Below are positions 1-64,000 of a stretch of DNA of 64,000 nucleotides, one piece after another. Made by a program: the position numbers and the translations under genes. Source of the stretch: Takakia lepidozioides (Eukaryota; Plantae; Bryophyta); contig CM060734.1 in the NCBI GenBank assembly GCA_030704615.1, positions 20,274,001 to 20,338,000 of the forward strand, in the 5' to 3' direction. The notes under the pieces are model-generated. The model was given only the letters and a program-made list of their open reading frames with translations, was not told where the DNA came from and did not search any database. Each line of letters opens with the position of its first letter. Position 1 is the stretch's first letter.

Positions 1-876
1 TATTTCGTCCGCAGGGATCTTAGTGACGCCGACCGACCGAGGGCGTCCCTTGCCTTTTTTCGTTGCAGGAGTAGCTTCCTTGGCTCTAGCTTCCTTGGCT
101 CTTTTCGTTGCAGGAGTAGCTTCCTTGGCTCCAGCTTCCTTGGCTCTCTCTACTCTTTTCATTGCAGGAGTAGCTTCCTACTGCTCTCAACCAAAATACC
201 ACTACTCACCTTCTCACCCTAAAGTTCCTCTTACCCTAAGCTCCCGTACCCTTGTGATCCGCGAACGCTCCTCCTCCTCGTCAATTGCAAGACCTGTGGA
301 AATTGTTGACTCCGCGCTTCGTTTCCCCTCAGTCAATTCTCCACGTTTGTGGTTAGCCCGCTCTCGCACAAACAGCATCCTACACACAAGCCCGGAAACA
401 GAGAGAAGAAAGAAGAGTCGGAGAGGAGACAGGGCCACACACAGCCTGCTGATGGTGACTCGTGAGAGCTCATCTTCTCGAACTCTCTTAACTCTGCCTG
501 CACGGCCCCCGAGGTATTTTAGGTTTTTTTTTTCCCTGCCCTTTCTTCCCTCTTAATAAAGTTTCCAGGGCCTCTGTCCCTTGTCTATACAAAGAAATAA
601 ATGAAAGTTTTCTCTGCTCTCCAGATTCACTGGACTCTAAAGAAACTTTATCTTTATCTCTTTTCTCTTTTTTTCCATAGTAAGTCTCAAATTAAAAACT
701 TTTTTTAATCAAATTTTTCCAAGACACCTTTTTAATATGATTTAAAGGGCCTCCGTCCCCTTTCGGTTAAAATAAAAAACAAACTTCAACTAGTAAATTG
801 GTCGTTTTCAAAAACTTGCTGGCTAAGTCATTTACTCGATCTTTCCTTAACTTACCAGACATAGGGGTCCTTTTTT

Positions 877-2113
877 GAGGGGGGGCTGATGAGCAAGTAA
901 ATTGGTTGTTTTTAAAGAAAATACTTGCTGGCTAAGTCTTTTACTTGAACTTTCTAGTCCCTTATCAGAATGTAGAAATTAGGGGTCTTTTTGAGATAAG
1001 GAGGAAGAGCATGGAGGGGGAGGAGGCAGTAAGCCACCACGGTACTTATTTCTGAGGGTATTCTTCCCTGGAAGTAAGATCGTGGCATGTAGCCGTCACG
1101 AATACCGAGCAGGGCAGTGCTGGCCGGGAGGGCCATCGGGAGGATTGACTCTTTACTACAGGCCTCCCTGCCATCCGCTTGGTCGTGGTCTTGAGCACAT
1201 ATATATCTGTGGTCTGTAACTCCACCCGCCCATTCGAACCCAACCCAACCCACTTGCCCTCCACTGCTGCTCTTGGGTCTGAACAAGCGCCCGCAATAGG
1301 GGTGTACACAATCTTCGTTTTGGTCTTGACGTAGATCATCGGTAGAAATTAATTGGAAGTGAGAACCATGCATATAAGTGATTCTACCGTAGGTACAAGG
1401 TCATCGCGGTACGCCTTTCGCCATTTGGACTTCGAACTAGGACTAATTACGTGTATGTCTCGATCTTCTACAGTGGGTACAAGATTTTGCATGCAAAAGC
1501 ACTTAAGAGTGGAATTAAAACTTCACAGAGCCTGGTGTAGATATGCTGCCGAGAAGTCAAATGAAATGGTACTTGACAATGTTCGGAAGAGCTTATGGGA
1601 CGAGGAAGAAAGAAACAAGAGAGGGACTACAAGCAGCTCAAAAGCAACTATATAGCTCGAGGGATTGTCTCGGAGTCAACGCTTCATGCAGGTACGCTGC
1701 CAAGCATTTTTTATCATGGAAAGAAAGAATAGGAAGTTTAAGGTCCAGCAATTTGCAGAGCATACAAGGTTACAGTTCTGTAAAGCGAGGGAAAAAGTGA
1801 TTATGTCCGCAAAGAAAGAAAAGGAAGTTTCACACAAGGCATTCAAGGTTACAGCGAAAGTGATTCATCCGCAAAGAAAGAAAAGGAAGTTCAACAGAGC
1901 AATCATGGTTACAGCTCTATGCAAATAGAGAGAGAGAAAGTCATTACTTTTGAAGGAGGCCAAAAGGGTCCGAAGGAGGGGATACTTTCTTTTGTAGCCA
2001 CACACACCCTTCCCGACATTTCTTGGATGGAAGAGAAGGGAAGAGTACAAACTAAAACTGCACGGTCATGATTACTTCACTTCCCAAACTTTTCTGAACT
2101 CATAAGTTCTCTC
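877..2113 (+). mobile_element. Possible 3' LTR of an LTR retrotransposon extending off the left edge
   Basis: Polypurine tract GAGGGGGGGC (877-886) is followed immediately by TG (887). There is an imperfect ~120-bp duplication (about 771-880 vs 896-1000). The right boundary is a guess and no partner LTR lies in the window. Confidence 0.3.
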
Positions 2114-2343
2114 AAACTGTATGCAAAGTTACAATAAGATCCTAGCCAGTGAGATCACCATATTAATATTGATTCACCGGTCTATTCCAGCCACATACTA
2201 CACTCTGGGCAATTTTTAGCAGAGGAAATCAGCAAAGGGTCCTTGACAATTGGCAAAATATCAATTGCCTACCTTATCAAAGGGATTATGATAACACCAC
2301 TTTTCCTGCCACAACTGAGGGTTGGCTGCTGGTGCGACTGTCT

Positions 2344-5307
2344 TCAGGGATTTGTTCCTGAACGAGGTTTACTAATTTTGCCAACATTGAGCTCAGTGGC
2401 CGGGTAACTCCTGTATTTGAACCAGTGAGCTGCCCAGAGGAAGAAGATGAAGTTTAAGAAATTCAGCCCAGCCAGCAACCAGTAGAAGTAGTCCAAGTGG
2501 GCCCGATTCAAGTTGTTTATGAGCCAACTGGTCTTGCTACTAACGACAGACACTATAAAGGTGCTAACATAACTACCTATCGCTGTGGTGGTCCAAAAGA
2601 GAGCTGTTCCTGTAGCCTTCAAACTCTGGGGGGATTGGTCGTAAAAGAATTCGAGCTGGCCTATAATAACAAAGGACTCTGAAAGACCGAATAAACAGTA
2701 TTGTGGGATCAGCCAAAATGCTGAGATGGGGATTGTCAAGTCCGGTCTGTCCAGGAGTCCATATGTGCGGGCGGCGTTCCTTCTCTTGACTTCCACTACG
2801 GCTGATACTGCCATTGTTAGTGCGGCCAAGAAGAGGCCGAACCCTACACGCTGAAGGGAAGTGAGACCCCTCTCGTTGCCTGTGATACGTTTCAACATCC
2901 TCATTACGATGAAGTCGTAGATAGGGATCCATATAAGAAGGATGATGACGCCAAAGACACCGATGGAAGCTGCTGGGATTTCGAAGTGCTTGCCAAGGTG
3001 CCTGTACACAGTTATAAAACCTGACGGTCTTAGTAGGTAAATGCAGCTTAGGGTTCTGCAAGACTGCCAGCTTATATAAAGGGGTCCATTCCAATCAAAC
3101 CACGTGCTGTAGAGATGGCAGATAAAGGTTTGCATGTGAGATGTGTGGTCTACCTCTGTAGCAGCATAACCTAGTGCAGAGAAGATGAAGAAAAGGAAGA
3201 GTCATGATGGCTTCTGTACTGAACTTTACCTTTCCATACTGCGACCCTGCTGCACAGAGAATGTGCCTTGCTGGGCAACCACTGTGGCCGCAAGAATAGA
3301 GGTTGCCCATATTGGCACTAGTCGCACGAGTGTCTTTAGCTCTTCAACCTGATGCACTGTACATAGTCTCCAAGGACTGCTTCCATTGATTGTGTCACCT
3401 CCTTCCTCTATGGCCGCCTTGTCAAGAAATCTGAACACCAGTCATTGGGTAATGATGAGATGTATGTCAAGCTTGCTCAAGCCCACATGCCATGGCCATC
3501 CCCAACTACTTTATAGACGGTGGTGAGCTCGCACTGACAGGGGGAGACTGTGAGAGGTCAATTGTTATTAGTTGGGTGGAGGGAAAGGAAGCATGTCAGA
3601 CAGAGGTTTCTGGAAGGAACCTGCAGAAGGATTATCAGTACTCCTAGATCTTGGTGTAATCCAGTTGAAGAGACAAGGGCAGAATTAGTTCGTCCATATA
3701 ATCTGACAAGACTGTTTCAAAGATAGGAGGAAGATAGCTCACCTAAACTGGTTAGTGTGGGGAAGCTTGTTGTCTACTGTTGCACTCTTTGTTACCGCCT
3801 CCTTGTCATCTGTCTCATGGAGCATTGCAGAATCTGTGGGCAGCGAAAGACTTCTTTTGCGGACTGAAGCCACAAGCACTTGGGCAATTCGGGTGAAAGG
3901 ACTGCCACTGGGGGATACATGTCTATAGAGAGAATAACCTGCAACGAAGGATATGAGAGCCAAAAGCATGGCCACTGCTGGTATCCCAAACCCCCAACCC
4001 CAGCCAACATTGTCTTGTACGTACACAATCACTGTTATTGCACCGAGGATGGACAGACCAACACTGAAATAGTACCAGTTAAAGAAATGCCACATTTGCT
4101 CATTTTCTTTTGGATCTGATTGGTCGAACTGGTCAGCTCCAAAGGCTGCTACACAGGGTCGGATTCCCCCAGTTCCCACAGCTTGAAAGAAAAGAGCAGT
4201 GTATAGGAACCACAACTGGTTAGAGGTAGCCTCCTTGCAGCCGCCATGAATTTCCGCATCGAAAGCACATGCTGTAGGTTTCAGGGATGGGACTATGACT
4301 GACATTGTCAAAAAGACAATTCCCTGCATGTCAACAATGTCCGGAAGGTTACTTTCATGTTATCCACAAAACGCTCTGCAATGAAACTTCAGAGTTGAAA
4401 GGGTGATAAAGAGGGCTAAGAGAGCTGTTCAGAGAGAAAGCCTTTCTATGATTATTTTTATCAGCATGTTTTCAGAGGGGCATTCAGTTCCAAAAACTTG
4501 ACGTAAGACCTTACCAGCATGTTGATTGCTGAAGCGATGGCTATGGTTTTGAAGCGCCCCAGATATGCATCAGCAATGTAGGCACCTACTAGCGGGGTCA
4601 GGCCAGACGTTCCACTAAAATTATTGATAATGTTGGCAGCCTTCACAGTGGGTAGATGCATCTCCGACACCAAAAATGTCACCAGATTGAATGTCAGCCC
4701 AAATCCTGCAAGTCTTTCACATAGCTCGGTGGCTGAAAGGAGTCAAGACAAGGAAAGTCCGTCAGCAAATCAATGGCTTCATGCTAATTCGTAATCAAGC
4801 ATTCTAATGCAGTTTGTTGCCATGTAGAGCTGCCTCACCGAAGAGAGTCCTTCGCGGATCTAGCCTATGCAAACTTCGAAAGGATTGAAGGAAAGATTCA
4901 GAGCCCTACATGCAGAAAACTCAGACTAACAGATCCTCAAGAATGTCTTCAAAACAAGAAATTGGAGGAATGGTGGAAGTAGGGACAGTGCTATCAAATC
5001 GAATGAAACACAAAATGCAGCTTTCCAATTTATTTGCAGATACCTATGACATCTGGTGGAAATAAATGACTGGAATACCAGTTGAACCTCCACTATTTCT
5101 CAGCTACTGCATCTCAAACTGCCCTTGGACCTTGAAATTGCGGAGGTAGGCCGGGGAAAGGAACTCACCGAAAATGAAGGGAGTAGTCTTCCAGCCACCG
5201 TCCTTGCGCCTTCGAGTGGCAAAGTTCTTTGAATCGGCCAAAGCACCAGCATTAACCGTGCCCTCATTGTTGTTTGGATGATCCTCATTTCCCTCACTTT
5301 CTTGAAC
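2344..5307 (-). CDS. NPF: NRT1/PTR FAMILY (NPF/POT) nitrate/peptide transporter, spliced
   Basis: GT-AG exons 5307-5169 (GGWKTTPFIF), 4732-4515 (ATELCERLA, ExxERLA motif; ADAYLGRF), 4323-3743 (GTGGIRPCVAAFGADQFD, FFNWYYF), 3430-3230 (FLDKAA, WRLCTVHQVEELK) and 3001-2344 (LEFFYDQSP, HLDYFYWLLA, stop) join in frame. The start codon is unresolved and probably lies in a further upstream exon. Confidence 0.93.
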
Positions 5308-8300
5308 CTGAATCGATCATAGCCAGCGACCCACAACGCTTAAAAATGCCCGTCCCCAAATGTTGCAGTATCTAACTGGACCCTGGCCGTCAAACTCAAT
5401 TGCCGAGCATGTGCTTGTGCAAGATCTCCACGCTCGGATTATGTAATCGTTAGACACAAATTTGTCTGTAGTTACAAAGAGTACAATCGAATGCTAGAAA
5501 CAATATTAGCAAAACTTGGAAGTGTCAATCCTCTGTCTCAATGTTGCTTTCGATTTGGAGGGAGTCTACCCACCAACCCCTCATTCCTACCAACGTCCTG
5601 GACTGGTTGGCACGCGGTAAGTAGTAACAGGGAAGTGACCCACAGGCGCTTTCCCGGGCACATTGTTTGATTGCAAGAGTTTGCCGCCATACCCACAAGG
5701 GGTGTACGGGAGTGAGCCACGAACTCCTTGCTTGTGGTAGTTGGGTTGCATTGATTCAGAATAACGCGAACATTACACATATCAGACAGAAGAGGACAGG
5801 CGTACGAGACATGCGGTAGAGATTGCAACAATGAACTCCCCACATAGGATGAAGACACAAACGTTCAAGAGGAAGGGACGTGGAGAAAGAGGAAGAGAAT
5901 GTTGGAACTTCGTACGGTATAGCACGAATTCATTCGAGCAAAGAAATATACTGGGTTTGGGTTGGGAGGGAGGAACAGCTGTTAGAGTTCATTTTTTCGG
6001 TAGAGGCGTCGAATTTCGAGACCCAGGTTCAAAAAGTCCTAGCAGAATGGTCGATGGTCGAGAAGTAAAAGTGAGAAGCGTAATATGTCACGAAAGTGTC
6101 CAGTCGCAAAAGGAGAGACACATTGATAGAAAAAGTGTTACTTTTCAGAGAAACAAAAAGAAACAACACAACGACCACATGGGACTGGGATGAGAAGAAG
6201 ATTACCTGCTTTGATTCCAGGAAGCAACTTGAGATAGGAAGTCTCCATCCCCAACATTTGGCCACTGCCGGTGCAATCCTCATTTTATCCGAACTCTGTA
6301 CCACAGCTCGACCACAATCGAAACAGCGCCTCCACTGCCACCCCAGTGCCGTGCACAGATAGTACCAGGCAGAACTTCGCTTTTCCTCCGTTACCGAGAG
6401 AGAGAGAGAGAGTGAGAGAGTCTATGTGTAGAGTTTCAGAGCCTCCCGAAGGAATTTCCCCAGAGAACTAAGCAGAGCACACGCCATTCCAATCAGCATT
6501 GATGCGTGATGAGATTCTCTACATCTACAAAAAGGGATATCTCAGGAAGATACTGAATCTGACGCCTCTGGAAAGAGATAGATAGGGAAATGTTCCAGTA
6601 ACTGCAAGGTCTGCAGACTTTCGCTATTCTGATCAGCTTAGAAATGTCAATGAGGCTTTTGTAAAGAGAGTTCGGGCTTATCTCACTCGGAGCTTGTACT
6701 TTAGAACCAGCGAGAACAGAGTAAGGAAGTGCTGCTACCTGCACAACACTCTTAGTAGCTGACTTACGCCATTGTGATCAGTTTTCATATAGTAATGAAA
6801 CACTACAAAGGGAGAAGGGTTATCCCATGTCGAACTCGAATGCAGTCTTCGGACACACATACAAGAAAGCTACCACGTGCAAATGAAGGTAGAGAAACAC
6901 ACTGCGAGATAATTGCACTACACTGTGGAGACAGACAGTGCACATTTATGGGTTCTCTCCCTTCCTGATTTATGGGCCACTACCCACCTCCAATCGCCTG
7001 TACAAGAGCCAGTCCCCACCGGCACGCGGCGGTAGACCTGACCACACGCGTGAAAATACTAAACCATTACACCTGTAGATTGCTAGCTCCAAGCACTTCT
7101 TCTTGGAACTGGGGTAACATATATGAGATTTACAAAGAATTTCAGCTGTGTTGTGGGGTTGTGTAATAAGCTCACGTCAGTCTGGCAATCTAGCCACTGA
7201 TTATTTCCGTAGGAAAAAAAAAATTGGTGGTTTATAAATTAGCTCCTCACGGACACCCATGTGCAGAACTGGGAATTGCACAATCCTACGTTTTCAGAAA
7301 CACAAGAGATAACAGCCGAAGTTGAGATTCTGCACATGTATTAAGTTAGGCTTAGATCAGGCTTCCCTTCCTAGTTAGTGAGAGATCAGTCTTTCCTTCC
7401 AATTTGTCCCTCCCTGATCACACAGCACTGCATTGGCGAGGACAGTTTTGAGGTGTAAATGTAATTGGGTGTCTTTGTACTGGGCATTAACTGCACAACT
7501 CCATCCATTCCCTGCCTGGAACTTGCAAGTTTGCTACCTCTCATCATCTGCACCTCGTGCTTCTTCAATCCTCCTGGCTCATGGGCTATCCTCTTTTCAC
7601 CACGAACACACATTCGTTCAATACCTAGAGTGCGAATTCTTTTGGATGCTCACTTATACAATATGATTTCCTTCATTTCTTTCATTTTCGAACTGGCTGT
7701 ACGACAAATTGCAGCGTTTGGGTCAGAGTTTGCTCCGAATGAGACGGTTCAGGGATGCAAGCAGTAATGGAGCTGGGTCCCATGATCCATCAAGTGTTAC
7801 ATACGTGGGTAGCTCTGTGGTGTGGAAATATGTATCCAGATTCCGGATGTGGGTGTCCCAATTATTATGAAGGTTTCTGCATATCGATGTGTCCGTGTGA
7901 GCCTACTACAACCAATCAAGCAGTATTTAGAAGAAACAATTAATATTGGCTATGGGGAACATGATATATAGTCCTGAGATTTATTTGGTACTAAGACTTG
8001 TGTGATGTTTTGTTAGTTTATTTTAAAGAAAGAGAAACACTGGGATTAGACTATTATACCACACCTGCCAAGGGAGCAGGACAGTGGGTGGACTATCCAA
8101 CTTTGGTGGTTCTATCTTTCGTTTAGTAGACTAAGTACATTTCTTCATCCACTATTGAATGGGAGAGTGGAGAGTAAAGGGAGAGTGCGGTTGCCCTGCC
8201 TAATGTTAACTTACTGTTTGGGGCAACAACAGTAAAGACCCTGAGATGTTAGGTGCAGTATACTTGGTCAGAGTTGAATTTGCACTCCTGCCCTGCAATG

Positions 8301-11300
8301 TGCTCAGAAATGTAAGTGCACAAATGATCACAACTATACACTGCACCTCTAATCGTTGAAACTTGAGCCTACCTTAGCCGTGGCGCAATCGCTTTCTATG
8401 AGAGTAAAGTTCGGCAGGCTTTGTAGTGGACCAATGCCTATGTTGTGGAATGAATGAAACCTTCAGCCTTACAATCTTCATGTTCTGGGTCATGGTGGTT
8501 TGACACGGTTGTTGGGTGGTGAAGTTAAATCGTTAAATCCTTGCGAAGAAGGGTTTTTTGGGTAAGACTATCTCTTTCTTATTATTATGGCAGTTTCCAA
8601 ACTGCAACCTCAAATCAAATGCTTTTCACAATCAGAGGTTGGGCGTCCGTTCGTTTTGGCTGCAACGCGCAGCTGTCACCGCAAAGTGTGTTGGTTGCCG
8701 CGGCGGTACAGGGCTTCGTCCCGAGTAGGCCTGTCGTATAGTGAAAAGGAACGCTGTTTTCCCTGCGATTTTGCTCTCGTGTGAACAGCGTAGAAGTCCC
8801 TACGAAAAGCTTGGAGTAGGTATATAAATTTCTATCATGTGCCGGGGCCCGGAAGAGGCCGTACAGGGTAAGTTGGTAGATGTAATATTCATGCAGTGGG
8901 CAAGGTGTACTAGTTATGGGAACTAGCAGCTAAGTTACTGCTTGGGGGTTAGGTGCCTCAGTTCCTAGGACACTGTGATGAGTAAAAGGAAATCTGTTAG
9001 ATATGGTGAGCATGTTATTTAATTTGCCTGTATCTGACTCATGTTGACTTGCTGTATCCACGTTTAAGTGATTGCAGTGAATACCATCCAATTGGTCAAA
9101 CCACCCACATGCTTCAGTGCCCAGATATATTTCTTTTCATACGAGTTCCTGAAATGGAATCCCCATACTGACAACTCGGCGGCATCAAATGTTTCCTTAG
9201 GGCCTATTGATTCGATCCAGCCCTTTTTTTCATTTTTGCCTTGGCGTGGATGTGGCGAAATATTTTTGGGACTGAGTGCAGAGGTGGCGACAAGTACATA
9301 CTACAATGTCCACCTAGAATCCACCTCGCTACAAGTATGCAACATACTGTGCAATATGGCGATCAGACGGTGCAATATGGCAATATGGTTACGCTGCAAT
9401 ATGGCTACATATATATGTGCAACATGGTTACTGGCTGGAGCTCAGACGGTGGTGATAGGTGCAGGTGGCGAAATCGTGCTGACCCCTGGTGCGATGGGGC
9501 GCCAGCCCTTGGATTTAGGGCGCCATGCTCCCTAGTTCCCAGGCGAAAAGGGTGGGTTCCCCAGGTGCTTTCACCAGCTCGTAGGGCTCGTAGGCCCCCG
9601 CCCCGTTTGGGCGATATTTTTTATTTTTGCCCCTGTTTTTTGTATAGCGGTGTTGAGGGCCCACATTTTTTGGTGCTTTTAGGCTTTTTTTCGCCTAAAA
9701 AGGAGGGGCTGATTCGATCTGAAAGTATAGAACTATGCTCCAAGTGGGCCTGGGAGTGGATCATGGACAATTTATAACTGCATGCGCTTATAATCAGACT
9801 TGTAGCTACTAATAAGCGCAGCAAAACTGTTCTGCGTGCACCACCGTTTTTTTTGGGGGAGTGCTTTTGCCGGGACGTGGCTATGTAAGGACAAGTTCAA
9901 TTATACCCCACCCACTCCGTCCCTCACAACTTTCTGCACTCTGGTCGGCCCAATCCCAGAAAACCAACAGAAGTCTGAGGGATCCTCCTTCTCTCAGCCA
10001 GCCATCTTTCCCATTTGAAGCAATAACTTCCCTCTCTCACTGGAGGACACAACAAGCACAAGTGTAAGGGCGTCCAAATGCACTTGCCACTGCTGAATTG
10101 CCCACTCCCGGCAGTCAAATACTAGGCCTCGGGAGTAGCAAAAAACTAAGGATTTTATTTGAAAAAGAAGGCCAAACTTGAAAGCCCATCCATTGTTGGG
10201 AACCCGGTTTTTCGAACCAACAAGAAAGCCTAGTTATATCTGAGTGTGGGCGAAATTACCACTTGTCCGAAGGAAGGCGGGAGTAGAATTTTCTTAACAC
10301 TACACTTGACATTTGTCTTTGTAAAATAAGAAGATTGCCAACAAATCTCAGTCGGGCCTCTGGTCCCTTTTCCCAAACAAAAAGGAAAAAGAAGAGAGAT
10401 GATGCCAGCCACCCCCTTTGGGAGGTGGGTTCTATCGTTCTATCACTTAAAAGAACACTTGTTCAGGATTGACTGTATGAAAAAAAATGCCCTCGAAGGA
10501 GCGATGCCGTTGCCTGCAGTCTAATTTCTAGCTGAGATGGAATCGAGAGCCGAAGGAAAACATGAGAAATTGAGAATCGCAGGGTGCCTGTATTGGGTGT
10601 GCGCGTGTGCCCTGCTTTAAGGCCACCTTGTGTCAGAAACAGACGGTACAGTGTACACTGATGCAGCCCCAATGAAGGCTCACGCCTCCCACAGCGGCGC
10701 CTCCCTACCTTCGTACAACGCCATTCTTTTGTTGTCTATTGCTCCGTAAGTTGCCTTGTACCTTCCAGACCTCATGGGCGGTGACAATAACTGACATTCA
10801 TCCCCGATATTAGCCGGATACTCCGTTTGCAGCAAGTTTGGGGATCATCAAGCTTACGGCTCATTGAATCTTGGAGGTGGTAAGTACACTATGCATGCAA
10901 AGGATGCTAACCTCCCATAAGCAGCCCGGATTACAAGTGTTCTGTCTAGTTGCTGATTTCGGATGGACGTTTGCTCTTATACCTGTAGGCTGTGATCATG
11001 CTGCATTCTGTGTTACTGTGTAATGTGTCATATTTGTGCCATTGCACCAGGGCTACCTACAGTAATACAAGCAACCATTTCGTCTGTGCGCTGCATGTTT
11101 TTTTTTCTTACACGAGTTTGTGCACTCAGTGTCGGTAAGTCTCCTGTTGGGGCCTGTCCAAGCGTGTCACACAGTGAGTCGAGAGAGCTCAATTTCTTAG
11201 AGTCACTTGAATGATTTTGAATACCTATGAAGAACTCCAAGGCTCAAGCCTACCTAGATCAGGAGATTGGCTCAAGATCCTATGGCACCCACGATCCGCA

Positions 11301-12700
11301 ATACCGTACTACAAATAACTTCACGTCAGGGCGCCTAATCATCATTAGCATTATTCCCACATTCTTACATACAGTGCTCATGGCGCATGGGTGCGAAACT
11401 TCCCTTGTTCTGGCGGCTGCCAGTGCCAGAAAAAGGCCTACTGACACCAGCGGCGATCCTTTTGCTAACTCCAATAAAAAGAAGTTTCTATATCAACGTG
11501 GTCCTCCAGTTGCCTCGTAGCCGAACTTCGAAGTTGGTGTTCAACAATGGCCCCTCCAGAGTTCATCCACATTGACAGATCCGTTCTTGGATTATGCTCC
11601 TCCGTTCACGAATCACAGCAACTTGTCCTGCAGTTCTTTGTCAGCTATGCATCATCTTGCTACGGAACTCTACTAAATGGCTGACGTTGTCACTGAGAGC
11701 AGCAGTAAGTAACTTGCTTTCACAGGCCACAGACGGTGTTAACTAACTGCTGCAAAAGGCTGTGGAGCAGAAGTGCTGCCAAGCCCATGATTTGCATCAT
11801 TCAAGTGCCAGTCAAAGATGTCAGGTTGTGCCTCTATATCCACATTCCACATATACCTCCCCTCTCAAGAGTGACGGATATAGGAGTGACACGGAACGGG
11901 GTGACAGTTGAAGTGGGCCATTAGCGGCCACCGGGGTGACACGAAAGGGAGTGTCACTCCCTGACACCAAGTACAAAGAAGAAGAGACACCAATAGTGGA
12001 GTGACATGGAATAGGGTGACATCACCGGAGTGATACAGATGAGGGGTGACATGGCAATCCCACAAGAATGCAACCCTGCACCTCATAGCTACCATTGCCG
12101 TACCACACGGCTACACATAAAATATTTACTAGTGAGGTAAGAACGGGTGGGCCGGATTTGAGCCAAAGTAGCGGACGCTTGTGAGACTTGCATGGGAAAA
12201 AAAGAAAAAAGAGGAAAAAAAATCTATCCTTTTCCACGGCGCGGCTTCTGAAGCACACTTTTCTTTCTTTGGGAATTTGGGAAATCAGCAAACATAATCT
12301 TCAATTTGGCTTTTCTTAGTTATTTATACCCGGGTTGTTAGCCGGTTGGTATTACCAAGGGAATAACGGTCCCGTTGATAGTTTATACTAGGTGAACCGT
12401 TCGCAAATAAGAATTATGATACCGTAGTTCCCCTGCATGTTTGCGGTTTTAGTGGGGCCAAGAGAAAGCCCTTCCTCTCAGGCCGGCGGGCCCGACCCTG
12501 TCAAGCGGTGGGTCTTCGCCGCCACACGTGTCAACCTCCCAAAACCACCACCACCTTGACACTTGTACACTACATACCCGTAACAAGTTTCCCAATTTTT
12601 TGCCTTCGTATTTTGGGGATGTTATAGTAGAATTTCCCGACTCTCAGACCTTAGAGGGAATTCCCCCATATCCTCCATAAGATAACATCATGCGCATACC

Positions 12701-12880
12701 AGCTGGTAGCTCAGCTGGTCAGTGCACAATGTGTCGCCTTGGTGGTTCGGGGTTCAAACCTGCTGCCCTGCCCCCTGTGTGGATTGTTCATGGCGTTCTA
12801 TCTTGATGTTGTTCGTCCTTTGTCCCTCCATGGCCCCATAAATGAAAGGGGGTTAATTCAAATAAAAATAAAAATAAAAC
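12701..12880 (+). mobile_element. tRNA-derived SINE-like element, copy 1
   Basis: Pol III A box TAGCTCAGCTGG and B box GGTTCAAACC (12751-12760), A-rich tail; a similar copy lies at 13557-13706. Confidence 0.65.
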
Positions 12881-13051
12881 AATCACGTGGGAAAAATGTG
12901 ATATTATCTATATTAAATAGTAGATGGTCCTGCGGTTTTCTGTCCAAATATAAACAGTTTAAAAAGCTACAAAAAAAGTTGCAACACAATACATTAGCAA
13001 AAGTAGAGAAGCACAGCCAAAGAGATATATCTATGTTGTATATAAGACAAC

Positions 13052-13225
13052 CAGCATGTAGCCCAGTGGTAATGGGCACATACCACATTGGATGTGGTTG
13101 TGGGTTCAAACCACTGTCTGGTGTGTCATGAAGGTGTCCACCTTCCCAGTGGAAGGCAGTAGTCCTTCGGGGTAAGTGACACCATAAGTTATGCCCCCTT
13201 GGGGAGGCGTCATACTTTTTTTTTT
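13052..13225 (+). mobile_element. tRNA-derived SINE-like head of a second family
   Basis: TAGCCCAGTGG A box and GGTTCAAACC B box at tRNA spacing; no convincing cloverleaf; right boundary approximate. Confidence 0.4.
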
Positions 13226-13556
13226 TTATCACATACAACAAAATCCTTGAAGAGAACCTCAAACTACCCCCTACGCATTCCACCCCCTACGCATTTCACC
13301 CCCTACATACCATACATTTTACAACTATCACTCCGGAGGTTGGGTAGCGAGTGAGCATGCTCACGCCCGCATGAGCACAAGCGAATATACCGCATATTCC
13401 TAAGATGCCTTTCGAATACTCTTCAGCCAAACGAAAAATTGAGAAACTGAAAAATTTGCGAAACTAATTTTAACTGCTCACATAGGCCCTCACAGCAACA
13501 CTTAAGAAACAAGTAACCCCTATAAATGATGAACACATTTAAATTTTTTGCACATT

Positions 13557-13706
13557 AGCTGGTATCTCAGCTGGTAAGTGCACAGTGTGTCGCCCTGGTG
13601 GTTTGGGGTTCAAACCCGTTGCCCTGCCTGGTGTGTGGATTGTTTGTGGCCGGTTGGTCTGGCCCACCTGTGTGCCTAATGGCTTATCTGAAAGGGGGTT
13701 AATTTT
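13557..13706 (+). mobile_element. tRNA-derived SINE-like element, copy 2
   Basis: Aligns by eye with 12701-12858 (AGCTGGTA.CTCAGCTGGT.AGTGCACA.TGTGTCGCC...GGTTCAAACC...GAAAGGGGGTTAATT). Confidence 0.65.
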
Positions 13707-15989
13707 TCCCCCTCCTCAAGGGCCTGAATTGTGAGCAGTCGCTCCCAGGTTTCCTTCTAAAATAAATAATAAATTAAAAAAAATAAGTAGAAGTAAAAAA
13801 AAATCATTATCAGGACCAGGCTGCTATTAGGAAAAGTAATACCTGATATCTCCTTGGGAAAAGCTGGACGACTTTGCACAAGAGCAACTGAATCAAAAAT
13901 TATCAACTATTATCAACTACTTCCAGTTCGTGTAGTGCTCGTAATTCAGCGGACCGTGAAGATTCTGATGTTAACTGGTGCCACAATGGCACTCTTCGGA
14001 AGGGCAAATCAAAGGCTCACCTTTCATTCGACTCTTCCAAGCATTAGTCTCCTAGTCTTAAGCCTCCTTGGCTTTAGTCAGCTTCTTTCCTCCTTGCTTT
14101 AGATTCTTAGGCATTTGTCCCTCAATCTTCAGATCCCCACAGCTATAGAACCTGCTTTTCCATAGTTTCTTGCAGCACTTTTGGATTTTGGATACGGGGC
14201 AGTGACCATTTTCTCATCCTCATGGTTCGTTTCATGAGGTTATTTTTTCCTCATTCTCTCTCTTTATATTAATAAAATGGTCCAAGGCCTCTGTGAAGGC
14301 TAGATTCCTACCTGCTTGTTTTTTGGCATGGATGAATGACAACATGGATGAAGCGGGATGGTTATGCTCGTTAAGCGTAACGGATGGCGCGCGGGTCACT
14401 ACAACAGATTCCGGCTTTTACGTCTGCTATTTTTCAGTCATATCAGCCTTTTATGACTGCATGACTGCCCAGTCAGATAAACCCAGTTAGTTGTGACAAA
14501 TGAGTCGTAAGCGCCATACAGTCATATCTACCAGTCGTGGAGCTCACTGTTGACGTGGCAATGGGGACGCCTAATCATAGTCATTGATAAGACCGTAGTA
14601 AATGACTGCGAATCCATGTCAGCTTCACATGGAATGGAAAGGATATGCCACGTGTCACGTCATATGGAAGGCGACAGGATCTTCACGACTGGCATATACG
14701 ACATCCACGGATTAACCCCAGGACAACACGTGGAGAATACCGGGAACGGCACGTGGCATGACATGATGACTTCCGCAGATTAACCCCGTGGATTAGACTG
14801 GACATGACACGTGGCATGACAATATGGAGCGAGAGGGTCTTTCGTGACTCGCATGTATGACTTCGGACGTTTAATCCCAGGTCCACACGTGGAGTCAAAT
14901 TATGCAGGATGGGGGTGGGGTGGTCGTTATGACTGGAACATATGACTTCCTTGGCGCACTCTGGATATTGCACGTGGCACAAGTATGGGCGAACACGAGG
15001 GGTGAAAGTGGCACGTGGCGGAGGCTCTGTGGATGGGAGGTAGTCGTGTACATGACCGTAGCATTGAAACACGAAAGCATCATTGAAAACATACGAAAAC
15101 ACCATTGAAACATGAAAGCACATTTGAAATTGGAACATCGATTCAAATACAACGTGACTTAATGTTAAGAGATCCGTTCCATAATCTAATCCGGTGCTGC
15201 TACAAAAATGCACAAAACTGCAAAGTCTAAGTAGACTTCCAAATGCCTGAGCAGAAGATGCATACACTGGCTTGGCCGGACTTGGTCACCCACCTTCAAC
15301 TGCCATCCAGCCCGAAAACGACAGAAGATACATGAGCAAGCTTTCAGGCAATATAACAACAGCAACATTGACATATGTGAAACAAACTAACATCGCTAAA
15401 AATATGTCTAAGCACCATTACACAAACTCGATGTGTGCAAAATGGAAAATTGCAGGTAGGGAACAGTAGCATGAAATTCTTTACTGAACTGCAGCTAACA
15501 CCAGCAAATGCCAGTACGGTTGGATGAGAGCTCACTACACTTAATTCATGTTAGCCCTCCCCTGCCCCAAACTGTCTGACTGCCCATTCTTATGGCACTT
15601 ACACAGATTCTCTCTCAAGTATCACGAAGCTTTTATCAATAAGGAAGCCCCGAGTTACCCTATACATTTGAGAACTTAAAGTACTTAGCAGCACAACAAA
15701 CACAACTGCTGACCAATCAGATAAAATGTTCCGCGTAAGGGGCATTGGCTCCCAATATAACCACTAGGGATAACATGAACGTTATTTCTAATATCACGTA
15801 GCTATGGAGGAGGGATGAGAGAAAGAGAAACAACGGAGGTCGTGATGCTTACTGTGCATCTTCCTTCGAAGCAAAAGCTAAATGGTTGAACTTTATGCAT
15901 GGAATGACGCCACGACTGATAGCTCCATTCCCCGCAAGCTTCGATCAACCTGAAATGAAAACAGACGTGACAAAACCCAAGTTCATGCC

Positions 15990-16110
15990 ATTTGCCTCGG
16001 TTGTCCCACCATTTACTGGGGTCAGCAGAGTATTCATCCCACAGCTTTTCCTCATATCTATTACCTGTTTTTGGATACTTTCCTGTTGTCACATTGGCAG
16101 TATCATTTCA
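15990..16110 (-). pseudogene. Captured fragment with an OSB-type (organellar ssDNA-binding) PDF motif
   Basis: Translation KYPKTGNRYEEKLWDEYSADPSKWWDNR matches the PDF motif W...P..WWDNR. A diverged duplicate (KYPKTDNIDEEKL) lies at about 27990-28075, across the Gypsy insertion. Confidence 0.6.
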
Positions 16111-16224
16111 GAGTCATTCCAAACAAGATTCACTCAACCAGCTAACTTGCAGAATTCAACATGGAAATTTAGGGCCAATTCTGATAAGAAGGAAAAACAG
16201 GGTGAAATATATTGAAGAAGGTGC

Positions 16225-16551
16225 TGTCAAGTTATTTTACCACTAGTGTGAAACTAGCTAGGAAATAGCTAGCTTTTACATATTGACATTTGGGATTGGC
16301 CCAAGTGTCAATCCAGGGGTCAAGGCAGATTTAGGCCCTGGAGTGGTTATCTTCACGGCAAGCGTGGGAGGCTCATCTTTCTCGAGTTGAGCCTCACCGC
16401 GCCTAGCTATGGCGCCGTAGTGTGGATTCCCCATGGCGTGGGGTGCACTTGGCTTGACTTGTATTTGAGTGATGAGGTTATATATGCATGAGTTTATGCT
16501 TCAGCTTTGTGAGCTCGCATGAGCTTGTGCTTGTATTCTTCTTCTTTATCA
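16225..16551 (+). repeat. Terminal repeat A1 (327 bp)
   Basis: Identical by eye to 27183-27509. Confidence 0.95.
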
Positions 16552-16567
16552 CTCGAGAAAGATGAGC
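16551..16567 (+). promoter_or_regulatory. Putative self-priming site at the PBS position
   Basis: ACTCGAGAAAGATGAGC is the exact 17-nt reverse complement of 16371-16387 in repeat A; no TGG-type tRNA PBS is present here. Confidence 0.55.
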
Positions 16568-17229
16568 TCGTATCTATGAGTGCTAGATACGAGTTAGTTG
16601 TAGCATTTGTGGTTTTTGCCTTGAAAATGAGGGAAACCAAGTGTTATTCAAGGAGCATCGTGGAGCTCTTGGTTGTGTAGAAGCGGAGGCGATGTGGGTT
16701 ACGAGGTGTTAAACCTGGCATTCGATCTTCAGCTCAGAGATGAAAGCACCGCTGCAGGTAATTCCAGAGCACCTTGATGGTTTCAGATTGTGTACATGCA
16801 GCATGAGCAAGCACGATTGGGAAGAGGACCAGTCAAGAGCAGGTTATAGTGGCTTTGGTGGCAAAGCTGAGAACTGGACTTGGGAATGCGAGCTTTCATT
16901 GTGTGAAGGATTGCAAGACCAAGCGAAAGGGCTGATTTGCTTGGGGCAAATCAGTGCACTTTGTGGAGTATGGTGAGATTGGGTTTCAATCTCGAGCTTC
17001 AGCATTGAGAGGGCTCTTGTCATGGCAAGAGCAGGGCTGGAACAGGAGCTAAGAGGTGCGGCAAGGCCATGGAATGTGCACCTAGGGTTTCAGAGCTTGG
17101 AAGAAGAGCTCTTGCACCACAAGAGAGTGTCTTGTGGCTGGAAATGTAAGCCTTAGGGTTTCAGGAGCTTGGCAAAGGCTATGGAGTGCTTAGTCTTGTC
17201 TTAGAGAGCATCAAGGAGCCAAGGAGCCA

Positions 17230-17720
17230 AGATAGGGGGCTGATATCTCTTGTGTGAAGAGGTTGCATGTGTGGAGCATGTATTCAGCTCATTGAAGCTT
17301 CCATCTTCAAGCTTGGGGGCAAGCAAGGAAGAGGGAAGGGCTGACTTCCCTTATGTGAGGGCAATGTATGTGTGGAGCATGCTATCAGCCTGGTGAAGGC
17401 TTGCACTTTAGGTGGGAGTGCAAGAAAGGAAGGAAGGGGCTGGTTTCCCTGTAGGGCATGTAGAGCATGCTTTCAGCCTGCTGAAGCTTGTATTTTCAGG
17501 TTTGTGGGTGCAAGAAATGAAGCAAATGAGCTGATTCTCTTATGGTGAGAGTGGGGCATGTGTGGAGCATGCCTTCAGCCCATTGAGGCTCTTGTTTTCA
17601 AGCTTTAGAGAGCTAGAACGGAAGGTCTAGGGCTGGTTTCACTTGGAGTGAAAGAACAGCACTTGTAGGGCCTATGTGAGTTGGGGTTTCAACTTCAAGC
17701 TTGAAGGAGCGCAACTCTTG
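17230..17720. repeat. Degenerate ~80-100-bp tandem repeats in the Gypsy 5' region
   Basis: Recurring GCATGTGTGGAGCATG...TTCAGC...TGAAGCTT...AAGGGCTG units. Confidence 0.6.
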
Positions 17721-18074
17721 AAGCAACAGGTGTAGAGGGGCTGGAATAGGCTCTAAGACAGATGCTATGGCCAAGAGAGTGCTTGAATGAGTGCTCACAA
17801 GGGCTGGGAACCAGCAGGGCTTGGTTGTTTGCCATTGAGTTTAGTGGCGTGTTTGGGGAGGCTAAGTGAGAAAGAAGGCTTGGTTTGTGGCAACCACCTC
17901 ATGCTTAGGGCTACTATGGTGGTGTGTGGGAGCCGAAAGAGCAAGGATACCTTGCTGATTTCCTCACAGCCACCATAGCTCGGTGGAAAGAAGCCTAGAG
18001 TCCAAGAGACACAAACCCTAGCTTGGCGTGGCTAAACCCCTTGGAGAAATGGCTAAACTTCCAGAGCGGCCATG

Positions 18075-18720
18075 GTGGGGCTGTGACAGGCTGTGGCAAG
18101 CTTCACGGGCTGTGTCAGGCTGTGACGGGCGTAGGGGGCTGTGACAGGCTGTGCCCTGTGCCCTGTGGCAGTGACGGGCTGTGACAAGGCTGCGGGCGAG
18201 CTGTGACAGGCTGTGCCCATGGCCTTTGGGGCTGTGACGGGCTGTGACAGGCCGGCTGCGGCCTTTGAGGCTGTGACGGGCTGTGAGGGGCTGTGACAGG
18301 CGTGCCCATGGCCTTTGGGGCTGTGACGGGCTGTGAGGGGCTGTGACAGGCCGGCCTGAGGCTTGGGGCTGTGACGGGCTGTGAGGGGCTGTGACAGGCT
18401 GTGCCCATGGCTTTGGGGCTGTGACGGGCTGTGAGGGGCTGTGACAGGCCGTGCTGAGGCCTTTGGGGCTGTGACGGGCTGTGAGGGGCTGTGACAGGCC
18501 GTGCCGCCCTGAGGCCTTGAGCTGTGACGGGCTGTGATGGGGCTGTGATGGGCTGTGACAGGCTGTGCCCGTGCCTGTGGGGCTGTGACGGGCTGTGACA
18601 GGCTGTGACAGGCGTGCCCAGTGGCCTTTGAGGCTGTGACAGGCTGTGAGGGGCTGTGACAGGCTGTGCCCAGTGGCCTGTGGGACTGTGACGGCTGTGA
18701 CCAGTGAGCTGTGTGGGCCT
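18075..18720. repeat. GGCTGTGAC(G/A) minisatellite in the Gypsy leader
   Basis: Dozens of 10-bp GGCTGTGACG/GGCTGTGAGG units grouped into ~55-60-bp higher-order units. Confidence 0.9.
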
Positions 18721-19430
18721 GTGCTGGTCTGTGGTGGCCCGTGTTGACCTGTGGACGGCCTGTGCTGACTCGTGGAGGCACTGGTGGACTGCCTAAGGAC
18801 TGGCATGTGGTCTGAAGGCCGAATTTTGAAGCTCGTGGAGGGCGGTTTGAGGAGTATCTTCATGATATTCCCATGGTCATGCAAGTGAGGGTAGAGAGGA
18901 GAGGCAGAGTGTTGGGATGAGAGCATGCTGGGGTTAGGCATTGCTTTAGCTTCTCTTCCTCGTAGTTCCACCTCTCATTAGGCCAAGACCTTTCCGTAGG
19001 TGGAGGCAAGAGTCAGTCCGGGTTTGGGCTGGGGTGTCCTTGCAGGAGCAACACCGTGGAGTTGTTTTTGGTGTGGGGAGTTGTCGATGATTTCTTGTGT
19101 TTGGATCCCCTCCATACCTGCATGCTTGACTGTGCGCCATGCTAGTTTTGTGTGGGCGCTTGTTTTTATAGGTGATTGGTCCGGATTTGATCACCGGCCA
19201 GTCCTAGAGCATGCTGTCGATGGTGAGGCTGGGTGATGACCAGCCAGACCATCATTGTTTCTCCTGTGGTGAGGTGGAGGTGATGACCAGCCAACCATAG
19301 GAGTGCTTGCGGTGGATGCAGGTACAGGTGTAGGCTATGTTAGGAACTTAGTATTCCAAACCATAAGCCGCAACAGGTTCTCTACCCGGTTACCTTGTGG
19401 AGAGGGGGTTAGGGACATGTTCATGACCGG

Positions 19431-20995
19431 TTGAGTGTCAACACGGAGGTGCCACTAGTTGCTGGGGACAGTGCCGGTTCGAGCACTAGCGATACTAGTG
19501 GGTACACGAGACGAGGTGTGCGGTTTAGGCCACCTTCACCTCCTGTGTCTTCCACGGAAGGTTCTGATTCGGATTGTGAATCAGGAGGACTCATACCGGC
19601 GGTGCAAGTTGTTTCTTTGCCATTGTTGTGGGACACAATGGAGGAGATGTATGGAGCTACCAAGGGGCCACGAAGGTACTCTGGGCGGTGGGCACCATCG
19701 AGTTGGATGATTTTATCCAAGAGTTTGATAGTTGGTGTGATTTGCAGCAAATGCGCAATCCACAACTATTTACGCCTTTCATGGCATGGAAGGGGCTGTT
19801 TCAGCACCTTGAGGGGCCGCCTATGGATGATTACCATGAGTTCAGGCGGGGGCATGAGGTTGAGATCGAGGAGTGGAGGATGTACTGGTCACCCGACTAT
19901 GTCTCCATCACTAGGGGCACTAGAGCCACGAGGGCAGTGGCTACACCTGCCGCTGCACCGGCAGCTTCAGCAAGCAGCAGTGGGACTGGTGGTACAGTAG
20001 CTACGACGTCCACCCAAGCCACTACCGCACCAGCACTAGCCCGTGCCTGCCTTCAACCCTGTTGTGGAGTTCTTCGAAGAGTTGAGAGGGAACTACCAAG
20101 GGGTGAGGACAGAGAAGTTGCGGAGCTTGCAAGAGTTCCAACGGAAGCCGACCGAGAGCTTGAGGGAGGCTTTCACTCGCATGAGGCGCTTGATAAATGT
20201 AACCCAAGGGGTTACGGAAGCTCAGGCAGTCCAATTCTGGTATGGGATATTGGACAAGGAGCTGAGGAGAAGGGTGCGGGATGCAACTCTCCTACAAGCG
20301 GCCCAACCCACCTTAGCAAATGTGTTTTTGCTGGCAGAGCGGATAGAGCTCAACATGGTGGAGGAACGAGTGGTCATGGTGGGATTTGCTAAGGAGACAC
20401 CACGGGGTAGTGGTGCTCCTAGCCAACCACTACCTCAACGTGCTCAAGGCAACAAAGGGGCTCAGGTGAAGCTCAGGGAAGGGCAGAGAGGACCTCAGAT
20501 GCAGGGGTCTCTCCCTTCATTTGCTGGCCAACAACGGGCGGATGTGGTGTGCTGGACATGTGGAGGACCCCATGTCAAGAAGGATTGCCAGAGGGAGGCA
20601 AAGGGTCGGCACATGCACAGCCTGCACAGTTGCAGTGTGGGCATTGTGGCAAGCACGGGCATGGAGAGGCCCAGTGTTATGGTTTGCATCCTGAGTTGCG
20701 CCCAGGCCAGTTCCAAGGGAACAATGGTGGCCGGGGGCGAGGTGGAGCAGCCCAGAGAGGACGAGGTGGCCAGCCACGAGGTGCAGGCCAAGGGCAAGCT
20801 CAACGTGGCCAAGGACGCGGAGGTCAGGGTGTTGACCAAGGCATGGCCAACCGGCTTCAGCAGCTAGAGCAGAGGCTCGCTGCCATGGCTACAGCTCAGG
20901 TGGTACCGGCTCTAAGGCCGGATGGTCACCTCCTGCTCCTGAGGGAGGAGATATGGGAGGCATGGGATTCATGTGTGGAGCAGCACTACCACTAG
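19431..20995 (+). CDS. gag: Gypsy gag with two CCHC-type zinc knuckles (frameshifted in this sequence)
   Basis: Overlapping ORFs 19431-20000, 19628-20392, 20043-20867 and 20549-20995; gag-like QKPTESLREAFTRM region; knuckles CWTCGGPHVKKDC and CGHCGKHGHGEAQC. Confidence 0.8.
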
Positions 20996-22340
20996 TGCAG
21001 GTGGAGTCTGCTGCAGCCGTGACTCGAGGAGCAGCACGAGTTCCTGAGCCACGAGGTGCAGAGGTGGAGTTGGATCCACAGCGTGGGGAGGCAAGCCGTC
21101 AGGCTAGGCTTCCTCAGTCATTCACATTGGCGGAGACAGTGTCGACGCCATCCATGGCACCTAGTTCTCGCCCGACTGTTACCGAGGCGGAGGTTACTAT
21201 GCCATTGGGGAGAGCTACACGGGTAGCACCACTACCTAGTGTTGCCAAGGCTACGGCAGCTAGTGTGCTGTTAGGAGCGGCCACATCTGTGTGCCAGGCT
21301 CCATTGTTCTCGGCTACCATGATTGCGACGCCGGGGATAAGACCAGCTGAGGTGTTCAGGCTGGCAGCTACACTCTGTGAGAGTGGGGAGGTTACTTCAT
21401 CTTCTGCGGAGATAGTGGGAGGTGTAGTGCCGGAGGGATCCTCGGATTTGAGGGTCAAGACTGCCACGGCGGCGCCATGGCAAGCTGCAGCTGCCAGGTT
21501 GATGGAGCTGCCAGCTAGGCCAGCCATTGAGCGCGCCATGGTGACACCTGGAGTTGTCATGTTAGACAACCAGGATGGCATTTTCTGTTTGAGTGGACCG
21601 GCAGGCAAGAGGTACCGGCCACTGCGGGTCTTGTTGGACTCGGGAGCTCAACCATTGATGCTGGGCAGAGCTGCTATTGCAGGCTTGGGCCTCACGGAGG
21701 CGGATATGGAGCCTTGTCCTTTCCAGATACAGACGTCTCTGGGAGGATCGGAGCAGGCTCGGGGCATGACACGGCGTGAGTTGGCTATCAGACTACGGCC
21801 GGATCACCCTACAGATGGCTCAGTGATGCGAGCCAAGGCCATTGTGACAGACGCAGTCTCATACGATGTCCTGGTTGGTGGGGCAGTGTTGTACCCCATG
21901 GGCTTCACCCTGGATTTTTGGGAGGAGTCAGCTTCCTATAGGCCTGCATGGCAGTCAGGGGAGGGCCGGCGTGTGCAGCTCCCTGTGACGTTCATAGGAG
22001 GAGTTGCGGTTGCCCAGCGAGGCAAGATGCCGACACTAGCAGCATTCACAGCGGCAGTGAGTTGGCCTAGAGAGTTGCTTGAGGGCAATGCTCATTCAGA
22101 GGATGTACCACCTCCGGGAGAGCAGGATGACATGTATGGTATGGCGGAGTTGCCTACCATGGTTGCTCAGACTCCATTGTGGGGCACGAGCAAGGATTTG
22201 CAGCGGGATGCTGATCGACGGGTGCAACAAGCCTGGGTGGAGGCTTTTGTACCGTCAGGAGAGGAGGAGAGTGTGGGGATTGCACCAGGACCACCTCAAT
22301 TGTCTCCATTGGACACCACACCTATTGTGTGGCAGTCTCC
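20953..22340 (+). CDS. Gypsy aspartic protease region
   Basis: Active-site motif VLLDSGAQ (Asp codon 21637-21639) and downstream YDVLVG motif. Confidence 0.85.
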
Positions 22341-22344
22341 GGAT

Positions 22345-23310
22345 GAAGGCATTTGTCTTCTGGACTTGTTTGGCGGGATCAGCACCGGATTGGCTGCTGT
22401 GTTACAGGCAGGTGTACGAGTTCGGCGTTACCTGTATGTGGAGAGGGATGAGACTGCACGACGCGTTTCACTTCGCCATGTTGCTCAGTTGGTGCAGCGG
22501 TACCCTGAGTTGTTGTCGGTGTCTGCAATTCGTGGATATCAGCAGGCCTTGCCAGCAGACATTTCGTTGCTGGGGGCGCAGGATTTGGAGCGGGTTGGCT
22601 CCATTGATCTGGTAGTGGCAGGTTGGCCCTGCCAAGGGCATTCATCAGCCGGGCATGGCAATGGATTGCGAGACTCGAGGTCGGGTCTGTTTTGGGAGAT
22701 GGTACGGGGTTTTGCGCCACTTGCAGCTTCATCAAGCTGTATCTCCAGCATACATCTTGGAGAATGTGCCACTGATGGGCGATTCTCGGGCCAGGGTGAT
22801 GGCCAGTGTGCATCAAGTCCGGTCGTGGCTTGGGTCAGCAGTGTTGCTAGATGCAGCTACAGTGGGGTCACGGGCTCATCGTCCACGGCTATGGTGGACT
22901 AACATGATGCCACCCGCACTGCTCAAGCGTGCATTTGATGGGGTGCAGCGGCCAGCACATCTCACAGTGGATAACATTCTGGACACAGGGAGGCAGTCTC
23001 AACGTGTGAGACACGATGACCGTTCGCCTTTGGCAGTGGTCAACAAGGTGGGTCAACCACGAGCAGCATTACCTACACTGCTCAGCCTCCCAGGATCGCA
23101 TGCTTTCCGGGATAGTGGACCTGGCCTCCTGTGGGATGCTCAGTTGCAGCAGTTAGTGGAGCCTAATGCTGACGAGCGTGAGCGGGCAATGGGTTTTACC
23201 ACTGGTACCACGGCGGTGTCGTCTCTTTCTGAGGCATCACGTCGTCAAGTGTTGGGGCAAGCAATGGATCTCAATTGCTTGACCTGGATTATCAGCTTGG
23301 CTCTAGCTGA
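22345..23310 (+). CDS. C5-cytosine DNA methyltransferase domain (DNMT3-like motifs) inside pol
   Basis: Motif I LDLFGGI (22360), YVE, motif IV DLVVAGWPCQ (22621), motif VI ENV (22760), motif VIII AHRPRLWWTN, motifs IX/X ERERAMGF...RQVLGQAMD. One frameshift near 22705 between ORFs 20953-22902 and 22655-23599. Confidence 0.92.
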
Positions 23311-23599
23311 GCAACGCAGAGTGCGGAATACACTTCCCTCAATGGTCTCTCTGCCTACCGAGACGGTACAGGCAGTGAGTGGGGGCGAGCATATGAGGAC
23401 CACGGGGTGCATGCATCCATGGCACACGTGGGAGGTGCTCGAGGTTCAGAGGGAGTTGGCAGCCAAGGCGGCTGTGATGGATGAGGTTGGGGATTCTTCT
23501 CGAGTTGAGGAGGTCCTCAAGGATGAGATGATGGGGCAGGATGATGCCTTGTCATTGACTGAGCAGGTAGGGAGTACTGCTCAAGAGGTTGCAGCATAG

Positions 23600-24969
23600 C
23601 AACCACGGGACGCGTCCTCTACCTCTAAGCCCACTGGACTTAAGGTTGTAGTTACGGAGGACAATTGGGAGCCTGACATTGGACCCATTGTCACCGGAGG
23701 AGAGAGACGACGTATACGGCGGTTCCTGAGGGCTTACAGGAATTGCTTTGCCTTCAGTTTGAAGGACTTGGGAGCACTGAAGGGTCAAGAGATCCGTATT
23801 GAGTTGGCCACTGACACGCCAATCTTTCGGAGACCCTATAGATACAGTGACATGGAGAGGTCTTTGATTCAGATGAGGACTCAAGATCTCTGGAGGCAGG
23901 TTTGGTGGAGCTCTCTGGTGGAGAGTATGCTTCAGCCACAGTGATGCCAGCCAAGAAGGATGTCTATGGCAATTGGACGGAGAGACGTATGTGCGGTGAT
24001 TACCGGCCTGTAAATCGTCAGACCAAGTCCGATAAGTATGCCATGCCAACACCAGAGGAGATCTTTGATGCCATCGGGCATGCTAAGGCCTTTAGCACTT
24101 TGGATTTACGATCCGGATATCACCAGTTGCCAATCAAGGAGGCGGACAAGCAGAAGACGGCATTCTGGGGGATCAATGAGCACGGCAAGGATTGCCTATA
24201 TCAGTGGCGGTTCTTACCATTTGGGCTTAAGAATGCTCCTGCAGAGTTTCAGAGAGTCATGGATAGGATTCTAGCAGGGGTGGACTTTGCTCGGTGCTAC
24301 ATAGATGACATCATCATCTTTAGTGTTACGATGGAGGAGCATGAGAGACACCTTCAGGTGGTATTGGAGCGCTTGAGAGCGCACGGATTGAAGTTGCATC
24401 CGGGGAAGTGCAAGTTTTTCCACAACCAGATTGAGTATCTGGGTCACATGATATATCCTGGAGGATTGGGGGTACAGCAGACTAAGGTAGAGGCCATTGC
24501 ACAAATTCCACGCCCCACGGATGTGAGCCGAGTTCGAGCTTTCATGGGGTTGGCAAACTATTATAGACGGTTTGTCAAGGGATTTAGTACCATTGCAAAG
24601 GCTCTAACCAAGCTGACCAAGGTGGACCAGGAGTGGCAGTGGGAAGATGAGCAGGAACGAGCTTTTCAAGAGCTCAAGGCGAGGTTGACCTCGGCGCCTA
24701 TCTTGAGACGACCTATCAGGGGGCGTCCCTTTCAGCTGCATACGGATTGGAGCATGCTGGGGCTTGGAGCGGTGCTCACACAGGTGGATGATGAGGGAAG
24801 AGAGTTCGTAGTGGCTTACGCTAGCCGCTCGAACAACGCTGCAGAGGCTAAGTACAGCTCATATGAGGGAGAGTGCTTAGCTGCAGTGTGGGCCGTGGCA
24901 CACTTCAGGTGCTATCTATACGACAATCTTTTCACCTTGTCACGGATCACCAGCCACTCAAGTGGTTGA
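23600..24969 (+). CDS. pol: Reverse transcriptase and RNase H
   Basis: [29 protein letters not shown] (24298-24309); RNase H HTDWS...GAVL and YSSYEGECLA. Frameshift near 23890. Confidence 0.95.
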
Positions 24970-26732
24970 TGGAGTCAGACAAGCTTACGGGGAAGCTTGC
25001 ACGGTGGGCACTTATACTCCAGGAGTATGACTTTCAGGTTGTGCATCGACCGGGTTTGGTCAATCGGGATGCGGATGGATTGAGTCGCAATCCATGCATG
25101 AGCCAGCAGGATGACACTGGAGCTCGGTGGCATGGTGAGACGGACGAGGAGATGGTGCCGGGATGGCACGCATCTGCATTTTTGTGTATCTTGGCATCGG
25201 GAGGTCAGATTGGACCTACAACAGGGATGACTGTAGACGGAGTGTCTGAGGACCCTGAGGCTAGTGATGAGCTAGGTGGTGCCAGAGATATACATGAGGA
25301 TTCGGCTGTGTTGGACTACCTCCGCACGGGAGACACGGCAGCCATTGTGACTGCCAGGGAGAGGGATCGGATCCTGCAACGAGCCAAGAGGTTCAAGTGG
25401 GAGGGGATACACCTACTTCGAGTGTGGGAGGATGGTCGGGTGAGGATTGTGCCTCACCCCACACAGCGTGCACGGTTAGTGCGGCATGCCCATGAGGAGT
25501 TGGGGCATTTTGGAGTGCGACGCACTCACAGTTTACTGCAGGGGCAGTATTGGTGGCGTGGTATGCATACAGAGGTGCAACAGTTTGTGGCTAGGTGCAT
25601 GGTGTGTGACAGGGTGCGTGCTTCATTCAACGCCCCTACACCACAGTTGCATCCTTTACCTATCATGGGATTGGGCTACAGGTGGAGTCTTGACTTCGCA
25701 GGACCGTTGCCACTGACTATGCGCCACCACAGATATGTGTTGGTGATGGTGGAGCACTTCTCCAAGTGGATTGAGTTGGTTCCATTGCCTGACAAGGCTA
25801 GTGAGGGGGCTGCGTATGCATTCTTGGATCGTGTGCTTAGCCGATTTGGTGCTCCAGCTGAGGTACTCACGGACCAAGGGAGAGAGTTCTTGGGGGAGTT
25901 TCAGGCTTTGTGTGATAAAGCCTTGATAGACCACCGCACCACTTCTCGGGATCATCCTGAGGCCGATGGCTTAGCAGAGAGAGTTGTTCAGACGGTGAAG
26001 AGGGGTTTGCGCAAGTATGGCTTGCAGAAGGGACACCTAGGAGATTGGGATCTTCAGGTTCCTTGGTTAGCCATGGGCTACAGGTTCAGCAAACAAGCAT
26101 CACTTGCCTCCTTCTCACCATATTTCCTTCTCTTTGGCCGAGAGCCGGATTTGCCTGTAGCCATTCGTAGGGACACTGCTCAAGTCCTTAACCTTGACGA
26201 TCCGGATGTGTGGGTACGTGCATGTGATCAGCGTGCAGAGTTGTTCAAGAAAGTCATGCCCATGGCTTTTGAGAACCTTGCCATTGCACAGCACCGTGAT
26301 ACGTTGAGGTATGCCACTATACGTGGTGGAGGATATCGTCCTGGGGTTCGGAGGTTTAGCCCTGGTGACTATGTTTATTTGCAGCAGACTGCTCCTACGA
26401 CTCTGGATGTTACTGCAGGGCGTGTTATTCTGAGGGTTCGAGAGGTGTTGCCCTCAGGGGTCCTGATCTTGGAGGGTCGGGATGGCATGACTTGGAAGGA
26501 CCATGTGCGTAATTGTGCGCCATGTCACCTTCCCAATGTCGATGGCAGAGTTGACCCAAACTTGGCAGTGGTACCTGCAGGTTTGAGGTGCATGCTCTGT
26601 GGGTCTGCCAAAGGGGCAGCCACCATGCTGGTGTGTGATCGATGCTCAAGGGGTTGGCATATGGGATGCTTGACACCACCTCTTGAGAAGGTTCCTGACG
26701 GAGATTGGTTGTGTCCACACTGCTTGGGATAG
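24873..26732 (+). CDS. DDE integrase with C-terminal PHD finger
   Basis: HHCC (HEELGHFG...CMVC); core LDFAG, TDQG, GLAER; PHD CMLC...CDRCSRGWHMGCLTPPLEKVPDGDWLCPHC (26589-26723). Confidence 0.95.
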   Translation: MLSCSVGRGTLQVLSIRQSFHLVTDHQPLKWLMESDKLTGKLARWALILQEYDFQVVHRPGLVNRDADGLSRNPCMSQQDDTGARWHGETDEEMVPGWHASAFLCILASGGQIGPTTGMTVDGVSEDPEASDELGGARDIHEDSAVLDYLRTGDTAAIVTARERDRILQRAKRFKWEGIHLLRVWEDGRVRIVPHPTQRARLVRHAHEELGHFGVRRTHSLLQGQYWWRGMHTEVQQFVARCMVCDRVRASFNAPTPQLHPLPIMGLGYRWSLDFAGPLPLTMRHHRYVLVMVEHFSKWIELVPLPDKASEGAAYAFLDRVLSRFGAPAEVLTDQGREFLGEFQALCDKALIDHRTTSRDHPEADGLAERVVQTVKRGLRKYGLQKGHLGDWDLQVPWLAMGYRFSKQASLASFSPYFLLFGREPDLPVAIRRDTAQVLNLDDPDVWVRACDQRAELFKKVMPMAFENLAIAQHRDTLRYATIRGGGYRPGVRRFSPGDYVYLQQTAPTTLDVTAGRVILRVREVLPSGVLILEGRDGMTWKDHVRNCAPCHLPNVDGRVDPNLAVVPAGLRCMLCGSAKGAATMLVCDRCSRGWHMGCLTPPLEKVPDGDWLCPHCLG

Positions 26733-26981
26733 TGGCAGTGGACATGACTGGAGGCAGCTAACAAGACATGGGAGGCCAAGCTCATAGGAGTCAATACATG
26801 AGATCCCAAGCTCAAGTTCACAGGTTGCAAGACGGCGACTAACGATGGGGCAACTCTTGCACCCGGCCTCTTGATCTATCGAGTTTGAGTGTAGTAGGGA
26901 TAGTGGTGGAGGACTTAGTGAGGCTATGGTCACTATCACATCTTGTGGCTACCTGGACTTAGAGGGACCTAAGCACCAGCT

Positions 26982-26991
26982 AGGGGGGCGA
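26982..26991 (+). promoter_or_regulatory. Polypurine tract
   Basis: AGGGGGGCGA directly upstream of the TG that starts repeat B1. Confidence 0.6.
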
Positions 26992-26992
26992 T

Positions 26993-27180
26993 TGTGTGGA
27001 CTAGTGATTGCCATAGTGGGCAGCGTAGTGGCAGCCTAGTGACTGACTAGTTGTAGCCTAGTGGTTGGACTAGTGGCTGGACTAGTGGTATACTAGTGGT
27101 ATACTAGTGTGTGGTGTGCACATGTGTTGTGTGGTTTTGGACAGCGATGTAGTTGTGTAGCGATATGTATGCGCACGACA
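26993..27180 (+). repeat. Repeat B1 (188 bp)
   Basis: Same as 27511-27686 apart from one extra 12-bp CTGGACTAGTGG unit. Confidence 0.93.
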
Positions 27181-27182
27181 GC

Positions 27183-27509
27183 TGTCAAGTTATTTTACCA
27201 CTAGTGTGAAACTAGCTAGGAAATAGCTAGCTTTTACATATTGACATTTGGGATTGGCCCAAGTGTCAATCCAGGGGTCAAGGCAGATTTAGGCCCTGGA
27301 GTGGTTATCTTCACGGCAAGCGTGGGAGGCTCATCTTTCTCGAGTTGAGCCTCACCGCGCCTAGCTATGGCGCCGTAGTGTGGATTCCCCATGGCGTGGG
27401 GTGCACTTGGCTTGACTTGTATTTGAGTGATGAGGTTATATATGCATGAGTTTATGCTTCAGCTTTGTGAGCTCGCATGAGCTTGTGCTTGTATTCTTCT
27501 TCTTTATCA
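27183..27509 (+). repeat. Repeat A2
   Basis: Copy of 16225-16551, joined to B1 by the palindrome GACA-GC-TGTC. Confidence 0.95.
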
Positions 27510-27510
27510 T

Positions 27511-27686
27511 TGTGTGGACTAGTGATTGCCATAGTGGGCAGCGTAGTGGCAGCCTAGTGACTGACTAGTTGTAGCCTAGTGGTTGGACTAGTGGTATACT
27601 AGTGGTATACTAGTGTGTGGTGTGCACATGTGTTGTGTGGTTTTGGACAGCGATGTAGTTGTGTAGCGATATGTATGCGCACGACA
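27511..27686 (+). repeat. Terminal repeat B2 (176 bp)
   Basis: Copy of B1; ends GACA followed by TSD GTGC. Confidence 0.93.
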
Positions 27687-28559
27687 GTGCCTTCATTAGC
27701 AGTGCCTGATTTTATCCATTGTGCCGCTGTTGCGGCAGCTTCCAGTTGACCATCTGTTTCTTGTAGCTATCCTCCACAAGGAATCATAGGTAATGTGGAG
27801 CTTGAAATCCGGGCCTCTTGGATGAATCTGGACCCACAATCTATCCCTGCACTCCTTCAGCTATCCATGCCTGTGTACAAATCGTGAATACATCCTCAGC
27901 CTTGCTGCAGCTAGCAGCTGACACTGACGCCCTAACCCTGCCTACAGTAACATGTCAAAATCACTCCAAAATCACCATAAAGATTCACCAACGAGCTTCT
28001 CCTCATCTATGTTATCTGTTTTTGGATACTTTCTTGCTGCCACATCGGCAGTAACTTGTCAAAGTCACTCCTAACCACCACAGATCCACCCAACGAGCTT
28101 CTATCTGTTTGAGTTGAACCCTTGTATCATCGTCAAGAGAAACTTACAAATCTCTCACCTTCCTCTATTCCATCTCTCTCACACAAACAACCAGATTGTC
28201 ATCTGCTGTCACACTTGTGTTGGTAACTAGCTAGACTCCTGCAAAATCAGCTGTGAATAATTATGGCCACTTCACAAAGAGACTACAGAGGAAAATGCAT
28301 TGGAGATGGAGAGATAGAGATGGAGAAGACTAAGTGGCAGACTTGTCCATGGAGGAAAATACTCAACAAATCTCTTGGTTACTAAGAGACCTTCTCCACT
28401 TGTCAAACAGGGATGAGTTTGCCCTGAATCTCCCATGCCGACTATTGCAGCCTGCGCACCACCTCCCGAATCTAGACGTATTCCTATTTGTGCGTAAGAA
28501 TAACAAAAGGAACGAGAAGAGTTCGTGTGTGCCCCTTGGCGTTCCTTTGGAGACCCAAA

Positions 28560-29360
28560 AACTGGTACTTTCCAGTTTTGACGATATCCCCATGCACCTC
28601 TTTGCCCTTCTCTAGGGCTGCCAGGCTTGCACAACGCCACGTCTTGTTCAGCCATAGTGTTGAACACTCCCTTTGCATCCTAGATGCACCCACATTTTGC
28701 AAACATGTCCACCAAGGTGTTGTTCAAAATGAAATCTGGTACAATTCCAGCTCTGAAGATGTCGCCATGGACCTCTTTCCCCTTTAGAATGACATTTGGT
28801 ACTTTCCAGCTTTGACGATATCCTCATGCACCTCTTTGCCCTTCTCTAGGGCTGCCAGGCTTGCACGACGCCACGTCCTGTTCAGCCATAATGTTGAACA
28901 CTCCCTTTGCATCCTAGATGCACCCACATTTTGCAAACATGTCCACCAAGGTGTTGTTCAAAATGAAATCTGGTACAATTCCAGCTCTGAAGATGTCGCC
29001 ATGGACCTCTTTCCTCATTTCCAGAGCTGCCAGGGCAGTGTTTAGAATGACATTTGGTACTTTCTAGCTTTAACGATATCCCCATGCACCTCTTTGCCCT
29101 TCTCTAGGGCTACCAGGCTTGCACGACGTCACGTCTTGTTTAGCCATAGTGTTGAACACTCCCTTTGCATCCTAGATGCACCCACATTTTGCAAACATGT
29201 CCACCAGGGTGTTATTCAAAATGAAATCTGGTACAATTCCAACTCTGAAGATGTCGCCATGGACCTCTTTCCCCATTTCCAGAGCTGCCAGGGCAGTGTT
29301 CAGAATGACGTTTGGTACAACTCCAGCTTTGATGATATCCCCATGCACCTCTTTGCCCAT
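28560..29360 (-). pseudogene. Tandemly triplicated PLS-type PPR fragment (CACTA cargo)
   Basis: Three near-identical ~230-270-bp units encoding ALEKGKEVHGDI...ILNNTLVDMFAKCGCI*DAKGVFN, with stops. Confidence 0.8.
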
Positions 29361-30144
29361 GACCAGCTCTGCTACCTACTGCTATGAGCTGCATTGTTCA
29401 TGTTTGAACTCAGTTAAGTCAGCCGCCAAAAGATCAAGTTGTTCTCCAGCAGCTTTCAGGTGTGATTGGGGCAGTCCTTGAAGCACCAAAATTCTGGCAT
29501 TAACTACCGTTGCACTACCCACATGAGGAGCTGCCCTCTCCTCAGCAGACTTGGCAGTCTTGCCGAGTCCAACTATCATCACATGTAGGGTTTGTAGTTC
29601 CTGTTCAGGCTCAGCCACTCGAGGTAGCCTATACTATATGCGCACACAAATGCATGCATATGGAGGAATGTATGCATGCATACAAATTTTAGATATGCAT
29701 AGGAACAATTTTATATGCACAACACTTAAATAAGGGTACCCAAAAAAAAACAAAAAATTGTGATTCATCTAATCTTAGGGTCCATAGTCAAAATATCAAA
29801 GGATGGAATAAGAATATTCTATATAGAATATTCCATATTCATTGTATTATTATTCCACATGGGTGAGTGTAGGACTGGGAGAGGAACATGTTGCTTTTAT
29901 GGCTTTCCAACATGAGAAAAAAGGTCGAAAAATTAAAAAGTGACGAGGCACGGCTCTTTGTTAGATACAAATGGTGAAGGTACGGGCTCTTCCAATGGTG
30001 GGAGTCTAGTTTGAAGTTCAGAATGGAGCAATGCTAAGGGAATGCTAGGGAGCTTGACAATGCTATGGAGCTTGTTACATAGGTTTTGCAGTATCTATAT
30101 ATCTATCTTCTGAAACATTTTTATTTTACAAAAACATAATGTCC

Positions 30145-30205
30145 ATCAGAGATAGAACCCACAACCTATCGGGTATCAAGCCTAGTTCATACCACTACAC
30201 TACCC
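30145..30205 (-). mobile_element. tRNA-like SINE head inside the MULE
   Basis: Minus strand reads TAGTGTAGTGG (A box-like) ... GGTTCTATC (B box-like). Confidence 0.35.
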
Positions 30206-30572
30206 ATTCAAACTTGAAACGCTAATGAAATGAAACACTAATGAGATAAAGATAGTCACCCTGTGTGTACATAACATGTCACAATACTCATAAGGGTTGA
30301 TCTTACTAATGATGAAATTTGATAGTGCCGAAGTGCATGTCGAACTTGCATTAAGGTAAAGGGATCTATGAAATGCAGTAGAGATCTATGTACAAACTAT
30401 TACATAGATAAATCAAATGACAGGAAGATAACATGAAATCTGATTTCAACACCATGTCATTTGCCCCATTTGTTTTACCTTACACTAGAGAGAAATACAT
30501 GTATCATAAAAAATAACAAAAAATTCAGACTGACAATGAGGACAATGTATTGTATATGTAATTTCTAATTAC

Positions 30573-33500
30573 CTACATAACATCATCTTCATCATCCATG
30601 TCATAAGCCTGTGATTCAGAGGCATACACATCCATGAAAGCCTCAACTCTACGCAACCTATCCACGGATTGTCCAACAATAGCTGCTCTTTGGTCAAACA
30701 ACATATCATTGGAAAGACCTACATCACGATGTATTGAATGCAAAGCTTGGGACTCGGCATACGAAGGTAGATAAAACGATGAAAGAGGACTTTGGGGTAG
30801 ACTATCGTAGATGGTCCGTACAATCCCATCACTGCATCACACATACATGTATACTTATGTTAACAAATCAAATGGGAATGGTTTGCTTTGCAAATAATAT
30901 AGAGATTGCAACAAAGGGAATGGAGGCGAGACATACTCACTAGGAAGTACTGCCGAGATGAAGACCAAGCTTGCACGCCACCTTAGGAGCGGGGGGTTCC
31001 AACAAACTCACAGGACGTTGAATGGTTGGAGTTACCACAGATGAAACCAAAACGGGTTGAGTATTTTGAAGTGCGGAGAGACGTGCTGCAAACAACGTCT
31101 GGTCCCCCTCAAGACCAAATACGTGACGTCCAGACTCGCAAGCAGCAATAAATGTAGAACTTGCAGGAAAAAAACATGCAATGATGATATTATATCGGAT
31201 AACAGTTAATGATCATGAATCAGCTCAGAAGATTTTAATTACAAAATGGAGACCAATGCAAACCTGTGCCAGCTGTGAGATCCAAAATGCGGGAGCCAGG
31301 AGGTGAGCATGTCTCCAACAACACTTGCATGAAGGCGGGACTACGGTCTCGCGCACCCCTCCAGGCTTGTTGAGGAGTTTGCATGGGTAGTGCAACATCT
31401 GGAATGTGGTTGTAGATGGCATCCAACTCAATAGGGTCTGCAAGGGGGTCCACAACTTTGCCAGACTCACGCAATTTGAATAGTCCTCCTTGCTTGGTGA
31501 GGACATGGGCGTGGAAAAACATGGTCTGTTAGACGTGCCATTTCCACAAAAACAGTGCACCCGGATGGTTTAATAATATGTATGAGAGTAGGAAGATGAA
31601 ACATCAAACAATGAGATATTGAAGAGGGATGATTTTTACCTTTCCTGTCTGAGTGTGTAGAGGGGTGGTATTGATGCAAGTATATTTCCTTGATAATACG
31701 GAAATAGAGCTGCCCCTGGAGTAAGAAAATTGCTCCAATGCAAAGGAATCATCGGAGCCCTGCAAGAACACCAAGCATCCATTGTCATCCAACAAGTCAT
31801 TAGCAATGGAGAATGCATACTCCCAATACCGTTTATCAAAAGCATTCCAGGGAGGAACCTATACACCATCCAAACAGCCCTGTACAGGCATTCCTGTTGG
31901 GCAGTCCACGATGATCATGTCCACAGCCACATGCACGCTTTTTCCATCCACAACACTAGACCAAGTTCCTGGCAACTGCAAACAACATACAGAAAATGTC
32001 GGAGTCAATAGCCGGATGATGAGGATATAAAAACATCGAAGAATTCCTTACATTCAAGTTTGTTTGTTGGGGGAAACTCACATTTTTTAAGAAATCCATG
32101 AGCTCTTTCAAGGTCGCATCAGGAGATGTAATTGAGGCCTCCACCATATCAATGAAATGAGTAGGCATGATCTTCATGCGATACATGCTAGGTGCACCAC
32201 CAGAAAATGACACTGCACTGTAAGGATGTTCGCCTGCCTTTGGCTTGTTTCCTCGAGTAGTAGGTGCAGGCACTACAACCAACTGATTTGAAGGATGTGA
32301 AGAACTACCAATAGGACCAACAATAGAAGCCACACATGCATTGGGGGCCACACCTGCATTGACATCCGCACCTTTTCTTTTTCGTGATTTGCGTTTTGGT
32401 ACACCCACAACGGCAGGGACCACTTGGGCTACAGCGTCAGCGGCCTGTGTAGCAATCTGTTCTGCATGCTCCAGATCAAGAACAGGGACTTCAGTGGAGA
32501 TACCCCCTTCATCACTCACTGCGAACACATTCCTTATGAAGTCCCATTTCTGCATAGGGGATAGTACCCTTGGGCATATCCAAATAACAACCCCCCCCTT
32601 CCTGGTGTTCCACACCCCAATCTTCCTCAATTGCAGGTGTGTACATGGAAGCTTGTTGAGCACCAAACTTCCAGGCCATCAGAAACTTGGGCTCAGCCTT
32701 AAGTCGATCACTCGGTACAAGCACAAATCTCATGTACCTAAAATACAAACACATTCAAAGTTATTGTGGAGACAAATATTTATGCAACCTGTTCAACAAT
32801 TGAACAAGCACATTAAGAAACATGTATATCCCAATGTACTAGAAAAATACTTGAAGCATAGACATTTTTGACTTACAAGGTGTATACACTATCCATGTAC
32901 AATGCAATGGAAAGATGGTACCTGAATAAAATCCGTCTCACCACCTTCTCCCCACCTGTTTGTTGTTCCCAATCATTGCCTCTGAATGGCCCCTTTGGCA
33001 ATGAGAACTCTCTATGAAACAACTCATTGAAATGAGTCATCTTCCATGTATCCATGTAGTCTCCCAGACTCTCACTCTCTCCTTCCTCCAAGGCAACATG
33101 AAATTGGCCAAGCTGAGTGGTGTACAAGGCAAACTGAGCCAAGGCAACCTTGCGAAGCTGCCAGAAAATACAGTCAGTTAAATAACTATGTTAATGTGTC
33201 ATCAACAAAATGAATTAATTGCATTGAGAAGATAGTGATTGTATATGTACCTGCCACCAAAAAGTCCTTCTATTCAGCCAAGGATCAAGTGTTGGCCCAC
33301 TGATAGGCCTGGTTGGAAAAAAATTATGGTCGTGAAGTGTTTGGTCTTCATTCCATATATGTAGCCATTCCACCTTTTCTTCAGGATCCACCCGGGCGGT
33401 AGCAATGTTCACCATTTTCTCTTGGGTCATTTCCTCTGATCCTGCCTTTACACGTGACCAATGCAGTTTAAGTTCTTGGAGAAACCCCTCTCCAAGGGTT

Positions 33501-33600
33501 GGATCAGCAATAGGAAGCAACTTCACAAGCTGACTCTTGTGTTGCTCCCTTGCTACATGCCTCAAAAAATTTGGACCTTCTGGATTGATGATACACATAA
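30573..33600 (-). pseudogene. Spliced gene with C-terminal beta-class N4-cytosine/N6-adenine DNA methyltransferase-like domain
   Basis: Exon 31975-31640: VDMIIVDCPTG, LLDDNGCLVF. Exon 31525-31264: FMQVLLETCSPPGSRILDLTAGTG. Next exon from 31160: STFIAACESGRHVFGLEGD. Acidic tail ends at 30573. In-frame TAG at 31859-31861 and an apparently mutated acceptor near 31161. The 5' end is approximate. Confidence 0.72.
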
Positions 33601-33696
33601 GTAATGTAAGCCATTTAATGTATTTGCATAAGGTCTTGCAAGATGTGTGCTTTCATTCATTTTGCATCTTCTCTCAAACTTTGAGGGCATTGCCAA

Positions 33697-36600
33697 ATGT
33701 CTACACCAAAATATGCAGTGCTTTCATGTCCACCTGATGCAAAAGTGGTTCGTTATCCTTGCAATGGAAACAAGTGCATTATCCCAGAACCTTGGTTATG
33801 CAATAGATTCAAACTTGTTCCGGGTTCAGTTTTTTTGGAGGATGATGGAGATGATGATGCCTCCACAATGTTGCTTCCAGTTTTCAATGACGGCCAAAAG
33901 CAATGGGAGTTGTTTCCAGACACTTTCTCCAAGTACCGTGTCACAGGTACGAGCTATACACAGTCACATGATGAGAGGCACACTTCTATTGCAAGAAAGA
34001 ACGATCAAGCTGCAACAAATGGGAGTTGTAAATTGAAGGAGGAGGTTGCAGATTCGGCGAGCTTGGGGTCTCATAATTCGGATTGTGTTGAGGTTTTCTA
34101 AGAGTGTATTTTGTGGATCTCAACCTTCCTCATCTGCTCATATGGTCTTGCTTCACGACATGAAGCCTCGGAAAACTCCATTGGACAACACCACGTCTGA
34201 TTGTTGCGAATCTGCGAGGGGTTTATCTTCATCTCCACGACTAGCAGGGGAGGCTACATCTGCATTTCCTTCTGGTGTGTTGTCCATTTTGAGTATCTTG
34301 GCCACTGCTCGGAGGAATGGATCAAAAGGAGAGCTTTCTACCTTGGACTATAGTCACATTCCAGTGCATCGTGTTCGGTGTCTTCCTCGAGCTTTTGATG
34401 GAAAAGTGATCCACGAACTCCCCCCCGTGGTCAAACTACGTACGGACCGTGGTTCACAGTCCCTCCAAGGCATGGACCGCAAGTTTGATGGTCATCCTTG
34501 GTGCAAGACCAATACCTACAATATGTCTGGTGTTCCAGATCATGTGAAATGTAGTAAGGTTCTTTGTGTTGGAAAGCTCATATGTCAAAGCAGCACTTGC
34601 CCCTTCTTCAAGAAAGAAGGAGAACGGAATGACCGCTATTGGGAAGGCAATGCAGACAAGGTGTTCATTGCAGGAGCCCAAGTTCCATTCAACCAGTTCA
34701 AGTGTAGTTTCTGCAAAGAAAGACCTTTCTGTGAGGCGCATTGTGGGGCAAGAATGTACTATGTCACAAGTTCCCTTCCAACATATACACGTGTTGCAGT
34801 TCACGTTGGGTTTCATAACCATCCATGTGCCAAGGGCGAGAATAGAGAGGCTGCGGAAAATGCATCAAGCATGATTCAAGAGCACGTTAAGATGAAGCCA
34901 TGGTCGACCCCGGGAGCTATTTCCTTGTCAATGGCCCAAAAGCTCTTGATTGATCAAGTTCTTGTGGCTGATGGCACAGAGACAGTACGTCTTGAGGGAG
35001 AGGCTTTGGAAGATATTCTTGAAGAGTTTGCCAATGTTTGTAGCCCCAATGTGAAAAACAAGGTCGCATCTGCACGTGTCAATTCCATCATGTCCATATT
35101 GGAGTTGAAGCGTCTGAGTACATACCATTTCATTCACAGCAATCTCCTTCCAGGCCAGCATACTTCTCATCTCCCCCATGTTTTCAAGATGTCTGTTGCT
35201 GGTCCCGGGAGTGGTGTTGATCTTGTGCGTCGCATGAGTGAGGGGGATCTACGCACAAGTTGGGTAGTATTTGACCATGTCAAACGCATCAAGGATTGGA
35301 CAACTCTTGCGTGTCATGTCTATGAACCATATGTCAAGCGAATGATGACCATTGCCATTTGCGATATGAAAACAGAGGATGCAGATGCTCAGGTGTTATT
35401 CTGAGAGATGATCAATGAACAAGCAAAACTTGCTGGCTTGAACAAACCAAATTTTGCTGGCTTCATGGCGGATGCAGCAGGAGCGAATTGGGCTGCTGTT
35501 CGAAGGGTTTATGGATCTGATCCCAATGTCCCAATGGAAGGTAAAGAAAGAACATGTTTATATCATTGGGCTGAAAGCCTCCGAAGACACACCAACGACT
35601 ATATCTTGGAGGACTTCCGTGAAATGCACACTCAGCTCTGTTATGAATGGAAAGATAGTGCTACCTTGGAGGATGCTACAACCACATACATTGCAATTCG
35701 GGCTTGGTGGCTCTCTTCAGGAGCATGCACAGAAAAGAGTCTGCCAAAACTGGATTCATGGCTTGCATGGTGGCACTACAGATATCGAATGTGGGGCCAA
35801 TGGATGAGAGAGGACATGGATGTGGAGGCAGATGCAGATATGCCTACCACTAATTTGTCTGAGGCAGTCCATTCTGCTTGGTGGAAGACAGCAGGCAATG
35901 GGAAAAAAATGAAGGTGGATCTATATGAGGCCACCATGCATGACATATCACGAGCTCTTTTGCAGCAGGCAACATTTTACAGGCACACCACAGGAAAGAC
36001 ATGGGGGACGGGGCCCGACAAAGAGGAGCTCATGTTGCGTCAAGCAGCTAGATCTAATAGCCCAGCAAAAATGGGTAAGGTTGTACGTGGCATAGTAGCT
36101 GAAACACCCATGCACACAAGGGGGGTTCAATTGGAGGGAGACAATCGCACTATTCCAGTCAAACGCAAGTTAGGCGATGAGCATGGTGGGCCAAACGAAT
36201 CTTGGAGGTGTGATATGAATGTAAAGACTGTTCCAGTGCGCACCACTGGGATGCCCAGTCCACACCATCCATCTAGGTTTGTCAGCTCCAAATCAAGTCA
36301 TGACATTCCTGGTTCTTCGACTTTCTATGAGACAAATCCACATGTTGCTCTCCCTCCTCAGCCAATGCAATGGGGAAATCCAGCGAGAGAGACACAAAAC
36401 TTTTCCGATGCATTGTTCAGGATTCAGCGGACAGGTCCTACTTCCATGGTTCGTTGTTCTGCCATGGTTGGAGTTTCCAAAGATAAATGCAAAGCGCTCA
36501 TCAGGAAAGGTAAAGGAAGTCCTGCACCTTACTTCACTGGCAAGTTACTAGCACCGAACATGAAAGAACCAAAACTGCAAGTTTTTTGGTTTTGCCCCAC

Positions 36601-37240
36601 AGATGTTTTGTCGTGTGTTGGAGGGACCGTGCCATCCTATTGCTTGGGAAAACCGGGTATACCTAACGTGTGGCCTGTGAAGGTTGGAACCAACCTTACA
36701 CAAGAAGAGGTGGACAACTTGACCCTTGCAGGTTTTCGACTAGTCCATCCTCCCAACGTTCCTGATCCGAACTTTCCTGTGGGACCACTTCCAGTGGAAC
36801 AACATATTCATCAAGGTGTTGTCCTTCCTGTGGGTAAGTATCCCACTACACGCTATGGGGTGCGCATTCGGCATCGGGATCCGACTCCTCGACACTTGAG
36901 TCGCCAAAAGTCAGCGGAGACTCTTATTGCTGAGGTTCGTGGATTCAGAAACGTGCCTCAGCCAGGTTATGGGAGAATTTACCAGCTACAAACAGAGGGA
37001 TCTACCAGAGCAGGATTGGCTTACAATGTATACATTGGTCAGTTTCCATCTTGTGATTGTCCCGACTTTGATGAGCTATCTGTCAAGAAGAAAAAACAAA
37101 CATATCTACCTTGTAAGCACATGTACTTCATATACAACGTGCATCTAGGATGTGCCGGGGCTTATGAGATCCACCAACCTTCCCTTAGCCAGTTAGAGGT
37201 TAGGGCTATGCTAAAGAAGGACCCTAGTTCAACTTCTTAG
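33697..37240 (+). CDS. MULE-type DDE transposase with N-terminal Cys/His (GCM/WRKY-like) region and C-terminal SWIM finger; interrupted
   Basis: VFDHVKR, FMADAAG, CLYH (CxxH), TTNLSEAVHS; SWIM CDCPDF...PCKH. An in-frame TGA at 35402-35404 joins ORFs 34046-35404 and 35408-37240. Confidence 0.85.
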
Positions 37241-37861
37241 TAACACATGAAATGCACAAAAAAAGAACCTCTAACTTGTGCCGTTCATTTTCATGCATGT
37301 GACATGTAATTATCTTGTTACTACTTTATTCCAAACATGACACATAGCATTTGTTAGTACAGAAGTTCCTATTTTGGTTAAAATGGAACTTGTGTACCTG
37401 TCATACAAGTTTTCAAATTATAGAACTTCTTGGCATTACAAACAGACATGCAATGTGGTGGTTCCAAACATGCCACATATGCATTTGTTAGTACAAAAGT
37501 CCATATTTTGGTTAATATGAAACTGTTTTCCTTGAATACAAGTTTGCAAACTATTACTTTGGCCAGGGATCTTGTATTCTCTTCAGTTTAAGGTGGTGCA
37601 TTAGTTGGAGTTAGTGGTCACATGCATCTTTGACCATTGACTACTGATTTTGTTAGCTAAGATTTTTATTTTATTTTTTTCTATATACATATGATGTAAC
37701 ATTTGCATATGTAATAAATACGTCGTATTTTTTGTTATATAACTCCACTGCATACAATCTACAATGTGTGCATACAAATTTGTCACATGCATATATAATA
37801 AGGGATTTTGTGCATGCATGCACGCAACCTATGCATATGGAATAGCAACCCCCAGCCACTC

Positions 37862-38530
37862 TGGTATGTAAAGGGCGAATTTTCTCAGTAGAATCATTTT
37901 GCTGCACTGTCAATAGTTCAAGTGCCTCTTGTGCGTGACCTGGCTGAGCTAATCCAGCCATCGTCCCATTCCATGAGATCACATCACGCTTGGGCAATTT
38001 TGCAAACACTTCCCGTGCATCTTCCACACCCCCGCATTTGCAATACATGTTGACGAGGGCGTTCCCCATATTGACATTTGACTGAAATCCAGCTCTAATG
38101 ATGCCCTCATGGAGCTGCTTGCCTTGCTCTATCAACAATGGGTTGGAACATGCATTCAAGATGCATAAGAAAATGACCTTATCTGCCTTCACATCTTCTC
38201 TTTGCATCAGATTCACTCGATTCACACAGTAAACTTATGCACCCGATTGTCAACCTCAATGCAGCTGTGCCCTGCCTCCTTTCTAACACCTTTGTCCTTC
38301 ATCATTGCTCTCGCCTCTGTGGGATCACCCCACCTGCCAGCTGCACCCCACACTTGGCATACATATCAACGAGAGTATTCTCCAGATTCAAATATGACTC
38401 TGTTCCAACATCGATCGCAGCATGGACCTCTTTTCCCTTTTCTAGGGCTGCCAGGCTCGCACATGCATTGAGAACACAAATGAACATGACTTTGTTGGGC
38501 AATACCCCTTGCTCAATCATTTGCTCATAG
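37862..38530 (-). pseudogene. PLS-type PPR fragments (CACTA cargo)
   Basis: KVIFLCILNACS...GKQLHE...NALVNMYCKCGGVEDAREVFAKLPKRDVISWN and PNKVMFICVLNACASLAALEKGKEVHA...NTLVDMYAKCG. Confidence 0.85.
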
Positions 38531-38954
38531 GTCGCAAGCGCATTTGGCTTTAAGCCTTTTGTTGCAAGATGGACAAACTTCTTCACATCGTACATTGAGA
38601 AAAAACCACACCTTGCGATTGCGGTTGTCCATCGTGAAGGTGGCCAGCCGCTTCCCATAGTAGTCAATGGCTACATCGTGCACCACATCTTCATGCCCCG
38701 ATTCTAGGGTTTAGTCCCTGTCCGCCCCCTATCCCACCAGCTCCACTCGTAGTCTCTCATGATCAGACTCGACACTAAAACAAAACAAACATAGCTCCGC
38801 CCTGATCGACGTCTCTCATGATCAGACTCGACACTATAAGAAAGCAAACACAGCTCCGTCCTTGTTTGTCGTCTCTCACGATCAAACTCGACACAAAGAA
38901 AACAAACAGATGGCAGGGGAGAAAAAAAAAACACTAAGTCCCCTCTACTCACGA

Positions 38955-39530
38955 CTTGATGGATGAATGTAGCGATAGATGGATGGATTTTTGGTTTTCC
39001 ATCAATACATCCATCCATTCATTTGTTTTTTCATTTTTTGGCCATTTTAATTTCATCCATTCATCCAAAATGAATCTTTAAATGAGTTTCACTATCAGTT
39101 CATCCAATACTACCAGCTCAGCGTTTGCATTATTATTTGTTCCTATGTTCATCCAATAGTTGTCATCAAGGCATTTGTTGTATCATTCGTTCATACGTTC
39201 ATCCAGTGCACAAAAGTTATGTTTGATACGTTCATCCAATAGTTGCCAGCAAGGCATTTGTGTATCATTCGTTGAGATAATACAGTCGTTTTGTTTCACT
39301 AACCTTAACCAGCAGTCGATTAGTTTATTGTTAATCTGCTCGGTCAGTGAAACAGTAGTTAAATATTTTTACTACTTATTATCTTCATACTTAACACTGC
39401 GACCTAGCAACCCTAAATTCAAGCACATTCATCCTAATTCATCCTAGTTCATTCATCCTAATTCATCTTAGTTCACTCATCCTAAGTCATCATAATCATT
39501 CATTCATCCATTCATTCCTTCATTCACAGG
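38955..39530. repeat. TTCATCC/GGATGAA low-complexity repeat region
   Basis: Many TTCATCC(A/T) units; a similar tract lies at about 56975-57200. Confidence 0.6.
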
Positions 39531-39989
39531 GTGTGACTTAGTGCCCGCGAGCAATGATATGTTGACATGTCGTCATTTGCAATCACATCATGCATCTGTT
39601 TCATCCATTTATGTTTGCATCGTCCACGTAGACACTCCTTGGGCAACCGGCAATTGCCACATGCAGTCGTGAATACTGGCAGTCATACATTCCCATGCCC
39701 ACGTCATCCTGTTGCAGTTTTGGCCATGACTCCTAGTCGTATCTACCATCTTCCCCTATCTGGTCAAATGTGTTTGACCGCAGACGTGGCGGAGGTACAA
39801 GATGACATATACGACTTCTGGTGGTCACAAATGGCAACCAGGACTGCCCCCTTGCATTTTGTAGACATATATGCTACGACTGGGCAAATGTGGCAGACGT
39901 TAAAGCCGGGATCTGTTGTAGTGGGTGTAGCAGGATAAACTTCATGAGTTAGTCCTGATGGATGAAGATAGGGTAGCCGTTACGTACTA

Positions 39990-42900
39990 AGCGTCGGCAC
40001 CACATCTTCACGCTATTGTTTGTTGGAAGCCAATCCGAATCAGTAGCTGACTTCATGATGGGCCAACCCTCCGCATCCTTAAAAAAACGGAACACATGCA
40101 TCTCCGAAATCCCGACCAATGCTTCCATCCACTTCCTCATGGGTATGGCCGACCATTAGAAACCCTAGCTGGATCTTTTCAAAAACATCTTTGGCGGTGA
40201 GGAGGGATAGAAAAGCACGCATCCATCTGTTCTTATTGTCCTTCGCGGAGTTGTCCATTTGTAAGTGGAGTCTTCTCAGAAGTGGACAAGCACCCTGTTT
40301 GTCTTCCGGCCTGCAGGGTTCAAGAGCATCCAAACATCTCAATTTACCTCTTAAGCGATTCAAAAAACTCGTTTTGAAATCCATAATCGAAAATGTTTCT
40401 AGATTCGCGACAGGTTGGCTTCTCCAGCTAGCGTAAGCAACGTGCCAAAGATCCAATTGTAAAGTTTGAATTTCCCTTCCAGAACTCAAACAGAGAACTG
40501 GCCGTAAGCTCCATCAACGTGTCCATGCATGACCATTCTCGTCAGTGAGACTAGCAGCTGACCCAATTCCGAAATCATCTTGTTCGGAGTCTGTAGCCTT
40601 GGAATAGCTGTTTTCCTATGATCCATTTTGTCGTGAATAATACAGAGAAACTCCTCTGGAATCATAACAGACTCATTCCTCCAGCTATGGTACAGTCTTC
40701 TACACGACTCTTGGTGCCTCAAATATTTATCAAGCGCTCGTTTGTGTGTCACCTGTTCCGCACTCCTCTTGACAGACTTTTTGATCAAGTCCTTTAACAT
40801 CTCGCATTCCGTGCACTTCGCAAATGTGCTCCCAATTTTTTGAACCTCCACGCCTAGTTATCATTCCTGACGTGACGTGGCCCGGTCATGTCAGATGTCA
40901 CGTCAGATGTGCGTCACGTCACGTCGAATCCGGACGTTTACCCAAGTAATTTTTTTAATATTTGACTTTTACGATTTACTTCTACCCTTTGTAATGACAT
41001 GGCAGCCATGGTGTAAAACAGACGTGGCCAATTATTAAAATTTATTAATTTATTTGAAAAAATACGTCCGCCCAAAAATACGGACACTTAAAAGTTATTA
41101 TTTTTTAAATCAAGCGACCACCCATATTGGCGGCCGTTTGTAATTTAATATTTTATTAAATTAAGCGACCGCCTATATTGGCGGTTGCCGGCAATTTATA
41201 AAGTTTGAAAAGGAGCGACCGCCCATATTGGCGGTCGCTTACAATTTATTATATTTTAAATTAAACGACGGCCTATATTGGGGGTTGCTTGAAAATTATT
41301 AGTTTACAAAAAATAAGCAACTGCCCAGATTGGCAATCGCTCGCAGTTTCAAAAATATTTTAAAAAACACAGCGACCGCCATTCGCCGGCCGTCGCATAT
41401 TTTTATTTTCATTCTAAAATGAAGCGACCGCCAAACCGTCGCTTCTTTAATTTTTTTAAAGAAAATGCAGCGAACGCCAAATGGCGGTCGCTCGTTTGGA
41501 TTTTTTTTAAATTTAGCGGCCGCCATTTAGCGGCAGTGGCTCTTTTTTTTAAGAAATTTAAATGAAACGACTGCAACTACAGCAGTCACTTTTTTTTTTA
41601 AGAAATATATGAAGCAACCGCCAATACGGCGGTCGCTTTTATTTTTTATTTTTTTATAAATGAAGCGACCACCAATATGGCGGTCGTTATTATTATTATT
41701 ATTTTAAATGAAGCGACCGCCGCTACGGTGGTCCCTCATTTTTATTTATTTATTTTAAAAATGAAGCGACCGCCATATGGAGGTCGCTCTTTTTCGCTTC
41801 TTAAAAAACTGAAGCGACCGCCAATACGGCCGTCGCTCCTTCAAGGTTTTTTTTCTTTTAAAAATAATTAAAAAAAGAGTTAAATTTTAAAATAAGTTTT
41901 TTTAAAATAAAAAACTGAAGCGACCGCCATATGGCGGTCGCTCTTCTCCACTTTTTAAGAAAGTGAAGCGACAGCCAATACAGCGGTCGATCCTTTAATT
42001 GTTTTTAAATAAAAAAAATAAAAAATAAAAAAAAGTTTTTTATTTCTTAAAAAAAATGAAGCGACCGCCCGATGGCGGTAGCTCTTTTTCGCTTTTAAAA
42101 CAACTGAAGCGACCGCCAATACGGCGGTCGCTCCTTCAAAAAATAATTAAAAATAATTAAAAATAATTAAAAATGATTAATTTAATATATTTAATATATT
42201 TAATATTTTATTTTTATTTAAAAAAAGCTGAAGCGACCACCATACGGCGATCGCTCTTCTTCACTTTTTAAGAAACTAAAGCGACCGATTCGGCATGCGC
42301 TCGTTTACGGTTTTTTTTTCAATTTCTTTAAAATAAAATTTAAAAAAAATGAAACGACCGCACTATGGCTGTGCTTCTTTTTCGTTTTTAAAAAAAATGA
42401 AGCGACCGCCAGTACGGCGGTCGCTGTGTTAAGTTTTTATAAAAAGTGAAGCGACCATCTTGTGGCCGTTGCTACATTTAAAATAAACAACAAAAAAGCG
42501 ACCGCCAGTAATGGCGGTCGTTCTAATTAAAAAAATTAAACAATAAAAGCGACCGCCAGTAACGATGGTCGTTCTATTAAAAAAAACAAAATAAAAAACG
42601 ACCGCCATTACTAGCATTCACAACATTTTCAGAAATTAAAAATATACAAGCGACCGCCAGTGATGGCCGTCACTATATTTAAAAATAAATAAAAAACAAA
42701 AGCGACCGCTATTAATGGCGGTCGCACATAAGTTGTGTAGAGAGGAAGTGAGGGGAGAATGAGCCTCCCTTGCCTTATCTGCCCTCCCCCCCCCTCTCAT
42801 TCATCAGTCCACGCGTAATGCACACCTTCTAAAAGAGACCGCCACCATGGCGGTTGTTACATTTTTTTTTAAAACAATAAAGCAACCGCCAGTAATGGCG

Positions 42901-45900
42901 GTCGCCCTATTTAAAAAATTAAACAATAAATTCGACCGCCAGTAACGACGGTCGCTCTATTAAAAAAAACAAAAAAAAAAAACGACCGTCATTACTGGCA
43001 GTCGCAACATTTTCAGAAATTAAAAATATACAAGCGACCACCAGTAATGGTGGTCGCTCTATTTAAAAAAATGAAATTAAAAGCGACCGCCAGTAGTGGC
43101 CGTCGCTATATTTAAAAATAAATAAATAAACAAAAGTGACCGCCAATAATGGCGGTCGCATATACGTTGTATGGAGAGGAAGTGAGGGGAAAATGAGTCT
43201 CCTTGGCTTATCTGCCCCCCCCCCCCCCCCTCTCTTATTCCTCTGTCCACGGCGTAAGGCACATCTTCTAGAAGCGACTGCCACCATGGCGGTCGCTACA
43301 TTTAAAGAAAAATAACAAAAGTGACCGCGATTACTAGCGATCGCTCTATTTAAAAAATTAAACAATAAAAGTGACCGCCGGTAACGATGGTCGCTCTATT
43401 AAAAAAAAAAAAAAAAACAAAAGCGACTTCCATTACTGGCAGTCGCAACATTTTCAGAAAATAAAAATATACAAGCGACCCCCGATAATGGCGGTCGCTC
43501 TATTTAAGAAAATAAAAAATAAAACCGACCGCCAATAATGGCGGTCGCACATAAATTGTGTGGAGAGGAAGTGAGGGGAAAATGACCTTCCATTGGCTTA
43601 TCTGCCCCTCCCCTCTCATTCCTCGGTCCACGCGTAAGGCACTCCTTCTAGAAGCGACCGCCACCATGGCGGTCGCTCTATTTTAAAAAATAAAAAATAA
43701 AACCGACCGCCAAAAATGGCGGTCGCACATAAATTGTGTGGAGAGGAAGTGAGGGGAAAATGACCTTCCCTTGGCTTATCTGCCCCTCGCCTCTCATTCC
43801 TCGGTCCACGCGTAAGGCACACCTTCTAGAAGCGACTGCCACCATGGCGGTCGCTACATTTAAAAAAAACAACAAAAAAACGACCGGCAGTAACGACAGT
43901 CGCTCTATTAAAAAAAACAAAAAAAATAAAAGCGACCAACATTACTGGCAGTCGCAATATTTTCAGGAATTAAAAATATACAAGCAACCACCAGTTATGG
44001 CGGTCGCTCTATTTTAAAAAATGAAAAATAAAAATTACCGCCATAACCGGCGGTCGCAGCATTTTCAGAAATTAAAAATATACAAGCGACCGCCAATAAT
44101 GGCGGTCGCACATAAGTTGTGTGGAGAGGAAGGGAGGGGAGAATGAGCCTCCATTGGCGTATCTCCCTCCCCCTCACTCCTCGGTCCACGCGTAAGGCAC
44201 ACTTTCTAGAAACGCCGCCACCATGGCAGTCGCTACATTTTAGAAAAACAACAAAAAAACGACCGCCAACAGCGACAGTCGCTCTATTAAAAAAACAAAA
44301 AAAATAAAAGCGACCGCCATTACTGGCCGTGGCAACATTTTTAAAAATTAAAAATATACAAGCGACCACCAGTAATGGCGGTCACTCTATTTAAAAAAAT
44401 AAAAAATAAAAGCGACCGCCATAACTGGCAGTCGCAGCATTTTCAGAAATTAAAAATATACAAGCGACCGCCAGTAATGGCCGTCGCTCTAGTTATAAAT
44501 AAATAGAAAACAAAAGCGACCGCCAATAATGGCGGTTGCTCTATTTGTGTTTTAAAAAAAAATGCGACCGCCATTACTGGCGGTCGCTGTATTTTCAGAA
44601 ATTAAAAATATACAAGAGACCGCCAATAATGGCGGTCGGTCTATTTTGTTTTTTTAAAAATGACCACCAATAATGGCGGTCGCTCTATTTAAATAAATAA
44701 AAAATAAAAACGATCGTCATTACTGGCGGTCGCTGCATTTTCAGAAATTAAAAATATACAAGCAACCTGCAGTAATGGCCGTCGCTCTATTTAAAATTTT
44801 CAGGGCATCTCATCCATTTGGGGAAAAAAAAAACAAAAAACAAAAACAAAAACAAACTCCAATAATGGCGGTCGCTCTATTTTTAAAAATAAAAAATAAA
44901 TGCGACCAACATTACTAGTGGTCGCTGCATTTTCTGAAATTAAAAATATACAAGCGACCGCCAATAATGGCGGTCGCTCTATTTAAAATTTTCAGGGCCT
45001 CTCATCCATTTTTTAAAAATGAAACAAAAACAAAAGCGACCGCCAATAATGGCGGTCGCTCTATCTCAAAAAATAAAAAATAAATGTGACCGACATTACT
45101 GGCGGTCGTTGCAGTTTTTGAAATTAAAAACATTTTTTATTTTTTTGATAGTTTTTAATAATTTTTGATAGTTTTTTTAAATATTCTAAAATAAAGGTTC
45201 CGCCATAATATGGCAGTCGCTTGCTCTTTATGTATTATTGAAAACAAGCGACTGCCAGTTCTGGCGGTCGCTTGTTTTTTATATATTTTCAAAATTATGC
45301 AACCGCCAATACGGAGGTTGCTATTTTTATTTTAAAAATTAGGCGACCGCCAATTTGACTGCCAATTTTTTTTTTAATAAAAAAAAATTAGCGAACGCCA
45401 TGTTGGCGGTCACTCTTATTTCGGTCGTTTTTTTATTATTATTTTCCAAAATTTATTTGTCACCGCCACCGTGTCGGCGACGTGGCTGCTTAAGTGGCAA
45501 TATTTTATCTGGTACTTTTTTTTCTAGAATATTCCCGGAACCTGACGTGACGGAGGTTCCGTCAACGTCAGGTCTGACGTGACCTGACGCCGACTGACGG
45601 ACGTGACGTTGATAACCGGGCCTCCACGTTAGGAAATATCCGACTCCAGATGCGACTAACAGCCGACTCCGAGACTCATTTCAACCCAAAAAGTCTGTTC
45701 GTCTGAAACAACCAGAAAATGCCAGAAAAGCAACGTCCACTGGACAGTGGAGGTTCAGGAAACTAGCATCAGAGTGAGAAATGAGATACATTTCTAGAGA
45801 ACAATCCACATCGAAGTCAGAGAATAATTCCAGGAAGGGAATTGAAGTAGCGATATTTCTTACCTTGTTGGACTCATCTCGTATTCTCTTCCAGTTTATT

Positions 45901-47140
45901 TCAGGAGGTAAGACTCTCAAAGTATCACGCCTTCTCTCCCCAATGCACCTTGTTTTGTGAGGCATGAGGTCAGTATTTCCGTTGATAATGGACAGAATGT
46001 TCCCCTCTGCCTGCAAAGTCCGCGGTCGTGGCCGCTTCACTCCACAGTTCTCATGAAGACTTGACAACGACCCTTGTTTACTCAACTTTTTGTACTCCAT
46101 GTAGGTTGACCTCCCAATTCCGTGAATTGTCTACCATGCAGTCTCACAAACATCAACATCCTCAATTGTAACGCCCTGCGCGAGGTCCCTTTCAGCATGT
46201 GAAGACATTTTGAACCATTTAGTCCATGTTCTCTCCTCTCATCGAAAGTGGATCCCCAGAACGAAGTGCGGATAGCCAAGGTTTTTCTCCAATTGAAATA
46301 CTGACAACAATGAAGTTTGCAGCAAGGCTTGCTGCTCACCGACCTCACTTCCTTGAGCGTCAAATTTTTCCTGCATTTTTTGGAGTCCTCCAAATTGGAT
46401 GCTTTCTTCTTCCTCGTAAAATGCCTGTACACCGCTTTCTTCACACCTATCTGATGATCGTCATTCTCCTCGTCTCGGCAAGATCGCATGAAATTTTCGA
46501 GATCAACAGACAGCAGCCGCCCATTTCCAAGAAGTCTTGTGTTTGATAACGGCCATTTCACAAGGGACATCAGATAACCGGATTCTCCAGAGATTGTTCT
46601 GGTGACGAGAACTCCAACATCGTCTTCTCCGAGCTTGTCATTTAGAATCACCTCGTCAGGAATGCAAGCCTGACTTTGTCATTCGAACAGAGCGTTTCCT
46701 TCGTCTCCAAGAAGCAAACACTGCAAGTTTCTCCAACTATTTCTCCCAAGTCCTTCACCAGGATCTCCTCCAGTTTCTCCGTTGGATGGAATTTCATTGT
46801 TATCGATGAAATCTCCACGAAGATCATTCTCCTGTCTGATGGATTCAAAATCCGGGTTTTGGTGGGACCTTGGATGCACTGTTTCTTGTTGGTGAACACC
46901 GGAGACATCCCAAACAATAGGAGTCCCAATTGCCTCCTTCAAGGTTTCAGCATCCATATGTCGATAAGGTAGCGGATTGGAGCCAAATGCGTCAACACAA
47001 GAAATTAGAATCACTGAAATGGTAGTGGAACCCAAAGGGTGTCCATGGCAAGTTCCTTCCCCGAAGACTCTCCTGAGGCAATCACGCTCGGATCTCCTGG
47101 AAGCGACAGAAACACTCTTTGGCCAACCTCAAACCCCATG
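39990..47140 (-). pseudogene. Sola-like DDD transposase remnant, split by an insertion
   Basis: FAKCTEC, IIHDKMD, LHLQMDNSAKDNKN, FLMVGHTHEEVD; N-terminal CCKLHCC region at about 46300. The frame SRIWSRIFPN|VEVQKIGSTFAKC is restored when 40853-45620 and one TSD copy are removed. Family assignment is from motif recall. Confidence 0.7.
40853..45620. mobile_element. Non-coding TIR element filled with a palindrome array
   Basis: 8-bp TSD CCTCCACG (40845-40852, 45621-45628); imperfect TIRs CCTAGTTATCA / CCCGGTTATCA; internal array of GCGACCGCCA-N3-5-TGGCGGTCGC palindromes separated by A/T tracts. Confidence 0.85.
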
Positions 47141-47392
47141 ATATTGGTAACCTTCACTGTCCAGTGGAGGTTCAATAAATTCGGAGTAACGAAAGGAAGT
47201 TAAAGTCTATAACCCAATGTTGTTCTCCCAAACGGAAGAGTTGAAGGTAGAACTTCGTTAATAGATTTCAAGGAGGAAGTCACTGAAAATATAGATCTCT
47301 CCGGAGATTGATGAAAGACACTTGCAATTAGAATGCAGGTTGGACTACAGTTTGAGATGACTACATATATGTTCTTTCAGCAGGAGTCACAT

Positions 47393-47605
47393 TTGTGTGG
47401 GCTGTGACGACTGTGACGGGCTGTGTTGGTTGTGTGGGCTGTGTCTGCTGTGACGACTGTGACGGGCTGTGTGGGCTGTGTGGGCTGTGACGACTGTGAC
47501 GGCTGTGTGGGCTGTGACGGCTGTGTCGGCTGTGTGGGCTGTGACGACTGTGACGGGCTGTATTGGCTGTGTGGGCTGTGACTGCTGTGTCGGCTGTGTG
47601 GGCTA
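47393..47605. repeat. GGCTGTG(AC/TG) minisatellite
   Basis: Tandem 9-10-bp units with the same core as 18075-18720. Confidence 0.85.
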
Positions 47606-47767
47606 TGTAACCCCCCTCTACAGTGCGCTGCTGTCACCCCTAAGGTTCCTGTTTGTCTCAGTCTGTGCAAAAATTAAGGGTACCCTACAGATCCCGTATA
47701 AGTGTCTAAGTCCCCTACAGTCCTCTAACATTACCCCTTCCCCCCTCAAAAGCCGTGTCCTCACGGT

Positions 47768-50341
47768 TTACTGTTTCCGAGTAGCAACCCTTTGTGAGTG
47801 AGCACCTTGTTGACGTTGAGAGTTTCGTGGTGGGCTGTGTGTACGAGCCCGAGGTCTGTCTCTGGTTGATGGAGATGGTTGATCACTACCTGGATAAGTG
47901 AGGCCTTCTGGAGGTTGATATCGAGGTAATCTTTCCGGCATAGGAGATCCCCTTTGTTTCTTCTCTTCCATCTGAATTGCATAGTCTTCTCCCATGTCAA
48001 AAGAATTTTGTGAAGAAACAGTTGTATCAGAATCCTCATCGCCTCTCAGGTGTTTTAATTTTCGAACTTTTTGTGGAATCATCTGGGGCATACAATGCTG
48101 TCCTACCATGTCTGGAAGTTTGCATTTTACAACCTGGTGTAACCGTTGAACAGCAAAATTGGTGTAGACACTGAGCTCCTTGTCTGTCCAGATGAGTGGG
48201 GTACCAATTACTGGTGCCGCGTGCAAGTATTTCCATGCGATATGTCCCTTATAGAAAATGTCATCAAGTCCGAATTTCTGTGTTGACAAATTGTTGCAGG
48301 CTGCTTGAAACCATGAACGAATTTGAGAATCCTTTTGTATCATAACTTTTGGGTCATATAGGTACATATGAGGTGGCACCGAAGGTAATACCCAATGATC
48401 TCCACTGGAGTAACTTTGAAAGCGTGCTTGCATCTTTTGTTGCTCTATGTGGTAACGTATCAGGAAACAAGCAGCGTAGTATAGCCCGCACCCCATGACA
48501 ATACTTGCTATCTCCTTGGTCTTGGTATAAATGAGTCCATGTACAACCTGGAAAGCAACCAATTCCCTCAACATGGTACCTGCCTCGTGCCAGTATTGTG
48601 CAAAGTGATGATCTTCAATATGTCGATTGTTTGGAAGAACTTTAGTCCTGGTTGCCACTGGCAGCCAGATACGCATGATTTGGTAGTAATGTGCGAATGA
48701 CTGCGGAGGACTAAATTCTTTCCAAGCCAATCCAACATGATGGGAATTTGGTTGAAGGGCATAATCATAGCCCTACTGTACTCCCTGGCAGCTGGAGTTT
48801 TAGGTGGGTTAAAAGCTGCATTGCCCATACCTCCGGCTGTGGTGGCTGTGGTGTGGTTGTAGTAACCACAGGTTCAGCTACTGGTACACTGACCTGTTGT
48901 GGTGGTGGTGGTACTGGTTCCTGTACCATTGGCATCTCTTGCACCTCCTGTGAAGACTGAAAAGCCAGAGTTCTGGCTTGCAAATAAGAAGCCATTAGCT
49001 GTTCCTGAGGGATATAGACTCTTTGGTCGATGTTTGAAGTGAGGTCTTCCACTTGAGTCTGGAGTCCGTCTACATCCTCTTGTAACTCTGCTATCCTACT
49101 ATAGACATTGTCTATAGTAGTTGTGGCAATGTTCTGCACCTGCAGTCTGAGCTCATTCATCTCGCTTTGGGTGAGCTTCCGTGGGCTTTTGCCCTCTACT
49201 GGCCCTTGTGCTAACCAGACCTGCATAAGGCTGTTATCCACCAAGCTGCTTGTGGTTCCCCTGAGAGTTTGCTCCTCTCTTAGCTTATACAATTCCAACT
49301 GCTGTTGTAAAGCCTTCATGCGCTTCGCCTGTGGCTCAACCAATTGCGCATAGGCAGCAAGTAGATTATTGGCTTCTTTCGAAGCCTTGTTACTGACCGC
49401 GATTTCATTTCTATTGGCCACGATGGTTTGTTGCAACTCCACGATGTATTTCTCATTCTCAGCTTCCATCTGCCTGTATTGCTTGAAAGTTTCTTCATTG
49501 CGACAGATTGTATTCTTCATATCGACAATGAGCTTCATGTGCTCCACATTCTCTTCTTCTGCCTTCGTACATTTTTCCGCTTGACTGTTTATTTCTTTTG
49601 TTGATTGGTCAAGCATAGTTGTAAATGTAGCGCATTGTATCTCCATCCTGTTATGCACTGTTTGCAACTCCGTATGTAGTGCATTCAGTTCTTGCAACTT
49701 GCTTTCATGCTGCACCTGCATTTGGTATAGCTGTTGCTTATGTGCTTCGTGCAACTGGTCTTGCGCAAGGCCTGCCTCAATCAATTGTTGCTTGGCCAAT
49801 TGCAAAGCCATTTCTGTATTGGCCAGTCCTGCTTCATCTTGAGAGTGACCTCTTCATCGACCTTGTTTGAACACTCAGTGGCAAGTCGAGCCTCAAACTC
49901 CTTCCTGAGTTCTTCTTTCAAGGCTGTCAATTGGGTAATTGGAACATGGGTTTTGACATAAGTCCCCAACAAATTAAGTGTCCTGCCTATGGAATTCATC
50001 AGCATTGCCTGTTGAGGGTCATCATGGTGAGGTTGCTGCTGTTCCTCCCGATCTTCAACAGTATGATGTCTCACTAACCATTCAGACCATTGTCCCACCG
50101 GATTTTCTTCCTGAACTACTTCATTTATGACCGGTGCTACAGTGTCATGGCCTTCCGCCTGTGGTACCTCCGACACAGGTGTGTGCATTATATGTACCTC
50201 AGGATTTTTCTTGGGCAACTGTTGCACCTCTGGGATTTCTGTCTGCTTGACCAGACCAGAATATTCATAGAGAAGGTCCCCTTTCTCTATTTCCGCCACT
50301 ATCTGTTCTGTAGTTGGAATATCTATCCCTTCACTTTCCAA
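47768..50341 (-). pseudogene. Long interrupted intronless ORF: coiled-coil region plus unknown C-terminal domain (probably TE-associated)
   Basis: Consecutive ORFs 49781-50341, 48765-49811 (Q/E/L-rich heptads) and 47768-48730 on the same strand; no recognisable family motif. Confidence 0.55.
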
Positions 50342-53079
50342 ATCTATTATTTCGGGTTGAGCTGCATGGATAACTTGTGACCTTGTGACAAGTCGTTCAA
50401 GTGGCTGTGTTGGTTGTGATGCAGAAGTACACTGGACAGTGGAGGTTGGATGAACATTGGATGATAACTATGGATGATACTTGCCGGATGGATGTGAAAT
50501 TGAGAATGGAAAGACGTTGTGTAGATGAATAATTATTACTTGGGGTGTGAGGAATAGTGTGGCGACTGCCCAGTTGAGGTTTACGACAGATTTAGACAAA
50601 AAAAAATAAGAGTATTTGGTGTAAACTGGAATTTGGTGTATTTGGAGAGAACTTAAAAAAAACGAAATATAATAAAATCCTAAGCTACAAATATGCAGAT
50701 GACACCTTTGCCAAGGATCGACGACTTCTTTGATCGTTTGACAGAATACGGAAGCAGAGAGAGATGCACCGGCTGCTACAGAAGTACGCGATGGCCAGAG
50801 AGGTGTAGGATAGGCAAAGAGGTATACGATGTCCAGAGAAGTGCGCGAGAGAATGGAAGCAAGTGAGAGAGTTTTGGAGAGGGAAGTTGGTAGTGTGTGG
50901 AGTCGGACCTTATATAGAGGTAGCAACAAACTTTGATCCAGAATCGGTCCAATGGCAGTGTCCGATTATTTCTCTCCCAGATCGCTGCAGCCACCGTGGA
51001 TTACCCATATCGTGGGAATCGAACGGCTGATTTGCACTCGCAAAAATCAAGGTTTGATTGAAAGTGTGCAACAATGGTCACATTAATGATGCCACAACTA
51101 TAACGGCCGAGATCAGATTGAATTGTATCGTACTTGTATCTTACAAGGATTTATTGTGTGGGATCTTATTTGTTCGGCTCTGACAGCGTGAAGGATGCCG
51201 AATTTGAGAAGTGCTGTCAGGGAGTAATGACGGAAGGCGGCTAACCTTTGCAACCAATTTTGGACTGCACATTCCAAACTATCATTACAGTGTTTTTCAT
51301 CCTTGATTCGTTGGTCTGTACATTCGTCTATCGCAATTTTCATCTTTTTTCATCTATCTGGATGGACAGTTTCCATGTTAGGGTCCATGGATGTTTGATG
51401 GATGGGGCAGAACATCCATGTGGACCGCGTGAACGTTCGATTTCGAATGGAGGCAATGGTTCAGATCCTCGCAGAAGGTCGCATATAATGGGTGCGCTCG
51501 TTTAGCCCGCCCTTTGGGCAGTGTCTTTTGTACGCGTAAGCGCTGCACGAGTGCGGACAGGGTTTGGAGAGCTTGAAAGGTGAGAGTTTTGGAGAGCGGA
51601 GCAGAGAGACTGTAAGTGGAGAGTGGAGAGAAACAAAGCGGGGAGTGTGGTGAGCTTGAAAGTCGAGAGAGGAGAGTGTGGCGATTTGGAAAGAAGAGCG
51701 GAGAGAGTGGATAGTGGCGGAATACACAGAGTGGAGAGCGGAGAGCGGAGGGGAGCACACAGCGAGTTCTCGGCGTTTCTGAGCGGCTTGCAGACTGAGT
51801 TGCGGAGGAGGTGTTGAATGTGAGAGGCTGGTGTTTGCAGGGACAACAAAGTGGCCAGCACCAGCAGGTAAACCACACACAAACTTTCATGTTTTCGTCT
51901 TCTCTTTCCTGTTTTCTGATGACCCCTATCTGTCACAGATCTGTTCGAAAATGAGGATTACAATTGCAGACCATTTCGTGGACATCGAGGCCTTTCAATT
52001 CTGGCTGTGATTTCTGTTTGGCTCTCGCATCGTTCGGGCAGAGTCTTCGCTCTGCGTCTGTTTTTGTTTGCTTTATTATGTATGTGGGATTTTTGCAGTT
52101 GTTATAGAGCTGCACCATTTCAATTCATTTGGATTCATTCCAGATCACAGTCATATATGAGTTGCTTCGTTTCCTGAGCTTTGTTCACTCATTTTGAGGG
52201 TTGTCTGCTCCTGTTTCATGTCATTCCTACTACCATTCCAGATCTTATCATGAGACTACAATTGTCTCAATTCCCACCTATTGCTGGTTTTGGTTTCTAT
52301 GGTGGTTTCTTTGGCATTAGGATTTTTTTTTGTTGGTTCTGGCAGATTAGGGTGCTGGTTGTTGTAGTGAGTACTATTGAACCTTTTATGAGTAGCATAG
52401 TGGTGTTTTGCAAACCGCGGTTTGGAGATACTGGGTTTTCTTCATTTTAAACCATTTTCATGAGCACAAAATCCAGCGTCTGTTTCTTCCTGTAATTTTA
52501 TTTTACCGTGTTTTTCTTGCGATGTTCTCTTTCGTTTTGTATTCTCATCCCGATTGAAAGAATCCAATTCTGTCTCTTTTCGCAATTTTAAAATCCACAG
52601 CAGCCTAGTCTACTTGTAGTCTACTCGTAGCATACTCGTAGCATAGTCTACTTGCAGTGTACTTGTAGCTAGAGTAGACCTTCTTGAAGTGTGAAGGTAT
52701 TCGTAGACCCTCGCTGGAACAAACGCTGGAACCTCGCCTGCCCAGTGGAGGTTCCTGTGATGTCTATTTCCCGGAACCTAACGTCCCCCTAAATTCATAC
52801 ATTTTGTATTCATTGGTTCCCTGTCTGCAAAGCTATTTCAATTCGTTTGAATTGATTAAAGCTGTTTAATTAGTTGTTTCAATTCAGTGCTGCTTCTTTG
52901 CTCAACTGATTAATTCTTCTTTTAGAATTAATTATAGTTTTTATTCTACAGAAATACTGAGATGTTGTAATGTAGCGTCATTTTTAATGCAGACAAGTAG
53001 TTGGGACGAAGCTCCCAAACAGTACGTAGGGTACTATTCAATCTATTTCAGACCTGTCACGTTGCAGAAGAGTATGGAC

Positions 53080-53850
53080 TTCACTAAAAGCTAGGCCTGG
53101 TGAATGTACTGGTCTGTTTTGGGGTCACAACACATCATGCGTAGGAATATGTAGTACATGTGCTGCATGGGATCCACTTCCCCCGCTTTCCAAGACTGCC
53201 CTCATGCATGCTTATGAAATCAGGATAGGTGCAATCCGCCAACTGTAACCTGATATGCCTTGTTTTGAAGAACAGAGCCCGGAGTGACCATTGTGTACAT
53301 TCGACCATATCCGGGGGGGGAACTTCCATGATAGACATTACCCTTGTCTGCATGATTTTTGCTGACTCAACCTTGCAGTCGTGATCTGCACCTGAAGGCA
53401 CACGCCGCACAGTCTTGCCATTCTCTTTGGTGGGATGCGAATCGGCCCCAACAGGCGGGACCTAGCAAAATAAGAGAAAGTGGTTGCAGGGGCAGGTGTA
53501 GGCAGTATTGGAGAACGTGCAAGAGAAAAACCTGCATCCTCCAACATCCCAATCTCCAGTGATGAGAGGGAGGTTCCCGTCTTCACTGGCCCTATAGTTG
53601 GTGGGGAAGGCTTCATTATCACAGAGTCCCACACGGTTCCCTTCACACGTATTGCAATATCATCCGGGCATAACCATAATTTATGAACCTTAGACTCCTT
53701 TGACACATAAGGTCGAATCAAGCCTGTGAAGGTAGGAGCTGGAGTGCCACGAGAGCCTTTGTTGATCTTGGACTTACATTTTTAGAAGTGTTTGCCCGGA
53801 TTCTAGTACATGCCACCCTTGACCCAATATGAGTGCGCTCAATGTGGTCA
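53080..53850 (-). pseudogene. Degenerate C-terminus of a second MULE transposase of the same family
   Basis: GTPAPTFTG, LWLCPDD, PVKTGTSLSSLEIGMLEDAGFSL, DCTYPDF...IPC align with GSPAPYFTG, FWFCPTD, PVKVGTNLTQEEVDNLTLAGFRL, CDCPDF...LPCKH of ORF 35408-37240. Confidence 0.75.
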
Positions 53851-54984
53851 GGGGCAGAATTGGTTGAATTTTGGCGCCATGCTCCCCTAGAGTACAAGGA
53901 GCTGGTCGCTTACATGTGGGTGACGAGCCCTGAACGCGCGCGGTCAGGGTGACGGCATAGTAGTCTAGGGGGGCCGAGGTAAGTTGCGGTGTAGGTTGGG
54001 CTCACTGAACCGCCTACCCGACTACGGTTAGTGCAGGAGGTCCGTGGTCGTACATGGTGGCTATGATCACTATCTAAGTCCTACCGGCAAAGAGAAATCA
54101 CGTACTCCTCTTCACAGGGCGAGTTTGCGTTTCTAAGTCCTACGGTATCCTACAATCTACTCAGTAACTGCCTTCCAAGTCTTTGTGTTTTATTGTCTAA
54201 TTCCTACCGCCTAGGCCCCCGAGCCGCTTATAGCTGGGACATGTTTTAATCCCTTCACAAGGCACCTGCCGAGCATAGGGAGAAGAGGGGAAATCTTCCT
54301 CTCCCAATGTCCCTCCTTCGTCGAGGGCTTGAGTTCAAGTCACCTCTAATGGAAGGGCCAACGCTTCCTACCCCAGTGCCTAAATACTTTGTTTTAGCAA
54401 AGGAGTGGCCAAAATGCCTATCGTCATCCAATAGGTTCACCAAGTTCAATAAAGGTGGTTCTAAGCCCCTCAACTCAACAAGTTCAATCAGTTTAATCAA
54501 CGCCCTGCAGGCTATAACAAGCACCACGTGCATCTATCCTATTTAAGCAATTTTGCAAATCAGAAATGCTAGAAAATAAAAAAAAATCAGAAAATCAGGA
54601 AAAAAAAAAAAAAAAAAAAAAAAAACCTCCCCTATGGGAAATCATGTGGGGAATCCAAAGATACCCTGGGCGCCTAAAGATGCCCTTGGGAACCCTGTGG
54701 GAACCCAATGAGAACGTTGCGATATTTCATCGCTATACATGTCACTTCCACCAATTGCCAAGCTCCTCTCGTGTGTTCCTACTAGACTTGAAAGGCGGGA
54801 GAAAAGAGAGATCGCAATCTGGGACTGGAACGTCATCATGTATTGTTTGAACAAGATTAACTCGCCGTTTCTGGTACCGAATTGGCTGCCTAATCTGCTG
54901 TCGATGCAGCTTCCTACGGTCATCTTGACGCCAAAGTTCCACTCCATGGTCGTCGCAGACACTGTCTAATTTCCTACGTGCTTT

Positions 54985-55300
54985 ACCAACGATTTCCAGA
55001 CAACTAACAAACTAACATGTTTTGGTAGTACAATGCCGAAACCGCTCGTCTTATGATAAAAAACGATCTTAAAATAAAAGTGTACCAATATATGCATCTA
55101 CAGTGGGCAGTGGGGCAATTGAAGATTAATCCTACCCCGGCAATAGACATTGTAATGGGCTGCCCAAGTTTTTATATTGGCAGTTACTTGTACCGGATGT
55201 TCGTCACAATGAGGGGAAGCTGACAGCGCTATGAGAGTATTGAAAAAGATACTCACTGGGAATTACCCAAATTCCAGCCACCAGAGAGAGTCTCAAGCAC
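54985..55300 (+). pseudogene. Degenerate homolog of the unknown domain in 47768-48730
   Basis: Manual translation AIDIVMGCPSFYIGSYLYR...QRYESIEKDTHWELPKFQPP vs IASIVMGCGLYYAACFLIR...ARFQSYSSGDHWVLPSVPP. Confidence 0.5.
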
Positions 55301-56275
55301 TTCAGCATATATGAACAGACCACTATATGCTGAAGCATGGCGCCAGGCGAAAGACCACTTTTCACCATTGGTCTTGGACAAAGACCACAATTTCAGAGAA
55401 ACGAGGACGCAAGCTGTTAACTGGTTCATGGGCAGCAGGACGACTAAAAACATTATACCCTAGACAAAGGAGGAGCTGCAAATCTACCGAGAAACCTTGA
55501 CCACCAAAATCGACATGGTACGCACGGACGGAATAGCAGAACACCCTGATGACGAAAGCTGGCCCACTCACGAACCACAGGAGCAACCAGACAGTGATGA
55601 CAATAGAAACAAGAAGCTGCCACCACAACAATCCTGGGACGCACTTCCTAACCAGCAGACAGGCATGCCACCACCCTACATCCCCAAGAAACACAACAAA
55701 TACAAGAACTGACGAAATTGTGCGGACACAATTTCAAAAGATGGAGGGAAATAAATGATAACGGCTAAGTATGACACAGCTACGAGGGCCAGATAGCGAG
55801 GGTCACGATGGGACATATCGGGTAGTGATTGGTTTACACTACCTGGTCACGGGCAGAAAAGGCTAAGTGCGCGGCACTTAGCAAACGGCGGAACAAGAGC
55901 ACATTACCACGGGAGCAGTAGTGGGTAGTGTAGCAGTAGTGGGCCGTGAACCACGATATCACACGGCCACGATAGCATAGGTTTTTACTAATAGAGGAAG
56001 TAGTGAAGGACCGTGGACCGTGTACCACTATGGCACACGACCACTACCACGAGCCACTTTTTTAGCAAACCCTTTAGGTTGCGTAGGCAGTTAGGCAACG
56101 GTCATTAACGACTGCAGGTTGTAACGGCTCTTTCGAGCATAGTATAAAAGGGCTGTGTCGATCAATTTTTCGGATCATAATTTAGAATAACACATTTTAT
56201 GTACATTAGTATATGTTTTATGAAGTTTAGGACGAAATCATAGTAAGAAATCATAAATAAAATGGAATTCTAGCA

Positions 56276-56905
56276 ATGGCAGAGCCGGAGGACCAGTCGA
56301 AGGACAACTCCTTGATTCCGGGATTGACAGAACATGTGACACTAGAATGCGTTGCACGGGTGCCTCGCTCTTATTATTTACCATTGAAAGGTGGTTGTAA
56401 GAAATGACAGAATGCACTAGCGGAGGTTGATGACGAAGGCTGCAACGACATCTTTGAGACTCGCAAACGGGTAGGGATCAAGGAGGAATGGGTTTACATG
56501 CTGGCTGGGTCTGCACACAATGTACAAACTCTCATAAGTGCACGGAAGTGTTGGGCGTTTGATTCCGTCAGTACGCGTTAGCGTTGTCTGCCAGACTACC
56601 TTGTGGATTATACCTTTGAAGTTTCTGACAAGGAGTCGGCAGTTATAGGAACTCAGCTTTTGGTTTGCGGACAGTACCCGAGAGGCTACATGGTATGGAG
56701 GTATGATTTAGAACTCAACGAATAGTCTTCAACGCCAAGAATGATTCAAGATCGATGTTTTTTTACTTAGCAAATGTGGGCAAATATGTCTATTTGTATT
56801 GGAAGTCTCACCAATAGACGACTCTCAAAGCAATCAAGGGCTACAACGCGCTACTTCAAGCATGGGAACCTCTCCCCGATCTCAACATAGCACGGGAAAA
56901 TGAGC
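56276..56905 (+). pseudogene. F-box/kelch-repeat pseudogene
   Basis: SLIPGLTEHVTLECVARVPRS (F-box), EEWVY, WAFD, SDKESAVIGTQLLVCG, VWRYD, MIQDRCFF; several in-frame stops; 3'-truncated. Confidence 0.85.
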
Positions 56906-56909
56906 TAAT

Positions 56910-57750
56910 GGGAAAACAAAGATAAATGTGAACCACTGGATATTGGTTGATCAAGGGTAGCGATCCCCACTTCCCAAACGGATGAATGACATGGATGAGG
57001 AGCAACATTCATGAGGATTTAAAACGGCTCATGTATCTATGTAAGTTGGTCATGTCCCTGGATGGATGAAAGTTACAGATGGATGAAAATTATGAGGAAG
57101 AATGAAAATGGATGAAATCAGCGGACGGATGAGAGAGCACAGGCTGGATGAATTTATAGGATGGATGCAAAAGGGATGACATTACCAGGATGGATGAAAT
57201 CAGAAGTATCCAAGTTTGCTTGGCCAACAAGCTTCCCATTAAATTTAATGATTAATTCCTAATTTTCCTATTGGCCCAAAAGAAGCATAAAAGGAGGCTT
57301 GGGGGAGTGGGAAGCAAGTAGTATCAATTGAGAGAGTACCAGTGAGCGACTAGCGCGATGTAGAGAGCACGGTGGAGGGCAGCCGTTGGAGTTGGAGAGC
57401 ACAAAGATGGAGAGAGAATCAGTAGTAGTGAGCGATGGACTCGAAGTTACAATTATTTTGTTCCAAATTTGCAATCGTATCTAGTACTTTCCGCTTTGTA
57501 ATTGAGTGAAGTGATGACTTGATCACCCTCTCGGAGTGTCAAGTGTAACACTAATCTAGACAAGGGCTAGTAGGACATTCAGTTCTTGTTTTGCTTTTCT
57601 AGTCCTTGGCTTTAGGATTCTGCTCATTTGTTGGCAAAATAGATCTGCTCTAGTGGGGTCTTATTGACTTATTTCCATGCTAGTTCTTTGTGATAGCAGA
57701 GAATAAGGATAATTCTCCCAATAGCACCTAACATTAGTGAAATCAGAGCT
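56910..57750 (+). mobile_element. Probable older LTR remnant with a degenerate Met PBS
   Basis: ...CCTAACA (57733) is followed by AGTGAAATCAGAGC, resembling AGTGGTATCAGAGC. The left boundary is uncertain. Confidence 0.4.
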
Positions 57751-57806
57751 TTGTATCATCAGAAATTAATTTTTGAAATCAAATTTTCTTACACTGGCAC
57801 ACAATT

Positions 57807-58532
57807 TGTCGCGGCCCTTTGCCTTGAGGGCAGGGGGTCGGGACACATGAGGGGCTGCCCCTGTGGTGGGGGCAGCGGCAGCGATAGGTATGGGGGGGCT
57901 GAAGCACCCTTGAGTGCCCAAGGCACTCAAGGAGGCGGAGGCGCTCACTAGGTGGAGCCCCGCACACCGGGTTGCGGTGGGGTGGCTCCACAAGGGGTGG
58001 TGGTAGCTTAGCGGGACTTAGTGGGGGTGGCATAGGACTCACCATGGGGGCGGAGACCTCGTGTGGGAGTCGTGGGGAGTCTTGGGACTCATCACGGTCC
58101 AGAGGGGCCGTGGTGAGTGGGCCAAGACTCACCGCGACTCATCACCGGGAGTCGAGGGTTTTCGTGGTGGTTCGCCATAAAATGGCATGGCTGGTTGTGA
58201 AACCCCCGCGGACAGCTACAGAAGTATATATAAGGGGTAGTGACCCCGAGAACGGTGCAAGCCCGTTGGTGACCAAAAACTAGTGAGTAAGCGAGCGAGC
58301 CGGAAAGCGACCAAAGAGTGGGGAGCTGTTCCGGACTGCCATCTACCAAAAGAAATTCTCCTAGGCCCAAATAGGTGGAGGGTTTAGTGGGAAGCGAAGG
58401 GGGGACCGTTATGTCTCGGTGAGCAGCCGAAGCTCCAAGTTGGCCCGGGCGGCCAGATTGGGAGTCAGGCGCGCACATCGGAGCGAGTAACTATGACTTG
58501 AAGGGGAGCTTACCGAAGTGAGGTGCGCGACA
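57807..58532 (+). repeat. 5' LTR
   Basis: Inverted 7-bp termini; matches sequence from 63559 onward. Confidence 0.93.
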
Positions 58533-58534
58533 CT

Positions 58535-58546
58535 TGGTATCAGAGC
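58535..58546 (+). promoter_or_regulatory. Primer binding site for initiator tRNA-Met
   Basis: TGGTATCAGAGC, 2 nt after the LTR end. Confidence 0.93.
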
Positions 58547-58586
58547 TTAGAGTTCAGTACGCGATCGTCCTTGGGATTGGCCTCAT

Positions 58587-61500
58587 CATGGGGTCGGGCA
58601 AGCCAAAACGAAAGCGGAACGGCCCAAAAGATGTTGATCTTGGTGAGCCCGATGGGGGCGACGTGTCACCGAAGCGGCCGTTTGAGGAAGCGACGCAGGT
58701 TTCTGAAAGCGAGGCCGCTCAAGAGCGGAGGAATCGAGGAGTCGGAGCCCGAGGAATCCGTGAGAGCTCCGACCGACCAACAGATGCCTCCCATGCCGGC
58801 AGCCTTTTGGGAAGGGTTGTTGGCGCAGTTTGGCGGGACGTTGAAAGATGTGTTGAAGGCGGCTAATGCCACTTCCACTAAGGCAAAGTTTAAAGTGAAG
58901 CCTAAGGAACCCAGCACCTTTGAGGGCGTCCGAAATCGAAAGGCACTCAACACCTGGCTCTTGGAGCTAGAGCAGTACTTCCGGGCGGCCAAGTTGAGTG
59001 ACGAGGATCGGGTGGAAGTGGCTCCCACCTATTTGAGGGGCTATGCTCAACAATGGTGGCAGAAACGCCTTCATGACCGAGGCCCAAGCCCGGAAACCTT
59101 GAACTGGAGTGGGTTCAAGGAATTGATGAAGAGACAGTTTGTGCCCCTCAACGCGTCCTAGCTTGCCCAGGACAAGATGAGGAATTTGAAGCAAACAGAT
59201 GACATTCGGGGGTATGTCCAGGCTTTCAATGTGCTGTTGCTCGAAGTCGCGGACATGGCAGAACCAGAAATGGTCTTCAACTTTGTGGCGGGACTGGGCC
59301 CCTTGGGCCAGGCGGAAGTTGGAGGAGAGAAGCCACCCAAGACTTTGAACGAGGCAATTGAGAGGGCTGAATGTTTCTCGGATGTCCCTAGGGGTGAGAG
59401 ACAAGGCCGTATGGAGCTGAACCACAAGAAGACCCGGCGGGAAGGTGACTCCTTCCGACCGGAAAAGAAGTGGGATAGGCCACGCGGCGACAATGGCACG
59501 TGGAAATCGAAGGGATGGCCTTCACACGTCAAGGCGGCACCCGGTGCTTCGAAAGGAAAAGCGGGTGGAGCGGCTTATGGCGGACAGAAGGCAACCTTTG
59601 ATGGAGTGTGTTTCAATTGCGGGGAGCCCGGGCACATGGCCAAGAAGTGCACAAAACCTCGACAATTGAACATGACTCGGGCAACCATGGAGCTGTCGGA
59701 AGATACCATCAGTTGCTTGGTGGAAGCGGTGGTCGCCAGGACTTGCAAGGTAGGCAACTATTCTTGTGAGTTGTATCAGGAAACTGGCGCCCTGCGTAAA
59801 GGGAGTCAGTTATTGTTCGTGAATGGGATAATATCCGGAACTAACGTGTCGTTGTTGGTGGACACAGGAGCGTTGCACTCCTTCATGACGCCGGCGGTGG
59901 CGCGAAAGTTGGGACTCCCGACAAGTGACGTGGGGGCCTCTATTGAGGTGCGCTCTGCCAAAGGAGAACCTCAGTTGGCGACAAGGTTGGCGTTTGATGT
60001 TCCTCTTCAACTGGGGAGTTGGGAGGGACGTGAGAACTTCACCATCTGCAAGATCGATGGAGTGGATCTCATTTTTGGGATGACCTTTTTGAGCAAATCT
60101 GGAGCGGTCATAAATGGCCGCAAGAGAATAGTCACGTTGCCATGTGGGAATGGTGGCGAGGTTTTACGAGTGTCGGAAACGCCCAAATCCATGGGAGGGC
60201 GAATAAACCTTCTGTCAGCAAAGGAGTGGGCCGTGGAGGAGGCACACGAGCCCCAATTTTTTCTTTACATTAGAGAAGTGAAAGGAGAAGGCGATGGGGA
60301 GCCGAGCCCAGATTGGATCAAGGGGATTTTGGAGAAATACCAGGATGTGATGCCGGAGGATTACCAAGCGGCTTGCCACCGCGAAGAGGAGTTGACCACA
60401 AGATTGAGGTGATACCGGGATCGGAACCACCTGCCAAGGCGCCCTACCGGTTGAGCCACAGAGAGTTGGTCGAGCTGAAGACTCAGCTCAAGGATCTAAT
60501 GTCAAAGGGGTACATCCGGCCGAGTAAGTCACCTTACGGAGCCCCGGTGCTATTTGCAGACAAGAAGGATGGGACGCTGCGGATGTGTGTCGATTACAGG
60601 GCTCTGAATAAGGTGACTATCAAAAACCGGTACCCTTTGCCAAGGATCGACGACCTCTTCGATCGGTTGCAGCGAAGTATTTCAGCCGGATCGACTTGCG
60701 CTCCGGCTATCACCAAATTCGGGTGGCGAAGGAGATGAGGAGAAGACCGCGTGCAGGACAAGGTATGGTTCATATGAGTTCTTGGTGATGCCTTTTGGGC
60801 TCACCAATGCACCAGCGACATTTAGCACGCTGATGAACAGCCTTTTCCAGGAGTGGTTGGATGACTTTGTGATCGTGTACATCGACGACATCTTGGTGTA
60901 CTCGAAAACAAAGGAGGAGCACCTGGAGCACCTGAAAAGGGTGTTCCAAAAATTGCGGGAAGGGAAGCTGTATGCCAAAGCTTCAAAGTGCGAATTCGGG
61001 GTCACAAAAGTGGAGTTCCTGGGGCATGTGATTACACAGGATGGGGTCAAAATGGATGACAGAAAGGTGAGGGCGATCTTGGACTGGAGCCTCCGACTTC
61101 GGTCCCGGAAGTGCGATCCTTCCTAGGACTCGCCTCCTATTACCGGAAGTATGTGAGAAATTTCGCCAAGATTGCGGGGCCGCTGTCAGACCTTCTGTGT
61201 AAATCTAAAGTCTGGGCATGGAACACCTTTTGTGGCCAAGTTTTTGCTGAATTGAAGCAGCGGATGGCGGAAGCTCCAGTCTTGAAAATCCCGGAGTTCG
61301 ATCGTCCGTTCAAGATACACACAGATGCGTCGGACTTCGCGATTGGCGGTACTGATGCAAGATGGACGCCTAGTGGCTTACAAAAGTAAGAAACTGAATG
61401 AAGTGGAGCGACGGTGGCCGACGCACGAGAAAGAGATGAAGGCGGTGGTGCACTGTCTTGAGCTTTGGCGCCACTATGTTGGTTCCAACCCAGTGAAGGT

Positions 61501-62681
61501 GTTCACGGACAATGTCATGGTGAAGTATTTTGCCACGCAGCCCAAGTTGTCCCCAAAAACAACTTAGGTGGCAAGATACTTTGGCGGTGTTCGACGTGGA
61601 TATCCAGTACAAACCCGGGTCGAGACAACGTGGTGGCCGATGCTTTAAGTAGAAAGCAGCAGCTCTTGTTGGTGTACAAGGGCGAGACGGCGCTCCAAAG
61701 GAAGATCCGGAAGGCTTGCCGGAAGGCTTGCCGGAAGGATGAGCGGGCGAAGTCCATGATGTAGGACTTGAGGATGGGGGTTAAATCGCAGTTTCACTTG
61801 CAAAATGGACTGCTCCGGTATAAGCAAAAGCGTCTCTACGTGCCAAAGGGAGGGATCAGAGATAGCCTCTTGAGAGAATGCCATGATAGCTCGCTTGCGG
61901 GCCACGGCGGAGCCAAGTGCACTGCGGCACTCTTGAAGAAAAGAGAGTTTCTGGCCCAAACTGAGGGAGGAGGCAGAGGAGTATGTCAAGACATGCACCA
62001 CATGCCAACAAAACCGGAGCGAGTACAAAAAGCAAGCGGGACTGTACAACCCTTGCCGATTCCAGAGGGGACTTGGGAAAGCGTCTCGATGGATTTCATG
62101 ACTGCTATGCCGCTGTCAAAAGGATTCGATGCAATCATGGTGGTGGGGGATAGGTTCAGTAAAATGGGTCATTTCATCCTCACCAAGGAGACGGCAACGG
62201 CGCAGGAGACAGGGCGACTTTACTTCGCCCACGTCTTAAAGCATCATGAAGTCCCGAAGGATATTGTCTCGGACCGGGATCCAAAGTTTACGAGTAAATT
62301 TTGGAGGGCACTTTGGAAGAAGATGGGGACGAGGCTGAAGATGAGCACCGCCCCGACCTACGACTGCCGGCAAACAGCAAGGTGCACCCAGTATTCCATG
62401 TCTCCCTTTTGAAGCCTTACTTCAAAGATGAAGCGCGTCCGAATCGGCATCAAGTGTTGCGTCCGCCACCTATGCTGTTGGATCATGAAAATGAACCTGA
62501 GTACGAGGTGGAGGCAATACTTAAGTCGAGGAGGTTCAAGAACCGAGAAATGGAGTATCTCGTCAAACGGAAGGGCTATCATCATGTGGAGGCATCTTGG
62601 GTGCGTGCCTCAGAAATGAGAAACGCATCCGAGGCGGTTGCAGCTTTCGAAGGGCGACCTCAAAAGCGGAAGAAACGTTGA
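58587..62681 (+). pseudogene. gag-pol with zinc knuckle, protease, RT, RNase H, truncated integrase and chromodomain
   Basis: [47 protein letters not shown]; chromodomain EYEVEAILKSRR...EYLVKRKGY...SWV (about 62499-62650); multiple stops and frameshifts. Confidence 0.92.
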
Positions 62682-63558
62682 TGGGGACATCAACCTTGGA
62701 GCGTGGGGGAGGAAATGCATGCTTAGCCTGGCTTAGCTAGCTTAGGAATCCGATTACAAAAACTTGTATTGTACAAAAATTTGTTATAAAGGAAATGGGT
62801 TCCAAATGTTGTGCGTCCTATTTTGTTTGGAATGGTGATGCATGGTATGGTTGGCTAGTGTGTAGAATGCATGCTAGCTTATAAAAGTGGGAGAGGTAAA
62901 TTGGGTCAATCGTGTGTTTGCGTAGTGCCGAAATCGGGTGACCCCCATCCAAGGGGCAAAGAAACTTGCGACTTCTTTGGGAGTTCACGTGCTAGTGCGC
63001 ACCTGGCGCGTGCGCGTACTATAACTGCGCTACCGAGGGGGTTGCCTTGTAGTGCGGGCTAACGCGGAAGCTACGTGCTTCCGTTCACGTACTATAATCG
63101 TTTAGCCTCGGGACGAAGTCGTAGTGCGGCTTCGGCGTGTTCCCGTACCTCAGGCCAGCATTCCAAGGTGGACCCAATTGTAGTGATTGGGGCGCACGGT
63201 TGGTTCAAGGTTAACCCTTGCTCAAGGTGATGCCAAAAGCGGCATCATGAGCGATCGCAAGCAATGTTGTTGCAGTAAGGCGATTCGATCCTCGGGGGGG
63301 ATCATTCCTTGGCCTTGAAGTAGGCCAAGAAGAGTGCACTGGGAGGAGCTGGAGAGGCTCCACCCTTGGCCGGGACTTGGAGGAAGTCGGCCGAACTAGC
63401 TAGTGGAGAGTAGAGTCAAGTGTGGGGTTTGGTTCTTTGCCATGGGACGCCATGGTACGGAAACAAACTCCTTGATGTGGGACGCCACAACTTGGATGTT
63501 CGTTTCTACAAAATGGACAAGTCGATGAGGACATCGACTCCCTGTTGGTAGGGGTGTG

Positions 63559-64000
63559 TGTCGCGGCCCTTTGCCTTGAGGGCAGGGGGTCGGGACACAT
63601 GAGGGGCTGCCCCTATGGTGGGGGCAGCGGCAGCGATAGGTATGGGGGGGGCTGAAGCACCCTTGAGTGCCCAAGGCACTCAAGGAGGCGGAGGCGCTCA
63701 CTAGGTGGAGCCCCGCACACCGGGTTGCGGTGGGGGGTGGCTCCACAAGGGGTGGTGGTAGCTTAGCGGGACTTAGTGGGGTGGCATAGGACTCACCATG
63801 GGGGCGGAGACCTCGTGGTGGGAGTCGTGGGGAGTCTTGGGACTCATCACGGTCCAGAGGGGCCGTGGTGAGTGGGCCAAGACTCACCGCGACTCATCAC
63901 CGGGAGTCGAGGGTTTTCGTGGTGGTTCGCCATAAAATGGCATGGCTGGTTGTGAAACCCCCGCGGACAGCTACAGAAGTATATATAAGGGGGAGTAGTG
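63559..64000 (+). repeat. 3' LTR (partial)
   Basis: Near-identical to sequence from 57807 onward; preceded by purine-rich GGTAGGGG. Confidence 0.93.

Follow-up and report, generated by a model that had tools for sequence, protein, structure and literature searches.

Split A...B-A-B repeats with palindrome-bounded ends as the norm of a Ty3/Gypsy retrotransposon family found in Takakia lepidozioides

Textbook LTR elements integrate by way of the ends made in reverse transcription, and end-joined circles are mostly regarded as dead ends. A degraded copy of a Ty3/Gypsy retrotransposon lineage in Takakia lepidozioides (assembly GCA_030704615.1, contig CM060734.1, forward-strand positions 20,274,001 to 20,338,000; this stretch of 64,000 nt is termed the window) raises the question of how an element comes to lie in the genome with its terminal repeats split and its integrated ends inside the LTR. 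The initial annotation of the locus offered two answers, namely a one-off permuted insertion and a distinct mode of replication.

The copy is flanked on both sides by GTGC (16221-16224 and 27687-27690), its target site duplication (TSD), and self-comparison of the window bears out the annotated structure A1...B1-GC-A2-T-B2. A1 (16225-16551), which begins with the right half of a palindrome, is identical to A2 (27183-27509) at 327/327 nt, while B1 (26993-27180; 188 nt) and B2 (27511-27686; 176 nt, terminating with the left half of the palindrome) differ solely by an indel of 12 nt within a short tandem unit. The spacers are GC (27181-27182) between B1 and A2, and T (27510), the predicted ligation point of both reverse-transcription ends, between A2 and B2. 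At the B1/A2 boundary, GACAGCTGTC (27177-27186; strand-neutral, all other features lying on the + strand) is a perfect 10-bp palindrome, GACA-GC-TGTC, which occurs once within the 64 kb and represents the predicted integrase attachment site in its uncut form.

The copying signals indicate that the conventional LTR is B-GC-A, as had been proposed, with B as the putative upstream part (U3) and A as the putative downstream part (rest of U3, R and U5). A G-rich polypurine tract (PPT; 26982-26991, a position matching that in relatives) lies upstream of B1, and the primer binding site (PBS; 16551-16567) lies behind A1; this order speaks against A-T-B as the true LTR, a reading that was discarded. 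The PBS is not of the tRNA type. Its 17 nt are complementary (17/17) to A positions 147-163 (16371-16387), the predicted self-primer segment, and self-priming of the Tf1-like type is therefore predicted for the window element; the continuation after A is the same in run X12. Such a complement spans 14-21 nt, with family-specific sequence, in 11 of the 15 junctions tested, and just 7-10 nt in the remaining four. A TATA-like box inside A is clear in several families, but not in the window, L020 or L036. In run X12, whose RNA origin is a guess, the initial 220 nt of A have high contig depth and the region beyond about 27400 has low depth, although contigs cannot show RNA ends.

The coding region, preceded by a long 5' non-coding region with a GGCTGTG-type tandem array (18073-18720), displays the Ty3/Gypsy order gag-PR-RT-RH-IN. 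The gag region (19580-20995) runs through several frames (Retrotrans_gag E 0.0023, below the cut-off). It is followed by an aspartic-protease-like motif and a C5 cytosine methyltransferase domain (20836-23599; PF00145 E 3.6e-8), a Ty3-type reverse transcriptase with RNase H and two frame changes (23600-25030; RVT_1 E 1e-33; Ty3 Gag-Pol E 6e-63), and the integrase (25458-26732). The protease of this copy is known from the translated motif LLDSGA alone, and relatives give a Pfam protease match. The methyltransferase domain proper (about 22351-23320, with a frame change near 22.7 kb and a TAG stop at 23597-23599) is, by homology, a DNMT3-like domain within a Gypsy element; that of the relative L007 finds its best PDB matches in DNMT3A/B/C (E about 1e-7). 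The initial annotation had mentioned neither this domain nor the single A...B form described below. Its assignment of a DDE-type integrase holds, since the HHCC finger is present and the D-D(35)-E residues are intact; the C-terminus is a PHD finger (26589-26723) without a chromodomain, and no Pfam recombinase family indicative of a tyrosine recombinase was found in ORFs of at least 100 aa on both strands.

Support for the insertion was read from contigs in all runs. The A2-B2 junction is upheld by three contigs that bridge A-T-B while carrying several differences from the window, and B-GC-A is bridged by one such contig. Host-repeat contigs pass from the right flank directly to left-flank sequence via one GTGC, so that these paralogous empty sites display the anticipated single copy of the target. 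Further host copies begin at 27183 and finish at 27180 with different flanks. The host-repeat contigs with loose ends before 27687 number 18 in X1, 47 in X2 and 31 in X4 (runs of one sample, possibly the source of the window), and are absent among the rows listed for X5. In X6, contig depths of 75-114 over the internal region, about 142-152 over B and about 150 over A are not copy numbers, and in run X8 (organism B) a single contig stops within B1 and says nothing on ends.

The two initial options are separated by a survey of 89 related loci from short-read metagenome assemblies (best 80 of 415). Named relatives come from liverworts, Sphagnum and Haematococcus, and viral contigs yielded none. 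The B-A-B layout at the 3' side occurs in 25 distinct insertions spanning four families other than that of the window, and B alone in 17. The option of a one-off insertion thus falls and that of a distinct replication mode gains support, the split-repeat layout being the family norm. All 11 visible left ends begin with the right palindrome half, and all 40 tallied right ends, with differing flanks, terminate in ...ACA (41 rows, with L019 dropped and L074 corrected by 1 nt; L076, L050 and L067 were untallied), in keeping with the annotated placement of the integrated ends. Ordinary LTR ends were seen in 0/11 visible 5' ends and 0/43 readable 3' ends, B-GC-A followed by flank never being encountered; L007 and L081, which read B-GC-A-PBS, were set aside as wraps made by the assembler. 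Among the 11 two-ended copies, the TSD is an exact 4-bp repeat in eight, carries one mismatch in one and is lacking in two (L065, L072), a result to set beside the consistent ends and 4-bp TSDs that the annotation had named as its check. No target-sequence preference past A/T richness was apparent in 41 flanks, and about 0.97 Mb of loci held no clear case of a solo A-B unit with TSD (L019, minus strand, is partial). Comparing the ages of B-only and B-A-B copies gave p values of 0.23, 0.12 (with the direction reversed) and 0.07, hence no consistent difference, and a later B-B deletion is thereby neither shown nor excluded.

The conserved and the variable parts of the repeats point to where the ends are made. 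CAYGACA-GC-TGTCA is retained at 24/24 B1/A2 junctions in five families, with six invariant positions, and all departures but one inside the 14-nt core are transitions. The core also occurs in 4 of 7 distant relatives with enough downstream DNA (44-50% integrase identity), a further one having a CA-GC-TG variant. By contrast, the reverse-transcription ends are not conserved across families: the bases behind the PPT and ahead of the PBS vary, and TG after the PPT is missing in two families. The A/B joint varies as end-joined DNA does, since the 26 joints comprise blunt joins, 1-nt overlaps and gains of 1-2 nt, along with fillers of about 17 nt in L003 and L080 and an extensive deletion in L061. 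Some joints recur (a CA-G-TTG type in 5/7 F1 copies, CAAT-ATAC in 4/12 F3 copies), for which inheritance through RNA could be an alternative source.

We consider it likely, from the sequences compared, that integrase processes the mid-LTR palindrome while the host joins the ends made by copying; since inserted copies begin and end at palindrome halves, the palindrome is the probable site of the cut. The transcript would start within A1 and end within A2, leaving out B2. The 5' end of this RNA, whose complementarity to the PBS is evident, may then self-prime and the PPT prime the plus strand, yielding an ordinary cDNA, [B-GC-A]-internal-[B-GC-A]. The geometry of the ends suggests that integrase nicks GACA-GC-TGTC after CA on both strands, which would leave 2-nt 5' overhangs like those of normal 3' processing, lose the GC and make the 4-bp TSD. 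Host end-joining, to which the variable joints point, would link the A end to the B start and give A...B-GC-A-x-B, a product that retains one intact LTR and can thus be copied again. In the least certain step, the evidence for which is thin, the palindrome of the 5' LTR would be the one captured, because it becomes double-stranded long before its 3' counterpart, and joining would take place around or after strand transfer; this order is only modestly preferred to a free circle. The A...B copies may stem from capture at an earlier one-LTR stage or from cutting of both palindromes, and would be dead ends. On a broader scale, we lean towards the view that, in a green-lineage Gypsy clade, a templated mid-LTR palindrome has taken over from the cDNA termini as integrase attachment site, so that the clade converged on the split repeats of tyrosine-recombinase elements. 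Circle-like, end-joined DNA would then be obligate, as each productive insertion would need both opening by integrase and joining of the reverse-transcription ends. On this view, PAT/Ngaro repeats could likewise be taken as LTRs opened internally.

The free 2-LTR circle, in which end-joining closes the completed cDNA and integrase then opens it at a palindrome, shares every step but the last with this scheme; it is counted within it as a sub-case and can be held only tentatively. An opened 2-LTR circle is exactly A...B-GC-A-x-B and an opened 1-LTR circle exactly A...B, the A/B joints resemble circle junctions, and foamy virus and HIV-1 integrases are described as linearising 2-LTR circles (PMC1180852; PMC4372172). 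Nevertheless, in a closed circle the surroundings of the two palindromes are the same over 100 bp or more, which predicts A-B-A...B and A...B-A-B at roughly equal frequency, whereas the 11 visible 5' ends comprise 0 of the former and 7 of the latter (p about 0.008 if equal; a small sample). The circle that the initial annotation took as substrate is thus not borne out by its mirror form. The 5' end is visible in just 4 of the 17 B-only copies, so the remaining 13 could include mirror forms, or such forms could have been collapsed through A-A deletion.

An unlikely alternative is a templated route like that of PAT and Ngaro, in which the RNA reads through B2, the A2/B2 joint is inherited, and B1-GC-A2 merely templates a circle junction opened by the DDE integrase. 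The repeat order A1...B1-A2-B2 does match that described for PAT, Ngaro, VIPER and TATE (PMC6681497), and the recurrence of some joint types inside families favours such a route. However, these elements encode a tyrosine recombinase in that description, whereas the window element has a DDE integrase, a PPT, a PBS and 4-bp TSDs; the positions of the PPT and the self-priming PBS, together with the TATA-like box of several families, suit ordinary LTR copying. Furthermore, B2 tracks the B1 of its own copy, the two being closer within than between copies in 3/3 families (transversions 0.006 vs 0.011, 0.017 vs 0.085 and 0.010 vs 0.023), and fillers and deletions mark the A/B joints while the B/A boundary is invariant.

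Less probable still is cutting by something other than integrase, with a host nuclease or extra priming and termination sites making the palindrome ends and integrase performing strand transfer only. The responsible enzyme is predicted only, and the site resembles a restriction-type palindrome in a methyltransferase-bearing element; yet the cut, which follows CA on each strand with a spacer of 2 nt, has the geometry of integrase 3' processing, and a Pfam scan of the ORFs revealed no other nuclease family in the element. Although L007 and L081 show that collapse occurs in these assemblies, the reading of the locus as an isolated permuted insertion of a standard LTR element, or as an artefact of assembly, is already refuted by the 25 further insertions, the 3' ends, the differently flanked host copies and a published Klebsormidium layout (PMC5890265).

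The preferred scheme, processing at the mid-LTR palindrome with host joining, has partial counterparts among known systems. The integrase of foamy virus is reported to cleave each strand of a palindromic junction behind CA, which gives 2-nt 5' overhangs (PMC1180852), and cleavage of 2-LTR junctions is described for foamy virus and HIV-1 (PMC1180852; PMC4372172; PMC1905944). The double-strand cut and the processed appearance of the ends are thus alike. The viral palindrome, as described, arises by joining of reverse-transcription ends and its cutting restores a normal provirus (PMC1180852; PMC4372172), whereas that of the window family lies within the LTR as a templated sequence, remote from those ends, and appears to be the sole route. 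Tf1, Tj1 and plant Tcn1 likewise have a PBS that is complementary to part of their 5' LTR but, as reported, carry ordinary LTRs at both ends, unlike the window element; Tcn1 elements are chromoviruses with a chromodomain at the integrase C-terminus, where the window integrase has its PHD finger (PMC4600332; PMC6317226). The element therefore copies itself as a Gypsy does but departs from that group at its integrated ends, since the Ty3/Gypsy standard of two complete terminal LTRs with attachment sites at the reverse-transcription termini does not describe this family.

The whole lineage appears to reverse the textbook route and would offer a natural system for palindrome opening by integrase as the normal path. 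Search programs that demand a pair of complete TG...CA LTRs and a TSD would miss such elements, or place their boundaries wrongly, in the genomes of bryophytes and algae, and A-B units and A...B copies would go unrecognised as their products; the plant self-priming set is reported to have been gathered by LTR-FINDER with TG/CA LTRs and TSDs required (PMC4600332; PMC6317226).

The split layout had already been noted in an alga. The Fig. 4c legend for KnitGypsy-Dnmt3 of Klebsormidium nitens describes DIRS-like repeats, A-coding-B-A-B, in an element that shares the Gypsy domain set and a Dnmt3-related domain with that of the window (de Mendoza et al., 2018; PMC5890265). In the text examined, that description is silent on a palindrome, a TSD, self-priming, an A...B form, a mechanism and a PHD finger, and a literature search, with most subscription papers and Repbase outside its reach, found no published mechanism for the layout. 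The same text assigns DNMT acquisition to the K. nitens lineage, whereas relatives here come from liverworts, Sphagnum and Haematococcus, and the DNMT3-like domain carries the Klebsormidium observation over to land plants. Klebsormidium is absent among 45 long DNMT matches, and its integrases, which may not belong to KnitGypsy-Dnmt3 itself, are 45-55% identical to that of the window.

The Gypsy element at 16221-27690 carries, as the initial annotation had claimed, split repeats of the form A...B-A-B together with a DDE integrase, A and B being the parts of a conventional LTR, B-GC-A. Its order is GTGC, A1, internal region, PPT, B1, GC, A2, T, B2 and GTGC. A1 (16225-16551) and A2 (27183-27509, between GC and T) are identical over 327 nt; B1 (26993-27180), upstream of GC, shows one 12-nt indel against B2 (27511-27686), which lies between the T and the closing GTGC, and GACAGCTGTC has its single occurrence in the window at B1|A2. 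Its coding region specifies gag, a C5 methyltransferase preceded by a protease-like motif, reverse transcriptase (RT), RNase H, and an integrase carrying HHCC and D-D(35)-E as well as a PHD finger; no tyrosine recombinase was found in window ORFs of at least 100 aa on either strand. The nearest solved structure to the RT is that of Ty3, the methyltransferase of the related locus L007 is nearest to DNMT3A/B/C, and the nearest named homologs are from liverworts and mosses. As assembled, the window copy has six frame changes relative to intact relatives, most of which carry two ORFs, one of about 1230-1450 aa and one of about 1040 aa, with a single fused ORF in a few. One in-frame TAG (23597-23599), followed by CAA, lies between the gag-PR-DNMT and RT frames and is a possible read-through stop.

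The split-end layout is real and family-wide. Relatives were retrieved with an integrase alignment of 32 sequences, and the 89 loci comprise the best 80 of at least 415 metagenome matches and nine from genome bins. B-A-B occurs in 32/89 loci (25 distinct insertions once seven with shared flank are removed) and B followed by flank in 20/89 (17 distinct, three removed; one, L076, with a degraded end). Five are special cases, namely L007 and L081 (wraps), L019 and L030 (cut or deleted) and L049, and 32 are uninformative, ending too early or being too distant for the probes. An ordinary-type 3' end was found in 0/43 readable ends, the window included. Both ends are visible in 11 distinct copies, seven A...B-A-B and four A...B, with B preceding none of the 11 left ends. 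Recurrent ends with 4-bp target-site duplications (TSDs), which by the initial annotation would show this to be the normal family structure, were obtained: the 4-mer is exact in 8/11 (window, L002, L036, L044, L079, L017, L024, L028), has one mismatch in L070 and is absent from L065 and L072. Methyltransferase pieces match 36 of the 39 loci with more than 4.8 kb upstream, two of them on the opposite strand only. The retrotransposons L081-L087 come from contigs binned as prokaryote genomes, which most likely reflects eukaryotic contamination. L052 is a rearranged or autointegrated copy, in which a 3' fragment (PPT-B-flank; 3167-3400, minus strand) is fused inverted to the end of A and the primer-binding site (PBS) of a plus-strand element.

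Contigs from six sequencing runs were aligned to the window. The A-T-B junction is spanned by three diverged contigs, one with a 4-nt insertion, and B-GC-A by one diverged contig. The target of the insertion is a host repeat, and paralogous empty sites with a single GTGC were recovered, right flank running into left-flank sequence (contigs 18/47/31 in X1/X2/X4, runs of one sample that is possibly the source of the window). Contigs of other studies start at 27183 with different flanks (two from run X12, one from X5), a third X12 contig starts effectively there (at 27186), again with a different flank, and one X6 contig stops at 27180 before another; flank before B or after A was absent among the loose contig ends listed. 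The target reads GAAG-GTGC-CTTC (16217-16224, 27687-27694), symmetric about the TSD and within the multi-copy host repeat, of which 16033-16144 is 77% like 27983-28099. In one host subfamily, B is much shorter (26996-27136), with the PPT and the last 45 nt kept; the joint is seen in X6 and X12.

All 24/24 B|A junctions, drawn from five families, have the sequence CAYGACA-GC-TGTCA; six positions are invariant and, one exception aside, the core departs from it only by transitions. By contrast, bases following the PPT, like those preceding the PBS, vary between families, TG after the PPT being missing in two. The att-like signal thus sits internally rather than at the predicted RT termini. Of seven distant relatives that have sufficient sequence downstream, none with visible element ends, four have GACA-GC-TGTC (three within perfect 16-20 bp palindromes), a fifth has CTCA-GC-TGAG, and none was found in L045 and L087.

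Self-priming is described for LTR elements (PMC4600332). Here, 11/15 junctions show 14-21 nt of complementarity between the PBS and a segment at A positions 146-198, and the other 4/15 just 7-10 nt. About 25-30 nt upstream of this segment, families F1 and F3 and L007 have a TATA-like box, which is unclear in the window element, L020 and L036. In L049 (3244-3878), B-GC-A-PBS runs on into A 1-176 in reverse complement (9 differences/176 nt), which ends at the att half-site and gives way to flank; the inverted stretch is likely a copied over-long self-primer.

The elements probably arise by self-primed copying, palindrome cutting, strand transfer and joining of RT ends, every enzymatic step of which we infer. 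Self-primed ordinary LTR copying would yield (B-GC-A)-internal-(B-GC-A), and nicking of the palindrome after CA on both strands would open it into a pair of ends, each with a 2-nt 5' overhang, resembling processed integrase ends. Such overhangs are established retroviral integrase chemistry. In foamy virus, a junction palindrome is nicked after CA on both strands with the same overhangs (PMC1180852). Strand transfer would drop GC and create the 4-bp TSD, while joining of the RT ends would leave A...B-GC-A-x-B, x being variable bases. The palindrome captured would, by a slight preference, be that of the 5' LTR. In the standard scheme, this palindrome is double-stranded well before plus-strand synthesis arrives at the 3' LTR.

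A closed 2-LTR circle opened by integrase, the route raised in the initial annotation, is somewhat less favoured. Circle use is reported for HIV-1 (PMC4372172), and the layout is that of an opened 2-LTR circle, but this route predicts the mirror form A-B-A...B as often as A...B-A-B; the count is zero against seven, with the 5' end visible in just 4/17 B-only copies and mirror forms able to collapse to A...B. The missing mirror form therefore tips the balance slightly towards 5' LTR capture. The 26 A|B joints differ within families (blunt, 1-nt overlap, 1-2 nt gain, about-17-nt fillers, one large deletion), and the recurrence of some joint types speaks for a PAT-like templated route, which is nevertheless improbable. 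B1 and B2 are closer within a copy than across copies in 3/3 testable families, as expected if one template supplies both in each cycle. B-only copies do not consistently exceed B-A-B copies in age, which fits, without proving, an origin at insertion.

The layout has already been in print once, in the Fig. 4c legend of de Mendoza et al. (2018), where KnitGypsy-Dnmt3 combines DIRS-like repeats with Gypsy domains (PMC5890265). No mechanism was found in the available portions of that text or in the rest of the literature searched, where the name 'KnitGypsy' does not recur; in the accessible parts of this literature, no DDE element was found described with split repeats. Split repeats are described for recombinase elements (PMC6681497), Neumann et al., in surveying plants, considered only elements with ordinary LTRs (PMC6317226), and land plants such as tracheophytes are said to lack DNA-methylase transposons (PMC6338049).

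Elsewhere in the window, a long array at 41100-45400, built of units of about 50 nt in both orientations that each contain a short GC-rich hairpin (GCGACCGCCA...TGGCGGTCGC), possibly represents subterminal repeats of a DNA transposon. Two long plus-strand ORFs with one stop between them (34037-37240; weak SWIM finger, E 0.002) are probably a Mutator-like transposase. A GGCTGTG-type array (47372-50467), as in the element's 5' region, adjoins three long minus-strand ORFs lacking a convincing Pfam match. A second, frameshifted Gypsy element occupies 58502-62412 (plus strand; gag, CCHC, protease, RT, integrase), and minus-strand host genes encode a POT/PTR transporter (2344-4359) and a PPR fragment (37671-38234).
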